Shown here in pieces: positions 1 through 64,000 of a DNA stretch of 64,000 nucleotides. Origin of the DNA: an uncultured delta proteobacterium (lineage in GTDB: Bacteria > Myxococcota > UBA727 > VGSZ01); NCBI GenBank assembly GCA_963775425.1, contig CAVZJB010000016.1, positions 1,184,001-1,248,000 of the forward strand. Direction: 5' to 3'. The position numbers and the translations under genes were made by a program. How positions within the stretch are numbered: the first letter of the stretch is position 1; each line of letters opens with the position of its first letter. The notes beneath the pieces were generated by a model. The model saw only the letters and a list, made by a program, of their open reading frames with translations. It searched no databases and was not told the DNA's origin.

Positions 1-3000
1 CGTGTCGCACTGTTCGTTGGCGCCGCACGTGCCCCCGCAGTCGGGGCGGCACTGGACGGTGCACGTGGCGGGGTCGCAGCGCTGCGAGGGATCGAGCGTC
101 CCCTGCCCGCAGTCGGCCGGGCACACGTAGCTGCACGTGGTCTGGTCCCAGACGAAGCCCGGGCCCGGCGACGGCGTCGTCGGCGTGTCCGAGCACGTCC
201 ACGCGCACGCCGCCTGATCGCAGACGAAGTCCGGTCCGGGCTGCGGCGATCCGCAGTCCGCCGGGCACTCGCAGGCGCACGTCGAGCCGTTGCACGTCGA
301 CGCGCCGTTGCAGCCGCCGCAGTCGGCGGGGCAACGGAACTCGCAGGTGGTCGGATCGCAGACGGCGCCCGGGCCCGGCGGCGCGGCGCCGCCGCAGTCC
401 GCCGGGCAGACGTAGTCGCACGTCGAGGGATCCCACTGGAAGTTGGGTCCGGGCGGCACCGATCCCGGCGGCGGGTCGGGGCACTCGTATTCACAGGTGA
501 GCGGGTTGCAGGTGAACCCCGGCCCCGGCGACGGCCCGCCGCAGTCCGCCGGGCACTCGCACGAGCACGTCGACGTGTTGCACTGGAAGTTGCCGTCACA
601 GAGCCCGCCGCAGTCGGGCGTGCAGACGAAGTCGCAGACCTGCGGGTTGGTGTCGCACGTGGTCCCGGGCGGCGCATCGCCGCTGCCGCAGCCGTCGCAC
701 TGGTACGTGCACGAGGTGGTGTCGCACGTCGAGAACGCGCTCGGCGGCGCCCCCGGGCACGCGTCGCAGACGTAGTCGCACGTCGGGCTCGCGCCCGTGT
801 CGTCGCAGGTGAAGCCCGGCCCCGGCGGCGGGCCGCCGCAATTCGCGGGGCACGAGCACGAGCACGACGCCGTGTCGCAGACCTCCGCGCCGGGACACCC
901 GCCGCAGTCGGGCAGGCACTGCGGGGTGCACGTCTGCGGGTCGCAGGTCTGCCCTGCGCCGAGCCCACCCGGCACGCCGCAGTCGGCGGGACACACACAC
1001 TGATCGTTCACGCAGACGAACGGCGACGAGCAGTTGCACTGCGGTTGACCGCCCTGCCCCTCGATCCAGTACTTGTAGCTGACGCTGATGCGCTTGCCGG
1101 CCTGGTCAAAGCCGGGGCGGCACGCGCCGAAGAACTGCACCGAGTTGGTGGTGCCGTCGTAGTCGAAGCCGTCGACGCGCGAGCGCGGGACCTCCTTGCA
1201 GCCGTTGGCGTCACAGCCGCACTCGCTGTTGCACTGCGACGCCGAGCCACCGTCGGCGAGGCAGGCGGTCTGACAGGAGCTCGTGCACTGCGCGGCGTCG
1301 ACGACCTCGGCGTCGGTGGCGATCTTGATGGTGGCCGAGACCGGCGGCTTGGTCAGCACGAACGGCGACGCCTGCGCGATGGACGAGCGCAGGATCTGGG
1401 AGATCTCGTCGCGGATGACCTCGGAGGGCGCGTTCAGGCAGTCGCCCCCGCCGGCGCCGGCGCAGTCGCCGTCGTTGTTGCACGCGGCGCCGCCGGTGAT
1501 GCAGGAGCCGGAGTTGTCCGCGGGGATGGCCGCCTCGATGCCGCCCATGTCCGACAGGAACTTCTGCCAGCGGGTGTTCATGTAGTTGCCGTTTTCGTCG
1601 GAGCAGTTGGTGCCGGCGGGGCACACGATGCCGTGGACCAGGACGCGCGAGGTGACCGGGTCGCCGGCGCCGTCGAAGTCCTGGAAGAACGTCTCCCACG
1701 CCGGCAGCGAGTGCAGCGCGATGGACTCGTTGACGGAGCCCTCGCTGTAGCGGCCGTCGGACTGCTCGTTGGCGTCGGTGATGAACACCACCACCACCTG
1801 CGCGCCGTCGCGGATCTTCTGATCGTCGACGACGCCGGCGGCGCTGCGCGGGAGCATCGGGAACGTCCCCGGCGGCGGATCGTAGGTGCTCGTGGCGGCG
1901 TACGAGGCGCGCGTGCCGTCGCGGCCGCAGGTCTCGCCGTCGAGGCCGCCGCCGAGCTCGCCGTTGGCGGTGTCGAGGCTCTGGTCGATGCCGTCGCCGT
2001 GGACGACGTTACCGGTGACGCAGGCGAACGGCCGGAAGAAGTTCTCTTCGCCGCTGCCGCGGGTGCCGAGGCCGCTCACGCAGTCCGACAGCGCCGCGGT
2101 GTCGGTGGTGAAGCGGCAGTACTTGGCCCGGTTGGTGTTGACGAAGTCGACGTTGTTCCAGTCGCCGAGCTTCTGTCCGGCGTTCCGACCGGAGCTCGAC
2201 ACGTTGTCGAGATCGCTGGTGATGACGGCGACGCGGAAGTCCACCGTGGACGCCGACAGCTGCGCGCCGATCTCCGCGCCCGACGCCGCCACCGCCTGCT
2301 GCTCGTTCCCCATGGAACCCGAGTTGTCGATGATGAGCAGGAAGTCCACGAGCTGCGGCGGCACCACGTCGAAGCGGTCGCACTGCGCGCCCTGGCTGTC
2401 GCCGAACTTGGCGATGGCCGAGCCGTTGGCGAGGTCGTCGACGCGGAAGAGCACGCGCTCGTCGCCGTTGACGCTGGCGGCGTTCGCCATGCTCATGACC
2501 ACGACGGTCTCGCCGCCGCTCCGGACGAGCACCTCGATCTGCAACGAGTACTGACCGGTCTCGGTGGAGCCCGCCGTGGACAAGAGCCCCGCCGGGCTGC
2601 CGCCGACCACGGCGGTGACGATGTCGTTCATGGACCTGGCGACGGTGTCGCCCGCCTGCGCGTCGGCCCAGACCACGCGCCCGATGACCGCGGGGAAGCC
2701 GTCCCACGTGGTGAACGACTGCGAGTTGAAGCTCACCACGGTGCCGACGCCGGCGGCGGCGATGGCCGCGCGGATGGTGTTGAGCTTGGCGGTGGCGTCG
2801 GCGCCGGCGAGGTCCTTTTGGAAGGCGGCGCCGGCCACCTGCGTGCCGTCGTCGAGCACCATGGCCCCGATGACGTTCCCGCCCGCCGCGTCCAGGAGCG
2901 TGGTGTCGGTGAACGTGGTGGGGGTGGCCAGCTCGAGGTTGGCGGTGGCGTCGGAGCGGGAGTCGACGAGGATGGGCTTGAGGTTCACCGCCGCGCACGC

Positions 3001-6000
3001 GTTGACGTCGCTGCCGGTGGCGTCGCCGCCGTTGTTCGGGTCGAGCTCGCCCGGGTCGACGGCGCCGTTCTGGTTGGCGTCTTCGGTGCCGTCGAGCACG
3101 CCGTCGCCGTCGGTGTCGCCGTTCAACGGGTTGGTGGTGGTGGCGCCCGCGTCGGCGTCCGTGACGCACAGGCCGTCGGTCACGCACTGCGGCGCGGTCT
3201 GCGGCAGCGGCGGCCCACCCGCGGCCGGCGACGGCGGCGCCGTGAGGTTCGTCAGGCACTGCGTGCCCGCCTCGAGCCCGTCGGTGAGGCCGTCGCCGTC
3301 GGTGTCGGGGTTCAGCGGATCGGTGCCGGCCGCGATCTCGGCGGCGTCGTTGAGGCCGTCGCAGTCGGTGTCGGGGCTCAAGGGATCGGTGTTGTCGAGC
3401 TGCACCTCTTCGCCGTCGTCGAGGCCGTCGCCGTCGGTGTCGGGGTTGAGCGGATCGGTGCCGAAGGTGTTGATCTCGTCGCCGTCGTCGAGCCCGTCGC
3501 CGTCGGTGTCGACGTTGGCGATACGCGGATCGGTCTCGCCGGCGTCGACGCGGCCGTTCTTGTTCAGGTCCTCACCCGCGGCGCACGTGCCGGCCACGGC
3601 GACGGGGCCGTCGCAGATGGCGTCGCCGTCGGTGTCCGCCGACGCGGGATCGGTCTCCTGCAGGCCGCCGGGGTTCGGCCCGGCCAGCGCGCCGTCCTGG
3701 TTCCTGTCCTCGGTGCCGTCGTTGATGCCGTCGCCGTCGGTGTCCGCCTTGAGCGGATCGGTGGTGGTGAGCGGGTCCGCGTCGAGCGGCGCGGCGGGAC
3801 AGTCGAGGGCGGTGGTGACGCCGAGCTCGAGGCCGTCTGTGAGGAGGTCGCCGTCGGTGTCTGCGCGCAGGGGGTTGGTGAGCGACGTGTTGCGCTCGAA
3901 GCCGTCGGAGAGCGCGTCGCAGTCCGTGTCCTGCTTGGTCGGATCGGTCTCGCCGGTGTCCACGCGGCCGTTGGCGTTTTTGTCCTCGCCGGCCACGCAC
4001 ACGCCGGCGACGGCGATGGCGCCGTCGCAGAGGCCGTCGCCGTCGGTGTCGGCGTTGTTGTCGCTGGTGCCGAGGAGCGCCTCGACGGTGGACAGCAGGC
4101 CGTCGCCGTCGGCGTCGACCTCGGGCACGCGCGGGTCGGTCTCGCCCGTGTCCACGGCGCCGTTGGCGTTCAGGTCCTCGCCCGCGGTGCACGTGCCGCC
4201 CACGGTGCGCGGGCCGTCGCAGCGGCCGTCGCCGTCGGTGTCCGCCGACGCGGGATCGGTCTCCTGGGTGCCGCCCGGGTTCGGCGCGCCGAGGGCGCCG
4301 TCGTGGTTTCGATCCTCGACGCCGTCGGGGATGCCGTCGCTGTCGGTGTCGGCGAGGGTGGGATCGGTGCCGGCCGCCGCCGGGTCGGCGTCGAGGACCA
4401 CGCCGGTGCAGCTCGTGCCGGCGACGGCGGTGGCGTGCGACGTCTCGACGCCGTCGGTGATGCCGTCGTGATCGCTGTCGGGGTTGCGCGGATCGGTGAA
4501 GGTGACGGCCCGCTCCTCGCCGTCCGGGACGCCGTCGCAGTCGGTGTCCGGCTCCTTGGGGTTTGTCTCGCCCGGGTCGAGCACGCCGTCGCCGTCGATG
4601 TCCTCGCCGGCGACGCAGGTGATGGCCCCCGACGACACGGTGCCCGCGCCGTCGCACAGGCCGTCGCCGTCGGTGTCGGGGTTCTGCGGGTCCGTGCCGA
4701 TGGCCAGCTCTTTGACGTCCGAGAGGCCGTCGCCGTCGCTGTCGGTGTCGGGGACGCGCGGATCGGTCTCGTTGGGACCGACGACGTTGTCGCCGTTGAA
4801 GTCCTCGCCCGCGACGCAGACGCCGGCGACGGTGGCGCCGCCGTCGCACAGGCCGTCGCCGTCGGTGTCCGGCACGGCGGGATCGGTCTCCTGCGCGCCG
4901 CCGGGGTTGGCGGCGGCCAACGCGCCGTCGTGGTTGAGGTCCTCGACGCCGTCGTTGAGGCCGTCGCCGTCGGTGTCGCGCTTGGTGGGATCGGTGAGGC
5001 TCGCGGGATCGGTGTCGATCTGCGCGAGGGTGCAGGCGGGGTCGGGTGACGAGACGGCGCCGCGCTCGAGGCCGTCGTTCAAGCCGTCGCCGTCGGTGTC
5101 GACGTCGAGGGGGTCGGTGCCGAGCGACACCTCGTCGGCGTCGGAGAGGCCGTCGCAGTCGGTGTCGGCGGACAGCGGGGAGCTCTCGCCGGGGTCGATG
5201 ACGCCGTTGGCGTTCGTGTCCTCGCCGGCGGTGCACACGCCGCTGACCGTGCCGGCGCCGTCGCAGAGGCCGTCGCCGTCGCTGTCGGGGTTTTGCGGAT
5301 CGGTGCCGTGGGCGGTCTCGAGGGCGTCCGGGATGCCGTCGCCGTCGCTGTCGATGGGGCCCGAGAGCGGGTCGAGCCCGAGGTCGAATTCGTCGCCGTC
5401 GGAGAGGCCGTCGCCGTCGGTGTCGGGGTTGAGCGGATCGGTGCCGATGATGCCCTCGAGGCCGTCGGACAGGCCGTCGCCGTCGGTGTCGGGGTTTTGC
5501 GGATCGGTCTCGCCCGGGTCGACGGCGCCGTTGCAGTTTTGGTCTTCGGCGCCGTCGGCCACGCCGTCGCCGTCGCTGTCGGTGCTGGTCGGGTCGGTCT
5601 CGCCGTCGTCCACGCGGCCGTTGTGGTTCTTGTCCTCGAGGCCGTCGTCGATGCAGTCGCCGTCGCTGTCGGCGACGGTGGGGTTGGTGGTGCTCGCGGG
5701 GTCGGCGTCGGCGGGGGTCTGCGCGCAACGATCGTCGATGGGCTCGGTGTGGCCGGCCTCGACGCCGTCGGGGATGCCGTCGCTGTCGGTGTCGGCGTCG
5801 GCGGGGTCGGTGGCGCCGCCGCCGGGCCAGGTGTCGCCGAACTCGTCCTCGTCGGAGATGCCGTCGCAGTCGGAGTCCACCGCGGCGTTTTGCTGGTTGT
5901 TCGGGTTCGGGTCGCCGACGAGGCCGGCGTCGGGGACGTCGCCCTCCCCTTCGCCCTCGCCCTCGCCTTCGCCCTCCCCCTCGCCCTCCGCCGGCGTGGC

Positions 6001-6150
6001 CGGCGCGCACTGCCCGCCGCCGCACGTGAGGCCGGTCCCGCAGTCGGCGTCCGTCGTGCACGTCGAGCCGACGGCGCCGCCGCCGCAGGTGCAGGCGGCG
6101 AAGGGCGCGAGGGCGAGCACGGCGGCGAGCAGGGCACGGGTCAGCGGCAT
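1..6150 (-). CDS. cglD: Giant CglD-like surface lipoprotein/adhesin (partial, runs off the window start, >2050 aa): signal peptide+Cys, (EG)8, many Ca-binding DxDxDG/TSP3-like repeats, vWA domain, Cys-rich C-terminal repeats
   Basis: ATG at 6150 gives [25 protein letters not shown]; then [23 protein letters not shown] and repeated [16 protein letters not shown]; vWA MIDAS '[13 protein letters not shown]' near 2310-2346; CPADCGG/WDxxTC repeats below about 1040. The frame reads open to base 1, which is why it is absent from the ORF track; the + strand ORFs here are antisense shadows. The cglD name is inferred from architecture. Confidence 0.8.
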
Positions 6151-6221
6151 GAACACTCCGAAAGCACGTGGACCACAAATGTTACTGGACGAGGCCGATC
6201 GCGCGATCGAGCTTTCTCGGC

Positions 6222-7217
6222 GTGTCTCGAAACGACGACGCCGGGCCCCAGGCAGCGTTCGGGGATCCGCGCGCGGTGTGCACGCGCTTTCGCGTGCCGC
6301 CCGACTGCGACGGAAAAACACCCGCAGCGGTGCTCGCGCACAAGGTGCGCCGGCTGGGGCTCGAGCGTGCCGCGAGCGTCGTCGCCGGCGGTGATCTGCG
6401 CGTCGCCGACGGCGACGCGAGCCGCCCCGCGCTCGCGGACGAAGCCCTGCGGCGCGGCACGCTGCTGGAGCTGTGGCGGATGCCGCCCGACAGCGTCCCC
6501 GGCCCCGAGGAGCCCGCCCCCCGCGTCATCGCGCGCCGCGGATCGCCGGGCGCGGACGAGGTCGTCGTCGTCGACAAGCCCGGCGACCTCGCGGTCCACC
6601 CGTCGGCGCGCTACCTCCACCACACGCTCACCGGGTGGCTGCGCCGCGAGGGCATCGACGCCAACCCCTGCCACCGCCTCGACCGCGAGACCAGCGGTGT
6701 CCTCGTCTGCGCGTGCGGCGCCGACGAGGTGCGCTGGAAGACGGCGTTTTCGAAGGGGCGCGTCGACAAGGTGTACCTCGCCGTGGTGCGCGGGCTGCCG
6801 CCGGCGTCGTTCACCGTCGACGCCGCGCTCGCGCTCCAGGGCGATCGCGGCCTCGTGCGCATCCGCATGGTCGCCGGCGACGAGGCCGACGGCGCCAAGC
6901 CCGCCCGCACCGACGTCGAGCTCGTGCGCACCGACGGCGCGCGGTCCCTGGTCCGCTGCCTGCCGCGCACGGGGAGGCAACACCAGATCCGCGCGCACCT
7001 CGCCATCGCCGGCTTCCCCATCGTCGGCGACAAGCTCTACGCGATGGGCGACGCGTGGTTCGACGCATTCACCCGGCGCGCGCTGACGGACGAAGAGCGC
7101 GCCGCCCTCGAGCACCCGCGGCAGGCGCTGCACGCGCTGCGCGTCTCGCTCACGGACGAGGTCTACGAGGCGCCGCTGCCCGCCGAGCTCGACGCGCTCG
7201 TGCTTCCGTCGAGCTGA
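6222..7217 (+). CDS. RluA/RluD-family RNA pseudouridine synthase
   Basis: [11 protein letters not shown], catalytic [36 protein letters not shown] motifs. Start uncertain (GTG 6222 or 6168). Confidence 0.93.
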
Positions 7218-8452
7218 GCACCCGCGCCCGGAGCGTCGTCGACGCGCCGCACGAGCCACAGCGCGACGGGGAGCGCGGCGACGGAGACGCCGGCGCCGGC
7301 GAGATACGGCGTGGCCGTCCCCGCCGCGAGCAAGGTCGCGCCGATGAGCGGGCCGAGCGACCCGCCGACGTCGCCGCAGAGCTGAAAGAGGCCGACGGCC
7401 GCGCCGCGGTGCTGCGCGTCGACGAGCTCGCCGAGGAGCGCGAGCAGCGCGGAGCCGATCGCGCCCGCGCCCGCGGCGAGCGCGAACAGGCCCGCGCACA
7501 TGCCGGCGAGCCCCGGCGCCCACGCGACGATCACGAGGCCCGCGGTGAGCGACACGACGCCGGCCGCCGCCAACCGCGCGTGGTGCCGGCGGCGCGTCGC
7601 CAGGCGCGATGCCGCGAGCATGGTGAGCGCCGTGACGACGACGAAGCCGCCCATCAGCACGCTCGCGGTGATGTTGCTCCCGAGCGAGCCGAACGAAAGC
7701 GCGCGCGCCGCGACCACCAGCGCCAGCGTCGTCAGCATCAGCCCCTGCGCCGCGAACGAGGACGACGCGTTCAACAGACCCACCGCCGCCAGGCGCCGAT
7801 CGGACAGCGAACGCAGCACCACCCTGATCGGCGCGCGCGCCGCCGGCGGCGCGCGGATGTCGGGGACGAGCCAGAAGGCGAGGCCGCCGGCGGCGACGAT
7901 GGCGACCATCGCGGACTCGAACGTCGCGGCGTTGCCGAAGCGCTCCGACATCACGCCGCCGACGACGAGCCCGGCGGGCAGGCCGACCGTGATGGCGCCG
8001 CGCACCTGCGCCGCCGCGCGCCCCCCGAAGCGCTGCCCGCCGGCGTGCAGCGCGAGCGCCTGGCCCGAGACGAACACCGCCGCCGAGCCGGGGCCGTGCA
8101 GCGCCCGCCCGACGAGGAAGAACAGGCCGGGCCGCCCGGTGGTGACCCCGAGGAGGAAGAAGCCGAGGACGGCGAGCTGGATGACGAGGCCACCGAGCAG
8201 CAGGCGGCGGCCGCCGAGGCGATCGGAGAGGGTGCCGACGATGGGCGCGGTGAGCACGCGCCCTGCGCGGTTGGCGGCGAGGATGGCGCCGATGAGCCAC
8301 AAGGGGAGCCCGGCGTGTCTGCCGACGATGGGCAGGATGGGGAACGCGATGCCGCCGGCGACGCCGACGAGGAAGGCGCCCGGCGCGAGGGCGAGCGCGG
8401 TGCGATCTGCGCGCCGGCGCTGGGCGGCGACGTCGACGTCGCCGCCGGACAT
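7163..8452 (-). CDS. MFS transporter
   Basis: 429 aa, about 12 hydrophobic segments, motif A 'GTLSDRLGGRR'; 3' end overlaps the convergent RluA gene. Confidence 0.9.
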   Translation of the reverse strand: MSGGDVDVAAQRRRADRTALALAPGAFLVGVAGGIAFPILPIVGRHAGLPLWLIGAILAANRAGRVLTAPIVGTLSDRLGGRRLLLGGLVIQLAVLGFFLLGVTTGRPGLFFLVGRALHGPGSAAVFVSGQALALHAGGQRFGGRAAAQVRGAITVGLPAGLVVGGVMSERFGNAATFESAMVAIVAAGGLAFWLVPDIRAPPAARAPIRVVLRSLSDRRLAAVGLLNASSSFAAQGLMLTTLALVVAARALSFGSLGSNITASVLMGGFVVVTALTMLAASRLATRRRHHARLAAAGVVSLTAGLVIVAWAPGLAGMCAGLFALAAGAGAIGSALLALLGELVDAQHRGAAVGLFQLCGDVGGSLGPLIGATLLAAGTATPYLAGAGVSVAALPVALWLVRRVDDAPGAGAQLDGSTSASSSAGSGAS

Positions 8453-9057
8453 CAGGTCCAGGAGCCGCGAAAGCGCGCGTGCGTGTCGGTGACCTCCTCG
8501 AGCTCGAACCTCACGTGCTTGCCGCCGGCGACCTCGACCGCGCCGCGGAAGGCCGTGGTGTACGCGCGCGCGAGCAGCTCGGTGACGAGGCCCGCCGGGT
8601 AGCTGACGACGAGGGCGACGTCGCTTTGCCCGCGCGGCTCCGACGTGAGCTCGACGCCGCCGCGGTGGAAGCGCTCCCAGCGCGACGCGGCGCCGGCGAG
8701 CACCGCTTGCGGGCGCAGGACCTTGAACAACACCCGGTACGCCACGCTGCTGATGAGCGCCTTGTTCCGGCGATACGCGTACGCGATGAAGGCGTCATCG
8801 TCGGGGAAGTGGGCGTCGGCGAGCGCCATGTAGAGCGCCGTCGCCCGGCACTCGGGCATCCACGTGTTGATGGGCGGCGGGCGCGCGATGATGTCCTGCA
8901 GCGGGCCGGGGAGGCGCGCAGCGTGCTGCGCGAGCGAGTGCGTGTCGTCGAAGAACGCGTGGTAGACGCTCGCCTTGTGCTCGGCCTGCAGGTACGAGTC
9001 GAGGCCGCTTGGGAGCCCTGCGAGGTACGCTTCGAGACGGGGAAACGCCGTGCCCAC
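8452..9057 (-). CDS. Hypothetical protein, resembles myxobacterial DUF2378/TIGR02265-like family
   Basis: 201 aa with typical codon usage, abutting the MFS start; 'PPPINTWMPE...YRVLFKVLRP...WERFHRG' pattern. Family assignment is from memory. Confidence 0.65.
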   Translation of the reverse strand: MGTAFPRLEAYLAGLPSGLDSYLQAEHKASVYHAFFDDTHSLAQHAARLPGPLQDIIARPPPINTWMPECRATALYMALADAHFPDDDAFIAYAYRRNKALISSVAYRVLFKVLRPQAVLAGAASRWERFHRGGVELTSEPRGQSDVALVVSYPAGLVTELLARAYTTAFRGAVEVAGGKHVRFELEEVTDTHARFRGSWT

Positions 9058-9100
9058 AGCCGCACGCTAACACGACGCCGCGCGCGGCTCGTCGCGCGGG

Positions 9101-9835
<735 letters not shown>

Positions 9836-9928
9836 CCATGCGCGGCGAGGGGGGCTCAATGCGCAACGAGGGGGGCGATCCATGGCGGTGCAGCATAGGC
9901 GGCAGGGCCGCGGTCGGGCCAACCGGCC

Positions 9929-10071
9929 TCGAGCGGGGGCGTCGAGCGGGGGCGTCGAGCGGGGGCGTCGAGCGGGGGCGTCGAGCGGGGGCGTCGAGCG
10001 GGGGCGTCGAGCGGGGGCGTCGAGCGGGGGCGTCGAGCGGGGGCGTCGAGCGGGGGCGTCGAGCGGGGGCG
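9929..10071. repeat. Intergenic 13-bp perfect tandem repeat (TCGAGCGGGGGCG) x11
   Basis: 143 bp = 11 identical units with no spacers, between the nth stop and the lipoprotein start. Confidence 0.97.
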
Positions 10072-10166
10072 TGCGCGTGAGCGGAGCGCCGCAGCGCTCG
10101 CCGGACACGTGACCGCTCGCCATCACGCTGAGCCGCGAACGCCCGCGGCACCCTGACCGGTGTTCC

Positions 10167-10823
10167 CTAGAGGGACCGCGTGACGCCGATCTTCTTGCAG
10201 TCCTTCTCCACGGGACACTCGTGGCAGCGCGGGAGCCTCGCGTTGCAGATCCGGCGGCCGTGCCAGATGAAGGTGTGGTGCGCTTCGAGCAAGCGCGCGC
10301 GCGGCAGGAGCGCCGTGAGGTCCGCCTCGACCTTGTCGGGATCGGTGTTCTTCGTGAGCCCCAGCCGCCGGGTGACGCGGCCGACGTGGGTGTCGACGGC
10401 GATGGCCGGCTCGCCGAAGCAATTGGCGACGATGACGGCCGCGGACTTGCTCCCGACGCCCGGCAGCTCCTCGAGGAGCGCGCGCGCGCGCGGCACCTCG
10501 CCGGCGTGCTCGGCGACCACCTTGCGCGCGGCGCCGACGAGCGCCTTGGCCTTGTTGCGGTACAGGCCCAGGGTCTTGATGTACGGCTCGACGTCACCCG
10601 GGGCGGCGGCGGCGAACGCGTGCACGTCGGGGAACGCCGCGAACAGCGCGGGCGTGGCCTTGTTGACGCCGGCGTCGGTGGACTGCGCCGAGAGCACCAC
10701 GGCGACGAGGAGCTGCCACGGGTCCTCGTCGGCATAGTCGAGCTCGATCCTCGCTTCGGGGAAGCGCGCCTTGAGCTTGTCGAGGATGCGCACCGCGCGC
10801 GCGCGTTGCTTCTCTGTCGGCAC
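10167..10823 (-). CDS. nth: Endonuclease III
   Basis: LLVAVVLSAQSTD, HhH 'LPGVGSKSA', AVDTHV, 4Fe-4S motif C-x6-C-x2-C-x5-C (CNARLPRCHECPVEKDC); GTG start at 10823. Confidence 0.96.
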   Translation of the reverse strand: MPTEKQRARAVRILDKLKARFPEARIELDYADEDPWQLLVAVVLSAQSTDAGVNKATPALFAAFPDVHAFAAAAPGDVEPYIKTLGLYRNKAKALVGAARKVVAEHAGEVPRARALLEELPGVGSKSAAVIVANCFGEPAIAVDTHVGRVTRRLGLTKNTDPDKVEADLTALLPRARLLEAHHTFIWHGRRICNARLPRCHECPVEKDCKKIGVTRSL

Positions 10824-10901
10824 GGCCGCCTTGTATCGTCCGACGCGCGCACCACAAGGGATCGCCCGACGCCGGGCCTCGCGCGGCGGTAGCCTCGAGC
10901 C

Positions 10902-11450
10902 ATGTCGCCGCTCATCCACGCCGAGGTCGGGTGGCTCATCGCGCAACCCCTGCCGCGCCGGCGCGACCGCGTCGTCGTCACCGTCGCGAGCGTCATCCCC
11001 GACGTCGACGGCCTCGGGCTCGTGGTCAGCGAGCAGCTCTACGCCGACTGGCACCACCGCCTCGCCCACGGCGTCATCGCCGCCGTCGTCGTCACCCTCG
11101 CCGCCGCCGCCGTCTGCTCACCCCGAAGCCGGCTCGCCGCAGCGGGCCTCGCGCTGCTCGCGTTGCATTCCCACATCGCCATGGACCTGTGCGGCTCCGG
11201 CCCCGGCTGGCCCATCGTCTACCTCTGGCCATTTTCGGAGACCGCGTGGCTGCCGTCGTGGCAGTGGGACCTGGCGTCCTGGCAAAACGCCGTGTTCGGC
11301 CTCGCCGTGACCCTGTCGTGCGTCGGCGCCGCCGCCGTCCTCGGCCGCACCCCCGTGGAGCTGTTCTCGCTGCGAGCGGACGCGCGCGTGGTGGCCACGG
11401 TGCGCGCGCGGCTCAAGCGACCGGCCGCCGCTTCTTCTTCTTCTTCTTGA
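10902..11450 (+). CDS. Membrane-bound metal-dependent hydrolase (YdjM-like)
   Basis: N-terminal His, 'PDVD', 'HHRLAH', 'SHIAMD', 'YLWPFS' motifs with hydrophobic segments. Confidence 0.85.
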   Translation: MSPLIHAEVGWLIAQPLPRRRDRVVVTVASVIPDVDGLGLVVSEQLYADWHHRLAHGVIAAVVVTLAAAAVCSPRSRLAAAGLALLALHSHIAMDLCGSGPGWPIVYLWPFSETAWLPSWQWDLASWQNAVFGLAVTLSCVGAAAVLGRTPVELFSLRADARVVATVRARLKRPAAASSSSS

Positions 11451-11646
11451 AGCCCTCGAACTCGAACTTCACCTGGTACGCGCTCACGTTGCCGCACGAG
11501 ATGCAGATGAAGTGGTGGATGTCGACGCCACCGAGCTGAAGGAACGGATCGATGTCGCCCCAGTGGCGGCCGCCGACGCCCTCGGAGATGGCGGTCTTTC
11601 GCTGCATGAAGCCCTCACAACGAGGACACAGCGAGCGCGGGCGCAT
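11413..11646 (-). CDS. Small zinc-ribbon-like protein with poly-Lys tail
   Basis: CPRC...CISC pair and a KKKKKKRR C-terminus; 77 aa from ATG 11646 (alternative start 11661). Confidence 0.65.
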   Translation of the reverse strand: MRPRSLCPRCEGFMQRKTAISEGVGGRHWGDIDPFLQLGGVDIHHFICISCGNVSAYQVKFEFEGFKKKKKKRRPVA

Positions 11647-11698
11647 GCGGCGATGGAGCATTTCGCCCCAGCATAGCGACTTCGGGCCGGATGGTGGC

Positions 11699-12370
11699 TC
11701 AGCCGAGGTGCCAGAAGAGCTCGACGGTTTCGGCGGCGAGGACGAGGAAGATCGCGAGCGCCGCCGCGCCGGCGAAGCGCTTCTCGAACGTCGCCTCGCG
11801 CGCCTTGGCCTCCTTCGTCTCGCGCAGCGCCGAAAACGTGCTCATCGCGAGCCACGCGCGCGCGGTGAAGCCCACCTGCGACAGCCACGTCACCGTCGCC
11901 AGCAGCGCCGCCAGCGCCGACGACGACGGTGACGACGATGACCACACCGCGCGCGCCACCGGCCACGCCAGGGCCACCGTCACGCCGCCCATGAGGACCC
12001 CGAGCGGCGCGACGATGCTCCGCGCCAGCCTCCGGGCCTCGCCTTCGCGGGCGAGCACGACGACGGCGAAGAGCGTGAGCGTGAGCGCCGCGAACAGCGC
12101 CGAGGTCGTCCAGTGCGCCGCCGCGAAGACGTCGCCGCCGGCCCAGAAGGCGGCCGCGCTGTTGGCCACGAGCGGGCCCGTCCTGCGCAGCGCGCCGAGG
12201 AAGCCCACGGGGTAGTCGGCTTGATCGAGGGCGATGACGAAGAGGGCGGTGATGCCGCCCGCGACGAACACGGGCACGAGCAGCACCGCGAGCAAGCCGC
12301 CCTGGTGGCCCTCGAGCCAGTGCCAGAGGCCGAGCGGCATGGTCGCCGCCACGAGCGCGAGGTGGAGCAT
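11699..12370 (-). CDS. Hypothetical integral membrane protein
   Basis: About 7 hydrophobic segments; ATG 12370 (MLHLALVAA) preferred over 12406. Confidence 0.7.
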   Translation of the reverse strand: MLHLALVAATMPLGLWHWLEGHQGGLLAVLLVPVFVAGGITALFVIALDQADYPVGFLGALRRTGPLVANSAAAFWAGGDVFAAAHWTTSALFAALTLTLFAVVVLAREGEARRLARSIVAPLGVLMGGVTVALAWPVARAVWSSSSPSSSALAALLATVTWLSQVGFTARAWLAMSTFSALRETKEAKAREATFEKRFAGAAALAIFLVLAAETVELFWHLG

Positions 12371-12451
12371 GCGAACGACGACGTAGGCGGCGCCACCACG
12401 GGGCATCCCCCATGGTGGCGCCCCCGCGCGGCGGCGGGCAAGCCCGCCCGG

Positions 12452-12920
12452 TCACGGGACGAGGACGGTCGCGGTGCAGGTGGTGTCGAGGACGAGGGTG
12501 GAGCCGCCGACGGCGCCGTCTGCGCCCGTCGATGCGCGGCGCCGCGCTCGCGAGCGTCCCGCCGCCCGCGGCGCCGAGGCTCGCGAGCACGCTCGACACC
12601 GAGATCGACGACGCGCCGTCGACGTCGATGTCCACGGGCTCGGGCACGGACAGCGGCGCCGACACCCGCTCGAGGTCCACGCCGTCCTCGTCGGTCTGCG
12701 CGGAGCCGACGTACACGAAGGCGCTCGCCGGCAGCGCCGTGCTCCCGTCGACGTCGCCGAGGGTGAACGTCTGCCGCCCGCCGCCCCCGCCGCCGAGGAG
12801 GCTCGAGCCGCCGAGGCCGCCACCGCCGCCGCCGCCGCCGAGCGCGGAGAGCCCGCCGAGCGCGTCCACGAGCGTCACGATCGACGGGTCGCCGCCGAGC
12901 TGACCAGGGAGCTCCGCGAG
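12452..12920 (-). pseudogene. Frameshifted, 5'-truncated gene fragment (Gly-rich, beta-strand-like)
   Basis: Coding-like frame LAELPGQLGGDPSIVTLVDALGG...TLASAAPRIDG shifts by one base near 12525 (gac ggg cgc a vs gac ggc gca) into ADGAVGGSTLVLDTTCTATVLVP*; no convincing start. Confidence 0.45.
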
Positions 12921-12972
12921 CGCGCGCAGCGCGGGGGGCCCGGCGGGCCGGCTGTTCCGCGCGCGCCAGCCG

Positions 12973-14388
12973 CTAAAACCGATACGTCCACCCGACGGCG
13001 AGGGCGTGGACGACGCCGCTCGAGGTCCAATTGCCGATCGCGTCCCGCGGGTTGGTCTTGGTCGCCGTGCGCGGCTCCAGGATCTGCGCCTGGTAGGCGA
13101 GGTCGAGCGTCACCGGGCGCGCGAACACGTGCGGCATCTTGAAGGTGGTGGCGAAGCCGGCGGTGACGACGTGGGTGTTGTTGTCGATGATGTTGGTGCC
13201 GCTCGTCTGATCGGGCACCGGCGTGGGCCGGTATTGGTACCCCGCGCGCAGCGCGAGCACGCCCTTGAACAAACGGTACTCGAGCCCGGCGCGCCAGTTG
13301 ATGGTGTCGACGAAGCCCGAGCTCGCGGGCACGCGGTCCTGCCCCGCCGCGGGCGCGTCGAGGGCGCCGCCGAGGCCGAGGGCGTCGACGCCGTCGCCGC
13401 TGATCTTGACCGTGGTGACGACGAGGGGCGGCGGCGCTTCGCTCCAGAACGCGTACTGCGCGTCGAACGACAGCGTGAGGTCCTTGACGATCTCGAACGA
13501 CAGGCCCGGCGACACCGTACGCGGCTCGAAGTTCGCGAGCACCACGACGTCGAGGACGGCGTCGATGCCCGCGCCGTCGATGGCGAGCGCCGCCGGCAAG
13601 GACACGTCGAAGGAGGTCTTGTCGCGGTACACGAGCCCCGCCGACACCAGGAAGTCGTCGACGCCGAGCGGGCCGACGAGGAGCCCCGCGGTCAACGACG
13701 CCGTGGGGAACTGGAAGGTGTCCGCGCTCTGCTCCGTGAGGCGGCCGCGCACGGGGTCGACGGCGAGATCGATGTTGCCGCCCTGCCCCGCCGCGAGGCG
13801 AAGGCCGACGCCCGCGAAGAGCCAGTCGGTGATGCGCGCGCCGGCGCCGATGGAGAGGTCGTAGTGATCGGTGTAGCTGTCGTAGGTGTAGAAGAACGGG
13901 CGCTGCGGGTCGTAGGCGCGGGCGCGCACGAGCACGTTGGTGGGGAAGTAGCCGACGGCGCCGACGAAGAGGCGGTCCTCGAAGACGAGGTCGATGGGGA
14001 TGGTGAACGCGAGCTGGTAGCCCGCCACCGGCGCGGACACGGCCGGCGCGAGCCCCTTGTCGGCGGGCTGGCCCTTGTCGAGCTCGACGTCGAGCACCGG
14101 CGTGTCGAGAGAGAACGCGGCCTCGAACGCGAGCGCGCCGTGCGCGCGGCCGAGCGCCGCCGGGTTCGTGTGCGCTGCGGCGACGTCGTCGACGGAGTCG
14201 CCCGCGTTGCCCATGGCGCGCATGCGCGGGTCGGGCCCGTAGGTCTCGAGCGTGCCGTTGGCGCGCACCGCCGACGACGAAAACAGCGCGGCCGCGACCC
14301 CCAGCAAGGCCGCGCTCCACGCGCGGCTCGCGCGCGCGCGGCAGGCAGGCCCCCGCGCGGCGCCGAGCGAGGGCGCCGGCGCCTTCAT
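12973..14388 (-). CDS. OmpP1/FadL-family outer membrane beta-barrel transporter
   Basis: Signal peptide, 'AMGNAG...HTNPAAL' FadL hatch motif, 'LRAGYQYRPTPVP', C-terminal YRF; ATGA overlap with the upstream gene. Confidence 0.88.
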   Translation of the reverse strand: MKAPAPSLGAARGPACRARASRAWSAALLGVAAALFSSSAVRANGTLETYGPDPRMRAMGNAGDSVDDVAAAHTNPAALGRAHGALAFEAAFSLDTPVLDVELDKGQPADKGLAPAVSAPVAGYQLAFTIPIDLVFEDRLFVGAVGYFPTNVLVRARAYDPQRPFFYTYDSYTDHYDLSIGAGARITDWLFAGVGLRLAAGQGGNIDLAVDPVRGRLTEQSADTFQFPTASLTAGLLVGPLGVDDFLVSAGLVYRDKTSFDVSLPAALAIDGAGIDAVLDVVVLANFEPRTVSPGLSFEIVKDLTLSFDAQYAFWSEAPPPLVVTTVKISGDGVDALGLGGALDAPAAGQDRVPASSGFVDTINWRAGLEYRLFKGVLALRAGYQYRPTPVPDQTSGTNIIDNNTHVVTAGFATTFKMPHVFARPVTLDLAYQAQILEPRTATKTNPRDAIGNWTSSGVVHALAVGWTYRF

Positions 14389-15626
14389 GGGGCGAAGTCG
14401 GCGGCGTGGCACGAGGCCACGGCGTCCTTCAGGTGCGCGACCTCGGCGACGACGCCCTTGCCCTGGAGGTCGAGGAGCGCTTTCACGCCGGCCGGGGCGG
14501 CGTCGGCGTCGATGAGCTTGGCGAAGACGGCGGCGCTGTCACGCGCGAGGTCCGGCTCGGGCTCGAGCGCGCCCATGAGGTCGACGACGGCGAGGCGCAG
14601 GTCGCCGCCGCCTTCGCCGCCGGCGGCGCCGGTGACGTCCGTGAGGAACGTGTCGACGCTCAGCTCGGGGATGGTGAGCCAGTCGTAGATCATCCCCGGG
14701 AGGGCGGCGTCGCTGTCGGCGTGGTTCACGCAGGCCATCGCGATCTGCGTGTCGGGGAAGACGTCGGCTGCGGGATCCGTGATGAGCAGGATGACGTCGA
14801 GCAGGTGGTCCACCTTGGCGCGGGCGTCGTCGCCGTTGACGCGGGAGACGATGACGTCGTCGAGGAGGGTGCGGGTATAGGCGGGGTCGAAGTCGGGCGC
14901 CGACAGGTTGGCGGCCAGCAGCTTGGCCACGAGCTCGAACGCGTCCTTGCCGATGTGGATGGAGCCGCGCTCGCCCTGGCCGTCGTCGAGCTGGATCTGC
15001 TGGAGCACCGCGAGCACCTCCGGATCGTCGAGGGCGACCTGGGCGGCGTCGAGCACCGCGCTGAGCCACGCCTGGTCACCGGTGCCGCCCGCCGCGAGGA
15101 CGAGCTTGCCGTCGGGGCCGGTGGTGACCTCGAGCTGCAAGAGGGCGCGCAGCACGGCGACGGTCTGCGCGGCGTCGCACTGGGAGAACACCGCGTGCAG
15201 CGCGGCCACCGGCTCCGGGTGGGCGCCGGGGACGTACGGGCTCGAGCCGTCGACGTACCGGAGCACGTCGACGACGTGGGGCGTGAGGTCGCCGAGGCCG
15301 TTTTGCGGGTCGAGGCCGGAGAACAGGCGGCGGAACGCGGTGGCGTCCGTGTTGTCGAGGATCACCGACGCCGCGCGCAGCAACACGCGCAGCCCGCCTT
15401 CATCGACGAGGACGCGCGTGAGCACCGGCCTGAGCGCGTGCAGCGACGGCGAGTCGAGCGCGGCCTTGGTGTGCGCGAGCGCGTCGTCCGCCGAGGGGCA
15501 GCCGGTGTCCTCGTTCGCCCCGATGGTGTGCGGCGCCTCGACGCCGACGCCGCCGCAGCCCCCTGCGCCGGCGCCGGCCACGACGGCGGCGAGCGCGGCG
15601 AGGGTGACGGCGGTTGCCGAGCGCAT
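14385..15626 (-). CDS. Hypothetical alpha-helical lipoprotein
   Basis: MRSATAVTLAALAAVVAGAGAGGC signal/lipobox-like N-terminus, 413 aa, translationally coupled to the FadL-like gene. Confidence 0.75.
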   Translation of the reverse strand: MRSATAVTLAALAAVVAGAGAGGCGGVGVEAPHTIGANEDTGCPSADDALAHTKAALDSPSLHALRPVLTRVLVDEGGLRVLLRAASVILDNTDATAFRRLFSGLDPQNGLGDLTPHVVDVLRYVDGSSPYVPGAHPEPVAALHAVFSQCDAAQTVAVLRALLQLEVTTGPDGKLVLAAGGTGDQAWLSAVLDAAQVALDDPEVLAVLQQIQLDDGQGERGSIHIGKDAFELVAKLLAANLSAPDFDPAYTRTLLDDVIVSRVNGDDARAKVDHLLDVILLITDPAADVFPDTQIAMACVNHADSDAALPGMIYDWLTIPELSVDTFLTDVTGAAGGEGGGDLRLAVVDLMGALEPEPDLARDSAAVFAKLIDADAAPAGVKALLDLQGKGVVAEVAHLKDAVASCHAADFAP

Positions 15627-15712
15627 CCGCCGATCCCTTCCACAACCGCGCGGGCATTCCAATCGGAAGACCACGGGCGACGGGGCCGCGGGCGCCAGGA
15701 CACCTGCCGGAT

Positions 15713-15772
15713 CAGCGACCGGAGGGAGCGGCCGCGCTTGAGCAGCGACCGGAGGGAGCGGCCGCCCTTGAT
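15713..15772. repeat. Two tandem 30-bp copies of a REP-like motif (core CGACCGGAGGGAGCGGCCGC)
   Basis: cagcgaccggagggagcggccgc(g/c)cttga x2; the same 20-bp core recurs at 39166-39185. Confidence 0.8.
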
Positions 15773-15779
15773 CGCGCCG

Positions 15780-17164
15780 CTATCGCAGCTTGCTGGTGAG
15801 CGTGTAGAGCTTCTTCGGGGGCAGCTCGACGGTCTGCACCTCGGTGTGGCCGCGGCTCTTGATGGAGATGTTCCAGGTGCCGGCGGGCAGGCGGTAGGGG
15901 TCGCGCTGCGCGCTGCGCGGCAGCTCGGTGCCGTCGACCTTGATGAGCGCGCGGCGCGGCGCCTTGATGAAGAGCCCCGCGTTCATCTGCTTGCAGTCGA
16001 GGACGATCTTCTGCTCGCCCTCGGCCTTTCCGTCGGAGAGCAACTGCACCGTGCGCGGCGCGCAACCCGGGCGCGTGATGCGCAGGGCGACGGCCTTCTT
16101 TGTGCCCGCGGTGACGACGACCTTTCCGCCCTGGTCGCGGCCGGGGCCGTCGATGAGCGCGTCGGCAGGCTCGGTGGTGACGGTCCACGCCGTGTACGAC
16201 GTGGGCAGCTCGTAGCGCCAGACGGGCTCGACGTCGACGGTGCGGTTGACCTCGAACGGCTCGAAGCCCTCGTGCGTCATCTTGAGCCGCACGCTTGCGC
16301 CCACGGTCAGCCTGGGCAGCGTCATGGGCGTGAGCCCCGGTAGCGGGTGATCGTCGAGGGAGACGGCGGCGCCCGGCGGCGACGTCTCGAGGCGCAGGTC
16401 CTCGCGCGGGCGCTCGAGCGCGACCTCGATGGGGGGCGTCCCGGACGCCTTCACCTCCACGGTGCGCGCCAGCTCCTCGGCGCCGGGCGCCTTGAAGCGG
16501 ATGTCGTGCTTGCCGGGCTCGAGCAGCACGGCGCACGGCGTCTGCGCGCACAGGACCGTGTCGCCGAGCCGCACCTCGGTCTGACGCGGGGTGGCCACGA
16601 ACATCACCGTCGTCGCCGTCGACTGCGCGGCGAGCCAGCCGATGCCCACGATGCCCGCGCCGATGACGACGCCGAGCAGCGCAGCGATGACGATGGGCCC
16701 CGTGGCGGGCCGCTGCGGGTACAACGGTTGCGCGCGCGGCAGCACGCCGCTGCTGCTGCGCTCGCGCGCGCGAGGCGCCGAGCGCTCCACGGTGTGCGGC
16801 GCCGGCGGCGGCGCCAACAGCGACGAGGACGACGGCGACGACGGCGGCGGCGGCGGCGGACGGGAGCCGCTCGCGCTCACCACGCGCATGCGCTTGGGCA
16901 TCTCGTCGCGCGCGACGATGGGCGGCGGATCGCGGCCGTCGTCGCGCAGCTCCTGCGGCGCCTCGGGATCGATCTGCGTCTCGTCGAAGCTGCGCACCTT
17001 CCCGGAGCTGCGCCGGGCGCTGCCGTTCTTGGACGACGTCTCCTGCCACGGATCGGGCGGCTCGATGACGGAGGTCGGCAGCGCGGAGCCGAGGGCGCTC
17101 GCCTCCGCGCTCGCGTCGATCTCGTCGTCGTCGATCTCGGAGCCGCCCCCCGGCATGGACGCCA

Positions 17165-17168
<4 letters not shown>
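15780..17168 (-). CDS. C-terminal half of a Ser/Thr kinase: linker, one TM helix and PEGA-type repeats
   Basis: TM 'IVIAALLGVVIGAGIVGIGWL'; PEGA-like 'ETSPPGAAVSLDD..GLTP' and 'QTPCAVLLEPGKH'. Separated from the kinase ORF by a one-base shift at about 17178. Confidence 0.8.
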
Positions 17169-18472
<1,304 letters not shown>

Positions 18473-18571
18473 GTCGGTGTGACGCTAGCACGCCACCCCC
18501 CGCGCGCGCGCCGGGGGGGCCGGTTCGGGTCCCGGCTGCCGCCGCACCGGGGTCCGTGCTAACGGTGCGCC

Positions 18572-18835
18572 ATGACCGAACTGCGCTTCGAGGACATCGT
18601 CGAGATCTACGGGGCCGCGAGCTCCCTCGAGTCGGACCGCATCGTGCTGCTGCTCGCCGACGAGGGCGTGGAGGCGATCGCGCGCGCGGCGTCGATGTCG
18701 TCGAGCTTCCCCTCGCCGGCCGAAGCGCACTACCTCGTGTGCGTGCGCGAGGCGGACAAGGAGAAGGCGCACGCACTCATCGAGGCCGCCCGCCGCGACG
18801 GCGTCATCACCGAGAGCGGCGCGTTCCTCGGTTGA
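18572..18835 (+). CDS. DUF2007-like small protein
   Basis: 87 aa; 'ESDRIVLLLADEGVEA...VCVREADKEKAHALI' pattern. Confidence 0.75.
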   Translation: MTELRFEDIVEIYGAASSLESDRIVLLLADEGVEAIARAASMSSSFPSPAEAHYLVCVREADKEKAHALIEAARRDGVITESGAFLG

Positions 18836-18867
18836 TGGCCCCGGGTTGACGAGCCCGGGTTGACGGG
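18830..18867. repeat. Three GGTTGA direct repeats at 14-bp spacing
   Basis: ggttga at 18830, 18844 and 18858; two copies read cccgggttgacg. Confidence 0.6.
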
Positions 18868-18957
18868 CGCCGGCTGCGCGCCTGCGGAATGTTGCCCCGG
18901 GGGGGTTGCGCACGGTCGGATCAGCGGGGACCGTGGGGGACCGTTTTGGAGGTCCTC

Positions 18958-21633
18958 GTGCTGCGTTCGCTCACCGTTGTCCCCTTTGCCGCATGCCTGG
19001 TCATTGCGGTCTGCAACTGCGGGAGCCCCGAAGTCTGCAACGACAACGTCGACAACGACGGCGACGGAAAGACCGATTGCGACGACGCCGACTGCCTCGA
19101 CGACGCCGCCTGCCAACCCGGCGAGGGCGAGGGTGAAGGCGAGGGTGAGGGCGAGGGAGAAGGCGAAGGCGAAGGCGAGGGCGAGGGCGAAGGCGAAGAC
19201 TTCGAGCTCACCTGCGACGACGGCATCGACAACGACCACGACGGCCTCACCGACTGCGAGGACGACGACTGCACCTTCGACGCCGCCTGCATCGAGCCCG
19301 AGACCGACTGCAACAACTTCGCCGACGACGACTTCAACGGCCTGTTCGACTGCCTGAACGAGCCCAACTGCATCGACAACGGCCAGTGCGTCCCCGGCGA
19401 CACCGCCGTCGGCGGCGCGTGCAGCACCCAGCTCGACTGCCAGGCCGACAACAACGACCCGGCCTGTCTCCTCGACGCCGGCTTCGAGGGCGGCTACTGC
19501 AGCGAGTACTGCACCGACGACAGCGGCTGCAGCAACGGCACCGGGCACTGCATCTCCTTCCCTGATCCCACGGACTTCTTCGGCACCGCCACCGTCGGCC
19601 TGTGCTTCGCCGCCTGCGACGTCGACGGCGACTGCCGTGACGCCACGCAGATCTGCGACACCCTCGGGGCGCGCACCAACAACCAGAAGGTCTGCCTGCC
19701 CGCCCCCGTCTGCGGCAACGGCACCTTCGAGATCCGTGAGGAGTGCGACGACGGCAACCTCGACGACGGCGACGGCTGCAGCTCCACCTGCACACTCGAG
19801 GCCTGCCTGGACCAGAGCTTCGACGCCGTGAACATCGGGCCGAACGCCGGCGACTTCACCGGCGTCACGCTCGACGACTTCGTCGGCAGTTGCGAGGGCG
19901 GCAGCGGCACGCTCGACGTGGTGTCGACGTTCACGCCGCCGGGCCCGGGGACGCTCTTCGCCCGCGCGCGCGACACGCAGTCCCGCGACCTCACCGTCTA
20001 CGTGCGCGGCGACTGCGCCGACGTCAACAGCGAGAAGGCGTGCGCCGTGGCCGCGCCCGCGTCGGCCGCCATCGACAGCGACTCCTTCGTCATCGTCAGC
20101 AGCGGGACCGGGCCGTACAACCTCGACCTCGTCTTCAAGGACACCACCTGCGGCGACGGCCTCGTCGGCGCCGGCGAGATCTGCGACGGCCTCGACGTCG
20201 GCGGCGCCCGCTGCAGCGACACCCAGCCCGGCACCATCGGCACCGTGCGGTGCGACGCCTGCACCGGCCTCGACGACTCCGGCTGCGTGGCCCCCATCGT
20301 CAACGAGGGCGCCGCCAACGACACGCCGCCCGACTCCGTAGACGTCTACAGCGACCCGTACGTCGGCACGCTCGACGTCGACGGCGACCACGACTGCGTC
20401 TCGTTCGACGCCGGCGCGGGCGATCTCATCTCGGCCCACGTCGAGGACACCGGCGACGGCGCGTGCGGCGCGTTCACGCTGGATCCCGACATGGACATCT
20501 TCGACACCGACGGCACCACGTCGTTGGCGCACGACTTCGGCTGCAACTTCGACATCACCGCCACGGCCGCCGCGGACGGCACCTACTTCGCCTGCGTCGA
20601 AAACGACGGCGGCTTCTCCACCGGCAGCACCTACCGGCTCGTGGTCACGGTCAGCCAGTCCTCCTGCGGCAACGGCGTCGCCGAGGGCGCCGAGGAGTGC
20701 GACATCTTCGACTTCCCGTCGGGCGAGCGCTGCGGCGCCGTCGACATCGACACCTTCGGCAACTCCACCTGCGCCGGCGACTGCACCCTCGACAGGTCGG
20801 GTTGCTCGCAGATCGACTACACGGAGGTGGAGCCCAACGAGACGCCGGCCGCGGCCAACGACTTCAGCGCGCCCTTCGCCGGCAAGATCGACTCCGACAC
20901 CGACGTCGACTGCGTGAGCATCGCCGCCACCGCGGGCGAGCACCTGCGTGCGCGGACCACGGACTTCGGCGACGGCGCCTGCGCGGCCAACGCCGAGGAC
21001 ACCAAGCTCGAGATCTTCGACACCGACGGCACCACCAGCCTCGGCACCAACGACGACGCGGGCGGCAACCGTTGCTCGGAGCTCGAGCAGCCCATCGCGG
21101 CCGACGGCACCTACTTCGTGTGCGTCACCAAGTTCACCGGCGCCACCAACTTCGCCTACCAGCTCGAGCTCGACCTGCTCGAGCCGGGCTGCGGCGGCGG
21201 GTTCGTCGACGGCACCGAGGAGTGCGACGACGGCAACAACGACAACGGCGACGGCTGCACCAGCGACTGCCGCCTCGAGGAGTGCCTCACGCCGCTTCAG
21301 GCCAACACCGGCGTGAACGACGGCGTCATCGCCGCCCTCGACGGCGTCGAGAACAGTTGCTCGGGCGCCGCGCGCTCGTTCGAGCAGGTCTGGGAGCTCA
21401 CGCCCGACACCGACGGCACGGTGACGGTCACGGCTGCCTCCACCCTCGACCTCACGCTGGGCATCCGCTCCACCTGCGGCGACGACGGCTCCGAGACCTC
21501 GTGCACGGACGTCGGCTTCAGCGGAGACCCCGAGAGCAAGACGGTGACCACCACGGCGGGGACGCCGTTGTTCATCGTCGTGGAGCCGTTCTTCGCGGGC
21601 GACACCGGCAACTACACGCTCACGATCAACTGA
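18958..21633 (+). CDS. Large Cys/Asp-rich lipoprotein with (GE)13, myxococcal Cys-rich (DUF4215-like) repeats and PPC-like beta domains
   Basis: GGAGG RBS before GTG 18958; signal ending VCNC; CxDGIDNDxDGxTDCxDxDC repeats; CGNG..EECDDGN..DGDGCS repeats; 'EVEPNETPAAAN...DSDTDVDC' PPC-like units; 891 aa. Confidence 0.87.
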   Translation: MLRSLTVVPFAACLVIAVCNCGSPEVCNDNVDNDGDGKTDCDDADCLDDAACQPGEGEGEGEGEGEGEGEGEGEGEGEGEDFELTCDDGIDNDHDGLTDCEDDDCTFDAACIEPETDCNNFADDDFNGLFDCLNEPNCIDNGQCVPGDTAVGGACSTQLDCQADNNDPACLLDAGFEGGYCSEYCTDDSGCSNGTGHCISFPDPTDFFGTATVGLCFAACDVDGDCRDATQICDTLGARTNNQKVCLPAPVCGNGTFEIREECDDGNLDDGDGCSSTCTLEACLDQSFDAVNIGPNAGDFTGVTLDDFVGSCEGGSGTLDVVSTFTPPGPGTLFARARDTQSRDLTVYVRGDCADVNSEKACAVAAPASAAIDSDSFVIVSSGTGPYNLDLVFKDTTCGDGLVGAGEICDGLDVGGARCSDTQPGTIGTVRCDACTGLDDSGCVAPIVNEGAANDTPPDSVDVYSDPYVGTLDVDGDHDCVSFDAGAGDLISAHVEDTGDGACGAFTLDPDMDIFDTDGTTSLAHDFGCNFDITATAAADGTYFACVENDGGFSTGSTYRLVVTVSQSSCGNGVAEGAEECDIFDFPSGERCGAVDIDTFGNSTCAGDCTLDRSGCSQIDYTEVEPNETPAAANDFSAPFAGKIDSDTDVDCVSIAATAGEHLRARTTDFGDGACAANAEDTKLEIFDTDGTTSLGTNDDAGGNRCSELEQPIAADGTYFVCVTKFTGATNFAYQLELDLLEPGCGGGFVDGTEECDDGNNDNGDGCTSDCRLEECLTPLQANTGVNDGVIAALDGVENSCSGAARSFEQVWELTPDTDGTVTVTAASTLDLTLGIRSTCGDDGSETSCTDVGFSGDPESKTVTTTAGTPLFIVVEPFFAGDTGNYTLTIN

Positions 21634-21767
21634 TCCCCCCGCGCGCGCTCCTTCGCTCGGCTCGGTCCGACCGCGCCGGGCGCGGCGCGGGTGTCGGCGG
21701 CGGCCGCGCGCGCCCCACCCTGCCCGGCGCCCCTTGCGCGCTCCGTCTGCCTCGCTAACTCGGGGGC

Positions 21768-25424
<3,657 letters not shown>

Positions 25425-25449
25425 GCCGCGCCGGGCGCTACACTGCGTC

Positions 25450-26166
25450 GTGCTCGTCGCCCTCGCCCTCGCCCTCGCCGCCGCGTCCCCGCAGGACACG
25501 GCGCCGCGAGACAGCGCCCCGCAACGCGAGGCCCTCGCCGAGGGCGTGGCGCTCTACGACTCGCTCGAGTTCGAGAAGGCCGTGGTCTCGTTCCAGAAGA
25601 TCGTCCTCGACGACGCCACCCCGAAGCAGACCCGCGCCGCGGCGTTCGTGTGGCTCGGCCTGTCCTACGGGCAGCTCGGCGACACCGACGCGGCCCGCCA
25701 ATTCTTCAAGCGTGCCGTCGAGACCGACGCTTCGGTGCCCGTGCCGGACAACGCGCCGCCGGCGCTCACCCGGATGCTCGAGACCGCGCGCGCCGACGCC
25801 GCAGCCAAGGTCCGCGCGGCACGGCAGGAGGAGCGCAAGCGAGCCGCGGCGGCCGGGACCGGCGCTGCGCTGCCGGGCGGCGGCGCACCCGAGACCGGTA
25901 GCCGGCCGGCGGCGGGGGGCGCGGGTGGTCCGGGCATCGCGGTCGTCGGCTCGGGCGTGGGCGCGGGCGTCCTCGCCGTCGCCGCCCTCGGCTTCGGCGG
26001 CTTCGGCCTTCAGCAACTCTCGGTCGCGTACGACTTGAGCGTCCCCGCCAAGCCCGCGCTCGCCGCGTACGACACCGCCGTCGCCTGCGGCGTGGTCGCC
26101 GGCGTGCTCGGCGGCGCCGCGGCCGTGGCCGGCGGCCTCGCGGCTACCTTCCTGGCGCTCGAGTAG
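25450..26166 (+). CDS. Exported TPR-like protein with C-terminal hydrophobic hairpin
   Basis: Signal peptide, TPR-like 'WLGLSYGQLGDTDAARQFFKRAV', two Gly/Ala-rich hydrophobic segments. Confidence 0.75.
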   Translation: MLVALALALAAASPQDTAPRDSAPQREALAEGVALYDSLEFEKAVVSFQKIVLDDATPKQTRAAAFVWLGLSYGQLGDTDAARQFFKRAVETDASVPVPDNAPPALTRMLETARADAAAKVRAARQEERKRAAAAGTGAALPGGGAPETGSRPAAGGAGGPGIAVVGSGVGAGVLAVAALGFGGFGLQQLSVAYDLSVPAKPALAAYDTAVACGVVAGVLGGAAAVAGGLAATFLALE

Positions 26167-27085
26167 CCAGCGCCGCGAGCTCGAGCGCCTCCGCGAGCGT
26201 GGCCACGGTCTCGGCCGCGGGCAGGCCCACGCCGAGGTCCACCAGCGAGCGGCACACGCCGGGCGACAGGCCCGAGAGGATCACGTTCGCCCCCATCAGC
26301 GCCGCCGACGCGGTGATGCGCGAGAGGTGCTCCATGGCCGCGGAGTCCACGACGGCGACGCCGGTGAGGTCGATGACGACGGCGCGCGCGCGCTCGTTCC
26401 GGATGCGCTTGAGCAGGCGCGCGGTGAGGAAGCGCATGCGCTCGTCGTCGAGCTCCCCGACGAGCGGCACGAGCAAGCGGCGCTCCGCCGCGATCAGGAT
26501 GGGCGTGGACAGCTCGCGGATGGCGACCGCCTGCTCCCGCACCCGCTCCGTGTGTGTCGCGAAGAAGCTCTCGCCCACGACCTGGACGATGAGATCGAAC
26601 AGGGCGGCTGTGCCGAGGACGAGCACGCGCAGCTCCTCGCGGTCCTGCACCTTCTCGAACGCGAAGTCGACGAGCGCGCTGACGAGGCGGGCGAACGCTT
26701 CGCTCCACGCGCGGAAATCGACGCCCGCCCGCGCGTACGCGTCGCCGCGCTCGCGAAGCGACTCCAGGTACGGCTCCCAGTTGCCGTCATGGGCGCCGGC
26801 GGCGATCTTCGCGAGGTTCACCCGGTTTTGCGCGAGCATGGCTTCGCCGCTCAGCCCCGCGAGCACGGGCGCGAACGACGGCACGCTCTGGTAGGCCGCG
26901 CTGTTCAACGCGCTGATGTGTGCCAGGTGAATGTCCGCGAAGGCGCAGTAGGCGCGCAGTCCGCGCGCAATCCGGGGATCCTCGAACCACACGGCCGTGA
27001 TCCTCGCCCGCGCGCGCGTCACAAGCAAGGTGTCGACGTCCGTACCGTGTCGAATGCCTCCGCCGGGCTGCTGCCTTGTCCCCAT
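26144..27085 (-). CDS. RsbR-like protein: globin-like N-terminal domain plus STAS domain
   Basis: 'WEPYLESLRERGDAYARAGVDFRAW' globin-like segment; STAS 'AIRELSTPIL...VPLVGELD...VIDLTGVAVVDS...LMGANVILSGLSP'. Start uncertain. Confidence 0.85.
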   Translation of the reverse strand: MGTRQQPGGGIRHGTDVDTLLVTRARARITAVWFEDPRIARGLRAYCAFADIHLAHISALNSAAYQSVPSFAPVLAGLSGEAMLAQNRVNLAKIAAGAHDGNWEPYLESLRERGDAYARAGVDFRAWSEAFARLVSALVDFAFEKVQDREELRVLVLGTAALFDLIVQVVGESFFATHTERVREQAVAIRELSTPILIAAERRLLVPLVGELDDERMRFLTARLLKRIRNERARAVVIDLTGVAVVDSAAMEHLSRITASAALMGANVILSGLSPGVCRSLVDLGVGLPAAETVATLAEALELAALATRAPGR

Positions 27086-27124
27086 GCGCGGCCGCCGCCG
27101 CGGCACGGATGCGCCCGCCGTCGC

Positions 27125-27140
27125 GGGCATGCGTGGTGCA
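27125..27140 (+). promoter_or_regulatory. Putative sigma54 (-24/-12) promoter for the hydrolase-prs unit
   Basis: gGGCAtgcgtggTGCA has GG-N10-GC spacing, 45 bp before ATG 27184. Confidence 0.55.
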
Positions 27141-27183
27141 AGCGCTGCCGGGCCAAGGGCGTTTCCCAAGACCGGAGGTGACG

Positions 27184-27864
27184 ATGACCGCGCATGAGAT
27201 CTCGATCGACGTCGGCAACGGCGTCTCCATCGCCGGCACCTGGGGCATCCCCACCGGCGCCGCGGGCATCGTCGTCTTTGCGCACGGCAGCGGCAGCAGC
27301 AGGTTCAGCAAACGCAACGGCTACGTGGCGATGGAGCTGCAGCGGGCGGGCTTCGCAACCCTCCTGCTCGACCTGCTCACCAAGGACGAAGAGCACCTCG
27401 ACAACGTCACCGGGGAGCTGCGCTTCGACATCCCCTTCCTCGCTGCGCGCGTCGTCTCGGCCGCGGACTGGGTGGGCGCCCAGCGCGACCTGCAGGGCAT
27501 CCCCGTCGGCCTCTTCGGCGCGAGCACCGGCGCCGCCGCGGCGCTGTCGGCGGCGGCGGCGCGCGCCGAGAGGATCGCCGCTGTGGTCTCGCGCGGCGGG
27601 CGCCCGGACCTCGCCCTCGAGGACCTCGCCCATGTGCGCGCCCCGACACTCCTCATCGTGGGCGCCAACGACCCCGAGGTGCTTCGCCTCAACGAGCGCG
27701 CGTACGCGCGGCTCACCTGCAAAAAGCAGCTCTCCATCGTTCCGCGCGCGACCCACCTGTTCGAGGAGGAGGGCACGCTCGAGCAGGTGTCCGCGCTCGC
27801 GCGCGACTGGTTCCGTCTGTTCCTGACGGCGGAGGCCGAGCGCACCGCGGCGGAGACGCGATGA
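27184..27864 (+). CDS. Dienelactone-hydrolase-family alpha/beta hydrolase (phosphoribosyltransferase-associated type)
   Basis: GGAGGTG RBS; FAHGSGSSRFS.RN, GLFGASTGAAAAL, VSRGGRPDLA, ATHLFEEEG. Confidence 0.92.
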   Translation: MTAHEISIDVGNGVSIAGTWGIPTGAAGIVVFAHGSGSSRFSKRNGYVAMELQRAGFATLLLDLLTKDEEHLDNVTGELRFDIPFLAARVVSAADWVGAQRDLQGIPVGLFGASTGAAAALSAAAARAERIAAVVSRGGRPDLALEDLAHVRAPTLLIVGANDPEVLRLNERAYARLTCKKQLSIVPRATHLFEEEGTLEQVSALARDWFRLFLTAEAERTAAETR

Positions 27865-28805
27865 CCGAGCCCGTGGTGCTCGCGGGCTCGTATGCGCGCG
27901 AGCTGCTTCCGGCCGTCGCGCACGAGGTCGGCGCACAAGCGCACGCGCACGTCGTCGAGCGCTTCCCCGACGGGGAGATCCGCGTGGAGGTCCCGACCGC
28001 CGTCGCGCGCCGCGAGGTGTTCATCCTGCAGAGCCTGGTGTCGCCGGCGGGCGAAGCGGCCCTGGAGCTCCTGCTCCTCGCCGACGCCGCCTGGCGCGCG
28101 GGCGCGCTGCGCGTGTCCGCGGTGATCCCCTACCTCGGCTATGCGCGCCAGGACCGGCGCACCGAGGAGGGACAGCCCCTCGGCGCCAAGGTGGTGGCCC
28201 GCGTCGTCGACCTTGGCCACTTCGCCCACGTGGTCGCCGTCGACGTGCACGCGCCCGCCGTCACCGCGTGCTTCGACGGGCGCATCGAGCACGTCACCGC
28301 CGTCCCCGCGCTCGTGGAAGCCCTGCGCAAGGTGGTCAGCCGCGACGCCGTGGTCGTCTCGCCCGACCTCGGCGCGGTGAAGCTCGCCGAGCGCTACGCG
28401 CGCGCGCTGGGCGTCCCGCTCGCCGTCGTTCACAAGGTGCGCACGAGCCCGACGGAGGTCGCCGCGCACGGCGTTGTGGGCGACGTCGACGGCCGCGAGC
28501 CCGTCATCGTCGACGACATGATCTCCACCGGCGCCACGGTGGTCGCCGCGGTGCAGGCGCTGCGCGAGCGGGGCTGCACCCGCCGGCCCATCATCGCCGC
28601 AACGCACGGCCTCTTCGTCGCCGACGCGCTGCAGCGGCTGCGCGCGCTGGAGCCCATACGCGTCGTCGTGACGGACAGCGTCCCGCGCGAGGCGGCCTCC
28701 GAGCGCGCGGCGATGTTCGTCGTGAGCCTGGCGCCGCTGCTGGCGCGAACGATCCGCGCGCTCCATCGCCGCGAGCCCGTCGGCGACCTGCTGTCTCACG
28801 CGTGA
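27861..28805 (+). CDS. prs: Ribose-phosphate pyrophosphokinase (divergent paralog)
   Basis: RFPDGE, PYLGYARQDRR, VDVH, VSPDLGA, VDDMISTGAT, ATHGLF, VTDSV; ATGA overlap with the upstream gene. Confidence 0.92.
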   Translation: MTEPVVLAGSYARELLPAVAHEVGAQAHAHVVERFPDGEIRVEVPTAVARREVFILQSLVSPAGEAALELLLLADAAWRAGALRVSAVIPYLGYARQDRRTEEGQPLGAKVVARVVDLGHFAHVVAVDVHAPAVTACFDGRIEHVTAVPALVEALRKVVSRDAVVVSPDLGAVKLAERYARALGVPLAVVHKVRTSPTEVAAHGVVGDVDGREPVIVDDMISTGATVVAAVQALRERGCTRRPIIAATHGLFVADALQRLRALEPIRVVVTDSVPREAASERAAMFVVSLAPLLARTIRALHRREPVGDLLSHA

Positions 28806-28880
28806 AACGAACACCGGCGCGCCCGCCGCCTCGGGTGAGGACGACGGGCGCGTCACCAGGGATTGAATGCGTGTCGAGAG

Positions 28881-29339
28881 CTACGAGATCTTGATCTCTT
28901 GCGTCTTCGGCGTGGTCGCCGGCGCCTTCGGGATCATCAAGTGCAGCATGCCGTCCTTGTACGAGGCGTGGATCTTCTGATCGTCGACGCTCTCGGGCAG
29001 CGTGAAGCTGCGCTGGAAGCGACCGTAGCTCCGTTCCACGCGGTGCCACTTCTTGCCCTTGTCCTCCTTCTCTTGCCGGCGCTCGCCGGTCATCATCAGA
29101 ACACCGTTTTGCACGGACAGCTTCACATCCTCCTTTTTCACGTCCGGGAGCTCCGCGCTCACGACGTAGGCCTCGGGGGTCTCCTGGATGTCGACGGCGG
29201 GCGTCCATTCGGCGAACGTCATCGCCTCGGTGTCACCGAGGCCGAAGCGCGACAGGAAGCGCGAGTCGTTGAACATGCGGTTGAAACGGTCGATGGCCTG
29301 CTCGAAGTCACGAGCGGGATCCCAGCGGACGATTGCCAT
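28881..29339 (-). CDS. Hsp20/alpha-crystallin small heat-shock protein
   Basis: WTPAVDI.ET, AELPDV, ERSYGRFQRSFTLP, ASYKDGML; GGAGGT RBS. Confidence 0.96.
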   Translation of the reverse strand: MAIVRWDPARDFEQAIDRFNRMFNDSRFLSRFGLGDTEAMTFAEWTPAVDIQETPEAYVVSAELPDVKKEDVKLSVQNGVLMMTGERRQEKEDKGKKWHRVERSYGRFQRSFTLPESVDDQKIHASYKDGMLHLMIPKAPATTPKTQEIKIS

Positions 29340-29382
29340 GGTTTTCTACCTCCGTGCATCGCGGCGATGCGTGCACGCGTTC

Positions 29383-29398
29383 AGCAACGCGCGTGCCT
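29383..29398 (-). promoter_or_regulatory. Putative sigma54 promoter for hsp20
   Basis: Minus strand aGGCACGcgcgTTGCT, near-consensus TGGCACG-N4-TTGCW, 45 bp before the ATG. Confidence 0.75.
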
Positions 29399-29557
29399 GC
29401 CGAGGACCCGCTTGCGGATGCGATCGGCGCCCCTCGCCTGTGCGCGGAAGGACACGACTGCGCGGGAAAGCGCCCACGCCCGCGTCGACGAGCTCGCGAG
29501 CGCGCGAGATGTTGCGGGCCACTTGACGTCGTGTCGCCGGCGAGCGACGACGACGAC

Positions 29558-29911
29558 ATGGCGCTCACCGTCTACGGCATCCCCACCTGTGCCACCGTCA
29601 AGAAGGCGCGCACGTGGCTCGACAAGAAGCGGGCGGCGCACGCGTTCGTCGACCTCCGTGCGACGCCGCCGCCGGCGGCGCAGGTCAAGCGCTGGGTCGA
29701 CGCGTTCGGCGCGGCGGCGATGAAGAACACCAGCGGCGGGGCCTATCGCGCGCTCGGCGACGAGAAGAACACGTGGAGCGACCCCGAGTGGACGGGGCGG
29801 TTCGTTGGGGACCCCATGCTCATCAAGCGCCCCGTGATCGAGCGCGACGGCAAGCCCGTGCTCGTCGGGTTCCGGGCCGACGAGGCGACGCTCGCGCGCC
29901 TGTTGCTCTGA
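29558..29911 (+). CDS. ArsC/Spx/YffB-family protein
   Basis: VYGIPTCATVKKARTWL and PMLIKRPVI..G...VGF; 117 aa. Confidence 0.92.
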   Translation: MALTVYGIPTCATVKKARTWLDKKRAAHAFVDLRATPPPAAQVKRWVDAFGAAAMKNTSGGAYRALGDEKNTWSDPEWTGRFVGDPMLIKRPVIERDGKPVLVGFRADEATLARLLL

Positions 29912-29962
29912 CAACGACCCTGCATGTGCTCGCGGAACGTGCTTGCGGAATCTGTGGGAAAC

Positions 29963-30036
29963 TGGTTGGGGAACCGGGAGTCGAACCCGGATACTCGGAA
30001 TCAAAATCCGATGTCCTGCCTTTAGACGATTCCCCA
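29963..30036 (-). tRNA. tRNA-Gln (anticodon UUG)
   Basis: TGGGGAA...TTCCCCA-A-CCA acceptor stem, anticodon arm TCGGA-TTTTGAT-TCCGA, T-loop GGTTCGACTCC, encoded CCA. Confidence 0.97.
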
Positions 30037-30163
30037 GCAGGCGGGCTTCCTAGACGACGCCGTCGACGACCGGAATACCCTCCGCCGCCCCCCGGCGACA
30101 ACCCCGACAACCGGGCTTTACGACGTTGCCGGCCCGCGTGTCTGTGCGTAAGGAAGGGACCAC

Positions 30164-31531
30164 ATGACCGACGTGGCGCTGCCCAAGCGCAAGTTCCCAT
30201 GGGCTCTCGTCGTCGCCGTGGTCGCCGCCGGCGCCCTCGCGGCCTGGTTCTTCTACCCGCGGGCCCCGGACAAGCCCAAGATCACCACCGCCGCCGTGGA
30301 CCGCGGGGACATCACGGTGCGCGTCACCGCCACCGGCACCCTGTCGGCGCTCGTCACGGTCCAGGTGGGCAGCCAGGTGAGCGGCCGCATCCAGGCGATG
30401 CTCGTCGACTTCAACGACACCGTGAAGAAGGGCCAGATCATCGCCCGGCTCGACCCGCAGCTCCTCCAGGCCGCCGTCACCGAGGCCAAGGCCAACAACG
30501 CCGCCGGCGTCGCCGCCCTCGACCGCGCCAGGGTGCGCGCGGAGAACGCCCGGCACCAGCTCGCGCGGGCGCAGGGGCTCGCCGACAACAAGCTCATCGC
30601 CCAGAGCGAGCTCGAGGCCGCCGAGCTCGACGCCAAGGTCGCCGACGCCGACGTCGGCACCGCCCAGGCGCAGCTCGAGCAGGCCAGGTCGTCGCTCGAG
30701 CGCACGCGCATCAACCTCGGCTACGCCACCATCATCTCGCCCATCGACGGCGTCGTGATCTCGCGCTCCGTCGACGTCGGGCAGACCGTGGCGGCGTCGC
30801 TGCAGGCGCCCACGCTCTTCACCATCGCGCAGGACCTGCGTCGGATGCAGGTGGACACCAGCGTCGGCGAGGCCGACATCGGCAAGATCACGCCCGGCAT
30901 GAACGCCACGTTCACCGTCGACGCGTGGCCGTCGGAGCGCTTCGTGGGCAAGGTGAAGCAGATCAGGAACGCCCCGGAGACCGTGCAGAACGTCGTCAGC
31001 TACGACGTCATCATCGACGTCGACAACGCGGACCAACGGCTGCGCCCGGGCATGACCGCCAACGTCAACTTCACGGTGGCCACCAAGGGCGACGTGCTGC
31101 GCGTGCCCAACGCGGCGCTGCGCTTCCGGGCCCCGTCTTCTTTTCTTGCGGCGCTCGCGGGGGACAAGCCCCCGCGCCACGACGGCAACGGCGACGCGGG
31201 CGGCGCGGCGAGGACGGCGGCGGGGGACGAGCCCCCGCGCGACAACGGGGCGCACGGCGGGCCGCACGACGGCGCGCACGACGGGGGGACGCGCGACGGG
31301 GGGACGCACGGCGGGCGCGGCGTGGACGGCGCGCGTGAGGTGTGGGTGGTGCGCGGGGGTCAGCCACAGCCGGTGCGGATCCACACGGGGCTGTCGGACG
31401 GGACGGTCACCGAGCTCATCGGGGACGCGCTGCACGAGGGCGACGAGGTCGTCACCGACGCCAGCGCCGGCGCCGGCGCCAACGGGAGCGGGAACGGCCG
31501 CGCGCCGCGGATACCGCGGCGGATGTTCTAG
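30164..31531 (+). CDS. MacA-type periplasmic adaptor (membrane fusion protein)
   Basis: N-terminal TM, VQVGSQVSGRI, ISPIDGVVI..VDVGQTVAASLQAP, V.EADIG, LRPGMTA. Confidence 0.93.
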   Translation: MTDVALPKRKFPWALVVAVVAAGALAAWFFYPRAPDKPKITTAAVDRGDITVRVTATGTLSALVTVQVGSQVSGRIQAMLVDFNDTVKKGQIIARLDPQLLQAAVTEAKANNAAGVAALDRARVRAENARHQLARAQGLADNKLIAQSELEAAELDAKVADADVGTAQAQLEQARSSLERTRINLGYATIISPIDGVVISRSVDVGQTVAASLQAPTLFTIAQDLRRMQVDTSVGEADIGKITPGMNATFTVDAWPSERFVGKVKQIRNAPETVQNVVSYDVIIDVDNADQRLRPGMTANVNFTVATKGDVLRVPNAALRFRAPSSFLAALAGDKPPRHDGNGDAGGAARTAAGDEPPRDNGAHGGPHDGAHDGGTRDGGTHGGRGVDGAREVWVVRGGQPQPVRIHTGLSDGTVTELIGDALHEGDEVVTDASAGAGANGSGNGRAPRIPRRMF

Positions 31532-31545
31532 CGCGGGAGCCGGCG

Positions 31546-32247
31546 ATGCTCATTCACCTCGACGACGTCACCAAGACCTACGCCACGGGTGACGTCGAGG
31601 TGCGCGCGCTCCGCGGGGTCTCCCTCGGCATCGAGGCCGGCGAATTCGTCGCCATCATGGGCGCGTCCGGGTCCGGGAAGTCCACGATGATGAACGTGCT
31701 CGGGTGCCTCGATCGCCCCTCCACCGGCACGTACACGCTCGGCGGGCTCGCGGTGCAGCACCTCGACAGGCCCCAGCTCGCCTACGTCAGGAACCACACG
31801 CTCGGCTTCGTCTTTCAGTCGTTCAACCTGCTCGCGCGCACCAGCGCCATCGAGAACGTCGAGCTCCCCCTGCTCTACGCCGGCGTCCCGTCGCGCGAGC
31901 GCCGCCGCCGGTCCCTCGAAGCGCTCGATCGCGTCGGGCTCGGCGACCGGTACGCCCACCTGCCCAACCAGCTCTCGGGCGGCCAACAGCAGCGCGTCGC
32001 CATCGCCCGCGCCGTCGTCTCCAAGCCCAAGGTGCTCCTCGCCGATGAGCCCACCGGCGCCCTCGACTCCGTCACGAGCACGGAGATCATGGCGCTGTTC
32101 CAGGAGCTGTCGCGCGACGGCATCACCATCGTCCTCGTCACCCACGAGGCCGACATCGCCGCATGCGCGTCGCGCCTCATCGTCATGAAGGACGGCTCCG
32201 TCATCAAGGACGCGCCCCAGGCGCCGGTGGCGGCGGTGCGCGCGTGA
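31546..32247 (+). CDS. MacB/LolD-type ABC transporter ATP-binding subunit
   Basis: GASGSGKST, GFVFQSFNLL, LSGGQQQRVAIARA, ADEPTGALD, VTHE. Confidence 0.96.
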   Translation: MLIHLDDVTKTYATGDVEVRALRGVSLGIEAGEFVAIMGASGSGKSTMMNVLGCLDRPSTGTYTLGGLAVQHLDRPQLAYVRNHTLGFVFQSFNLLARTSAIENVELPLLYAGVPSRERRRRSLEALDRVGLGDRYAHLPNQLSGGQQQRVAIARAVVSKPKVLLADEPTGALDSVTSTEIMALFQELSRDGITIVLVTHEADIAACASRLIVMKDGSVIKDAPQAPVAAVRA

Positions 32248-33464
32248 GCCCTTTCGCCACCCTCCGCGTCGCCGTGCGCGCCCTCGTGCGCAACAGCACG
32301 CGCTCCATCCTCACCACGCTCGGCGTCGTCATCGGCGTCGGCGCGGTCATCGCCATGGTCGCCATCGGCGAGGGCGCCAAGTCCGAGGTCGAGCAGCAGT
32401 TCGCCTCCATGGGCGAAAACCTCGTCATCGTGCTCCCCGGCGCGTCCACCTCCGGCCACGCCATGGGCGGCTTCGGCAGCCAACCCACGCTCACCTGGGA
32501 CGACCTCGATGCCATCGTCGCGCTGCCGTCGGTGCGGGCGGCGGCGCCGCAGTTGCGCAGCAACCAGCAGATCCAGAGCGAGGGGCAGAACTGGTTCACG
32601 CAGGTGAACGGCACCACGCCCGACTACTTCCAGGTGCGCAATTGGACCCTCGCCACCGGGCGCATGTTCACGCCCGGGGACGTCGACGGGGCCGCCAAGG
32701 TGGTGCTCCTCGGCAAGACCGTCGTCGACGAGCTGTTCGGCAGCGGCGCCAACCCCGCCGGCCAGGCGGTGCGCATCAAGGGCGTCCCTTACGAGGTCGT
32801 CGGCGTGCTCACCGCCAAGGGCCAATCGCCCATGGGCCAGGACTACGACGACATCGTCTTCGTCCCGGTCTCCACGTTCCAGTCCAAGGTGCAGGGCGGG
32901 ATGAAGCGCTTCCTCACCGGCCCCATCCTCATCTCCGCCCGCGAGTCCACCCAGCGCACCATCTCCCAGACCAAGGCGTTGTTGCGCGAGCGCCACCACC
33001 TCGCGGAGCGCGACGAGGACGACTTCTCCATCCGCGACCTCACCGAGATCGCGGCGGCGCGGCAGCAGGGGACCGAGACCATGAGCCTGCTCCTCGCGAG
33101 CATCGCCGCGGTGTCGCTCCTCGTCGGCGGCATCGGCATCATGAACATCATGCTCGTGAGCGTCACCGAGCGCACCCGCGAGATCGGGATCCGCATGGCG
33201 GTCGGCGCCACGCCGGCCAACATCCTCGCGCAGTTCCTCGTGGAGGCGCTCGCGCTGTCGCTGCTCGGCGGCGTCCTCGGCATCGCCCTCGGCGTCGGGG
33301 TCTCGAAGATCGTCGCTGTCAAGCTCGGCTGGACCACGCTGGTTCGTCCGGGGGTCATCGCGCTCGCCGTCGGCTTCTCCGCCGGCGTCGGCGTCGTCTT
33401 CGGCCTCTACCCGGCGCGAAAGGCCTCCCAGCTCGACCCCATCGACGCCCTTCGGTACGAGTAG
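32244..33464 (+). CDS. MacB-type ABC transporter permease
   Basis: RSILTTLGVVIGV, VGGIGIMNIMLVSVTERTREIGIRMAVGA, PARKASQLDPIDALRYE; GTGA overlap. Confidence 0.96.
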   Translation: MSPFATLRVAVRALVRNSTRSILTTLGVVIGVGAVIAMVAIGEGAKSEVEQQFASMGENLVIVLPGASTSGHAMGGFGSQPTLTWDDLDAIVALPSVRAAAPQLRSNQQIQSEGQNWFTQVNGTTPDYFQVRNWTLATGRMFTPGDVDGAAKVVLLGKTVVDELFGSGANPAGQAVRIKGVPYEVVGVLTAKGQSPMGQDYDDIVFVPVSTFQSKVQGGMKRFLTGPILISARESTQRTISQTKALLRERHHLAERDEDDFSIRDLTEIAAARQQGTETMSLLLASIAAVSLLVGGIGIMNIMLVSVTERTREIGIRMAVGATPANILAQFLVEALALSLLGGVLGIALGVGVSKIVAVKLGWTTLVRPGVIALAVGFSAGVGVVFGLYPARKASQLDPIDALRYE

Positions 33465-33509
33465 CCCGCCCGTTTCACCCCGGATGCTCGCCCGAGGTAG
33501 CTTCGACGC

Positions 33510-36341
33510 GTGTCGAAGGAGACCGTCCAGGCCATCCGCGCGGCGACCTGGCGGAGCCCCGCCGAGGTGAGCGCCGTGCTCGCCGGGGCCGACGTGGACG
33601 CGGGCGAGATCCTGCAGGTGCTCGACCTCCTGCTGCACAAGGTCCTCGCCGCCGACGCCGAGCGCCACGCCCTGCGGCGTCAGGCGTTCGCCGCCCTCGT
33701 GCAGAGGCGGCCCGACGAGTCCCTCTTTCGGCCCTTCGTGCGCGCGTTCAAGCAGGCGCCGCCCGACGTGCGCACGGTGCTCGGCGACCTGCTGCCCAAG
33801 GTCGCGCAGAACGCCGACACCGCCGAGCTCGTCGACGTGCTGCGCTCGCCCGAGCCCGAGATGCGCGCGGCGGCGGCGCGCTCGCTCGTCGAGATCGCCC
33901 AGGGGCCGGGCGGCAAGGCCGTCGTCGCCGCCGTCTCCAAGCTCGTGAACGAGCGGGGCTTCGCCGGCCTCAAGGAGGCGCTCGACGTCGTCGTCCGCGC
34001 CGGCGGCGCCCACGCGGTGCCGCTCCTCGAGCGCGTGCTCCTCCACCCCGACCCGGCCGATCGCGTGCTCGCCGCGCGCTTGCTCGGCGACCCGCACGTC
34101 GCCGCGCGCGCGTCGTCACAGGTCATGCACGCGCTGCAGAACGCGGCGCGCGACCCGGTCGAGCAGGTGGCCATCGCCGCCGTCCAGGGCCTCGCCGTCG
34201 TCGCCACCGAGGCCGACTACCTCGCCGTGGCGGTGCCGCTCGTGGAGAGCAAGGACAACCGCGGGCTCAAGCTCGCCGCCGCCGCGCTCGAGGGCCTCCG
34301 TCGCTTTCCCAACGAGCGCACCGCCGCCATCCTCGAGCGCAAGATCGCCGTCGGTCCCAACACGCTCCGCTTCAGCGCCCTCGCCGTCGCGGAGGCCGCC
34401 GGCAGCGACGCGCTCCTCGGTGTCGTCGTCAAGGCGCTCGGCCACCCGCACATCGCGGTGCGCAACCGCGCGAGCGAGGTGATGTCGTCGATGGCGCGCT
34501 CGGGGCGCGTGGAGGTGGGGCGCACCATCGTGTGGCTGCTGCGCTCCCAGGACGTGAGCGTGCGCCGCATGGCCGCCGACGTCCTGCGCGCGGTGCCGGA
34601 TCCCCACGGCGAGCTGTGGCCCAAGCTCGTGTCCTCCTTGCGCGACGACGACTGGTGGGTGCGGGAGCGCGTGATGGACGCGCTCGTCGAGCTCGCGGGC
34701 CGCGGCCTCTCCCGCTACATGGTGGCGTGGCTCGCGGACGGCTCCGACGTCGTCCGCCGCTTCGCCCTCAGCGTGCTCCTGCGCCTGAAGGACCCGGAGA
34801 CCATCGGCGCGCTCGTCCACTGCGCCATGAACGACAGCGACTGGTGGGCGCGCGAGAAGGCCATCGAGGTCATCGCCGAGTTCCGCGACCCGCGCGCGGT
34901 GCCGACCGTCATCGACCTCATGCAGCGAAACCCCGAGCTGCAGCTCGCGTGTATCGCCGCGCTGCGCCGGATCGACGCGGGCGCCGCCGCGCCCCACGTG
35001 CTCCCCCTCGCGCAGTCGCCCGACGCCGACGTTCGCCTCGCGGTCCTCAAGCTCGTCGAGGAGCTCAACGACGCCTCGCACGCCTGGGTGGCCGACGCCC
35101 TCCACGACGACCCGGACCCGGCCGTGCAGCGCCTCGCCCGCTCGGTGGCCGCCCGCTACAGCGTGGTGCGCGAGAACGACCCCGCCGTGCCCGGCATCGC
35201 CCCGGTCGCCGGCGGCGACACCACCCCGCTCGACGTGCTGCTCACGCGCGTGGTCGAGGTCGGCGGCGACGACCTCATCCTCGCCTCCGACCGCCAGGTG
35301 TACGTGAAGCGGCCGGGCGGCATCGTCGCCGTCACCGAGCAGCCCGTGAGCGCCGAGCGCGCCTCGGCGCTCCTGACACCGCTTCTGTCCACGGCGCTGA
35401 TGCTGCGGCTCGAGACCAAGCGCGACGTCGACTTCAGCTACGCCGTCAAGGCCACCGGCGCGCGCTTCCGCGTGAACCTCTTTCGCCAGCGCGGCGGGCT
35501 CTCGGCGGTGTTTCACGCCGTGCGCGGCATCGTGCCCGACCTCGAGCAGCTCGGGCTGCCCGCGCCGGTGGCGTCGTGGTGCAACTTCAAAAACGGCCTG
35601 GTGCTCGTGGCCGGGCCGACGGCGTCGGGCAAATCCACCACGCTGGCGGCGCTCCTCGACGAGATGAACCGCAAGAGCTCGCGGCACATCGTCAGCATCG
35701 AGGACCCCATCGAGGTCCTGCACCCCGCCAAGCTCTCCCTCGTCAACCAGCGGGAGGTGGGCACCCACACCCGCAGCTTCGCGGCGGCGCTGCGCTCGGC
35801 GCTGCGCGAGGATCCCGACGTCCTCATGATCGGAGAGATGCGCGACAAGGAGACCATCGCGCTGGCGCTGACCGCGGCGGAGACCGGCCACCTCGTGTTC
35901 GGCACCATCAACACCATCTCGTCGGACCAGGCCGTCGAGCGCATCGTCAACGCGTTCCCGCGCAGCGAGCAGGAGCAGGTGCGCTCGTCCCTCGCAGACG
36001 TGCTGCGCGCCGTCCTGTGTCAGACGCTGGTGCGCGGGAAGGACGGGAACACACGCCACCTCGCGGCCGAGGTGATGATCAACAACGACGCCATCGCCAA
36101 CCTCATCCGCAAGGGCAAGTCCGTACAGATCCCGTCCATCGTCGCCACGGCGGCCGACGCCGGCATGCAGACGCTCGAGCAGGACCTCGCGCGCCTCATC
36201 CGCAGCGGCGTCGTCGACGTCGACGACGCCTCCGCCAAGGTGCGCAACAAGCGTGAGCTCGAGACCGCGCGCGGCGCGCCCGAACCCCCGCCGGCGCGGC
36301 CGGTGACGGGCACCGTGAAGCGCACGCTGGGGAGCGGCTGA
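33510..36341 (+). CDS. HEAT-repeat domain (~550 aa) fused to a C-terminal PilT/PilU-family ATPase
   Basis: Many HEAT-like units (e.g. LRDDDWWVRERVMDAL, DSDWWAREKAIEVI); GPTASGKSTT, SIEDPIE, NQREVG, ALREDPDVLMIGEMRD, AETGHLVFGTINT, AIANLIRKGK; 943 aa. Confidence 0.9.
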   Translation: MSKETVQAIRAATWRSPAEVSAVLAGADVDAGEILQVLDLLLHKVLAADAERHALRRQAFAALVQRRPDESLFRPFVRAFKQAPPDVRTVLGDLLPKVAQNADTAELVDVLRSPEPEMRAAAARSLVEIAQGPGGKAVVAAVSKLVNERGFAGLKEALDVVVRAGGAHAVPLLERVLLHPDPADRVLAARLLGDPHVAARASSQVMHALQNAARDPVEQVAIAAVQGLAVVATEADYLAVAVPLVESKDNRGLKLAAAALEGLRRFPNERTAAILERKIAVGPNTLRFSALAVAEAAGSDALLGVVVKALGHPHIAVRNRASEVMSSMARSGRVEVGRTIVWLLRSQDVSVRRMAADVLRAVPDPHGELWPKLVSSLRDDDWWVRERVMDALVELAGRGLSRYMVAWLADGSDVVRRFALSVLLRLKDPETIGALVHCAMNDSDWWAREKAIEVIAEFRDPRAVPTVIDLMQRNPELQLACIAALRRIDAGAAAPHVLPLAQSPDADVRLAVLKLVEELNDASHAWVADALHDDPDPAVQRLARSVAARYSVVRENDPAVPGIAPVAGGDTTPLDVLLTRVVEVGGDDLILASDRQVYVKRPGGIVAVTEQPVSAERASALLTPLLSTALMLRLETKRDVDFSYAVKATGARFRVNLFRQRGGLSAVFHAVRGIVPDLEQLGLPAPVASWCNFKNGLVLVAGPTASGKSTTLAALLDEMNRKSSRHIVSIEDPIEVLHPAKLSLVNQREVGTHTRSFAAALRSALREDPDVLMIGEMRDKETIALALTAAETGHLVFGTINTISSDQAVERIVNAFPRSEQEQVRSSLADVLRAVLCQTLVRGKDGNTRHLAAEVMINNDAIANLIRKGKSVQIPSIVATAADAGMQTLEQDLARLIRSGVVDVDDASAKVRNKRELETARGAPEPPPARPVTGTVKRTLGSG

Positions 36342-37433
36342 GTGGCGCGCATCGACTCCTTCCTGCGGCTCGTCGTCGAACAGGGCGCGAGCGATCTGCA
36401 CTTCGACGCCGGCAAGGTCCCTGTCATCCGCTACAACGGCGACCTGTTGCCGTTGCCGTTCCGCCCGCTGTCGGAGGCGGAGACGCGGCGCTTCCTCTTC
36501 GAGATGCTCGACACCGAGGAGCGCGACCGCCTCGAGAGCACGCAGGAGCTCGACCTCCTGTACGCCCTGCCCGACGTCGGGCGCTTTCGCGTGAACATGT
36601 TCGTGCAGTCGCACGGCTACGGCGCCGCCTTCCGCATCATCCCCGACCGCCCTCCGGAGCTCGACGTCCTCGGGTTTCCGCCCGTGGTCCGCCAGCTCAC
36701 GGCGCTGTCGTCGGGGCTGGTGCTCATCGGCGGGCCCACGGGGTCGGGCAAGACCACCACGCTCGCGGCCATCGTCCACGAGATCAACAAGACCGCGCAG
36801 CGCCACGTCATCACCATCGAGGACCCCATCGAGTTCCTCCACGAGCCCATCCAGAGCGTGATCACGCAGCGGCAGGTGGGCGCGCACATCGAGAGCTTCG
36901 CGGAGGCGGTGCGCTCGGCCTTGCGTGAGGCGCCCGACGTGCTCGTCGTCGGCGAGGTGCGCGAGCACGAGACCCTCCGGCTCGCGTTACAGGCGGCGGA
37001 GACCGGCGTGCTCGCGTTCGGCACGCTCCACACGGGCTCGGCGCCGAAGACCCTCTCCCGCGTCCTCGACATGGCGCCCGAGGACGCGCGCGAGCAATTG
37101 CGAGCCACGCTCGCGGTCCACCTGCGCGCGGTGCTGGCGCAACACCTCGTCAAGCGCGCCAGCGGCGACGGCCGCATCGCCACCCTCGAGGTGCTGGTGA
37201 ACAACCAGGCCGTGGCGTCGATGATCCGCGACAACAAGGTCGCGCAGCTCGACGGCATGCTGCAGTCGGCGTCGCCGGAGACCGGGATGCAGTCGCTCGA
37301 CGCGTGTCTCATCCGCTACCTCCGCGACGGCCTCGTCGACGCCGATGACGCCGTCAGCACCGCCGAGCACCCGGACGTCATCAAGCGCGCCATCGCGCAG
37401 CTCGCGATGGAGCAAGCGGAGGCGGCCCAGTGA
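36342..37433 (+). CDS. PilT/PilU-family ATPase paralog
   Basis: GASDLH, RFRVN, GPTGSGKTTT, TIEDPIE, ALREAPDVLVVGEVRE, AETGVLAFGTLHT, GMQSLD; starts immediately after the upstream stop. Confidence 0.93.
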   Translation: MARIDSFLRLVVEQGASDLHFDAGKVPVIRYNGDLLPLPFRPLSEAETRRFLFEMLDTEERDRLESTQELDLLYALPDVGRFRVNMFVQSHGYGAAFRIIPDRPPELDVLGFPPVVRQLTALSSGLVLIGGPTGSGKTTTLAAIVHEINKTAQRHVITIEDPIEFLHEPIQSVITQRQVGAHIESFAEAVRSALREAPDVLVVGEVREHETLRLALQAAETGVLAFGTLHTGSAPKTLSRVLDMAPEDAREQLRATLAVHLRAVLAQHLVKRASGDGRIATLEVLVNNQAVASMIRDNKVAQLDGMLQSASPETGMQSLDACLIRYLRDGLVDADDAVSTAEHPDVIKRAIAQLAMEQAEAAQ

Positions 37434-39121
37434 GCGACGCCGCCGAAGGGGCCGAGCTGGCCCGCGCGCGCGCCCTCGAGGGCCAGGGCGACCTCGACGC
37501 GGCGTACCGCGCGTACATGGCGGGCGGTCACCTCGACGACGCCGTGCGGCTCCTGCGTGACAACGGGCGGCCGCTCGACGCCGCCGACGTCATCATCGCG
37601 TGGGTCACGCAACGGCCGCGCCCCCTCGACGACAACGACCGCGCGTGGGCCACGCGCGCGGCCGAGCTCCTCGAGCAGGGGGACGCGCCCGCGCGCGCCG
37701 CCGAGATCCTCGCGTGGATCGGCGCCGCCGGCGAAGCGGCCGCGCTCGCGCAGAAGCTCCTCGCCGAGGGGCGGATCTTCGACGCGGGCGCGGCGCTCGT
37801 GCGCCTCGGCAATCCGGGGCGCGGCATCGAGCTCCTGTCCAAGACGCCGCGGGGCGACGCCCGCTACGCCGCGGCGTGCGTGGAGGTCGCCCGCGGGCTC
37901 GCGCGCGGCGCGGCCATGACCATGGAGCTCGACCGCTGGCTCGCGGACTTCATCCGCAAAGGACCCGACGACGACGTCGAAGCCGACGCCCTCTACGGCG
38001 TCGCCGCCGCGTTCGCGCGCGAGGGGTTCCCCGAAAACGCCATCGAGTGCCTGCTTCGCATCGAGGCCCGCCGGCCCGGCTTTCGCGACGCCGCGGCCCA
38101 GGCCGCGCGCCTGGAGGCGGGCGCGCGCAGCGCGGTGCACGACTTCGCGCGGGTGCTCGAGGAGGATGCGCGCTTCCTCGGTGCGCAGGGCCCTGGCGTA
38201 AAGCCGCTGCCCTCGGCCGCCATCGCCCCCACGGACACGCCGACCGTGATCACCTCGTCATCCGAGGACGAGCCGGCCGCTGCCGGACTGGCGCAGTCGT
38301 TCGCGCCCGGCGTCATCCTCGCGAAGCGCTATCGCCTCGAGGAGCTCATCGGGCGTGGCGGCATGTCGCTCGTGTACCGCGCCACGGACCTCGAGCTGAA
38401 CGACACCGTGGCGCTCAAGATCTTCACGCAGCCCACCAACGAAGACGCGCTCGCGCGCTTCAAGCAGGAGGTGCTGCTCGCGCGGCAGCTCATCCACCGG
38501 CACGTGGTGCGCGTGTACGACCTCGGCACCGCGCTCGGCGCGCGCTTCCTCACGATGGAGCTTCTCGTCGGCGAGGACCTGCACACCAAGATGGTGCACG
38601 GGCTCACCCTCCGGCAGGGCGTCGACTTTCTCATCCAGGCCTGCGCGGGCCTGGAGGCGGCGCACCAGGTGGGCGTCATCCACCGCGACGTGAAGCCGGA
38701 GAACCTGTTCGTCACGCGGGAGAACGTCGTCAAGGTCACCGACTTCGGCATCGCCAAGCAGTCGAGCCAGCCCGGGCTCACGGTGGCGGGGATGGTGGTC
38801 GGCACGCCGGAGTACATGGCGCCCGAGCAGGCGCATGGCCACATGAACGTCACGCCGCGCGCCGACCTCTACTCCATCGGCATCATCCTGTACTACCTCA
38901 CCACGGGGACGCTCCCGTTCCGCCACAGCGAGCTGGTGCCGCTGTTGATGATGCAGGTGACGCAGAAGCCCGACCCGCCGCGCAAGCACAACCCCGCGCT
39001 CCCCGGAGACGTCGAGGAGCTGGTGCTCTCGCTCCTCGAGAAGGATCCCGCGCTGCGGCCGCCGTCGGCGCGCGCCGTGGGCGAGCGCTTGATCGATCTG
39101 CGGCTGCGCGGCGTGGTCTGA
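37430..39121 (+). CDS. Cytoplasmic Ser/Thr kinase with N-terminal TPR-like helical region
   Basis: IGRGGMSLVY, VALKIF, HRDVKPEN, DFGIAK, GTPEYMAPEQ, DLYSIG; about 260 aa helical N-terminus; no TM seen; GTGA overlap. Confidence 0.92.
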   Translation: MSDAAEGAELARARALEGQGDLDAAYRAYMAGGHLDDAVRLLRDNGRPLDAADVIIAWVTQRPRPLDDNDRAWATRAAELLEQGDAPARAAEILAWIGAAGEAAALAQKLLAEGRIFDAGAALVRLGNPGRGIELLSKTPRGDARYAAACVEVARGLARGAAMTMELDRWLADFIRKGPDDDVEADALYGVAAAFAREGFPENAIECLLRIEARRPGFRDAAAQAARLEAGARSAVHDFARVLEEDARFLGAQGPGVKPLPSAAIAPTDTPTVITSSSEDEPAAAGLAQSFAPGVILAKRYRLEELIGRGGMSLVYRATDLELNDTVALKIFTQPTNEDALARFKQEVLLARQLIHRHVVRVYDLGTALGARFLTMELLVGEDLHTKMVHGLTLRQGVDFLIQACAGLEAAHQVGVIHRDVKPENLFVTRENVVKVTDFGIAKQSSQPGLTVAGMVVGTPEYMAPEQAHGHMNVTPRADLYSIGIILYYLTTGTLPFRHSELVPLLMMQVTQKPDPPRKHNPALPGDVEELVLSLLEKDPALRPPSARAVGERLIDLRLRGVV

Positions 39122-39151
39122 GCGCGCGCGGGACGGCCTGGATGTCGTGAC

Positions 39152-39185
39152 GCCGCTCGAATTGCCGACCGGAGGGAGCGGCCGC
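39152..39185. repeat. REP-like motif copy/hairpin between the convergent kinase and argH genes
   Basis: CGACCGGAGGGAGCGGCCGC at 39166-39185; gccgctc (39152) can pair with gagcggc. Confidence 0.65.
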
Positions 39186-39192
39186 GGTCAAT

Positions 39193-40485
39193 TCAGACGA
39201 GGGCGCGCAGGCGCTGCTCGAGGCGATCGAGGCCGAGGTTGGCGGCGCCACCGAGGGAGACGCGCGCCTCCAGGCTCTGCTCGGGCGTGCGCGCCGCGAG
39301 CGTGGGGATGTCGCGAGCGGCGCGGGCGTAGGCGATGCGGAAGGGGACGCCGGCGCGCGCGAGCTCCAAAGCGCGGTCGGTGGCGTGCATGTCGCCGGTG
39401 ATGGCGGCCCGCATGCGCTCCTCGTCGAAGCGGACGGCGTCGACGAGGGCGGGCACGAGCTCGAGGCCCGCCAGCGCGCGCTCGCACGCACGCACCAGGG
39501 GCGCCTTGGTGGTCTGCAGGTCGCGGTGGTAGCTCGACGGCAACGACAGCGCCGCCGACGTCTCCGCGAGCGCCCCCTCCACCACCGCCGGCAGCGCGCG
39601 CAACAGCTCGACCACGTCGGGGTTTCGCTTGTTCGGCATGAGCGAGCTGCCCGTGGTGTATGCGTCGGGGAGCACGACGAAGCCGAGCTCGGTGGTGGCA
39701 TACAGCGACAGGTCCCACGCGAGCCTTCGCACGTCGACGCACGCGAGGTGAAGCGCTTGAAGCGCGAACAGCTCGATCTTGCCGCGACCGTTCTGCGCGG
39801 CCATCGGGCTCACGATCACCCGGCCGAAGCCGAGCTCCGCGGCGATGCCGTCTCGGTCGAGCGCCACGCTCACCCCGAAGCCCGCGCCCGTGCCGAGCGG
39901 CGACGCGTTGGCCAGCTCCCGGGCCCCCTGCGCCGCCTGGGCGTCGTCGAGGAACCCCTCCGCGTGGCCCGCCATCCACATCGCCAGCGACATGGGCATG
40001 GCGCGCTGCAGGTGCGTATAGCCCGGCATGGGGACGTCGACGGAGCGCTTGGCCCTCTCGAGCAGGCGTGCCGCCGTCTCGCGCGAAGACGCGTACAAGC
40101 GATCGAGCTGCGCGAGCAGGTAGAGGCGCTGCGCCACCAGCACCTGATCGTTGCGCGAGCGGGCCGTGTGCACCTTGCGCCCGAGGTCGCCGGCCTTCTC
40201 GGTCAGCCAGCTCTCGATCGCCGTGTGACCGTCCTCGTAGCGATCGTCGAGCACGAAGGCGCCCGCGAGCCACTCCTGCCCGAGCTGGACGAGGAGCCCC
40301 GCCAGCCGGTCGCGCTCATCGGCGCTCAGGATGTCCGCGCGAGACAGCGCGTTGACGTGCGCGATGGTCGCGCGGACGTCGTGCACGAACAGCGCTCTGT
40401 CGAGGACGACGTCGTCGGCGGCGCAGAAGCGCTGCACGGCCTCGTCGAGCTCGACCTTGCCCTTGGCCCACAGCGGCGCTGTCAT
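39193..40485 (-). CDS. argH: Argininosuccinate lyase
   Basis: EDGH, HTARSRNDQV, MPGYTHLQRA, TTGSSLMPNKRNPD, SYHRDLQ. Confidence 0.96.
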   Translation of the reverse strand: MTAPLWAKGKVELDEAVQRFCAADDVVLDRALFVHDVRATIAHVNALSRADILSADERDRLAGLLVQLGQEWLAGAFVLDDRYEDGHTAIESWLTEKAGDLGRKVHTARSRNDQVLVAQRLYLLAQLDRLYASSRETAARLLERAKRSVDVPMPGYTHLQRAMPMSLAMWMAGHAEGFLDDAQAAQGARELANASPLGTGAGFGVSVALDRDGIAAELGFGRVIVSPMAAQNGRGKIELFALQALHLACVDVRRLAWDLSLYATTELGFVVLPDAYTTGSSLMPNKRNPDVVELLRALPAVVEGALAETSAALSLPSSYHRDLQTTKAPLVRACERALAGLELVPALVDAVRFDEERMRAAITGDMHATDRALELARAGVPFRIAYARAARDIPTLAARTPEQSLEARVSLGGAANLGLDRLEQRLRALV

Positions 40486-40498
40486 CGCTCATCCTCCA

Positions 40499-41416
40499 TC
40501 AGCCTTTTCGAGGCGCGGCGGCTGGTCCGCCGCAGGGGATGCCCGCGGTCTCATCGAGACCGAGGGCGAGGTTCATGTTCTGCACGGCCTGCGTGGCGGC
40601 GCCTTTCAGCAGGTTGTCGAGGGTGACGACGAGCGCGACCCGCGTGCCGGCTCGGTCGGCGGCGGCGCCGCCCACGCGCGCCCCGTGGGTGCCCCGCGCG
40701 TCGCGCACCTCCGGCGTCTCGCGCACGGCGTCGACAAGCGGCTCGCCTGCGCCGGGCGCGCCGTATCTGTCGACGAGACGGGCGTAGGCCTCCTCGTCGC
40801 TCATGGGCCGCGAGAGGGGCACCGACAGGGTGAGGGTGATGCCCGCGTAAAACGGTGCCACGTGCGGCATGAACGCCACCGGGCGGCCGAGGTGTCGCGC
40901 AATCTCGCGCTCGTGGGTGTGGTCGACGAGGCCGTACGGCAGCAGGTTGTCGGCGAGCCGCGCGGGGTCGTTCCTCGGCGACGGCGTGGAGCCCGCCCCC
41001 GAGTACCCCGACACCCCGAACACGGAGGGCGCAGCGGCGGCGACGTCGAGGAACGGGTCGAGGCCGAGCTGCGCGCCGGTGGCGTAGCAGCCTGGGTTGC
41101 TGATGCGCCGCGCGCCGCGCACGCGCGCGCGGTTGCGCTCGGGGAGCCCGTAGACCCAGGCATCGTCGAAGCGGTGGTCGGCGGAGAGGTCGACCACCAC
41201 GGGGCCGGCGTCGCCGACGGCGTCGAGGTACGGCGCCGACGCGCCGTTGGGTGCGGACAGGAACAACACGTCGAGCCCGGCCGCCGCGGCCTCCCCGGGG
41301 GAGGCGCGCGCGCCCTCGCCGAAGACGAGCTCGACGCCGGCGTGGCCCTCGAGGAGCTTCACGAGCTCCCGGCCGGCGGCGCCGCGGCCGCCGACGACAC
41401 CGGCGCGCACGGTCAC
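40499..41416 (-). CDS. argC: N-acetyl-gamma-glutamyl-phosphate reductase moiety (may be a separate gene from internal GTG 41416)
   Basis: VGGRGAAGRELV, VDLSADHR, YGLPE, ISNPGCYAT (catalytic Cys), SGYSGAG, DNLLKGAATQAVQNMN; GGAG lies 8 nt before GTG 41416. Confidence 0.88.
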   Translation of the reverse strand: MTVRAGVVGGRGAAGRELVKLLEGHAGVELVFGEGARASPGEAAAAGLDVLFLSAPNGASAPYLDAVGDAGPVVVDLSADHRFDDAWVYGLPERNRARVRGARRISNPGCYATGAQLGLDPFLDVAAAAPSVFGVSGYSGAGSTPSPRNDPARLADNLLPYGLVDHTHEREIARHLGRPVAFMPHVAPFYAGITLTLSVPLSRPMSDEEAYARLVDRYGAPGAGEPLVDAVRETPEVRDARGTHGARVGGAAADRAGTRVALVVTLDNLLKGAATQAVQNMNLALGLDETAGIPCGGPAAAPRKG

Positions 41417-42766
41417 GACCGGCGCTCCGATGGCGTGGGCCTTGAGGGTGGCCGGCATGGCCAGGGCGCGCTGGATACACGCTTCGATGACTTTGAAATC
41501 GTCGATTCCGTACCAGAACACGATCCACTTCCCTGCCTTGATGGCGCCGTCGGCGCGCTGGAAGTACCAGCCGTTCACCTCGTTGTCGACGCGGGCGCGC
41601 CAGAAGAGCTGCGGGTTCTCGTCGGCGATGCGCTGCCAGAGAGAGCCGCCGACGCCGTCGCCCTGGGCCTCGGAGGTGACCGCGAACTTGTCGAGGTAGG
41701 CGACGCCGTCCGTGCCCTCGATGGCCTCGCGCGTGAGGATGGCCGTGGCCCGATAGCTGTCCGCCAGATAGATGCGGAAGAAGGGCCTCTGGTCGAAGTA
41801 GTCGAGGTGGAGCTTGCGGCCGAAGCCGTCCTCGAGGAGCGCGCGCAGCTTCTCCCGGTCGATGCCCTCGAGCGAGTCGTGGCGGCGCACGCGCTCCCCG
41901 AGCCTGATGAGCGTGCCCGCGCCCTTGTGGGTGAACAGCTCGCGCGTGAGGTTCTCCGGCGAGGCCACCGCCGCCGACGACGACAGCGGCAGCACCTCGA
42001 GGAGCGCGCGCGCCACCTCGAGCTTCTTCTTGTGCGAAGGCGCCAGCCACTCGGCGTCGACAAGGTGCTCATAGTCCTCGACGAGGTTGACCGCGCTGAT
42101 GATGTGGCCCTCGGCGTCGCGGATGCCGTCGTCGGGGGAGAGGAACACCACCTTGAAGGGCTCGAGCGCGCGGGCGAGGGCGCCGCAGGCCTCGTCGGCG
42201 TTGACGTTGACCACCTGTCCGCTCGCCGTGAGCGCGAGGCTCGCGAGGATGGGGATCTGCTCCCCGCGCACGCTCGACTCGACGAGCTCGAGGTGCACGC
42301 CGCTGACGGTGCCGGCGTAGCCGAAGCGCTCGCGATCGATGAGCTCGGCCTCGAACACGCCGGTGGGGACGGGGCGCGCGTCGACGCCGAGCGCCTCGAG
42401 GGCGTCGGCGATGCGGAGGTTCTCGCGCTGAAAGACCCTGCGCGCGATCTCGATGCCGCGCTCGCTGACCACGCGCTCGCCGCGCTCGTTCTCGGCGGGG
42501 ACGCCGGCCTCGGCGAGCGCCGCCTTGAGCTGGGGCCCGGCGCCGTGCAGCACCACGGGCGTGAGGCCGACCTTGTCGAGGAACGCGATGGAAGACGCGA
42601 GGGCGTCGAGCTCCTGCTCCACGACGCCGCCGGAGACCTTGATGACGGCGAAGCGCTGGCGCACCGATGAAAAGAGCTTGAGGTACTGCTCGACCTCCTT
42701 GCGGGTGCCGAGGCTCTGCAGCAGCCGGACGATCAGGTCCTCGGTGCGATCCTGTGGGTCGCTCAC
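40499..42766 (-). CDS. argB: As assembled, one 755-aa ORF: acetylglutamate kinase + DUF619/GNAT (NAGS/K-type) + ArgC
   Basis: FAVIKVSGG, VLHGAGPQ, NVNAD, ELFTHKGAGT, YLDKFAV..AQGDG, LFWRARVDN.VNGWYF, then the ArgC region in frame; GTGA overlap with argE. Confidence 0.88.
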   Translation of the reverse strand: MSDPQDRTEDLIVRLLQSLGTRKEVEQYLKLFSSVRQRFAVIKVSGGVVEQELDALASSIAFLDKVGLTPVVLHGAGPQLKAALAEAGVPAENERGERVVSERGIEIARRVFQRENLRIADALEALGVDARPVPTGVFEAELIDRERFGYAGTVSGVHLELVESSVRGEQIPILASLALTASGQVVNVNADEACGALARALEPFKVVFLSPDDGIRDAEGHIISAVNLVEDYEHLVDAEWLAPSHKKKLEVARALLEVLPLSSSAAVASPENLTRELFTHKGAGTLIRLGERVRRHDSLEGIDREKLRALLEDGFGRKLHLDYFDQRPFFRIYLADSYRATAILTREAIEGTDGVAYLDKFAVTSEAQGDGVGGSLWQRIADENPQLFWRARVDNEVNGWYFQRADGAIKAGKWIVFWYGIDDFKVIEACIQRALAMPATLKAHAIGAPVVTVRAGVVGGRGAAGRELVKLLEGHAGVELVFGEGARASPGEAAAAGLDVLFLSAPNGASAPYLDAVGDAGPVVVDLSADHRFDDAWVYGLPERNRARVRGARRISNPGCYATGAQLGLDPFLDVAAAAPSVFGVSGYSGAGSTPSPRNDPARLADNLLPYGLVDHTHEREIARHLGRPVAFMPHVAPFYAGITLTLSVPLSRPMSDEEAYARLVDRYGAPGAGEPLVDAVRETPEVRDARGTHGARVGGAAADRAGTRVALVVTLDNLLKGAATQAVQNMNLALGLDETAGIPCGGPAAAPRKG

Positions 42767-43851
42767 GCGGCGCCTCCTCCCGCGACGGCGCGCGCACCGA
42801 GGACGCCGGCGTACAGGCGCTCGGCCTCCTCGAGCTGCGCGAGCTCCACCCACTCGTCGGGCGCGTGGGCCTGGGCGATGTCCCCGGGCCCGAACACGAC
42901 GGCGTTGGCCCCGGCCTCGGAGAACAGCGCCGCCTCGGTGAAGAAGTCCACCGCGGGGCCGTCGGCGAGGCCGAGCGCCCGCGCCGCCGCCCGCGCCGGC
43001 TCCGGCCCCCCGGAGGCCGGCAGCGCCGGCGCGAGGTAGCCGCGCTTCCACGTGACCCGCGACGCGTCGGGCGCGAGCGCGCAGAGCGCGTCGACGACGG
43101 CGGCGGGATCGCCGAAGGGGCGAACGCCGAACCGCAGCGTGGCGCGCTGCGCGATCATGTTGGCCTTCACGCCGCCCTCGATGGTGCCCACGTTGAGTCT
43201 GACGTCGTGGGCGCCGGCGTATTCGAGGGCGCGCGCCCCCCAGCGCACCGCCTCGTGAACGGCGCTGTCGGCGAGGGCGCGGGCGTTGGAGGCGTGGCCG
43301 GCGACCCCGTGGAACGTCCCCGTGCACGTCCCGATGCCGCGGTGCTCGACGACGGCGCGGCAGCGGGTGGGCTCGGCGACGAGCACCGTGCGCCCCTTGA
43401 CGTCGTGCTCCGCGAGGAACGTGCGCACGCAGCGGCTCGAGCCGGCCTCCTCGTCCGACGTGAGCAAGAGCTCCGCCGGCCCCTGGGTGCCGGTCGCCGC
43501 CACGAGGAAGGCGGCCAGCGCGCCCTTGATGTCGCAGGCGCCGAGCCCCACCGCGCGCCCCCCGTCCACCTGCAGCGCGTGGGCGCCGCGGCTCCAACCC
43601 ATCGCCGCAGGCACGGTGTCGACGTGGACGTTGACGAGCGGCCCGCCCTCGCCGCGCCTGAGGTGGAGCCAGGCGCAGCCGTCGCCGAGCTCCCGGACGC
43701 CGGACGTCGCCCCGGACGCGGCTGCGAACCCGCGCGCATCGAGCGCGCCCACCGCGTACGACAGGAGCGCGAGCACCCCGGCGGGAGCGCGCGGCGGGTT
43801 CTGCGTGTCGAACGCCACGAGGCGCTCGAGGTGCGCGAGCAGCGTGGTCAC
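42763..43851 (-). CDS. argE: Acetylornithine/acetylcitrulline deacetylase (M20 family)
   Basis: LVAFDTQNPPR, NVHVDTVP, GLGACDIKG, DEEAG, AEPT, GPGDIAQAHAPDE; located in the arg operon. Confidence 0.93.
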   Translation of the reverse strand: MTTLLAHLERLVAFDTQNPPRAPAGVLALLSYAVGALDARGFAAASGATSGVRELGDGCAWLHLRRGEGGPLVNVHVDTVPAAMGWSRGAHALQVDGGRAVGLGACDIKGALAAFLVAATGTQGPAELLLTSDEEAGSSRCVRTFLAEHDVKGRTVLVAEPTRCRAVVEHRGIGTCTGTFHGVAGHASNARALADSAVHEAVRWGARALEYAGAHDVRLNVGTIEGGVKANMIAQRATLRFGVRPFGDPAAVVDALCALAPDASRVTWKRGYLAPALPASGGPEPARAAARALGLADGPAVDFFTEAALFSEAGANAVVFGPGDIAQAHAPDEWVELAQLEEAERLYAGVLGARAVAGGGAA

Positions 43852-45062
43852 CGCGGGCGCGCCTTCGGGTTCACGCGCGCCGACAGCGTCGACGACATCC
43901 CGTACAGGAGGATGAAGCCCTCGGCCTCCGCCGCCCCCCAGTCCGCGGACTGGGCGTAGACCGCGCCCTGCTTCTTCAGGATGTGGTCGGAGCGCAGCTC
44001 GACGGGGAGGACGCTGCCGCCCCAGGTCTCGAGCACCACCTCGCCCGTGACGAATTGCTGCGACGAGCGCAACAGCGCCTCGAGGTCGTCCTTCAAGGGC
44101 TCGTAGAAGAAGCCCTTGTAGACGAGCTCCACCCACTTCTTTGCTACCACAGGTTTGAAACTGTTCTGCTGGGCGGACAAGACGCCCTCCTCGAGCGCCC
44201 GGTGGGCCGTCAACAGCGCCATGAGCCCCGGGCACTCGAAGACGATGCGTCCCTTGAGGCCGATGGTGGTGTCACCGGTGTAGATGCCGCGGCCGACGCC
44301 GTACGCGCCGAACATCTCGTTCAAGGCCTGGAGCATCGCCGGGCCGTCCATGGACTGTCCGTCGAGCGACACGGGCCTGCCGGCCTCGAAGCCGAGGGTG
44401 GCGCGCAACGGGCTCCGAGGCCACCGGGTCGGGTGCGCGCACAAGGTCCACGTGTCGTCGTCGGGCGCCTTGAGATCGTCGATCTCCGAGCCCGACGCGG
44501 TCACGCCGAGGAGGTTGGCGTTGATGCTGTACTTGCCGGTCTTTTCGCGCACCGGGAAGCCGCGCTCCTCGAGGTACCGCTGCTCGAAGGCGCGCACGGC
44601 GTCGTGCTCCTTCTGGATCTCGCGGATGGGCGCCACGATGGTGTAGTCGCCCAGGGACCGCACCGACTGATCGAAGCGCACCTGGTCGTTGCCCATGCCC
44701 GTGCAGCCATGAGCGAACACGCGGGTGCCGTGGCGGTCGCACAGGCGCAGGGCGCGCTCGACGATGACGTAGCGGTCGCTCACCAGGAGCGGGTACACGT
44801 CCTGGTAGGTCTGACCGCCCATGACGAGCGGCACCACAACCTGCTCCCAGACGTCCTTTGACCCGTCCTCGGTGACGTGCTCGACGGCCCCGAGGCTCCT
44901 GGCGCGCTCCTCGATGTACCTCTTCTCCTCGGCGTCGGCGGCGCCGGTGTCGACGAAGCACGTGACGACGTCGTAGCCCTTGTCCTTGAGCCACGGAACG
45001 CAGAAGCTCGTGTCGAGCCCCCCGGAAAACGCCAGCACCACCTTCTGTTTCGTCGTCGTCAT
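43848..45062 (-). CDS. argG: Argininosuccinate synthase
   Basis: VVLAFSGGLDTS, HGCTGMGNDQVRF, YSINANLLG, GLKGRIVFECP. Confidence 0.97.
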   Translation of the reverse strand: MTTTKQKVVLAFSGGLDTSFCVPWLKDKGYDVVTCFVDTGAADAEEKRYIEERARSLGAVEHVTEDGSKDVWEQVVVPLVMGGQTYQDVYPLLVSDRYVIVERALRLCDRHGTRVFAHGCTGMGNDQVRFDQSVRSLGDYTIVAPIREIQKEHDAVRAFEQRYLEERGFPVREKTGKYSINANLLGVTASGSEIDDLKAPDDDTWTLCAHPTRWPRSPLRATLGFEAGRPVSLDGQSMDGPAMLQALNEMFGAYGVGRGIYTGDTTIGLKGRIVFECPGLMALLTAHRALEEGVLSAQQNSFKPVVAKKWVELVYKGFFYEPLKDDLEALLRSSQQFVTGEVVLETWGGSVLPVELRSDHILKKQGAVYAQSADWGAAEAEGFILLYGMSSTLSARVNPKARPR

Positions 45063-46048
45063 CGCACCAATCTCCTCAAGAGCGCCTTTTGCACATGCAG
45101 GCGGTTGTCCGCCTCGTCGATGTGGATGGCCGCCGGTGAGTCGAGCACCTCGTCGGTGACCTTGACGTTTCTGCGCACCGGCAGGCAGTGCGAGAACACC
45201 GCGCCCGGCTTGGCCAGCGCCATCTTGTCGGCGTCGACCATGAAGTGCTTGTGGGCCTCGCGGATGGGCTTCTCCTCGTCCCAGCGCCCGAAGTACGGCA
45301 GGGCGCCCCAGCTCTTGGCGTACACGACGTCGGCGCCGGCGTAGCCGTCCTTGATGTCGTGGGTGACGCGGACGCGGTCGGCGGCGGCGCTCATGTAGCG
45401 CTCGTCGAGGACGTAGTCGGGCGTGGGGCACAGCAAGGTGACGTCCATGCCGAACTTGGCGGCGATGATGACCGCCGAGTTGGCGACGGCGGTGTTGAGC
45501 GGGCGCGGGTGGTACGTCCAGGTCAGCGTGAGCTTCTTCCCGTCCACGGAGCCGAAGCGCTCCTGGAGCGCGAGCATCAACGCGAGCTCCTGGCAGGGGT
45601 GCGTGATGGTCTCCATGTTGATGACGGGGACAGTGGCAAAGCGGGCGAAGGAGCGAAGCACGCGATCTTCGCGGTCTTCCTCCCAGCGCTGGAACTTCGG
45701 AAAGGCGCGCACGGCGATGACGTCGACCCAGCGCGACAGCACGCGCGCGACCTCCTTGACGTGCTCCTCGGCCTCGCCGTCCATGACGGCGCCGTCGTCG
45801 AAGGAGATGGGCCAGGCGCCCTTGCCCGGCTCGAGCACGATGGCCTTGCCGCCGAGCTGGTGGACGCCAAGCTCGAAGCTGGTGCGGGTGCGCAGCGACG
45901 GGTTGAAGAACAGGAGCGCGACCGACTTGCCGGCGAGGTCGGCGGACGCAGGTTCCGCCTTCAAGGCGCGCGCGTCGTCGAGGATCTGCTGAAGCTCGAC
46001 GCGAGACCAGTCGAGGGTGGTGAGGAAGTGCTGCAAGGCTCCGGGCAT
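45059..46048 (-). CDS. argF: N-acetylornithine carbamoyltransferase (AOTCase, ArgF')
   Basis: FNPSLRTRTSF, MDGEAEEH, RAFPKF, NMETITHPCQEL, TWTYHPRPLNTAVANS, YAKSWG, HCLPVRRNVKV match the Xanthomonas-type AOTCase signature rather than OTCase. Confidence 0.93.
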   Translation of the reverse strand: MPGALQHFLTTLDWSRVELQQILDDARALKAEPASADLAGKSVALLFFNPSLRTRTSFELGVHQLGGKAIVLEPGKGAWPISFDDGAVMDGEAEEHVKEVARVLSRWVDVIAVRAFPKFQRWEEDREDRVLRSFARFATVPVINMETITHPCQELALMLALQERFGSVDGKKLTLTWTYHPRPLNTAVANSAVIIAAKFGMDVTLLCPTPDYVLDERYMSAAADRVRVTHDIKDGYAGADVVYAKSWGALPYFGRWDEEKPIREAHKHFMVDADKMALAKPGAVFSHCLPVRRNVKVTDEVLDSPAAIHIDEADNRLHVQKALLRRLVR

Positions 46049-46117
46049 GCCTCCTGATGACGCAGATCGATAAGCAGCGCTAGAGGCGGGTCAGCGGCCG
46101 GGGTAGGCTCGCCGGCC

Positions 46118-46612
46118 ATGAGCCGAAGCCTTGCCGCCGTCCTCGTCGCCATGGTCGTCGCCACCGGGCTGTACAGCGCCGGTGCGCGGGCCGCGCGCGC
46201 CGTCATCGTCATCCGTCACGCAGAGAAGGAGCGAGACGCGGGCAAGGACCCCGACCTGAGCATCACCGGCGAGGATCGCGCTCTTTCGCTCACCACGTTC
46301 CTCCACCACGACAAGATCGACGCCATCTACGTCACCGAATACAAGCGGACGCAGAAGACGGCGGCCGCTTTGGCGGAGCTCAAGGGCGTGAAGCCCGTGG
46401 TGGTGAAGGCCGGCGACACCAAAGGGCTGGTGGCGAAGATCGCGGCGCTGCCCAAGGATGCCGTGGTGGTGGTGGTCGGCCACTCGAACACGGTGCCGGA
46501 GATCCTCGCCGCCCTCGGCGTCAAGGACAAGGTCAGCCTCCGGGAGAACGAGTACAACCGCGTCTTCGTCGTCACCCCGAAGGACGGCGGCCTGCTCGAG
46601 TTCACGTACTGA
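46118..46612 (+). CDS. Exported histidine-phosphatase-family protein
   Basis: Signal peptide, IRHAEK, RTQKTA, VVGHSNTVP. Confidence 0.88.
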   Translation: MSRSLAAVLVAMVVATGLYSAGARAARAVIVIRHAEKERDAGKDPDLSITGEDRALSLTTFLHHDKIDAIYVTEYKRTQKTAAALAELKGVKPVVVKAGDTKGLVAKIAALPKDAVVVVVGHSNTVPEILAALGVKDKVSLRENEYNRVFVVTPKDGGLLEFTY

Positions 46613-46625
46613 GCGGCCCGGCGGC

Positions 46626-46681
46626 GGAATTCGCGGCGGCGACGTCGTCATGAAGCACGACGTCGTCCCGCCGCGAATTCC
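46626..46681. terminator. Long inverted repeat between convergent genes (possible bidirectional terminator)
   Basis: ggaattcgcggcgg-cgacgtcgt ... acgacgtcg-tc-ccgccgcgaattcc; no U-tract. Confidence 0.6.
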
Positions 46682-46690
46682 CTGACGCGC

Positions 46691-46963
46691 TCAGTTCGGC
46701 TTGGCGCCGCAGCTGCCTTCGCCGCAGCTGCCTTCGCCGGCCTTGGCGCCCGCGTCGCCGGAGGCGGCGTCGTCCTTGGCCTTGTCGCCGCCGCAGCTCC
46801 CTTCCTTGGCCTTGTCGCCGCCGCAGCTGCCCTCGGCGGGCTTGGCGGCGGCCGCGTCGGACGAGGTGGGGGCGGCGTCCGGCTTGGCGGAGCTCGAGGC
46901 GCAGCCGATGGTGCTGATCATGAGGGCGGTACCGACGGTCGCGAGCAGGGTGGTCTTCTTCAT
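46691..46963 (-). CDS. Small lipoprotein with 4 EGSCG repeats; HvfA/bufferin-like RiPP precursor candidate
   Basis: MKKTTLLATVGTALMISTIGC lipobox; AEGSCGGDKAKEGSCGGDKAK...GEGSCGEGSCGAKPN; GGAG RBS. Confidence 0.82.
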   Translation of the reverse strand: MKKTTLLATVGTALMISTIGCASSSAKPDAAPTSSDAAAAKPAEGSCGGDKAKEGSCGGDKAKDDAASGDAGAKAGEGSCGEGSCGAKPN

Positions 46964-46992
46964 CGATCTTCTCCGTGGGGGTCTGCGGGTGG

Positions 46993-47021
46993 ATTACGGC
47001 GCAAGACGCCCCGCGGTTGCA
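46993..47021 (-). promoter_or_regulatory. Putative ECF sigma promoter
   Basis: Minus strand TGCAACC-N16-CGTAAT about 30 bp before the ATG of the EGSCG peptide. Confidence 0.55.
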
Positions 47022-47047
47022 GGGATAGCACGAGATCCGGGGGCCCC

Positions 47048-49496
47048 TCAGGCGAGGGTCACAACGGTCCAACTGTCGCCGCCCTCGTCGGCGTCGGCGG
47101 CGGCGGCGCGTGCGACGTAGCGGCTGGTGGCCAGCGCCCCGCGGATCTGCTTCTTCAGCGCGCCGCTGCCGTGGCCGTGGAGGATGTAGCCCCGTGTACG
47201 CCCGTCGCGCAGCAGCCGGTCCAGGAAGGCGTCCACCAGCTCCACGGCCTCTTCGCCGCGCCGGCCGCGCACGTCGAGGGTGTTGTCGGCGGTGCGCGGC
47301 TCCGTCGGCGAGCCCGACGGCGCCGCCTGCTTGGGCGGCTCGCTCCTTCCGGACGACTTGCGCTCGGGCTCCGGGGAGCGGAGCTGATCGACGGTGGAGC
47401 GCATCTTGACCGCGCCGCGGGCGACGAGGACGTCGTCGCCGTCCACCTCGAGCACCGTCACCCGGCTGCCGGGGAGGCTCGACAGCTCGACGAGGTCGCC
47501 CACCTTCACCGACACGGGCCGCGTGCGCTCCGCGCGCGGCGGCGGCGCGTCCACGTCGGCGCGCGCCTGCGACTCGAGCGCCCGCAGCTCCTGGCTGGCC
47601 TTGTTGATCGCGCGCGCGTCGCCGCCCTTGGTCACCTCGATGGCCTCCGCCACCGCCTTGCGCGCCTCCTTGAGCTCGTCGAGGAAGGCGCGCTTGCCCT
47701 CCTTGCGCAGCCGGGCGGCCTCCCGCTCGACGTCCGCAAGCTTGCGCTCGAATCTTCTGGGACTCCGCCTCGAGCTTCTGCCGCGCGGCCTCGGCGTCGT
47801 CGAGCTTGGCCTGCAGCGCGCTCTTCTGCTCCGACAGCGTGCGCAGCACGGTCTGGAGCTCCTTTTCGTCCGGCGACAGGAGCGCCTCCGCGCGCTCGAT
47901 GACGGCGGGCGGGAGGCCGAAGCGGCGGGCGGCGTCGAACGCGTTGGACGCCCCGGCCTGGTCGAGGACGACGTGGAACGTGGGCCGGCCGGCGGCGTCG
48001 AGGGCGACGGACGCGTTCCTGAAGCGGGCACCCTCGGGCTTGTCGGCGTCGAGGACGCCGAGCACCTTGAGCCGCTCGTAGTGGGTGGTGGCGATGACAA
48101 ACGCGCCCATCTCCACCACGTGCTCGAGGGTCGCCTGCGCGAGCGCGGCGCCCTGCGCCGGATCGGTCCCCGCGAGGAGCTCGTCGAGCAGACAGAGCAC
48201 GGGGCCGCGGTCCACCTGCCCCGCGATCTCCTCGAGGATGCCGCGCAGGATGACGAGGTGCCCCGAGAAGCTCGACAGCGCGCCCTCGAGGCTCTGCGCG
48301 TCGCCGATGGAGACGGACACGGACGAAAACGCGGGGATGACGCTCCCGTCGCCGACCGGCGCGGGGAGGCCCGCGCGCGCGAGCAGGGCCACGAGGCCCG
48401 CCGTCTTCAAAGCGACCGTCTTCCCGCCGGCGTTGGGGCCGGAGATGACGAGCGCGCGGGCGGCGCCGAAGGCGATGTCGTTGCCGATGACGCGGCCGGC
48501 GGCGCGGCCCGCGCGCAGGGCCTCGTCGTGCAGGAGCTCGAGCAGCGGGTGGCGCGCGTTCTTCAGCGAGAGCATCCGCCCGGTGGGATCGATCTCGGCG
48601 CGACGGCCGTCGACGCGGGCGGCGAAGGTGCCCCGCGCGAAGGCGGCCTCGATGCGGCCCGCGCGGGCGAGGTCCGCGAGCAGGCGGCCGCCGAGCTCGG
48701 CCACCTCGAGGCTCAGCTCACGCAGGATGCGCTGCTCCTCCTGCTCGACGTCGGCGCGGGCGATCTTGATGCGGTTGCCGAGCTGGAGCAGCGCGCGCGG
48801 CTCCACGTAGACGGTCTGGTTGGTCTGCGACGCGTCGTGGACGATGCCCTCGACGCGCGCCTGGAACTCGGACTTCACGGGCAACACGTAGCGGTCGTTG
48901 CGCACCGTGAAGTTGCGGTCGCGCAGCAGCCCGGACTCGTCGAGGTCCCGCACGAGCGCCGTGAGCTGATCCTGCGCCTCGGCGCGCAGCGCGCGCACCT
49001 TCTGCCGGAGCGCGAGCAGCTCCGGCGAGGCGTCGTCGGTCATCTGCCCCTGCTCGTCGAACGAGCGCAGCACGCGTTTGACGAAGCGCCGATCGTCGTC
49101 GATCTGCGCGCCCACGACGACGAGGCGCGGCGCGCTCTCGGCCTGGAAGGTGACGACGTCGTGCAGGCGAGCGAGCGCGTCGAGGGTCTTGGCGACGTCG
49201 ACGATGTCGATGGCCCCGAGCACCACCCCCTTGCCGGCGGCGTCGATGACGTGGCGCACGTCGTGGATGCCGCCGAAGTCCGGGGCGACCTTGCGCTCCA
49301 CCGCCGCCCGCGCCTCGAGCGCCTCTTCGAGCCGTGCGTGCACGGCGTCGAGCGAGGTGGGGAACGGATCGTCCTGCAAGGCGAGGAGGCCGAAGGGGGT
49401 CTTGCACGTAGACGCGAGCACCTCCTGGACCTCGGTGAAGCCGAGGTCACGCGCGGCGCGCGCGGACAGGTGCAGGGCGACGAGCTCGCTGCTCAT
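47048..49496 (-). pseudogene. mutS2: MutS2 (endonuclease/ribosome rescue), frameshifted at about 47751 (real lesion or assembly indel)
   Basis: GIVHDASQTNQTVYVEP, ARHPLL, ISGPNAGGKT, IGDAQS..LSSFSGH, LLDELLAGTDP, TTHY; one extra base (aag att cga vs aag atc gag) shifts into the coiled coil, KOW and Smr 'LDVRG...ILHGHGSGAL' region. Confidence 0.9.
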
Positions 49497-49631
49497 GGGG
49501 CACATCCTCGCCCACACCGTCGTCGTGGAGAAGCCCCCTTCGGAGCGCGTTCGAACCGCCGAGCTCGCCAAGCGGCCGCGGAAGGGCGCGCGCGGCTCGC
49601 GCCGGGACGATCGATCTGCGAAAACCGCGCT

Positions 49632-50480
49632 GTGCGCCGCTTGCACCGCCCGCCCCTGCTCGTCGTCGCCGCGCTGGCGTCGCTGGCGGCGTTCGCCGCG
49701 GGGTGCGCGTCGGCGCCGCCGCCGCATCGCACGCACCTCGGCGCGGTGCTCGACCTCCCCGGCGACGACGTCGAGCTGGCCCCGGCCCCCGAGGAGGGCC
49801 GCACCGACGATGATCGCGCGCGGGCGAAGCAATTGCTGGCGGACGGCGCGCGCCTGCGCGATCAGGGCGACCTCGCCGGCTCGCAAAAGGCGCTCGAGCA
49901 GGCGCTGCAGCTCGACGCGAGCCTCGCGCGCGCACACGTCGAGTGGGCCCTCACCTCCGAGGGGCTCGGCGTCGACCCCGCCCTCGTCGCCGCGCACTAT
50001 CAGCTCGGTGCGCGCCTCGCGCCCGACGACGCGCGCGCCCAGACGCTGGCGGCGTCGTGGGCCGAGCGCCACGGCGACGTCACGCGCGCCCTCGAAGGCT
50101 ACGACCGCGCGATCGCCGCCGATCCGCGCTCCGTCGAGGCGCTGTGCCGAAAGGCCGGGCTCCTGCTCACGCGCGGCGACCCGGCCGCCGCCGTCACGTC
50201 GTACGAGCGCGCGCTCGCCGTCGACGATCAATCCGTCCCCGCGCTCATGGGGCTGGCGCACGCGGCCGAGGTGGCCGGCGACGCCGACAAGGCGGAGCAC
50301 GCGCTGCGCAGCCTCGTCACCCGGTTCCCCACGGCGACGATCTACCGCTCGCGGCTCATCGAGCTGTTCCATCGCACCGGGCAGACCGCCAAGGCGAGGG
50401 CGGCGCAGCGCGAGCTGGACAAGCTCCTGCCGAAGGACACGCGCCACCTCCGCAAGCTGCGCAAGCGCCGCCGGCACTGA
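49632..50480 (+). CDS. TPR-repeat lipoprotein
   Basis: LAAFAAGC lipobox; about 6 TPR-like units (LEQALQLD, YDRAIAADP, YERALAVD); basic C-terminus. Confidence 0.83.
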   Translation: MRRLHRPPLLVVAALASLAAFAAGCASAPPPHRTHLGAVLDLPGDDVELAPAPEEGRTDDDRARAKQLLADGARLRDQGDLAGSQKALEQALQLDASLARAHVEWALTSEGLGVDPALVAAHYQLGARLAPDDARAQTLAASWAERHGDVTRALEGYDRAIAADPRSVEALCRKAGLLLTRGDPAAAVTSYERALAVDDQSVPALMGLAHAAEVAGDADKAEHALRSLVTRFPTATIYRSRLIELFHRTGQTAKARAAQRELDKLLPKDTRHLRKLRKRRRH

Positions 50481-50587
50481 CCCGGCGGCGGCGTGGGGCA
50501 ATGCGCCGCAGTGACGACGTCGATCACGCGCGCTCCGGGTGAAATCACCCGGATCGCGCAGGCGGTAGGCGGACGTAGGACGCTTCG

Positions 50588-51091
50588 ATGACGACTCGAC
50601 GAAACTTCCTGATGATCGTGGGTGCGGGCGCGAGCGCGATGTCCGTCGTGGGCATCGCCGGGGCGTGCGGCCCGCCGGGCCCGTCCATCGGCGAGGGCGA
50701 AGGCGAGGGAGAGGGAGAAGGCGAAGGAGAGGGCGAGGGCGATCCCCCGCCCGTCGGCCTCGACGTCGGCTCCGTCGCCGACATCAACGTCGGCCAGGTG
50801 AAGCAGATCTTCGGGCACGCGCTGCTCCTCGGGCGCGACACCGGCGGCATCTACGCCATGAGCGCCATCTGCACGCACGCCGGCTGTGACATGAGCGGCT
50901 TCGCGGGGACCGTGCAGCAGAGCGGCTCCGTCCGCTGCAACTGCCACGGCTCCGTCTTCTCGGCGAACGGCGACGCGATCGTCGGGCCCGCGCACATCGC
51001 GCTCAGGCACTTCGCCGTCACCGTGGCCAACGGCGAGATCTTCGTCGACACCAACAACACGGTTGCACAGAGCACGCGCGCGGCCGTCTAG
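50588..51091 (+). CDS. Tat-exported Rieske [2Fe-2S] lipoprotein with (GE)8 linker
   Basis: TRRNFL twin-arginine motif, AGAC lipobox, CTHAGC...CNCHGSVF, GPA..AL. Confidence 0.92.
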   Translation: MTTRRNFLMIVGAGASAMSVVGIAGACGPPGPSIGEGEGEGEGEGEGEGEGDPPPVGLDVGSVADINVGQVKQIFGHALLLGRDTGGIYAMSAICTHAGCDMSGFAGTVQQSGSVRCNCHGSVFSANGDAIVGPAHIALRHFAVTVANGEIFVDTNNTVAQSTRAAV

Positions 51092-51366
51092 CGGATACAG
51101 GCGGCGCCTTCGCCGATGCGGCGCGCCAGCAGCCGCCGCAGATCCCGGCGCATCATGCGGACGACGTCGTCGGCGACGACGCGGCCGGTGCGGCGCTCGA
51201 TCCACGCGCACGCCAGGGCGACGGCGTCCTCGCAGGCGCGCGCGTTCACGCGATTGCCGTCGAGGCGCGACGTGAGGAAGTGCGCGACGCCGAAACGGTC
51301 GACGAGGATGCCGAGGAGCCGGCGCGCCCGGCGAACGTGATCGAGATCGGTGCACGCGGCGTCCAT
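51088..51366 (-). CDS. Hypothetical small helical protein
   Basis: 92 aa with amphipathic helices; fills the gap between genes; 4-bp overlap of convergent stops. Confidence 0.5.
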   Translation of the reverse strand: MDAACTDLDHVRRARRLLGILVDRFGVAHFLTSRLDGNRVNARACEDAVALACAWIERRTGRVVADDVVRMMRRDLRRLLARRIGEGAACIR

Positions 51367-51458
51367 GCCGGCGATCTTCCACGCGGACCGGCGGCGGTTC
51401 CATTTTTCGGCCGATCGTCGACGCAAGGACGCGAGACGCGCCGGAGTACGATGGCTCC

Positions 51459-52376
51459 ATGGAGCGCCTCGGGCCCTACAACGTGCTCGGCCGCATCGGC
51501 ACCGGCGGCAGCGCCGACCTCCTGCTTGCGCTCCCCGTGCACGCCGGGCCGCGCGTCGTGCTGAAGAAGCTGCACGCGCACCTCGCCGACAACGAGGACT
51601 ACGTGCGCATGTTCCGCGCGGAGGCGCGGGTGATGTCGCTGCTGCGACACCAAAACGTGGTGCGCGTCGTCGACGACGGCGCCGCGGTCGACGACGACGG
51701 AGCGATCTTCTTCGCGATGGAGCTCGTGGACGGGCCGAACCTCGCGGCGGTGCACCGGCTCCTGATGGCGCGCGGCGACGTCTGCCCCCCGGCGGTCGCG
51801 GTCGCCGTCGCCGCGCGCGTCGCCGCCGGCCTCGACTTCGTCCACCGGGCGCTCGACCCGACCACGGGCGAGCCCTTGTCGCTCGTGCATCGGGACGTGG
51901 CGCCGTCGAACATCCTCGTATCGCGCGACGGAGACGTGAAGCTCACCGACTTCGGCGTCGTGAAGCTGCCGAGGCGTGGCGAGGGGTTCCTGTCGTCGGC
52001 GTCGACGGCGGGGGGCGTGCTCAAAGGCCACCTCGCCACGATGTCGCCCGAACAGCTCCGCGGCGGCGTCGTCGACGCGCGCACCGACCTGTACGCGCTG
52101 GGCGTGGTGCTGTGGGAGGCGCTCGCGGGGCGGCGCATGTTCGAGGGGACGCCGCTCGAGCTCGTCGACCGCATCGTGAACGAGGTGCCCCCGGCGCTCG
52201 ACGGCGTCGATCCCGATCTGGCGGCGCTGGTGGCGAGCATGCTCGCGAAGGATCCGGCGGCGCGGCCGGAGAGCGCCGCCGTGGTGCGGGACGCGCTTGG
52301 CGCGCTCCGCCCCGCGAACGCCGGCGAGGTGGCGAACGTCATTCGCTCGCTCAAGGTCCCGTCGCTCCGCGCGTGA
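51459..52376 (+). CDS. Stand-alone Ser/Thr kinase domain protein
   Basis: IGTGGSA, VVLKKL, HRDVAPSN, DFGVVK, MSPEQ, DLYALG; 305 aa. Confidence 0.9.
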   Translation: MERLGPYNVLGRIGTGGSADLLLALPVHAGPRVVLKKLHAHLADNEDYVRMFRAEARVMSLLRHQNVVRVVDDGAAVDDDGAIFFAMELVDGPNLAAVHRLLMARGDVCPPAVAVAVAARVAAGLDFVHRALDPTTGEPLSLVHRDVAPSNILVSRDGDVKLTDFGVVKLPRRGEGFLSSASTAGGVLKGHLATMSPEQLRGGVVDARTDLYALGVVLWEALAGRRMFEGTPLELVDRIVNEVPPALDGVDPDLAALVASMLAKDPAARPESAAVVRDALGALRPANAGEVANVIRSLKVPSLRA

Positions 52377-52480
52377 GGCCCGCGTGACAACTTGCCCCCG
52401 GCCCGCCCGCGCCCCGGCGCCGGCCGGCCCGCGCTGCGGAAAGGGTGCGCCGGCCGTTGCGCGCGGCCGAGGCGGTTGCG

Positions 52481-53056
52481 ATGCTCGGGCAGCCCATGCG
52501 CGCCGCCCGATCGCCCGAGGCCGCCTTCACTTCGCTGCTCGCAGGAGCGCGCGGAAAGAGCGTCAGCGTCGTCGACGCAAAGAGAGCCATCGACGCGCTC
52601 GCGCCGCTCGCCCCCGAGGAGCGCGCCGCCGTCGTCGACCGCTTCCTCGCGTCGTCGGGAGCGCGGGCGCTGTCGAGCGCCGCGCGCGACGCGCTCATCG
52701 AGGTCGGCGCGCCCTCGCCCGAAGAGCGCTTCGACGTCGCCGTCGAGCAGGCGGGCAAGGTGAAGGGCCGCATCACCAAGGGCGAGATCGAGCGCGCCCT
52801 GCGCCTGCTCGGTCCTGCCGGGACGTGGTCGGGCGGCGTCGTCGCGCGCGCGTTCCTCGAGGGCGAGCGCGCGGCGCGGCTCTCGCCGGGTGCACGTGCG
52901 GCCGTCGAGGCCTACGCCGCCGCCGGCGTCGCCGACGTGTTTCGCGCGGTCTTCGGCCAAGCGCTCAAGTCCAGGGACAAGGTGGTCGAAGCTCTGCTCG
53001 ACCGCATCCGAGACAACGCTCCTTTTCACGCCACGGCCGACGCCGTCCGCGACTGA
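52481..53056 (+). CDS. Hypothetical alpha-helical protein
   Basis: About 190 aa with typical codon usage; start 52481 or 52497. Confidence 0.6.
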   Translation: MLGQPMRAARSPEAAFTSLLAGARGKSVSVVDAKRAIDALAPLAPEERAAVVDRFLASSGARALSSAARDALIEVGAPSPEERFDVAVEQAGKVKGRITKGEIERALRLLGPAGTWSGGVVARAFLEGERAARLSPGARAAVEAYAAAGVADVFRAVFGQALKSRDKVVEALLDRIRDNAPFHATADAVRD

Positions 53057-53112
53057 CCCCCACACAGCCCCCTCCCCACTCCCGCCTCGCGCAGCCTCCG
53101 ACGGAGGACTCC

Positions 53113-54300
53113 TTGGATTGCCTCATCTTCCTCGCCACCGCGCTCGCGTCCACCTCGCCGGACGAGGTCTGTTGTGCAGAGCCCCCGTGCTCGGTCGAGC
53201 CCGGCGTCGTCGTCGCGCGCGGCCACGACCATGGCCGTCGGCTGCGCTCGGACTTCGAGACGCCCGACGCGCTCCTCGTCGCCGCCACCTCCGAGTGGCC
53301 CACCTCGCTGGCCGCGCTGCTCGCCGCCATCGACGGGCGCGTCCCCACCATCCTCCTCGATGAGAGCGACGACGACGGCGAGGTCGCGGTGTGGCCCGAG
53401 GCCGACGCCGACGTCGTCCTCGTGTCCATGCGCTTCGACAGCGGCTGGGTGCGCGACTACGGCCCGCTCCAGGTGCACACCAGGAAGGGCGTCGAGTGGC
53501 TCGACGCCGGGTACTACACCGACCGCCCCGACGACGACGAGGTCCCGCGGCGCCTGGCCCCGGAGCTCGACGCGGGCGTCTCACGCCTCCCGCTCGCCCT
53601 CGAGGGCGGCGGCATCATCAGCAACGGCCGCGGCCTGTGCGCCTCCACCACCATGAGCGTCGAGCGCGCCGAGATCGACATCGACGACCACGCCTACCTC
53701 GACAAGCTGCTCGACACGCTCGGCTGCCGCGTCTGGGCGCTGGTGCCACCCATCTACAGTGACTCCACCGGCCACGTGGACATGATGGCGCAGTTCGTCT
53801 CCGCCAACCGCGTCGTCGTCTCGAGCCTCGACGCCGGCCGGTTCCCCGACGAGGCCAAGGCCCTCGACGGCGCCGTCACCGTCCTCGAAGCCGGCGCGCG
53901 CGCGCTCGGGCAGAAGCTCGAGGTGCGCCGCGTGCCGACCGTCATCGACGCCGGCGGCCACATGCTCACCTACGTGAACGGCACCCGGATCTCCGGCGCC
54001 TTCCTCGTGCCGTCGTACACGCACGCGCCGCGGGCGCTCCAGCAACGTGCGTACCGCACGCTCAAGGCCGCCCTCGGTGGCTTGACGCTCCTGCCCGTCG
54101 CCGCCGACGAGCTCATCGACCTCGGCGGCGCCGTCCACTGCGCCACCCTCGGCATCACCCTGCCGCCTCCCCGCGTCGCGTCCGCGGCGGGTGCCCGGCC
54201 GCGCCGGGTGGGCGCCGCCGCGCACACGACGGGGCCGGCGGCGGCGACCACGCGCAGCCGCCTGCAACGCATCAGCGGCCGCGTGCGCGCCGTGCGCTGA
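53113..54300 (+). CDS. Agmatine/peptidylarginine deiminase family protein
   Basis: GGAGG RBS before TTG 53113; WVRDYGP, LEGGGI..NGRG, TGHVDM, TYVN, GGAVHCAT (catalytic D/H/D/C set present). Confidence 0.88.
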   Translation: MDCLIFLATALASTSPDEVCCAEPPCSVEPGVVVARGHDHGRRLRSDFETPDALLVAATSEWPTSLAALLAAIDGRVPTILLDESDDDGEVAVWPEADADVVLVSMRFDSGWVRDYGPLQVHTRKGVEWLDAGYYTDRPDDDEVPRRLAPELDAGVSRLPLALEGGGIISNGRGLCASTTMSVERAEIDIDDHAYLDKLLDTLGCRVWALVPPIYSDSTGHVDMMAQFVSANRVVVSSLDAGRFPDEAKALDGAVTVLEAGARALGQKLEVRRVPTVIDAGGHMLTYVNGTRISGAFLVPSYTHAPRALQQRAYRTLKAALGGLTLLPVAADELIDLGGAVHCATLGITLPPPRVASAAGARPRRVGAAAHTTGPAAATTRSRLQRISGRVRAVR

Positions 54301-54310
54301 TCTCGCTCGG

Positions 54311-56707
54311 CTATCGGCGCACGGTGATCACGGCGGGAGCCGACGCCTCCGCGCGGCGCGCGAACACCGCCTGGATGACGTGCTTGCCCGGGGTCAGCGT
54401 CCAGCGCACCTCGTGGGGGTAGCCCACCTCTGCCACCGGGCTCCCGTCGACGAGGAAGACCACGTCTTCGCTCCGCGGTTCCACGTCGGCGCGGAGGCGG
54501 ATGGTGGCGAACTCGGCGGGCGTGTCCGGATCCCACGTGTACTTCACGCCGCTGCGCGGCTCGACGAGCGCCACCGCCACGTCGTCCGTGAGCTTCGGGT
54601 GGCCGCCGCACAGCGGGCTCTCGTCCTCGGGCAACACCTCCATGTGCTGCTCGCGCGCCCACGGCGCGTAGGCCTCGTCGAGCTTGACGAAGGGCCGCTC
54701 CACGACGACGCCGGCCGGGCAACGCGACGTGGCCAACAGGCCGTTTCGCCGGTCGACGCGGGCGCGCACGTGCATGTCGCAGCGCTCGAACGGCTCCGTG
54801 CCCGGGCGAAAGCGCTCGACCTTCTTGTGCGGGCAGTCGGGGCCGGCGAGCTTGCCCGACAGCGCGCACACCGTGCGCGCGCGCCAGCTCGGCGGCGCGT
54901 CGAACCTCTCGGCCACGCTCTTGTACGGCGCCCGCAGCGGCATCACCGCGTCCATGATCGCGTGCGCCGCCGCCGCCGCCCCCGAGAAGCCGCCGAGGTG
55001 GTTCATGCGGCGCCAGTCGTGGTTGCCCACCCAGACCACGACGACGAGGCGGTCGCTCACCGCCGCGGTCCAGGCGTCGCGGTAGCCCTGGCTGGTGCCG
55101 GTCTTTGTTGCCACGGCGTACTCGTATTCGAGCACCGATCCCTGGGGAAAGCTCGGCCGCCGCGCGGCGTCGTCGGAGAGGATGTTTCGCACCATCGCCG
55201 CCGTGTCTGGCTCGAGGAGCCGCACCGGCGGCGCCGGCGGCGCGTCGACGAAGAAGCGCAGCGGCCGGTAGCTGCCGTCGTCGCCCAGGGCGCGATAGAG
55301 GCCGGCGAGCTCCAGCGGCGTGGTCTGCAGGTTGCCGATGGCGAGGCCGAGCCCGTAGCGGCCCGGCTCGAACGAGACGTCCTTCACCCCGCCCTTGTCG
55401 AACAGCGCGAGCGCCGGCTCCACGCCGACGTCCTGCAGCACGCGCAGCGCGGGGATGTTGCGCGAGTTGGCGAGGGCCTCACGCAGGAGCATGGGCCCGA
55501 GGAACGCGAGGTTGATGTTCTTGGGCAGATACGAACGGCCGCCGTCGGTGACGAAGTCCATGGGCGTGTCCGGGACGGCGGTGGCGGCGGTGAAGCGCCC
55601 GCTCTCGAGCGCGAGCCCGTAGATGAACGGCTTGAGCGTGGAGCCCGGGCTGCGCTTGACGTCGAGGAAGTCGATGGCGCCGTGGGCCGCCTTGTCGAAG
55701 TAGTCGGCGGAGCCGACGTAGGCGAGCACGTCGGCGCTGCGGAGGTCGAGGACGACGGCGGCGGTGTTGGTGGCCCCCCGCACGCGAACGCGCTCGAGGT
55801 TCTCCTCGACGACGGCGGCCACCTTCTCCTGGATCTCGAGGTCGAGGGTGGCCTGCTGGATGGTCTCGTCGCGCTTCGCGGCGCGCTTGGCCCACGCGAG
55901 CGCGGCGTGGATGGCCTCGGGCGCCCGCTGCCGGCGGTCGACGATGCCGAGGTCGCTCTTGAGGGCGATGTCGAGGTCGTCCTCGTTGATGAGCCCGCGG
56001 GCGCGAAGGGTGCGCAGGATGCGGCGGGCGCGCTTCAGCCCGCGCGCGCGCCCCTGGTCGTCCCACGGGCTCATGCGCGCGGGCGCCTGCGGCAGCGCGG
56101 CGAGGTAGGCGGCCTGGAGCCAGGAGAGGTCCTCGACGGGCTTGTCGAAGTAGGCGCGGGCGGCGCGGGCGGCGCCGTGCACGCGGTTGCCGTACGGGGC
56201 CAGCGTCAGGTACTGGCGCAGGACCTCGTCGTGGCCGTAGTGGTCGACGAGGATCTCGGCCTCCACCGCCTCCTGCAGCTTGGCGAGGAGCGACCGTGAG
56301 CGACCGCTCTGCATGCGCGCCACCTGCATGGCGATGGTGGAGGCGCCGGAAACCACCCGGCGGGCGCGCAGGTTCTGGAGCACGGCGCGGCCGACGGACT
56401 TCAGTCGTACACCTTCATGGTCATAGAAGTGTCGATCCTCGGTCTCCCGCGTGGCCACCGCCATGCGCTCGGGAAGCATATACGGCACGGGCCACCAGCC
56501 GAAGCAATCGTCGTCGCCGGGGACCTCGCCGATCTCCTCACCGTGCCGATCGACGATGAGCTTGGAGGGCCCCCGCTCCACGAGCCGGGTCTGGAGCGAC
56601 GCGGCGAAGCTCACTCCGACAATCACCCAAGTAGCAAAGCCACCGACGAGCGCCCCGACCGCCGCGCGCCGATGCCAGTACCGCGGGGGAGCGGCGGCGT
56701 CGTTCAT
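54311..56707 (-). CDS. pbpC: Penicillin-binding protein 1C
   Basis: Transglycosylase EDRHFYDHEG, GASTIAMQVAR; transpeptidase SPGSTLKPF (SxxK), SRN, KTGTS; C-terminal beta domain; coupled to the A2M gene. Confidence 0.94.
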   Translation of the reverse strand: MNDAAAPPRYWHRRAAVGALVGGFATWVIVGVSFAASLQTRLVERGPSKLIVDRHGEEIGEVPGDDDCFGWWPVPYMLPERMAVATRETEDRHFYDHEGVRLKSVGRAVLQNLRARRVVSGASTIAMQVARMQSGRSRSLLAKLQEAVEAEILVDHYGHDEVLRQYLTLAPYGNRVHGAARAARAYFDKPVEDLSWLQAAYLAALPQAPARMSPWDDQGRARGLKRARRILRTLRARGLINEDDLDIALKSDLGIVDRRQRAPEAIHAALAWAKRAAKRDETIQQATLDLEIQEKVAAVVEENLERVRVRGATNTAAVVLDLRSADVLAYVGSADYFDKAAHGAIDFLDVKRSPGSTLKPFIYGLALESGRFTAATAVPDTPMDFVTDGGRSYLPKNINLAFLGPMLLREALANSRNIPALRVLQDVGVEPALALFDKGGVKDVSFEPGRYGLGLAIGNLQTTPLELAGLYRALGDDGSYRPLRFFVDAPPAPPVRLLEPDTAAMVRNILSDDAARRPSFPQGSVLEYEYAVATKTGTSQGYRDAWTAAVSDRLVVVVWVGNHDWRRMNHLGGFSGAAAAAHAIMDAVMPLRAPYKSVAERFDAPPSWRARTVCALSGKLAGPDCPHKKVERFRPGTEPFERCDMHVRARVDRRNGLLATSRCPAGVVVERPFVKLDEAYAPWAREQHMEVLPEDESPLCGGHPKLTDDVAVALVEPRSGVKYTWDPDTPAEFATIRLRADVEPRSEDVVFLVDGSPVAEVGYPHEVRWTLTPGKHVIQAVFARRAEASAPAVITVRR

Positions 56708-59700
56708 TTGGCGTCGGCCGCCGGGGTGATGATCACGCGCATGCCGTCGCCGCGGCCGCGCACGGTGTCGTCGTACATGAGCTCCGCGAGCGCCGGCGGG
56801 TGGACGTAGGAGCCGGGCGTCGTCGCCTTCACGCGGAAGTGGAAGCTGAACGTCCCGCGCGGCAGCGAACGGAAGTAGTAACGGACCTCGCTGTCGAGCC
56901 GCTCGACGTACGTGGGCGTGATGCTGTCGTGCTCCGACGGCACCGCCTCCGACGACGACGTCTTCAGGGCCGGGTTCAAGGGCTCGAAGCCCGCGGCGAA
57001 CGGCACCGTGAACGCCACGTTGGACCGGGCCTTGTCCGAGGTCACGGTCGCGTGGATCTCGACGACGTCGCCGACGGCGAGCGTGCGCTCGGCGGCCCGC
57101 TTGTCCTCGAGCCGCACGGGCTCGCCGCCGCCCTTCTTCAGCACCGTCATCGCGCGCTGCACGATGAAGCCGTTCTTGAGCGCGCCCACGCGGTCACCGA
57201 GGGCCGCCGGCAGCCAGGTGCGCTTCACCCGCGCCTGCACTGGGTTCCCCGTCACCGTCACCGTGAGCGGCCCGTCCTCCGCCACGCTCGCGCGCGCCGC
57301 CTTGATGCGGTCGTCGAGCGCGAGTTCCACCCGGCGTCGCTTGCCGGCGTCGACGACGATCACCTTGGCGGGCTCGCGGCCCGGGCGCGCCTCCTTCAGG
57401 TACGTGACGATCGCGTCCACCGCGCGCCGGTTGTCGTAGGTGGAGCCGAAGCCGCGCATGCCGTTGGACTGCCGCAGCAGCCCGTCGAACAGCAACGGCA
57501 GGTCACCGTTTTCCGGGTCGAGCTCCGACAGGCCCTGCACCACGCCCGCCAGCGTCGACGTCGGCGAGCCCAGGATGAGGCCACCCCAGTCGACGCGCGG
57601 ATCCGAGAGCCCGACGTACACGCGCTTTCCGTGATCGAGCTTGAACACCACCGAGCCCCACAGCTCGTCGCGCGCCTTCTTCAGGTCGGCGTCGAACACC
57701 GACCGCATGCGCAACATCGCCAGAGCCAGCTCCGTTCGGCTCGTGAGGTCCATGTCGCGCCGCGTACGAAACAGGTCGGTGAGGTAGTGCTCGTCGTGCT
57801 CGCCGATGACGAACAGCGAGCGCAGCGCCGCGGTCTGCTCGTTGTAGCGGTAGCCGCTGATGAAGCCGGGGTAGTCGGAGCGCAGCGCGCGTTTGAGCGC
57901 CTCCACCGCGCGTGCCTTGACCTTGTCGTCGAGGTGAAGGCCGATGCCCTCCGCCATGCTCACGAAGGCGAGCGCGTCCGCGGTGAGCTGCACGTCGCCG
58001 ACGGTCCCCGGCCAATAGGCGAACCGCCCGTCGTCGTCCTGGAAGGCGGGCATCTCCTCGAGGAGCCGCTTGACGTTGTCCTTGATGGCGCCCGCCTCAC
58101 CGAAGCCGCCGAGCACGGCGCCGAGCTGGCCGAGGGCGAGCTGCGGCGCCAGCCGCGACAGCTTCTGCTCGAGGCAGCCATGGGGGTACTCCTCCGTGTA
58201 TTCGAGCGCGCCCACCGCCTCGAGGAGCCCGCGCACCGTGGTGGCCACCACCTCCTGCCGCACGGTCCCCGGCCGCGGCGGCTCCGGCAGCGCCGGCAGC
58301 GCGCGCGTGCCCGTTGGCCAGCTCTCCATGGTCGCCATGCTCTCGTATTGGCGATCGGGCAGCACCGGGATGCTCACCTCGAACGCGTCGCCGACGCCGT
58401 CGCTCTTTCTGTACACGTCGACCTTGACCTTGAGCGCCTCGGGGCCGGGCCCGTTTTTGATCTCCATCGGGAAAATCACGCTCTGGGCCTTGTTCTTCGC
58501 GAGCTTCACGTCGCGGGAGCGCTTGCGCAGGTCCACGGGGCCCGACATCTCGAGCTTCACGACGCCGGGGCCGTCCTTGCCCTCGACGACGCGCGCGACC
58601 GCGCCGCCCTCGATGGTGTCCCCGCGCCGCACGAAGCGGGGCAACTGCGGCTGCACCAGCACCGGCAGGCGCACGCGGATCTTCGACTCCCAGTTCCCGA
58701 ACCGCTCGACGCCGCTCGCCGCCACCGCGCGCACCTTGAAGTTGGTGAGGTCGTCGGAGAGCTTCACCGGCACCGTGAGCTTGCCGCTGGCGGGCACCTG
58801 CAGCGTGGCCGCGTAGTACGGCACCGTCTGGAAGTTCTTGCGCACCCTGCGGTGCGGAGCCCCCTCGCCCTCCTCCTCCGCCTGCTTCTCGTCGGCGCCG
58901 TCGCCTCCCGGCGCCTCCTCGACGAGGAGGCGGCCGACCACCTCGTTGCGCGTGTCGCTCACGGAGGTCTTTCGCTCGTTCCTGACGATGAAGCTCGAGA
59001 GCGGATCGAGCGTGCCCTCGGGGGCAAGCGCGAGCACCGCCTCGTCCACCAGCCACAGGGTCACCTCGCCGGCCAGCGGCGCCCCGCGGTCGTCCTTAAG
59101 CGTGATGCCGAAGTCGACGGTCTGTCCCGGGCGCGCGGTCTCCGGGTGCTTCACCACCACCTCCACGGTGTTCTTCACCGGCTCCACCGGCAGGTCGATG
59201 GACGCCGCCATGGTCTCCGGCCGATAGGGCGCGTCGTCGCCGCCGGCCGAAGGCTCGCCGAGGCGGGGCCGCATGAGCACCACGTGCACCGGGAGGTTCG
59301 GCACGTGCTCGCGGGCGATGGGGACGTCGACGGTGGCGTTGCCGCCGTCGACGTCGAGGAAGCGGTAGCGGTTGCCCGCCGGCTCCTCCACGATCACCAG
59401 CGCCTTGGCGTGGGTGAACGGCGACTTGACCACCACGTGGGCGACGTCGCCGGGCGCGTACTTCTTGGGCTCGGCCTTGTCGGGCACGAGCTCGAACACG
59501 CCGGCCTCGCCCTTTTGCCACGCCACCGGCTGCTTGCCGCCGACGTAGAGATCGGCCGACAACGTCTGCACCCGGCCGAGCTTGTCGCGCGCCGACAGCT
59601 CCACCACGTACACGCCGGCCTCCGCCACGGGCAGCTTGGCCTTCATGACGTCGGCGGCGGTGACGACGTCGATCTCGGCGATCTTGTCGTCCTCCTGCTC

Positions 59701-62499
59701 CGTGACGTACGACGCCTGACCCGTGGCGAACTGGCTCTCGCGCAGGTGCGAGTGCCAGGTGCGCTTGTACAGCCGCACCTTCACCTTCTGGCCCTTGAGC
59801 AACTTGTCGTCGACGCCGACCGCGATGATCTCGGGCTCGAGCGTGAGCGGCTTGTTCGAGTAGCGCGGCAGGCGCATGCCGAGAGTGAACGGCGGCAACG
59901 CCTCCACCTCCGTCACGGCGCTCACCTCCTGGTTGTCCGCGCCCGTGACGGTGGCCTCGAAGCGATAGACGCGGGGCGAGCCGTCGAGGTCGAGGGCGGG
60001 GTTCACCTCGATCTCGTCGGCGCCGTCGTCGGACAGCTCGCCGCTCTTCTCGGTGCGCTCGTCGGGGTGCCGGGCCTCGGGCCGCGCGAACTGCATGCTC
60101 GAGGCGAACAGGAAGCCCTCGCGCCCGCGGGGCACGTGGTGCGCGGGCCGCCGCGTGACCGTCCAATGGATCTTCTCGTGGGCGACGTTGCCGCCGGCGT
60201 AGTAGCGCGCCATGGCCTTGACCTTGAACGGCCCGTCGAGCCGCGCCCGCAGCGGCCCGCTGAGCTGCACCTCGAAGGTGGGGATGCGGTAGGCCTCGAT
60301 CTGGAAGTTGCGCGCCGCGAGGGTTCGACCGTTTTCGACGAGGCTGGCGGTGTAGCTGCCGGTGGGCGGATCGTCCTTCTGCCACACGGCGTCGAAGCCG
60401 AAGAGCGCCGAGCGCTTGGGCTTGAGCTTCCACTGCTGTCCACCGGGCCCGTCGATCTGGATGACGAAGGACGTCTTCTTGTCGATCACGGGCAGGGACA
60501 GGACGCCGCCACGCTTGTCACGCAGGTACCCCTTCAGGAACACCTTCTCACCGGGCCGGTAGATGGGCCGCTCGGTGAACAGGAAGCCGAGCGCGTGATC
60601 GTTCTCCGGCGGCGGCACCGGCGCCGTCAGGTGCGCGAGCCAGGTCCCGCCCGCCGACCAGTGGTTGCGCATGAACTGCGGCGGCGGGCTGCGCGGGTCG
60701 AACACCAGCACGTCCTCGCCCTTGCGGACCACGACGCGGAGCACCTGCTCCCACTCGGGGTGCACGTCGACCACGGCCTTGCCGCCGGCGTCGGTGACCA
60801 CGGTGACCTCGTCGAAGCGCGGCCCCTTGTCGCCCTTCTTCGGATCCAGGCGCACCTCGAACGTGAGGCGCGCGCCGTCGACGGGCGCGGCGCCGTCGAG
60901 CGTGCGCACGAAGAACACCGCGCGGCCGCGCTCCTCGGCGGTGGTGACGCTCATGTTGGTGATCTGCACCCGCACGTAGCTCCGCTCGGGCGGGCCCTGC
61001 AGGCGGCGCAGCCCGACCAGATAGGTGCCCGGCCGGTGCGCGCCGACGGCGGCGTCGAGCATGGGCCCGATGTCGAGGCCGAAGGACGTGCTCCCGCTCT
61101 TGTCGCCGAGCGGGAGGTCCACCACCTTGGACACGAGCGGCGAGCCGAGCATGCGAAGGTGCGACGCGAGCACGCCCGCCTCCACGTAGGTCCCCACCGG
61201 CGGCATCGCCGGCTCCTGCCCGGGAAACGGCGGCGGCGCGTCCTCGTTCACCACCACCGGCGACGACGGGAACGGCCACAGCCCCGGGTGGAGCGGATCG
61301 ATGCGGTAGATGCGCACGTCGGCGCGCGGCTCGCCGTAGCCGACGAGCGGGACCATGCGCGGCCCGCGCTCCTCGAGCATCGACTGCCCCTCGCGGAAGC
61401 GCAAAAACGGCCGCTTCCACCCCACGTAGAAGTAGAGCTCGACGGCGCCGGGGTCGACGAGCGGCCGCCCCTCATTGTCGACGACGGGGGCCGCCTGCAC
61501 GCGCATCTTGTAGAGCGTGTCCGGGACCAGCTTGCCCTCGAGTTGCACGCGGCTGCCGAACACACGCGCGCGCAGGTCGGGCACACTCGGCTCCAGGTGC
61601 ACGAGCTTCTTCACCGCCGTGAGCGTCAGCTCCGCCGGCGGCGCCGAGAACACGAGCTGCGGGGCCTCTCCCTGGCTGCCGCAGTCGAGCGCGCGCTCCT
61701 TCTGCGCCCGCGGCGCGCCCACCACGCTCGCCCGATCACCGCCGCACGACACCTCGAGCAGCGTGAAGGCCCCGCGTGTGGACGCGCGCCCGGTCCACAG
61801 GCTCTTGCCCTCGTCCCCGAGGGCGAGCGCGAGCGTGACCACGAGCTGCTTGCCCTCGCCTACCTCGTCGTCGAGGGTGACGGCGTAGACCGCCGGATCC
61901 TTCTGATCGGCGCGCGGCAGCTCGGCGATGCTCGGGTTGTCGACGAGGGTGCGCGCGCTGTCGCCGATGCCGGGGAGGTCCCTGATCTCGATCTTCAGCA
62001 TCTTCTTGAGCGCGTCGAGCGGGAGCGCCTGGGGGAAGGTCAAGGTGAGCGTGCGGAACGGCCTCAGGTTGTCGGCGCCGTCGGCCGGCGACATCGCCAT
62101 GGGCGCGGTCATCATCGTGGACAACACGCGCGACGCGCCGTCGGCCTCGACGGCGAAGCGCGACAGCGCGGGCCACGGCTCCGCCGGCCGGAACTGGAGC
62201 GTCTTTCGGTCGAGCCAGGTCCACGCGCCCGGCCACGCCGGCTTCATCCGCGCCAGCCGCGACGGGTCGTCGGCGGGGGCGTGGCTGCCGCCGGCGCCGG
62301 CGGGGCCGACGTTGGCGACGAAGTAGACGGTGACCGGGTCGTACCCGCGCAGGAAGCGCTCGGGGAGGATCTCGGTCTTGTCGGACGCGGGCCGCTGGTG
62401 CTCGTCGGCGGCCGTATAGATCGTCTCGGCGGCCACGGCGCCGACGGCGACGGCGAGGAGGAGGGGGACGGCGACGCGCGGTCGCAAGCGCGATCTCAT
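56704..62499 (-). CDS. Bacterial alpha-2-macroglobulin (1931 aa)
   Basis: TERPIYRPGE, YRIPTFEV, YAPGD, LVDEAVLAL, VRKNF, LSDDLTNF, PRFVRRGD, thioester YPHGCLEQ, AGFEPLNP, PALAELMYD; ATG 62499 overlaps the upstream stop. Confidence 0.95.
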   Translation of the reverse strand: MRSRLRPRVAVPLLLAVAVGAVAAETIYTAADEHQRPASDKTEILPERFLRGYDPVTVYFVANVGPAGAGGSHAPADDPSRLARMKPAWPGAWTWLDRKTLQFRPAEPWPALSRFAVEADGASRVLSTMMTAPMAMSPADGADNLRPFRTLTLTFPQALPLDALKKMLKIEIRDLPGIGDSARTLVDNPSIAELPRADQKDPAVYAVTLDDEVGEGKQLVVTLALALGDEGKSLWTGRASTRGAFTLLEVSCGGDRASVVGAPRAQKERALDCGSQGEAPQLVFSAPPAELTLTAVKKLVHLEPSVPDLRARVFGSRVQLEGKLVPDTLYKMRVQAAPVVDNEGRPLVDPGAVELYFYVGWKRPFLRFREGQSMLEERGPRMVPLVGYGEPRADVRIYRIDPLHPGLWPFPSSPVVVNEDAPPPFPGQEPAMPPVGTYVEAGVLASHLRMLGSPLVSKVVDLPLGDKSGSTSFGLDIGPMLDAAVGAHRPGTYLVGLRRLQGPPERSYVRVQITNMSVTTAEERGRAVFFVRTLDGAAPVDGARLTFEVRLDPKKGDKGPRFDEVTVVTDAGGKAVVDVHPEWEQVLRVVVRKGEDVLVFDPRSPPPQFMRNHWSAGGTWLAHLTAPVPPPENDHALGFLFTERPIYRPGEKVFLKGYLRDKRGGVLSLPVIDKKTSFVIQIDGPGGQQWKLKPKRSALFGFDAVWQKDDPPTGSYTASLVENGRTLAARNFQIEAYRIPTFEVQLSGPLRARLDGPFKVKAMARYYAGGNVAHEKIHWTVTRRPAHHVPRGREGFLFASSMQFARPEARHPDERTEKSGELSDDGADEIEVNPALDLDGSPRVYRFEATVTGADNQEVSAVTEVEALPPFTLGMRLPRYSNKPLTLEPEIIAVGVDDKLLKGQKVKVRLYKRTWHSHLRESQFATGQASYVTEQEDDKIAEIDVVTAADVMKAKLPVAEAGVYVVELSARDKLGRVQTLSADLYVGGKQPVAWQKGEAGVFELVPDKAEPKKYAPGDVAHVVVKSPFTHAKALVIVEEPAGNRYRFLDVDGGNATVDVPIAREHVPNLPVHVVLMRPRLGEPSAGGDDAPYRPETMAASIDLPVEPVKNTVEVVVKHPETARPGQTVDFGITLKDDRGAPLAGEVTLWLVDEAVLALAPEGTLDPLSSFIVRNERKTSVSDTRNEVVGRLLVEEAPGGDGADEKQAEEEGEGAPHRRVRKNFQTVPYYAATLQVPASGKLTVPVKLSDDLTNFKVRAVAASGVERFGNWESKIRVRLPVLVQPQLPRFVRRGDTIEGGAVARVVEGKDGPGVVKLEMSGPVDLRKRSRDVKLAKNKAQSVIFPMEIKNGPGPEALKVKVDVYRKSDGVGDAFEVSIPVLPDRQYESMATMESWPTGTRALPALPEPPRPGTVRQEVVATTVRGLLEAVGALEYTEEYPHGCLEQKLSRLAPQLALGQLGAVLGGFGEAGAIKDNVKRLLEEMPAFQDDDGRFAYWPGTVGDVQLTADALAFVSMAEGIGLHLDDKVKARAVEALKRALRSDYPGFISGYRYNEQTAALRSLFVIGEHDEHYLTDLFRTRRDMDLTSRTELALAMLRMRSVFDADLKKARDELWGSVVFKLDHGKRVYVGLSDPRVDWGGLILGSPTSTLAGVVQGLSELDPENGDLPLLFDGLLRQSNGMRGFGSTYDNRRAVDAIVTYLKEARPGREPAKVIVVDAGKRRRVELALDDRIKAARASVAEDGPLTVTVTGNPVQARVKRTWLPAALGDRVGALKNGFIVQRAMTVLKKGGGEPVRLEDKRAAERTLAVGDVVEIHATVTSDKARSNVAFTVPFAAGFEPLNPALKTSSSEAVPSEHDSITPTYVERLDSEVRYYFRSLPRGTFSFHFRVKATTPGSYVHPPALAELMYDDTVRGRGDGMRVIITPAADAK

Positions 62500-64000
62500 G
62501 GGCGCACCTCGCTGGTCTTTTCGGGCTTGATGCCGGCCCGTCGGAAGAAGTCCTTCAGCCACGCGTCGGGGACGTCGATGACGTCGCCCTTGAGGCCGAG
62601 CACCACGGGCTTGAAGCGCCGCGGGGCCTCGTCGTCGGGCGCTTCGACCCGCAGGTAATACGTCCCGCGTCTCAAGCGGTGGAACTGGTGGCAGCCGTCG
62701 CCGACGACGCTCTGGCCGTCGTCGAGGAGCGTGCACACCAGGGTGTCGGCGCCGGTCTGGAGGCCGATGCCCACCTCGCCGTCGGCCTGGAGGGTGAAGC
62801 GGAAGGTCCGCGCGTCGCCCGACGCCACCAAGGCCTCGGGGCCGACGCCGTCCTTCAGCGCGACGACGGGCTCGCTCTCGACGTGGACGTTGCCCGACAA
62901 CGGCGCACCACCGAAGGCGCGCACGACCACGCGGTGGGTGCCGCGCGGCAGCACCCGCACGAGATCGCACCCGCCGCCGAGCCCCTGCGACTGCACGATC
63001 TTCCCGCCCTCCACGAGGGCGCAGACGCCGCCCGTGGCGTGCACGTGAACCACGCGGGTCTCGGTGAGCACGATCTTCCGATCGACGACGTGGCCCGCCA
63101 ACGCGACGGCGGTCCCGAGCGGCGCCGCGCGCAAGGATGACGACGACGACACGGGCGGCAGCGCGCCGAAGCGGCCCGCCCAGAAGTCGCCGGCGGCGGC
63201 CGCGACGTCCTCCTCGTGAGGGGCGGCCCCGTGGGGCGCGCGGCTCGACGCCCGCGGCGCGGCGTACGTGAACACGCGCCACGCGCGCTTGTCGTGCTCC
63301 ACCTTGATCTCGGCGCCCTGCCCCGCCGGGAGCCGCGCGTGACAGCCGGCGACGTGGCCGCCGCCGTCCATGTGGATCGAGCACGCGAGCGCGCCCCAGC
63401 CCTCGACGTGGACGACGCGATCCACGGGCGCCGCGGCGAGCAGGAGTCGCGCGCGTCCGGGGAAGGGCGGCTTCACCTCGCGCAGGCCCACGAGCGCGCG
63501 CGGCGGCTCGGCGCCGTCGAGGACGAGCAGGTCCGCCCGCGCTTCGAACGGGCTCGCGTCGCCCGCGCCCCTCACGAGGACGAGGGAGCCGCCGCGGCCG
63601 CGCAACACGCACGTTGCGAGCGCGCCCGGTTTGTCGGCGACGGGCGCGCGGTGCGGGGCGCAGAGATCGCGCGCGCGGCCGGCGCCGTCGACGGAGACGG
63701 CCCAGGCGTCGGCGGGCAGCGCGAGCTTCACCCGGAACCCGGCGGCCGGCAGCGCGAAGCGCGCGCTCTCCCCTGCGAACGACAGCGTCGACGCGCCCGC
63801 CGCGAGCGGCGCCTCCGACGTCGGCCACGACGCCGCGCGGCGCGCGATGACGGCGTCGACGTGCGACCCCGGCGACGTCCACACCGAGAGCGTGCTCTCT
63901 TCGACGGGGCCGGTGGCGGCGGCGCACGTGGCGGCGTCGTGGGCGCCGGCGCCGCCGTCGATGGCGCAGGAGGGCGCGGCCGGGCTGCCGAACGGGACCT
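62496..64000 (-). CDS. Large hypothetical beta-rich protein (partial, runs off the window end), coupled to A2M
   Basis: Frame open to the window edge (>500 aa); beta-sandwich-like units with Cys pairs; GAGG before the ATGA overlap with A2M. Confidence 0.8.
   Translation of the reverse strand, partial: VPFGSPAAPSCAIDGGAGAHDAATCAAATGPVEESTLSVWTSPGSHVDAVIARRAASWPTSEAPLAAGASTLSFAGESARFALPAAGFRVKLALPADAWAVSVDGAGRARDLCAPHRAPVADKPGALATCVLRGRGGSLVLVRGAGDASPFEARADLLVLDGAEPPRALVGLREVKPPFPGRARLLLAAAPVDRVVHVEGWGALACSIHMDGGGHVAGCHARLPAGQGAEIKVEHDKRAWRVFTYAAPRASSRAPHGAAPHEEDVAAAAGDFWAGRFGALPPVSSSSSLRAAPLGTAVALAGHVVDRKIVLTETRVVHVHATGGVCALVEGGKIVQSQGLGGGCDLVRVLPRGTHRVVVRAFGGAPLSGNVHVESEPVVALKDGVGPEALVASGDARTFRFTLQADGEVGIGLQTGADTLVCTLLDDGQSVVGDGCHQFHRLRRGTYYLRVEAPDDEAPRRFKPVVLGLKGDVIDVPDAWLKDFFRRAGIKPEKTSEVRP

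Follow-up and report, generated by a model that had tools for sequence, protein, structure and literature searches.

The window, by which we mean the whole 64,000-nucleotide stretch of DNA analysed here, carries three coupled genes that encode a HEAT–PilT fusion protein (PilTa), a stand-alone PilT paralog (PilTb) and a soluble Hanks-type Ser/Thr kinase (Table 1). The TGA stop codon of gene 1 (36339–36341) is followed without a gap by the GTG start codon of gene 2 at 36342, and genes 2 and 3 share a GTGA overlap at 37430–37433. Both junctions agree with the first-pass annotation, and its account of the gene contents, with about 550 residues of HEAT repeats joined to a PilT ATPase, a second PilT and a soluble kinase behind a TPR-like N-terminus, is borne out by profile searches and structure models. 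Third-position GC in the three genes is 0.93–0.97, like that of other real genes in this 72% GC window, and the GC content of the trio equals that of its surroundings. A scan of positions 29300–39400 for promoters and terminators is uninformative: it shows no promoter-like element and three terminator-like elements, all on the minus strand, where shuffled sequence gives a mean of 2.6.

Table 1. Genes, domains and catalytic motifs of the three-gene locus (window coordinates)
Feature	Positions	Strand	Basis or remark
Gene 1, HEAT–PilT fusion (PilTa), 943 aa	33510..36341	+	ORF, Pfam, NCBIfam
HEAT/ARM solenoid, aa 1–556, 32 helices, ~16 repeats	33510..35177	+	AlphaFold2 model
PilT ATPase module of gene 1, aa 575–915	35232..36254	+	TIGR01420, 387.7 bits
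PilTa Walker A, GPTASGKST	35613–35639	+	
PilTa Asp box	35697–35714	+	
PilTa Walker B	35817–35843	+	
PilTa His box, ETGHLVFGTINT	35880–35915	+	Second His is Asn (GHLVFGTINT)
Gene 2, stand-alone PilT paralog (PilTb), 363 aa	36342..37433	+	TIGR01420
PilTb Walker A	36732–36758	+	
PilTb Asp box	36816–36833	+	
PilTb Walker B	36936–36962	+	
PilTb His box, ETGVLAFGTLHT	36999–37034	+	First His is Val (GVLAFGTLHT)
Gene 3, soluble Hanks-type Ser/Thr kinase, 563 aa	37430..39121	+	Pfam, motifs
TPR-like superhelical domain of kinase, aa 1–249	37430..38176	+	Predicted model, fold matches
Pro-rich low-confidence linker of kinase, aa 250–300	38177..38329	+	pLDDT 51–71, alignment
Kinase catalytic domain, aa 301–549	38330..39076	+	Pfam PF00069, 160.2 bits
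Kinase VALK	38408–38419	+	
Kinase HRD (HRDVKPEN)	38681–38704	+	
Kinase DFG (DFGIA)	38741–38755	+	
Kinase APE (APEQ)	38819–38830	+	

The N-terminal part of gene 1 falls in the fold class of HEAT-repeat scaffolds, as judged from its HEAT profiles and tandem helix pairs. Pfam assigns HEAT_2 in four stretches (100.9 bits) and HEAT (53.6 bits) in addition to T2SSE, and an AlphaFold2 model of residues 1–570 is an all-helical solenoid over residues 1–556 (pLDDT 91.3, pTM 0.75). Conservation, measured as invariant alignment columns, peaks at residues 307–465, where a DxDWWVRE motif is repeated. The top Foldseek match in the PDB is the PP2A A subunit PR65 (E 3e-9, TM 0.4–0.49), followed by karyopherins and CAND1 (E 3e-9 to 1e-8 and TM 0.36–0.49 for the top matches). 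Identity to these proteins is only 16–18%, and we therefore regard the resemblance as a fold analogy and not as demonstrated homology.

Both ATPases belong to the PilT/PilU family, since PilTa (387.7 bits) and PilTb (396.0 bits) score above the curated cut-off of 319.1 bits for NCBIfam TIGR01420. Walker A, the Asp box and Walker B are kept in each, and the motif patterns fit most of the 76 PilTa and 57 PilTb copies at related loci, with Walker A present in 57 of the 57 PilTb copies. Neither protein has the two-histidine His box of canonical PilT: the second histidine is replaced by Asn in PilTa and the first by Val in PilTb. The PilTb substitution extends well beyond the window. The first His-box position is V, I or T in 114 of its best 120 relatives and His in none (six are unscorable), and it is V, I or T in 56 of 57 locus copies. 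Mean column identity of PilTb over 34 orthologs is 69%, and the closest solved structures (E 2e-87) are the PilT proteins of P. aeruginosa, G. metallireducens and A. aeolicus, all of which read GH...H. The His box of PilTa is more variable, with HH in 97, HN in 18, HQ in three and HR in one of its best 120 relatives, one being unscored. The HN type includes the nearest relatives of the window protein, and on these alignments the second histidine of PilTa is lost in the window's own clade. The C-terminal motif of the AIRNLIRE type, which we take to be a canonical PilT feature, reads AIANLIRK and AVASMIRD in the window ATPases.

The consequences of altering these histidines have been described for P. 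aeruginosa PilT, where they are H222 and H229. With H222A, twitching and retraction velocity are reduced and falling off the machine is more frequent; with H229A, twitching is lost and ATPase activity is reduced (PMC10187167). Because both window His boxes deviate from canonical PilT, normal retraction activity cannot be assumed for this pair.

Gene 3 encodes an apparently active Hanks kinase. Its Pkinase domain contains the catalytic Lys and the HRD, DFG and APE motifs; the catalytic motifs are conserved among orthologs, with DFG kept in 42 of 43 orthologous kinase ORFs. No TM-like segment is found along the protein (maximum KD19 1.27). Residues 1–249 are modeled as a TPR-like superhelix (pLDDT 90.5), and two weaker signals point to the same fold: TPR proteins are the best PDB matches (E 9e-4 or weaker) and also populate the nearest Atlas clusters (score 0.88, below the lead threshold of 0.9). 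Sequence profiles stay below their thresholds here, with no Pfam TPR at E 0.01 and 16.6 bits for NCBIfam TPR_END_plus against a cut-off of 32. The conserved core of this domain in the ortholog alignment spans approximately residues 95–249, and the linker that joins it to the catalytic domain has LPDLPDLP-type repeats in orthologs.

Two important questions are (i) whether the fusion is real and (ii) whether the three genes belong together. Both can be addressed with a sample of 80 related loci, drawn from at least 562 stretches that match the HEAT domain. For the first question, PilT directly follows HEAT in 80 of 80 loci, at least 120 full-length homologs of gene 1 (43–100% identity) occur among the matches listed, and 39 cluster representatives among the best 150 combine a full HEAT region with a full PilT. 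Five of those 150 have a full HEAT match without PilT; two are proteins of about 650 residues with about 100 further residues, probably truncated, and three are giant generic HEAT proteins. No split form, in the sense of a clear stand-alone HEAT homolog, is found among the best 150 representatives. Recurrence on this scale excludes an assembly indel as the source of the fusion, one of the ways in which the first-pass annotation might have been overturned.

The second question is answered by gene order, which the same annotation had left to be checked for the trio as a whole and for the kinase. Of 72 loci that could be evaluated, 68 have PilTb immediately 3′ of HEAT–PilT; the kinase comes next after PilTb in 53 of 54. 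With heuristically placed start codons, a gap of 10 nt or less or an overlap separates PilTa from PilTb in 39 of 59 loci and PilTb from the kinase in 47 of 59. Order is rearranged in L004, where PilTb and the kinase are still together, and in L053, where a kinase lies directly upstream of HEAT–PilT; L002, L003 and L005 have HEAT–PilT with neither PilTb nor the kinase nearby. No further neighbour is conserved, the next-best ORF family occurring in 7 of 81 regions. In a tree whose outgroups, taken from the same loci, are two canonical PilTs and two PilB/GspE-like ATPases, PilTa and PilTb fall in separate clades (SH-aLRT 99 each) that are sisters (99). On this tree the two are sister PilT-family ATPases that have diverged together, and their individual trees, compared by eye, have broadly matching shapes, in keeping with largely vertical descent. 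The three genes thus form a module that is conserved and inherited together, mostly in uncultured bacteria of a Myxococcota-like kind. Named isolates are found neither in the 80 loci nor among the best 120 relatives of the window fusion, nor among those of the fusion and the PilTb of L079, an ‘Archangium sp.’ MAG; for these last two queries the best 120 are all MAG or metagenome proteins.

The reading that we prefer, with a probability of roughly 0.45, is that the cassette is an accessory PilT-type motor operon under its own Ser/Thr kinase, and that its target is most likely a type IVa pilus machine whose genes lie elsewhere in the genome and which is acted on in trans. Besides the loci close to pilus-type genes that are described below, an MshEN domain in one member of the HEAT–PilT family and the partial S-motility defect reported for deletion of the M. 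xanthus PilT paralog MXAN_6706 (PMC13584747) speak for a pilus target. PilTa and PilTb would form PilT-like hexameric rings, either with both subunits in one ring or as two rings that cooperate as PilT and PilU do. Protein-docking surfaces on the HEAT arms would place the ring at a partner or connect it to one. The kinase could dock through its TPR domain and switch the motor by phosphorylation, or could itself be switched by the motor. Because the second His-box histidine is also lost from PilTa in the window's clade, PilTa may there be chiefly a scaffold subunit that carries HEAT, and PilTb may perform most of the hydrolysis. A complex prediction with HEAT residues 85–556 as the partner, PilTb and the kinase TPR core (residues 85–249) gave scores of 0.74, 0.75 and 0.69; the control in which PilTb was replaced gave 0.69, the two controls in which the partner was replaced gave 0.00, and the verdict of the tool was ‘no answer’, for which reason we give the result no weight in either direction.

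The main competitor, which we consider rather unlikely, is a PilT-derived machine for remodelling or translocation that has ceased to act on pili, with HEAT arms that capture a non-pilus client and a kinase that gates the activity. The client could be a different machine of the envelope, a factor in polarity or the cytoskeleton, or a substrate for secretion. The genomic context lends this some support. None of the 36 other window ORFs scanned against Pfam is identified as a pilin, PilB, PilC or secretin gene, although small pilin genes may escape the ORF filter, and 76 of the 80 loci have no other T4P-type ATPase gene within 10 kb, as judged by ATPase matches. The description of the module as free of pilus genes therefore holds for the window, but it does not hold everywhere: T4P-type ATPase genes lie nearby in 4 of 80 loci, among them L015, where a pilB–pilT–pilC cluster is situated about 2 kb from HEAT–PilT, and L011, where a canonical PilT is encoded about 230 bp upstream. 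The cassette also moves as a unit between unrelated genomic contexts, its HEAT solenoid resembles general adaptor scaffolds, and both the His boxes and the AIRNLIRE-like motif deviate from canonical PilT. Against this, both ATPases are full-length members of the PilT/PilU family, some relatives adjoin pilus genes as in L015 and L011, and genes for PilT paralogs often lie apart from those of the pilus. The link between the cassette and pili comes from this family membership together with a marginal enrichment.

The window neighbours are housekeeping genes (such as arginine biosynthesis, an ABC transporter and Mfd), and a MacAB-like transporter lies next to the trio, upstream, at 30164–33464. 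These adjoining efflux genes count for the non-pilus reading, but a MacAB neighbourhood is limited to 4 of 81 regions. Since the transporter has matches within 10 kb in only three other loci, and there at different positions, we rejected it as a part of the module.

A bolder version of the non-pilus proposal, and in our judgement an improbable one, is a new cytoplasmic machine descended from the pilus retraction motor and built as an obligate mixed ring of HEAT-armed, catalytically weakened PilTa and His-box-variant PilTb, in which six PR65-like arms would hold the TPR kinase and a non-pilus client. Such a machine would couple ATP-driven ring movements to phosphorylation and would amount to a bacterial analogue of a scaffolded kinase/phosphatase holoenzyme mounted on a secretion-type ATPase.

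A role in anti-phage or stress defence, in which NTPases would work with a PD-T4-6- or MADS-like Ser/Thr kinase, is very improbable. In PADLOC the kinase domain hits mad6 and the PD-T4-6 models (up to 262.8 bits), the ATPases have weak hits to mad8 (24–31 bits), and the genes that flank the cassette are variable. However, the kinase matches are limited to the generic Hanks catalytic domain, as expected for any such kinase, and the mad8 matches are at the P-loop level only. We found neither the partner components nor the defence-island context that would accompany the kinase in a PD-T4-6 or MADS system: the neighbours are housekeeping genes, no mobile or defence genes are present among the window ORFs scanned, base composition does not set the trio apart and the broadly matching ATPase trees are in line with mainly vertical inheritance. 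An ordinary PilT/PilU pair beside an unrelated kinase, with the HEAT fusion an annotation or assembly artefact, is what the database names (only ‘PilT/PilU family type 4a pilus ATPase’ or ‘twitching motility protein PilT’) would suggest, but it is refuted by the recurrence of the fusion, by the conserved kinase linkage and by a tree in which PilTb groups with PilTa and not with the two canonical PilTs from the same loci.

PilT paralogs are common, and the role and control of most of them is an open question. The cassette offers a defined case, with a lasting paralog pair, a built-in protein-docking arm and a dedicated kinase. With three recombinant proteins, it makes testable (i) the existence of mixed or cooperating PilT rings, (ii) the role of N-terminal extensions on retraction ATPases and (iii) Ser/Thr phosphorylation as a means of controlling PilT-type motors. 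The complementary His-box losses in PilTa and PilTb are in addition a natural experiment on the roles of the two histidines.

Like the PilT/PilU retraction pairs of type IVa pili in P. aeruginosa, V. cholerae and M. xanthus, the window has two adjacent paralogous genes of the PilT family. Published accounts describe the second PilT-type motor as one that relies on the first or modulates it (PMC13584747; PMC6762196). The differences are considerable. PilTa bears a 556-residue HEAT solenoid, PilTb is without the first His-box histidine family-wide, the kinase is an obligate third gene, the window provides no pilus gene context, and PilTa and PilTb group with each other and not with canonical PilT, of which the tree has only two. 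The nearest studied case, to judge from its published description, is MXAN_6705/MXAN_6706 of M. xanthus, an adjacent pair of PilT paralogs of which the first, as in the window, has an N-terminal extension (PMC13584747). The pair is reported to be highly conserved across Myxococcales, deletion of MXAN_6706 to cause a partial S-motility defect, and three of the four M. xanthus PilT paralogs to be without an assigned role (PMC13584747). The extension of MXAN_6705 is predicted to be disordered, not HEAT, and in that paper ‘HEAT’ is absent and ‘kinase’ appears once, in a title in the reference list (PMC13584747). We found no description of a HEAT–PilT/PilTb/kinase trio in the literature, and the trio appears uncharacterised; the earlier claim that no characterised system has such an architecture stands to that extent, with the qualification that MXAN_6705/MXAN_6706 may be a studied relative.

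The individual parts of the trio also have counterparts. PilB/MshE-type ATPases with MshEN are likewise T2SSE-superfamily motors with an N-terminal extension for regulation or docking, and one member of the HEAT–PilT family (P0355, 1336 residues) has MshEN in front of its HEAT region. The window protein differs from them in that it lacks MshEN, has a PilT-type instead of a PilB-type ATPase, and carries a solenoid as its extension. PR65, karyopherin-beta and CAND1, which as scaffolds bring an enzyme together with its regulators, resemble the arm of gene 1 in fold class and in size (approximately 15–16 HEAT repeats); unlike these adaptors, the gene 1 solenoid is covalently fused to a hexameric-type ATPase. 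For gene 3 a parallel is offered by Hanks-type kinases with TPR domains, such as mycobacterial PknG. They too combine a soluble Ser/Thr kinase with a TPR protein-interaction domain, but domain order and partners differ: the TPR domain of gene 3 is N-terminal on a Pro-rich tether, and, in contrast to TPR kinases such as PknG, gene 3 is locked to two PilT genes.

The three cassette genes are packed closely on the forward strand of the window (see table). The TGA stop of gene 1 at 36339–36341 is followed directly by the GTG start of gene 2, and genes 2 and 3 overlap in a common GTGA at 37430–37433. Pfam HEAT_2 and HEAT matches fall within residues 1–560 of gene 1, and residues 575–915 constitute a full-length match to the PilT/PilU model TIGR01420 (387.7 bits, against a cut-off of 319.1); gene 2 matches the PilT/PilU model along the whole protein (396 bits). 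The kinase domain of gene 3 keeps the VALK, HRD, DFG and APE motifs, and no membrane-like segment was found in this protein. GC content is 72% across the whole window, with third-position values of 0.93–0.97 in the three ORFs. No pilin, PilB, PilC or secretin was identified among the 36 other window ORF translations scanned against Pfam. The ORF, motif and Pfam/NCBIfam data agree throughout with the first-pass annotation, which had described the coordinates, the fusion, the junctions, the kinase and the absence of pilus genes from the 64 kb.

Positions of the cassette genes and of other features in the window
Feature	Position	Strand	Basis or remark
ORF of >2100 aa with bacterial TSP3 repeats	1-6321	-	runs off left window end
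Hanks kinase	17165-18472		
HlyD-type adaptor, ABC ATPase and MacB_PCD/FtsX permease genes	30164-33464	+	end 45 bp before HEAT-PilT
Gene 1, HEAT-PilT (PilTa), 943 aa	33510-36341	+	ORF; Pfam, NCBIfam
Gene 2, PilT paralog (PilTb), 363 aa	36342-37433	+	ORF; complete PilT-family protein
Gene 3, Hanks kinase, 563 aa	37430-39121	+	ORF; kinase domain aa 301-549
Single long ORF: amino-acid kinase, N-acetylglutamate synthase (NAT) and semialdehyde dehydrogenase domains	40499-43597	-	looks like a fused arginine-biosynthesis gene; neighbours are argH-like, M20 peptidase and ornithine carbamoyltransferase genes
ORF with MutS_V	46602-50501	-	Pfam; overlaps next ORF
ORF with TPR repeats	47394-50480	+	Pfam
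Hanks kinase	51459-52376		
Bacterial alpha-2-macroglobulin gene (2407 aa) adjoining PBP1c-type transglycosylase/transpeptidase	54311-63927	-	

At E ≤ 0.001, 200 proteins matched the gene 1 product in a protein search. The best 120 of these cover 77–100% of the query at 43–100% identity, with HEAT as well as T2SSE domains in each; their source names, where given, are the generic ‘PilT/PilU family type 4a pilus ATPase’ (Myxococcales, Deltaproteobacteria and Myxococcota MAGs). When species-representative genomes were scanned with a HEAT-only alignment (A1), at least 598 stretches matched and 562 were confirmed by tblastn; in all of the 80 loci kept (the best 80 of at least 562) a PilT match directly follows the HEAT match. 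The two matches lie inside one ORF in 57 of the 59 loci with derived gene coordinates, and in the remaining two the PilT match extends 3 and 30 nt past the stop. Searching 1.84 billion cluster representatives with a profile yielded 3300 proteins at E ≤ 1e-30. Of the best 150, 39 combine full HEAT with full PilT, 5 are partial forms that include PilT and 15 are short fragments; 5 have a full HEAT match but no PilT hit (two apparently truncated, three giant HEAT proteins of generic type), and 86 are other HEAT-repeat proteins. The HEAT–PilT fusion is genuine and defines a protein family. The 80 loci, all from MAGs, carry NCBI labels of Myxococcota (55) and Acidobacteriota (11, including 8 Vicinamibacteria), the rest having older ‘Deltaproteobacteria’ or odd labels. 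Two of them, L009 and L048, are cassette contigs of one MAG record set (JAFGSN01), implying two copies or a mixed bin.

Several homologues depart from the basic architecture. P0355 (1336 aa) has an MshEN domain, otherwise the N-terminal regulatory/docking domain of PilB/MshE/GspE ATPases, at residues 65–146 ahead of the HEAT–PilT body. In a single record, P0027 (1222 aa), HEAT-PilTa runs into a PilTb lacking roughly its first 70 residues, which may reflect a true gene fusion or an artefact of deletion or assembly. A sub-branch comprising the fusion of an ‘Archangium sp.’ MAG locus (L079, 9998–13555) and proteins P0124–P0131 has an extension of ~100–290 aa behind the PilT module, giving proteins of 1005–1198 aa; TPR_19 is among the precomputed Pfam entries for P0124. 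In the search with the L079 fusion, the next-best matches to the HEAT region after the HEAT–PilT family are many ~800-aa Ser/Thr kinase plus HEAT-repeat proteins (P0178–P0223), a similarity that may be generic to HEAT (24–32% identity over a quarter of the query).

Gene order was counted by tblastn with the window proteins against the 80 loci. PilTb lies directly 3′ of HEAT–PilT in 68 of the 72 loci having at least 1.5 kb of downstream DNA, and the kinase follows PilTb in 53 of 54 loci having at least 2.8 kb more, the exception being L045. Three loci (L002, L003 and L005) have no PilTb nearby, and L004 has PilTb plus the kinase 2.3 kb upstream of HEAT–PilT; the broken order thus still leaves these two genes together. 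The arrangement in L053, with a kinase immediately upstream of HEAT–PilT and then the contig end, is compatible with this. In the split-cassette sub-clade (L003, L004 and L005) a hexapeptide-repeat transferase gene precedes HEAT–PilT, and in L004 an FHA-domain protein is encoded just downstream on the opposite strand. Gaps measured in 59 loci with a simple start-codon heuristic are 10 nt or less, or overlapping, for genes 1 and 2 in 39 loci and for genes 2 and 3 in 47, 19 of the latter overlapping by 4 nt like the window genes. When 1267 ORFs of the loci and the window were clustered all against all, only the PilT genes and the kinase emerged as real families of wide occurrence; a third large cluster is made up of antisense shadow ORFs, and no other neighbour family is conserved, the next being present in 7 of these regions. 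The trio is a conserved, compact and co-inherited module of two sister PilT ATPases, the first with HEAT arms and the second with a variant His box, and a kinase with a TPR-like domain. Both the recurrence of the fusion and the conservation of gene order and kinase linkage, which the first-pass annotation had marked for checking, are borne out by these counts.

The MacAB-like genes upstream of the cassette and the arginine-biosynthesis genes downstream, on the other strand, do not belong to the unit. Among the 80 loci, MacAB-like matches within 10 kb of the cassette occur only in L032 (ABC, upstream), in L059 (MacB, upstream by ~8 kb) and in L075, where ABC and HlyD matches follow closely downstream on the opposite strand.

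A quick maximum-likelihood tree was built from 68 ATPase modules, sampling the window, every second of the other 54 loci with both genes, six close relatives and six further ATPases encoded in the loci, and so taking in about half of the loci having both genes. PilTa and PilTb each form one clade (SH-aLRT 99 for both), the latter taking in two copies mislabelled ‘other’. Compared with two canonical PilTs and two PilB/GspE-like ATPases of these loci, the two clades group as sisters (99). Most copies of both proteins match the Walker A, Asp box and Walker B patterns. The His box differs: it reads GH......H in the two canonical locus PilTs and in the PilT structures solved for P. aeruginosa, G. 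metallireducens and A. aeolicus. Of 57 PilTb locus copies, 56 carry V, I, L, T or A in place of the first His, and the best 120 relatives from the protein collection have V (106), I (5) or T (3) there, never His, with 6 unscored. Both His are kept in 97 of 120 PilTa relatives; the second position holds Asn in 18, Gln in 3 and Arg in 1, with 1 unscored. Asn is found in the window's PilTa His box (35880–35915), in P0004–P0016 and in six others, including the window's nearest relatives. Passages of PMC10187167 report that P. aeruginosa PilT H222A reduces twitching and retraction velocity and raises loss from the machine, and that H229A abolishes twitching and lowers ATPase activity. Since the window PilTa lacks the second His and PilTb the first, neither has a canonical catalytic pocket. 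Judged from their sequences, the two motors are sisters that have diverged side by side, and their His boxes have changed in complementary ways.

The accessory domains were modelled, the HEAT region from a 38-sequence alignment (A2). Residues 1–556 of gene 1 are predicted to form a continuous 32-helix solenoid (pLDDT 91.3, pTM 0.75), so that the region is, on this model, folded rather than a disordered extension. The top Foldseek PDB match is the PP2A A subunit PR65 (E 3e-9 to 1e-8, TM 0.36–0.49, 16–18% identity), followed by karyopherin-beta, CAND1 and SF3B1; we take this as a fold analogy to adaptor scaffolds, not as evidence of descent. Conservation peaks at residues 307–465, around repeated DxDWWVRE motifs. 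Residues 1–249 of the kinase are modelled as a helical-repeat superhelix (pLDDT 90.5) joined to the catalytic domain by a low-confidence Pro-rich tether, with TPR proteins as the best PDB matches (E about 1e-3). Orthologs have ~190 to ~530 residues before the kinase domain, and all keep a core equal to window residues 95–249. Gene 3 apparently encodes an active Hanks kinase with a TPR-like domain.

With moderate confidence, we suggest that the two ATPases form PilT-like rings working together, that the HEAT arms would dock the ring to partners and that the kinase, tethered via its TPR-like domain, would couple phosphorylation to motor activity. The target is probably the type IVa pilus machine, acted on in trans by analogy with other PilT paralogs. 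The first-pass interpretation is supported in part: the coupled unit, the fusion and the kinase linkage stand, and of the two kinds of target it put forward we favour the pilus in trans. A non-pilus client is a serious rival. Other T4P-type ATPase genes lie within 10 kb of the cassette in 4 of 80 loci, including L015 (pilC (T2SSF), a PilT match seen by tblastn only and pilB (MshEN plus T2SSE), ~2 kb off on the other strand) and L011 (a canonical PilT ~230 bp upstream). About one locus in 80 is expected by a rough chance estimate, and the pilus link is therefore supported weakly at best. A defence module is unlikely: the kinase does match PD-T4-6 and mad6 in PADLOC, but only within its generic catalytic domain. 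Chance adjacency of the trio, set against its conserved order, is likewise unlikely.

All cassette members seen are from uncultured organisms, with no isolate proteins in the best 120 matches each of the window fusion, the L079 fusion and the L079 PilTb. A full-text literature search, with subscription-only literature outside its scope, found no paper on a HEAT–PilT fusion or a PilT–kinase cassette. The nearest studied case is the pair of M. xanthus PilT paralogs MXAN_6705 and MXAN_6706, described in passages of PMC13584747 as ‘highly conserved across Myxococcales’; there, MXAN_6705 has a longer N-terminus that is predicted to be disordered, and deletion of MXAN_6706 causes a partial S-motility defect. 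In that paper the term ‘HEAT’ is absent and ‘kinase’ appears once, in a reference-list title. The cassette belongs to the PilT-family motors; its three-gene architecture is distinctive and widespread, and appears to be uncharacterised.
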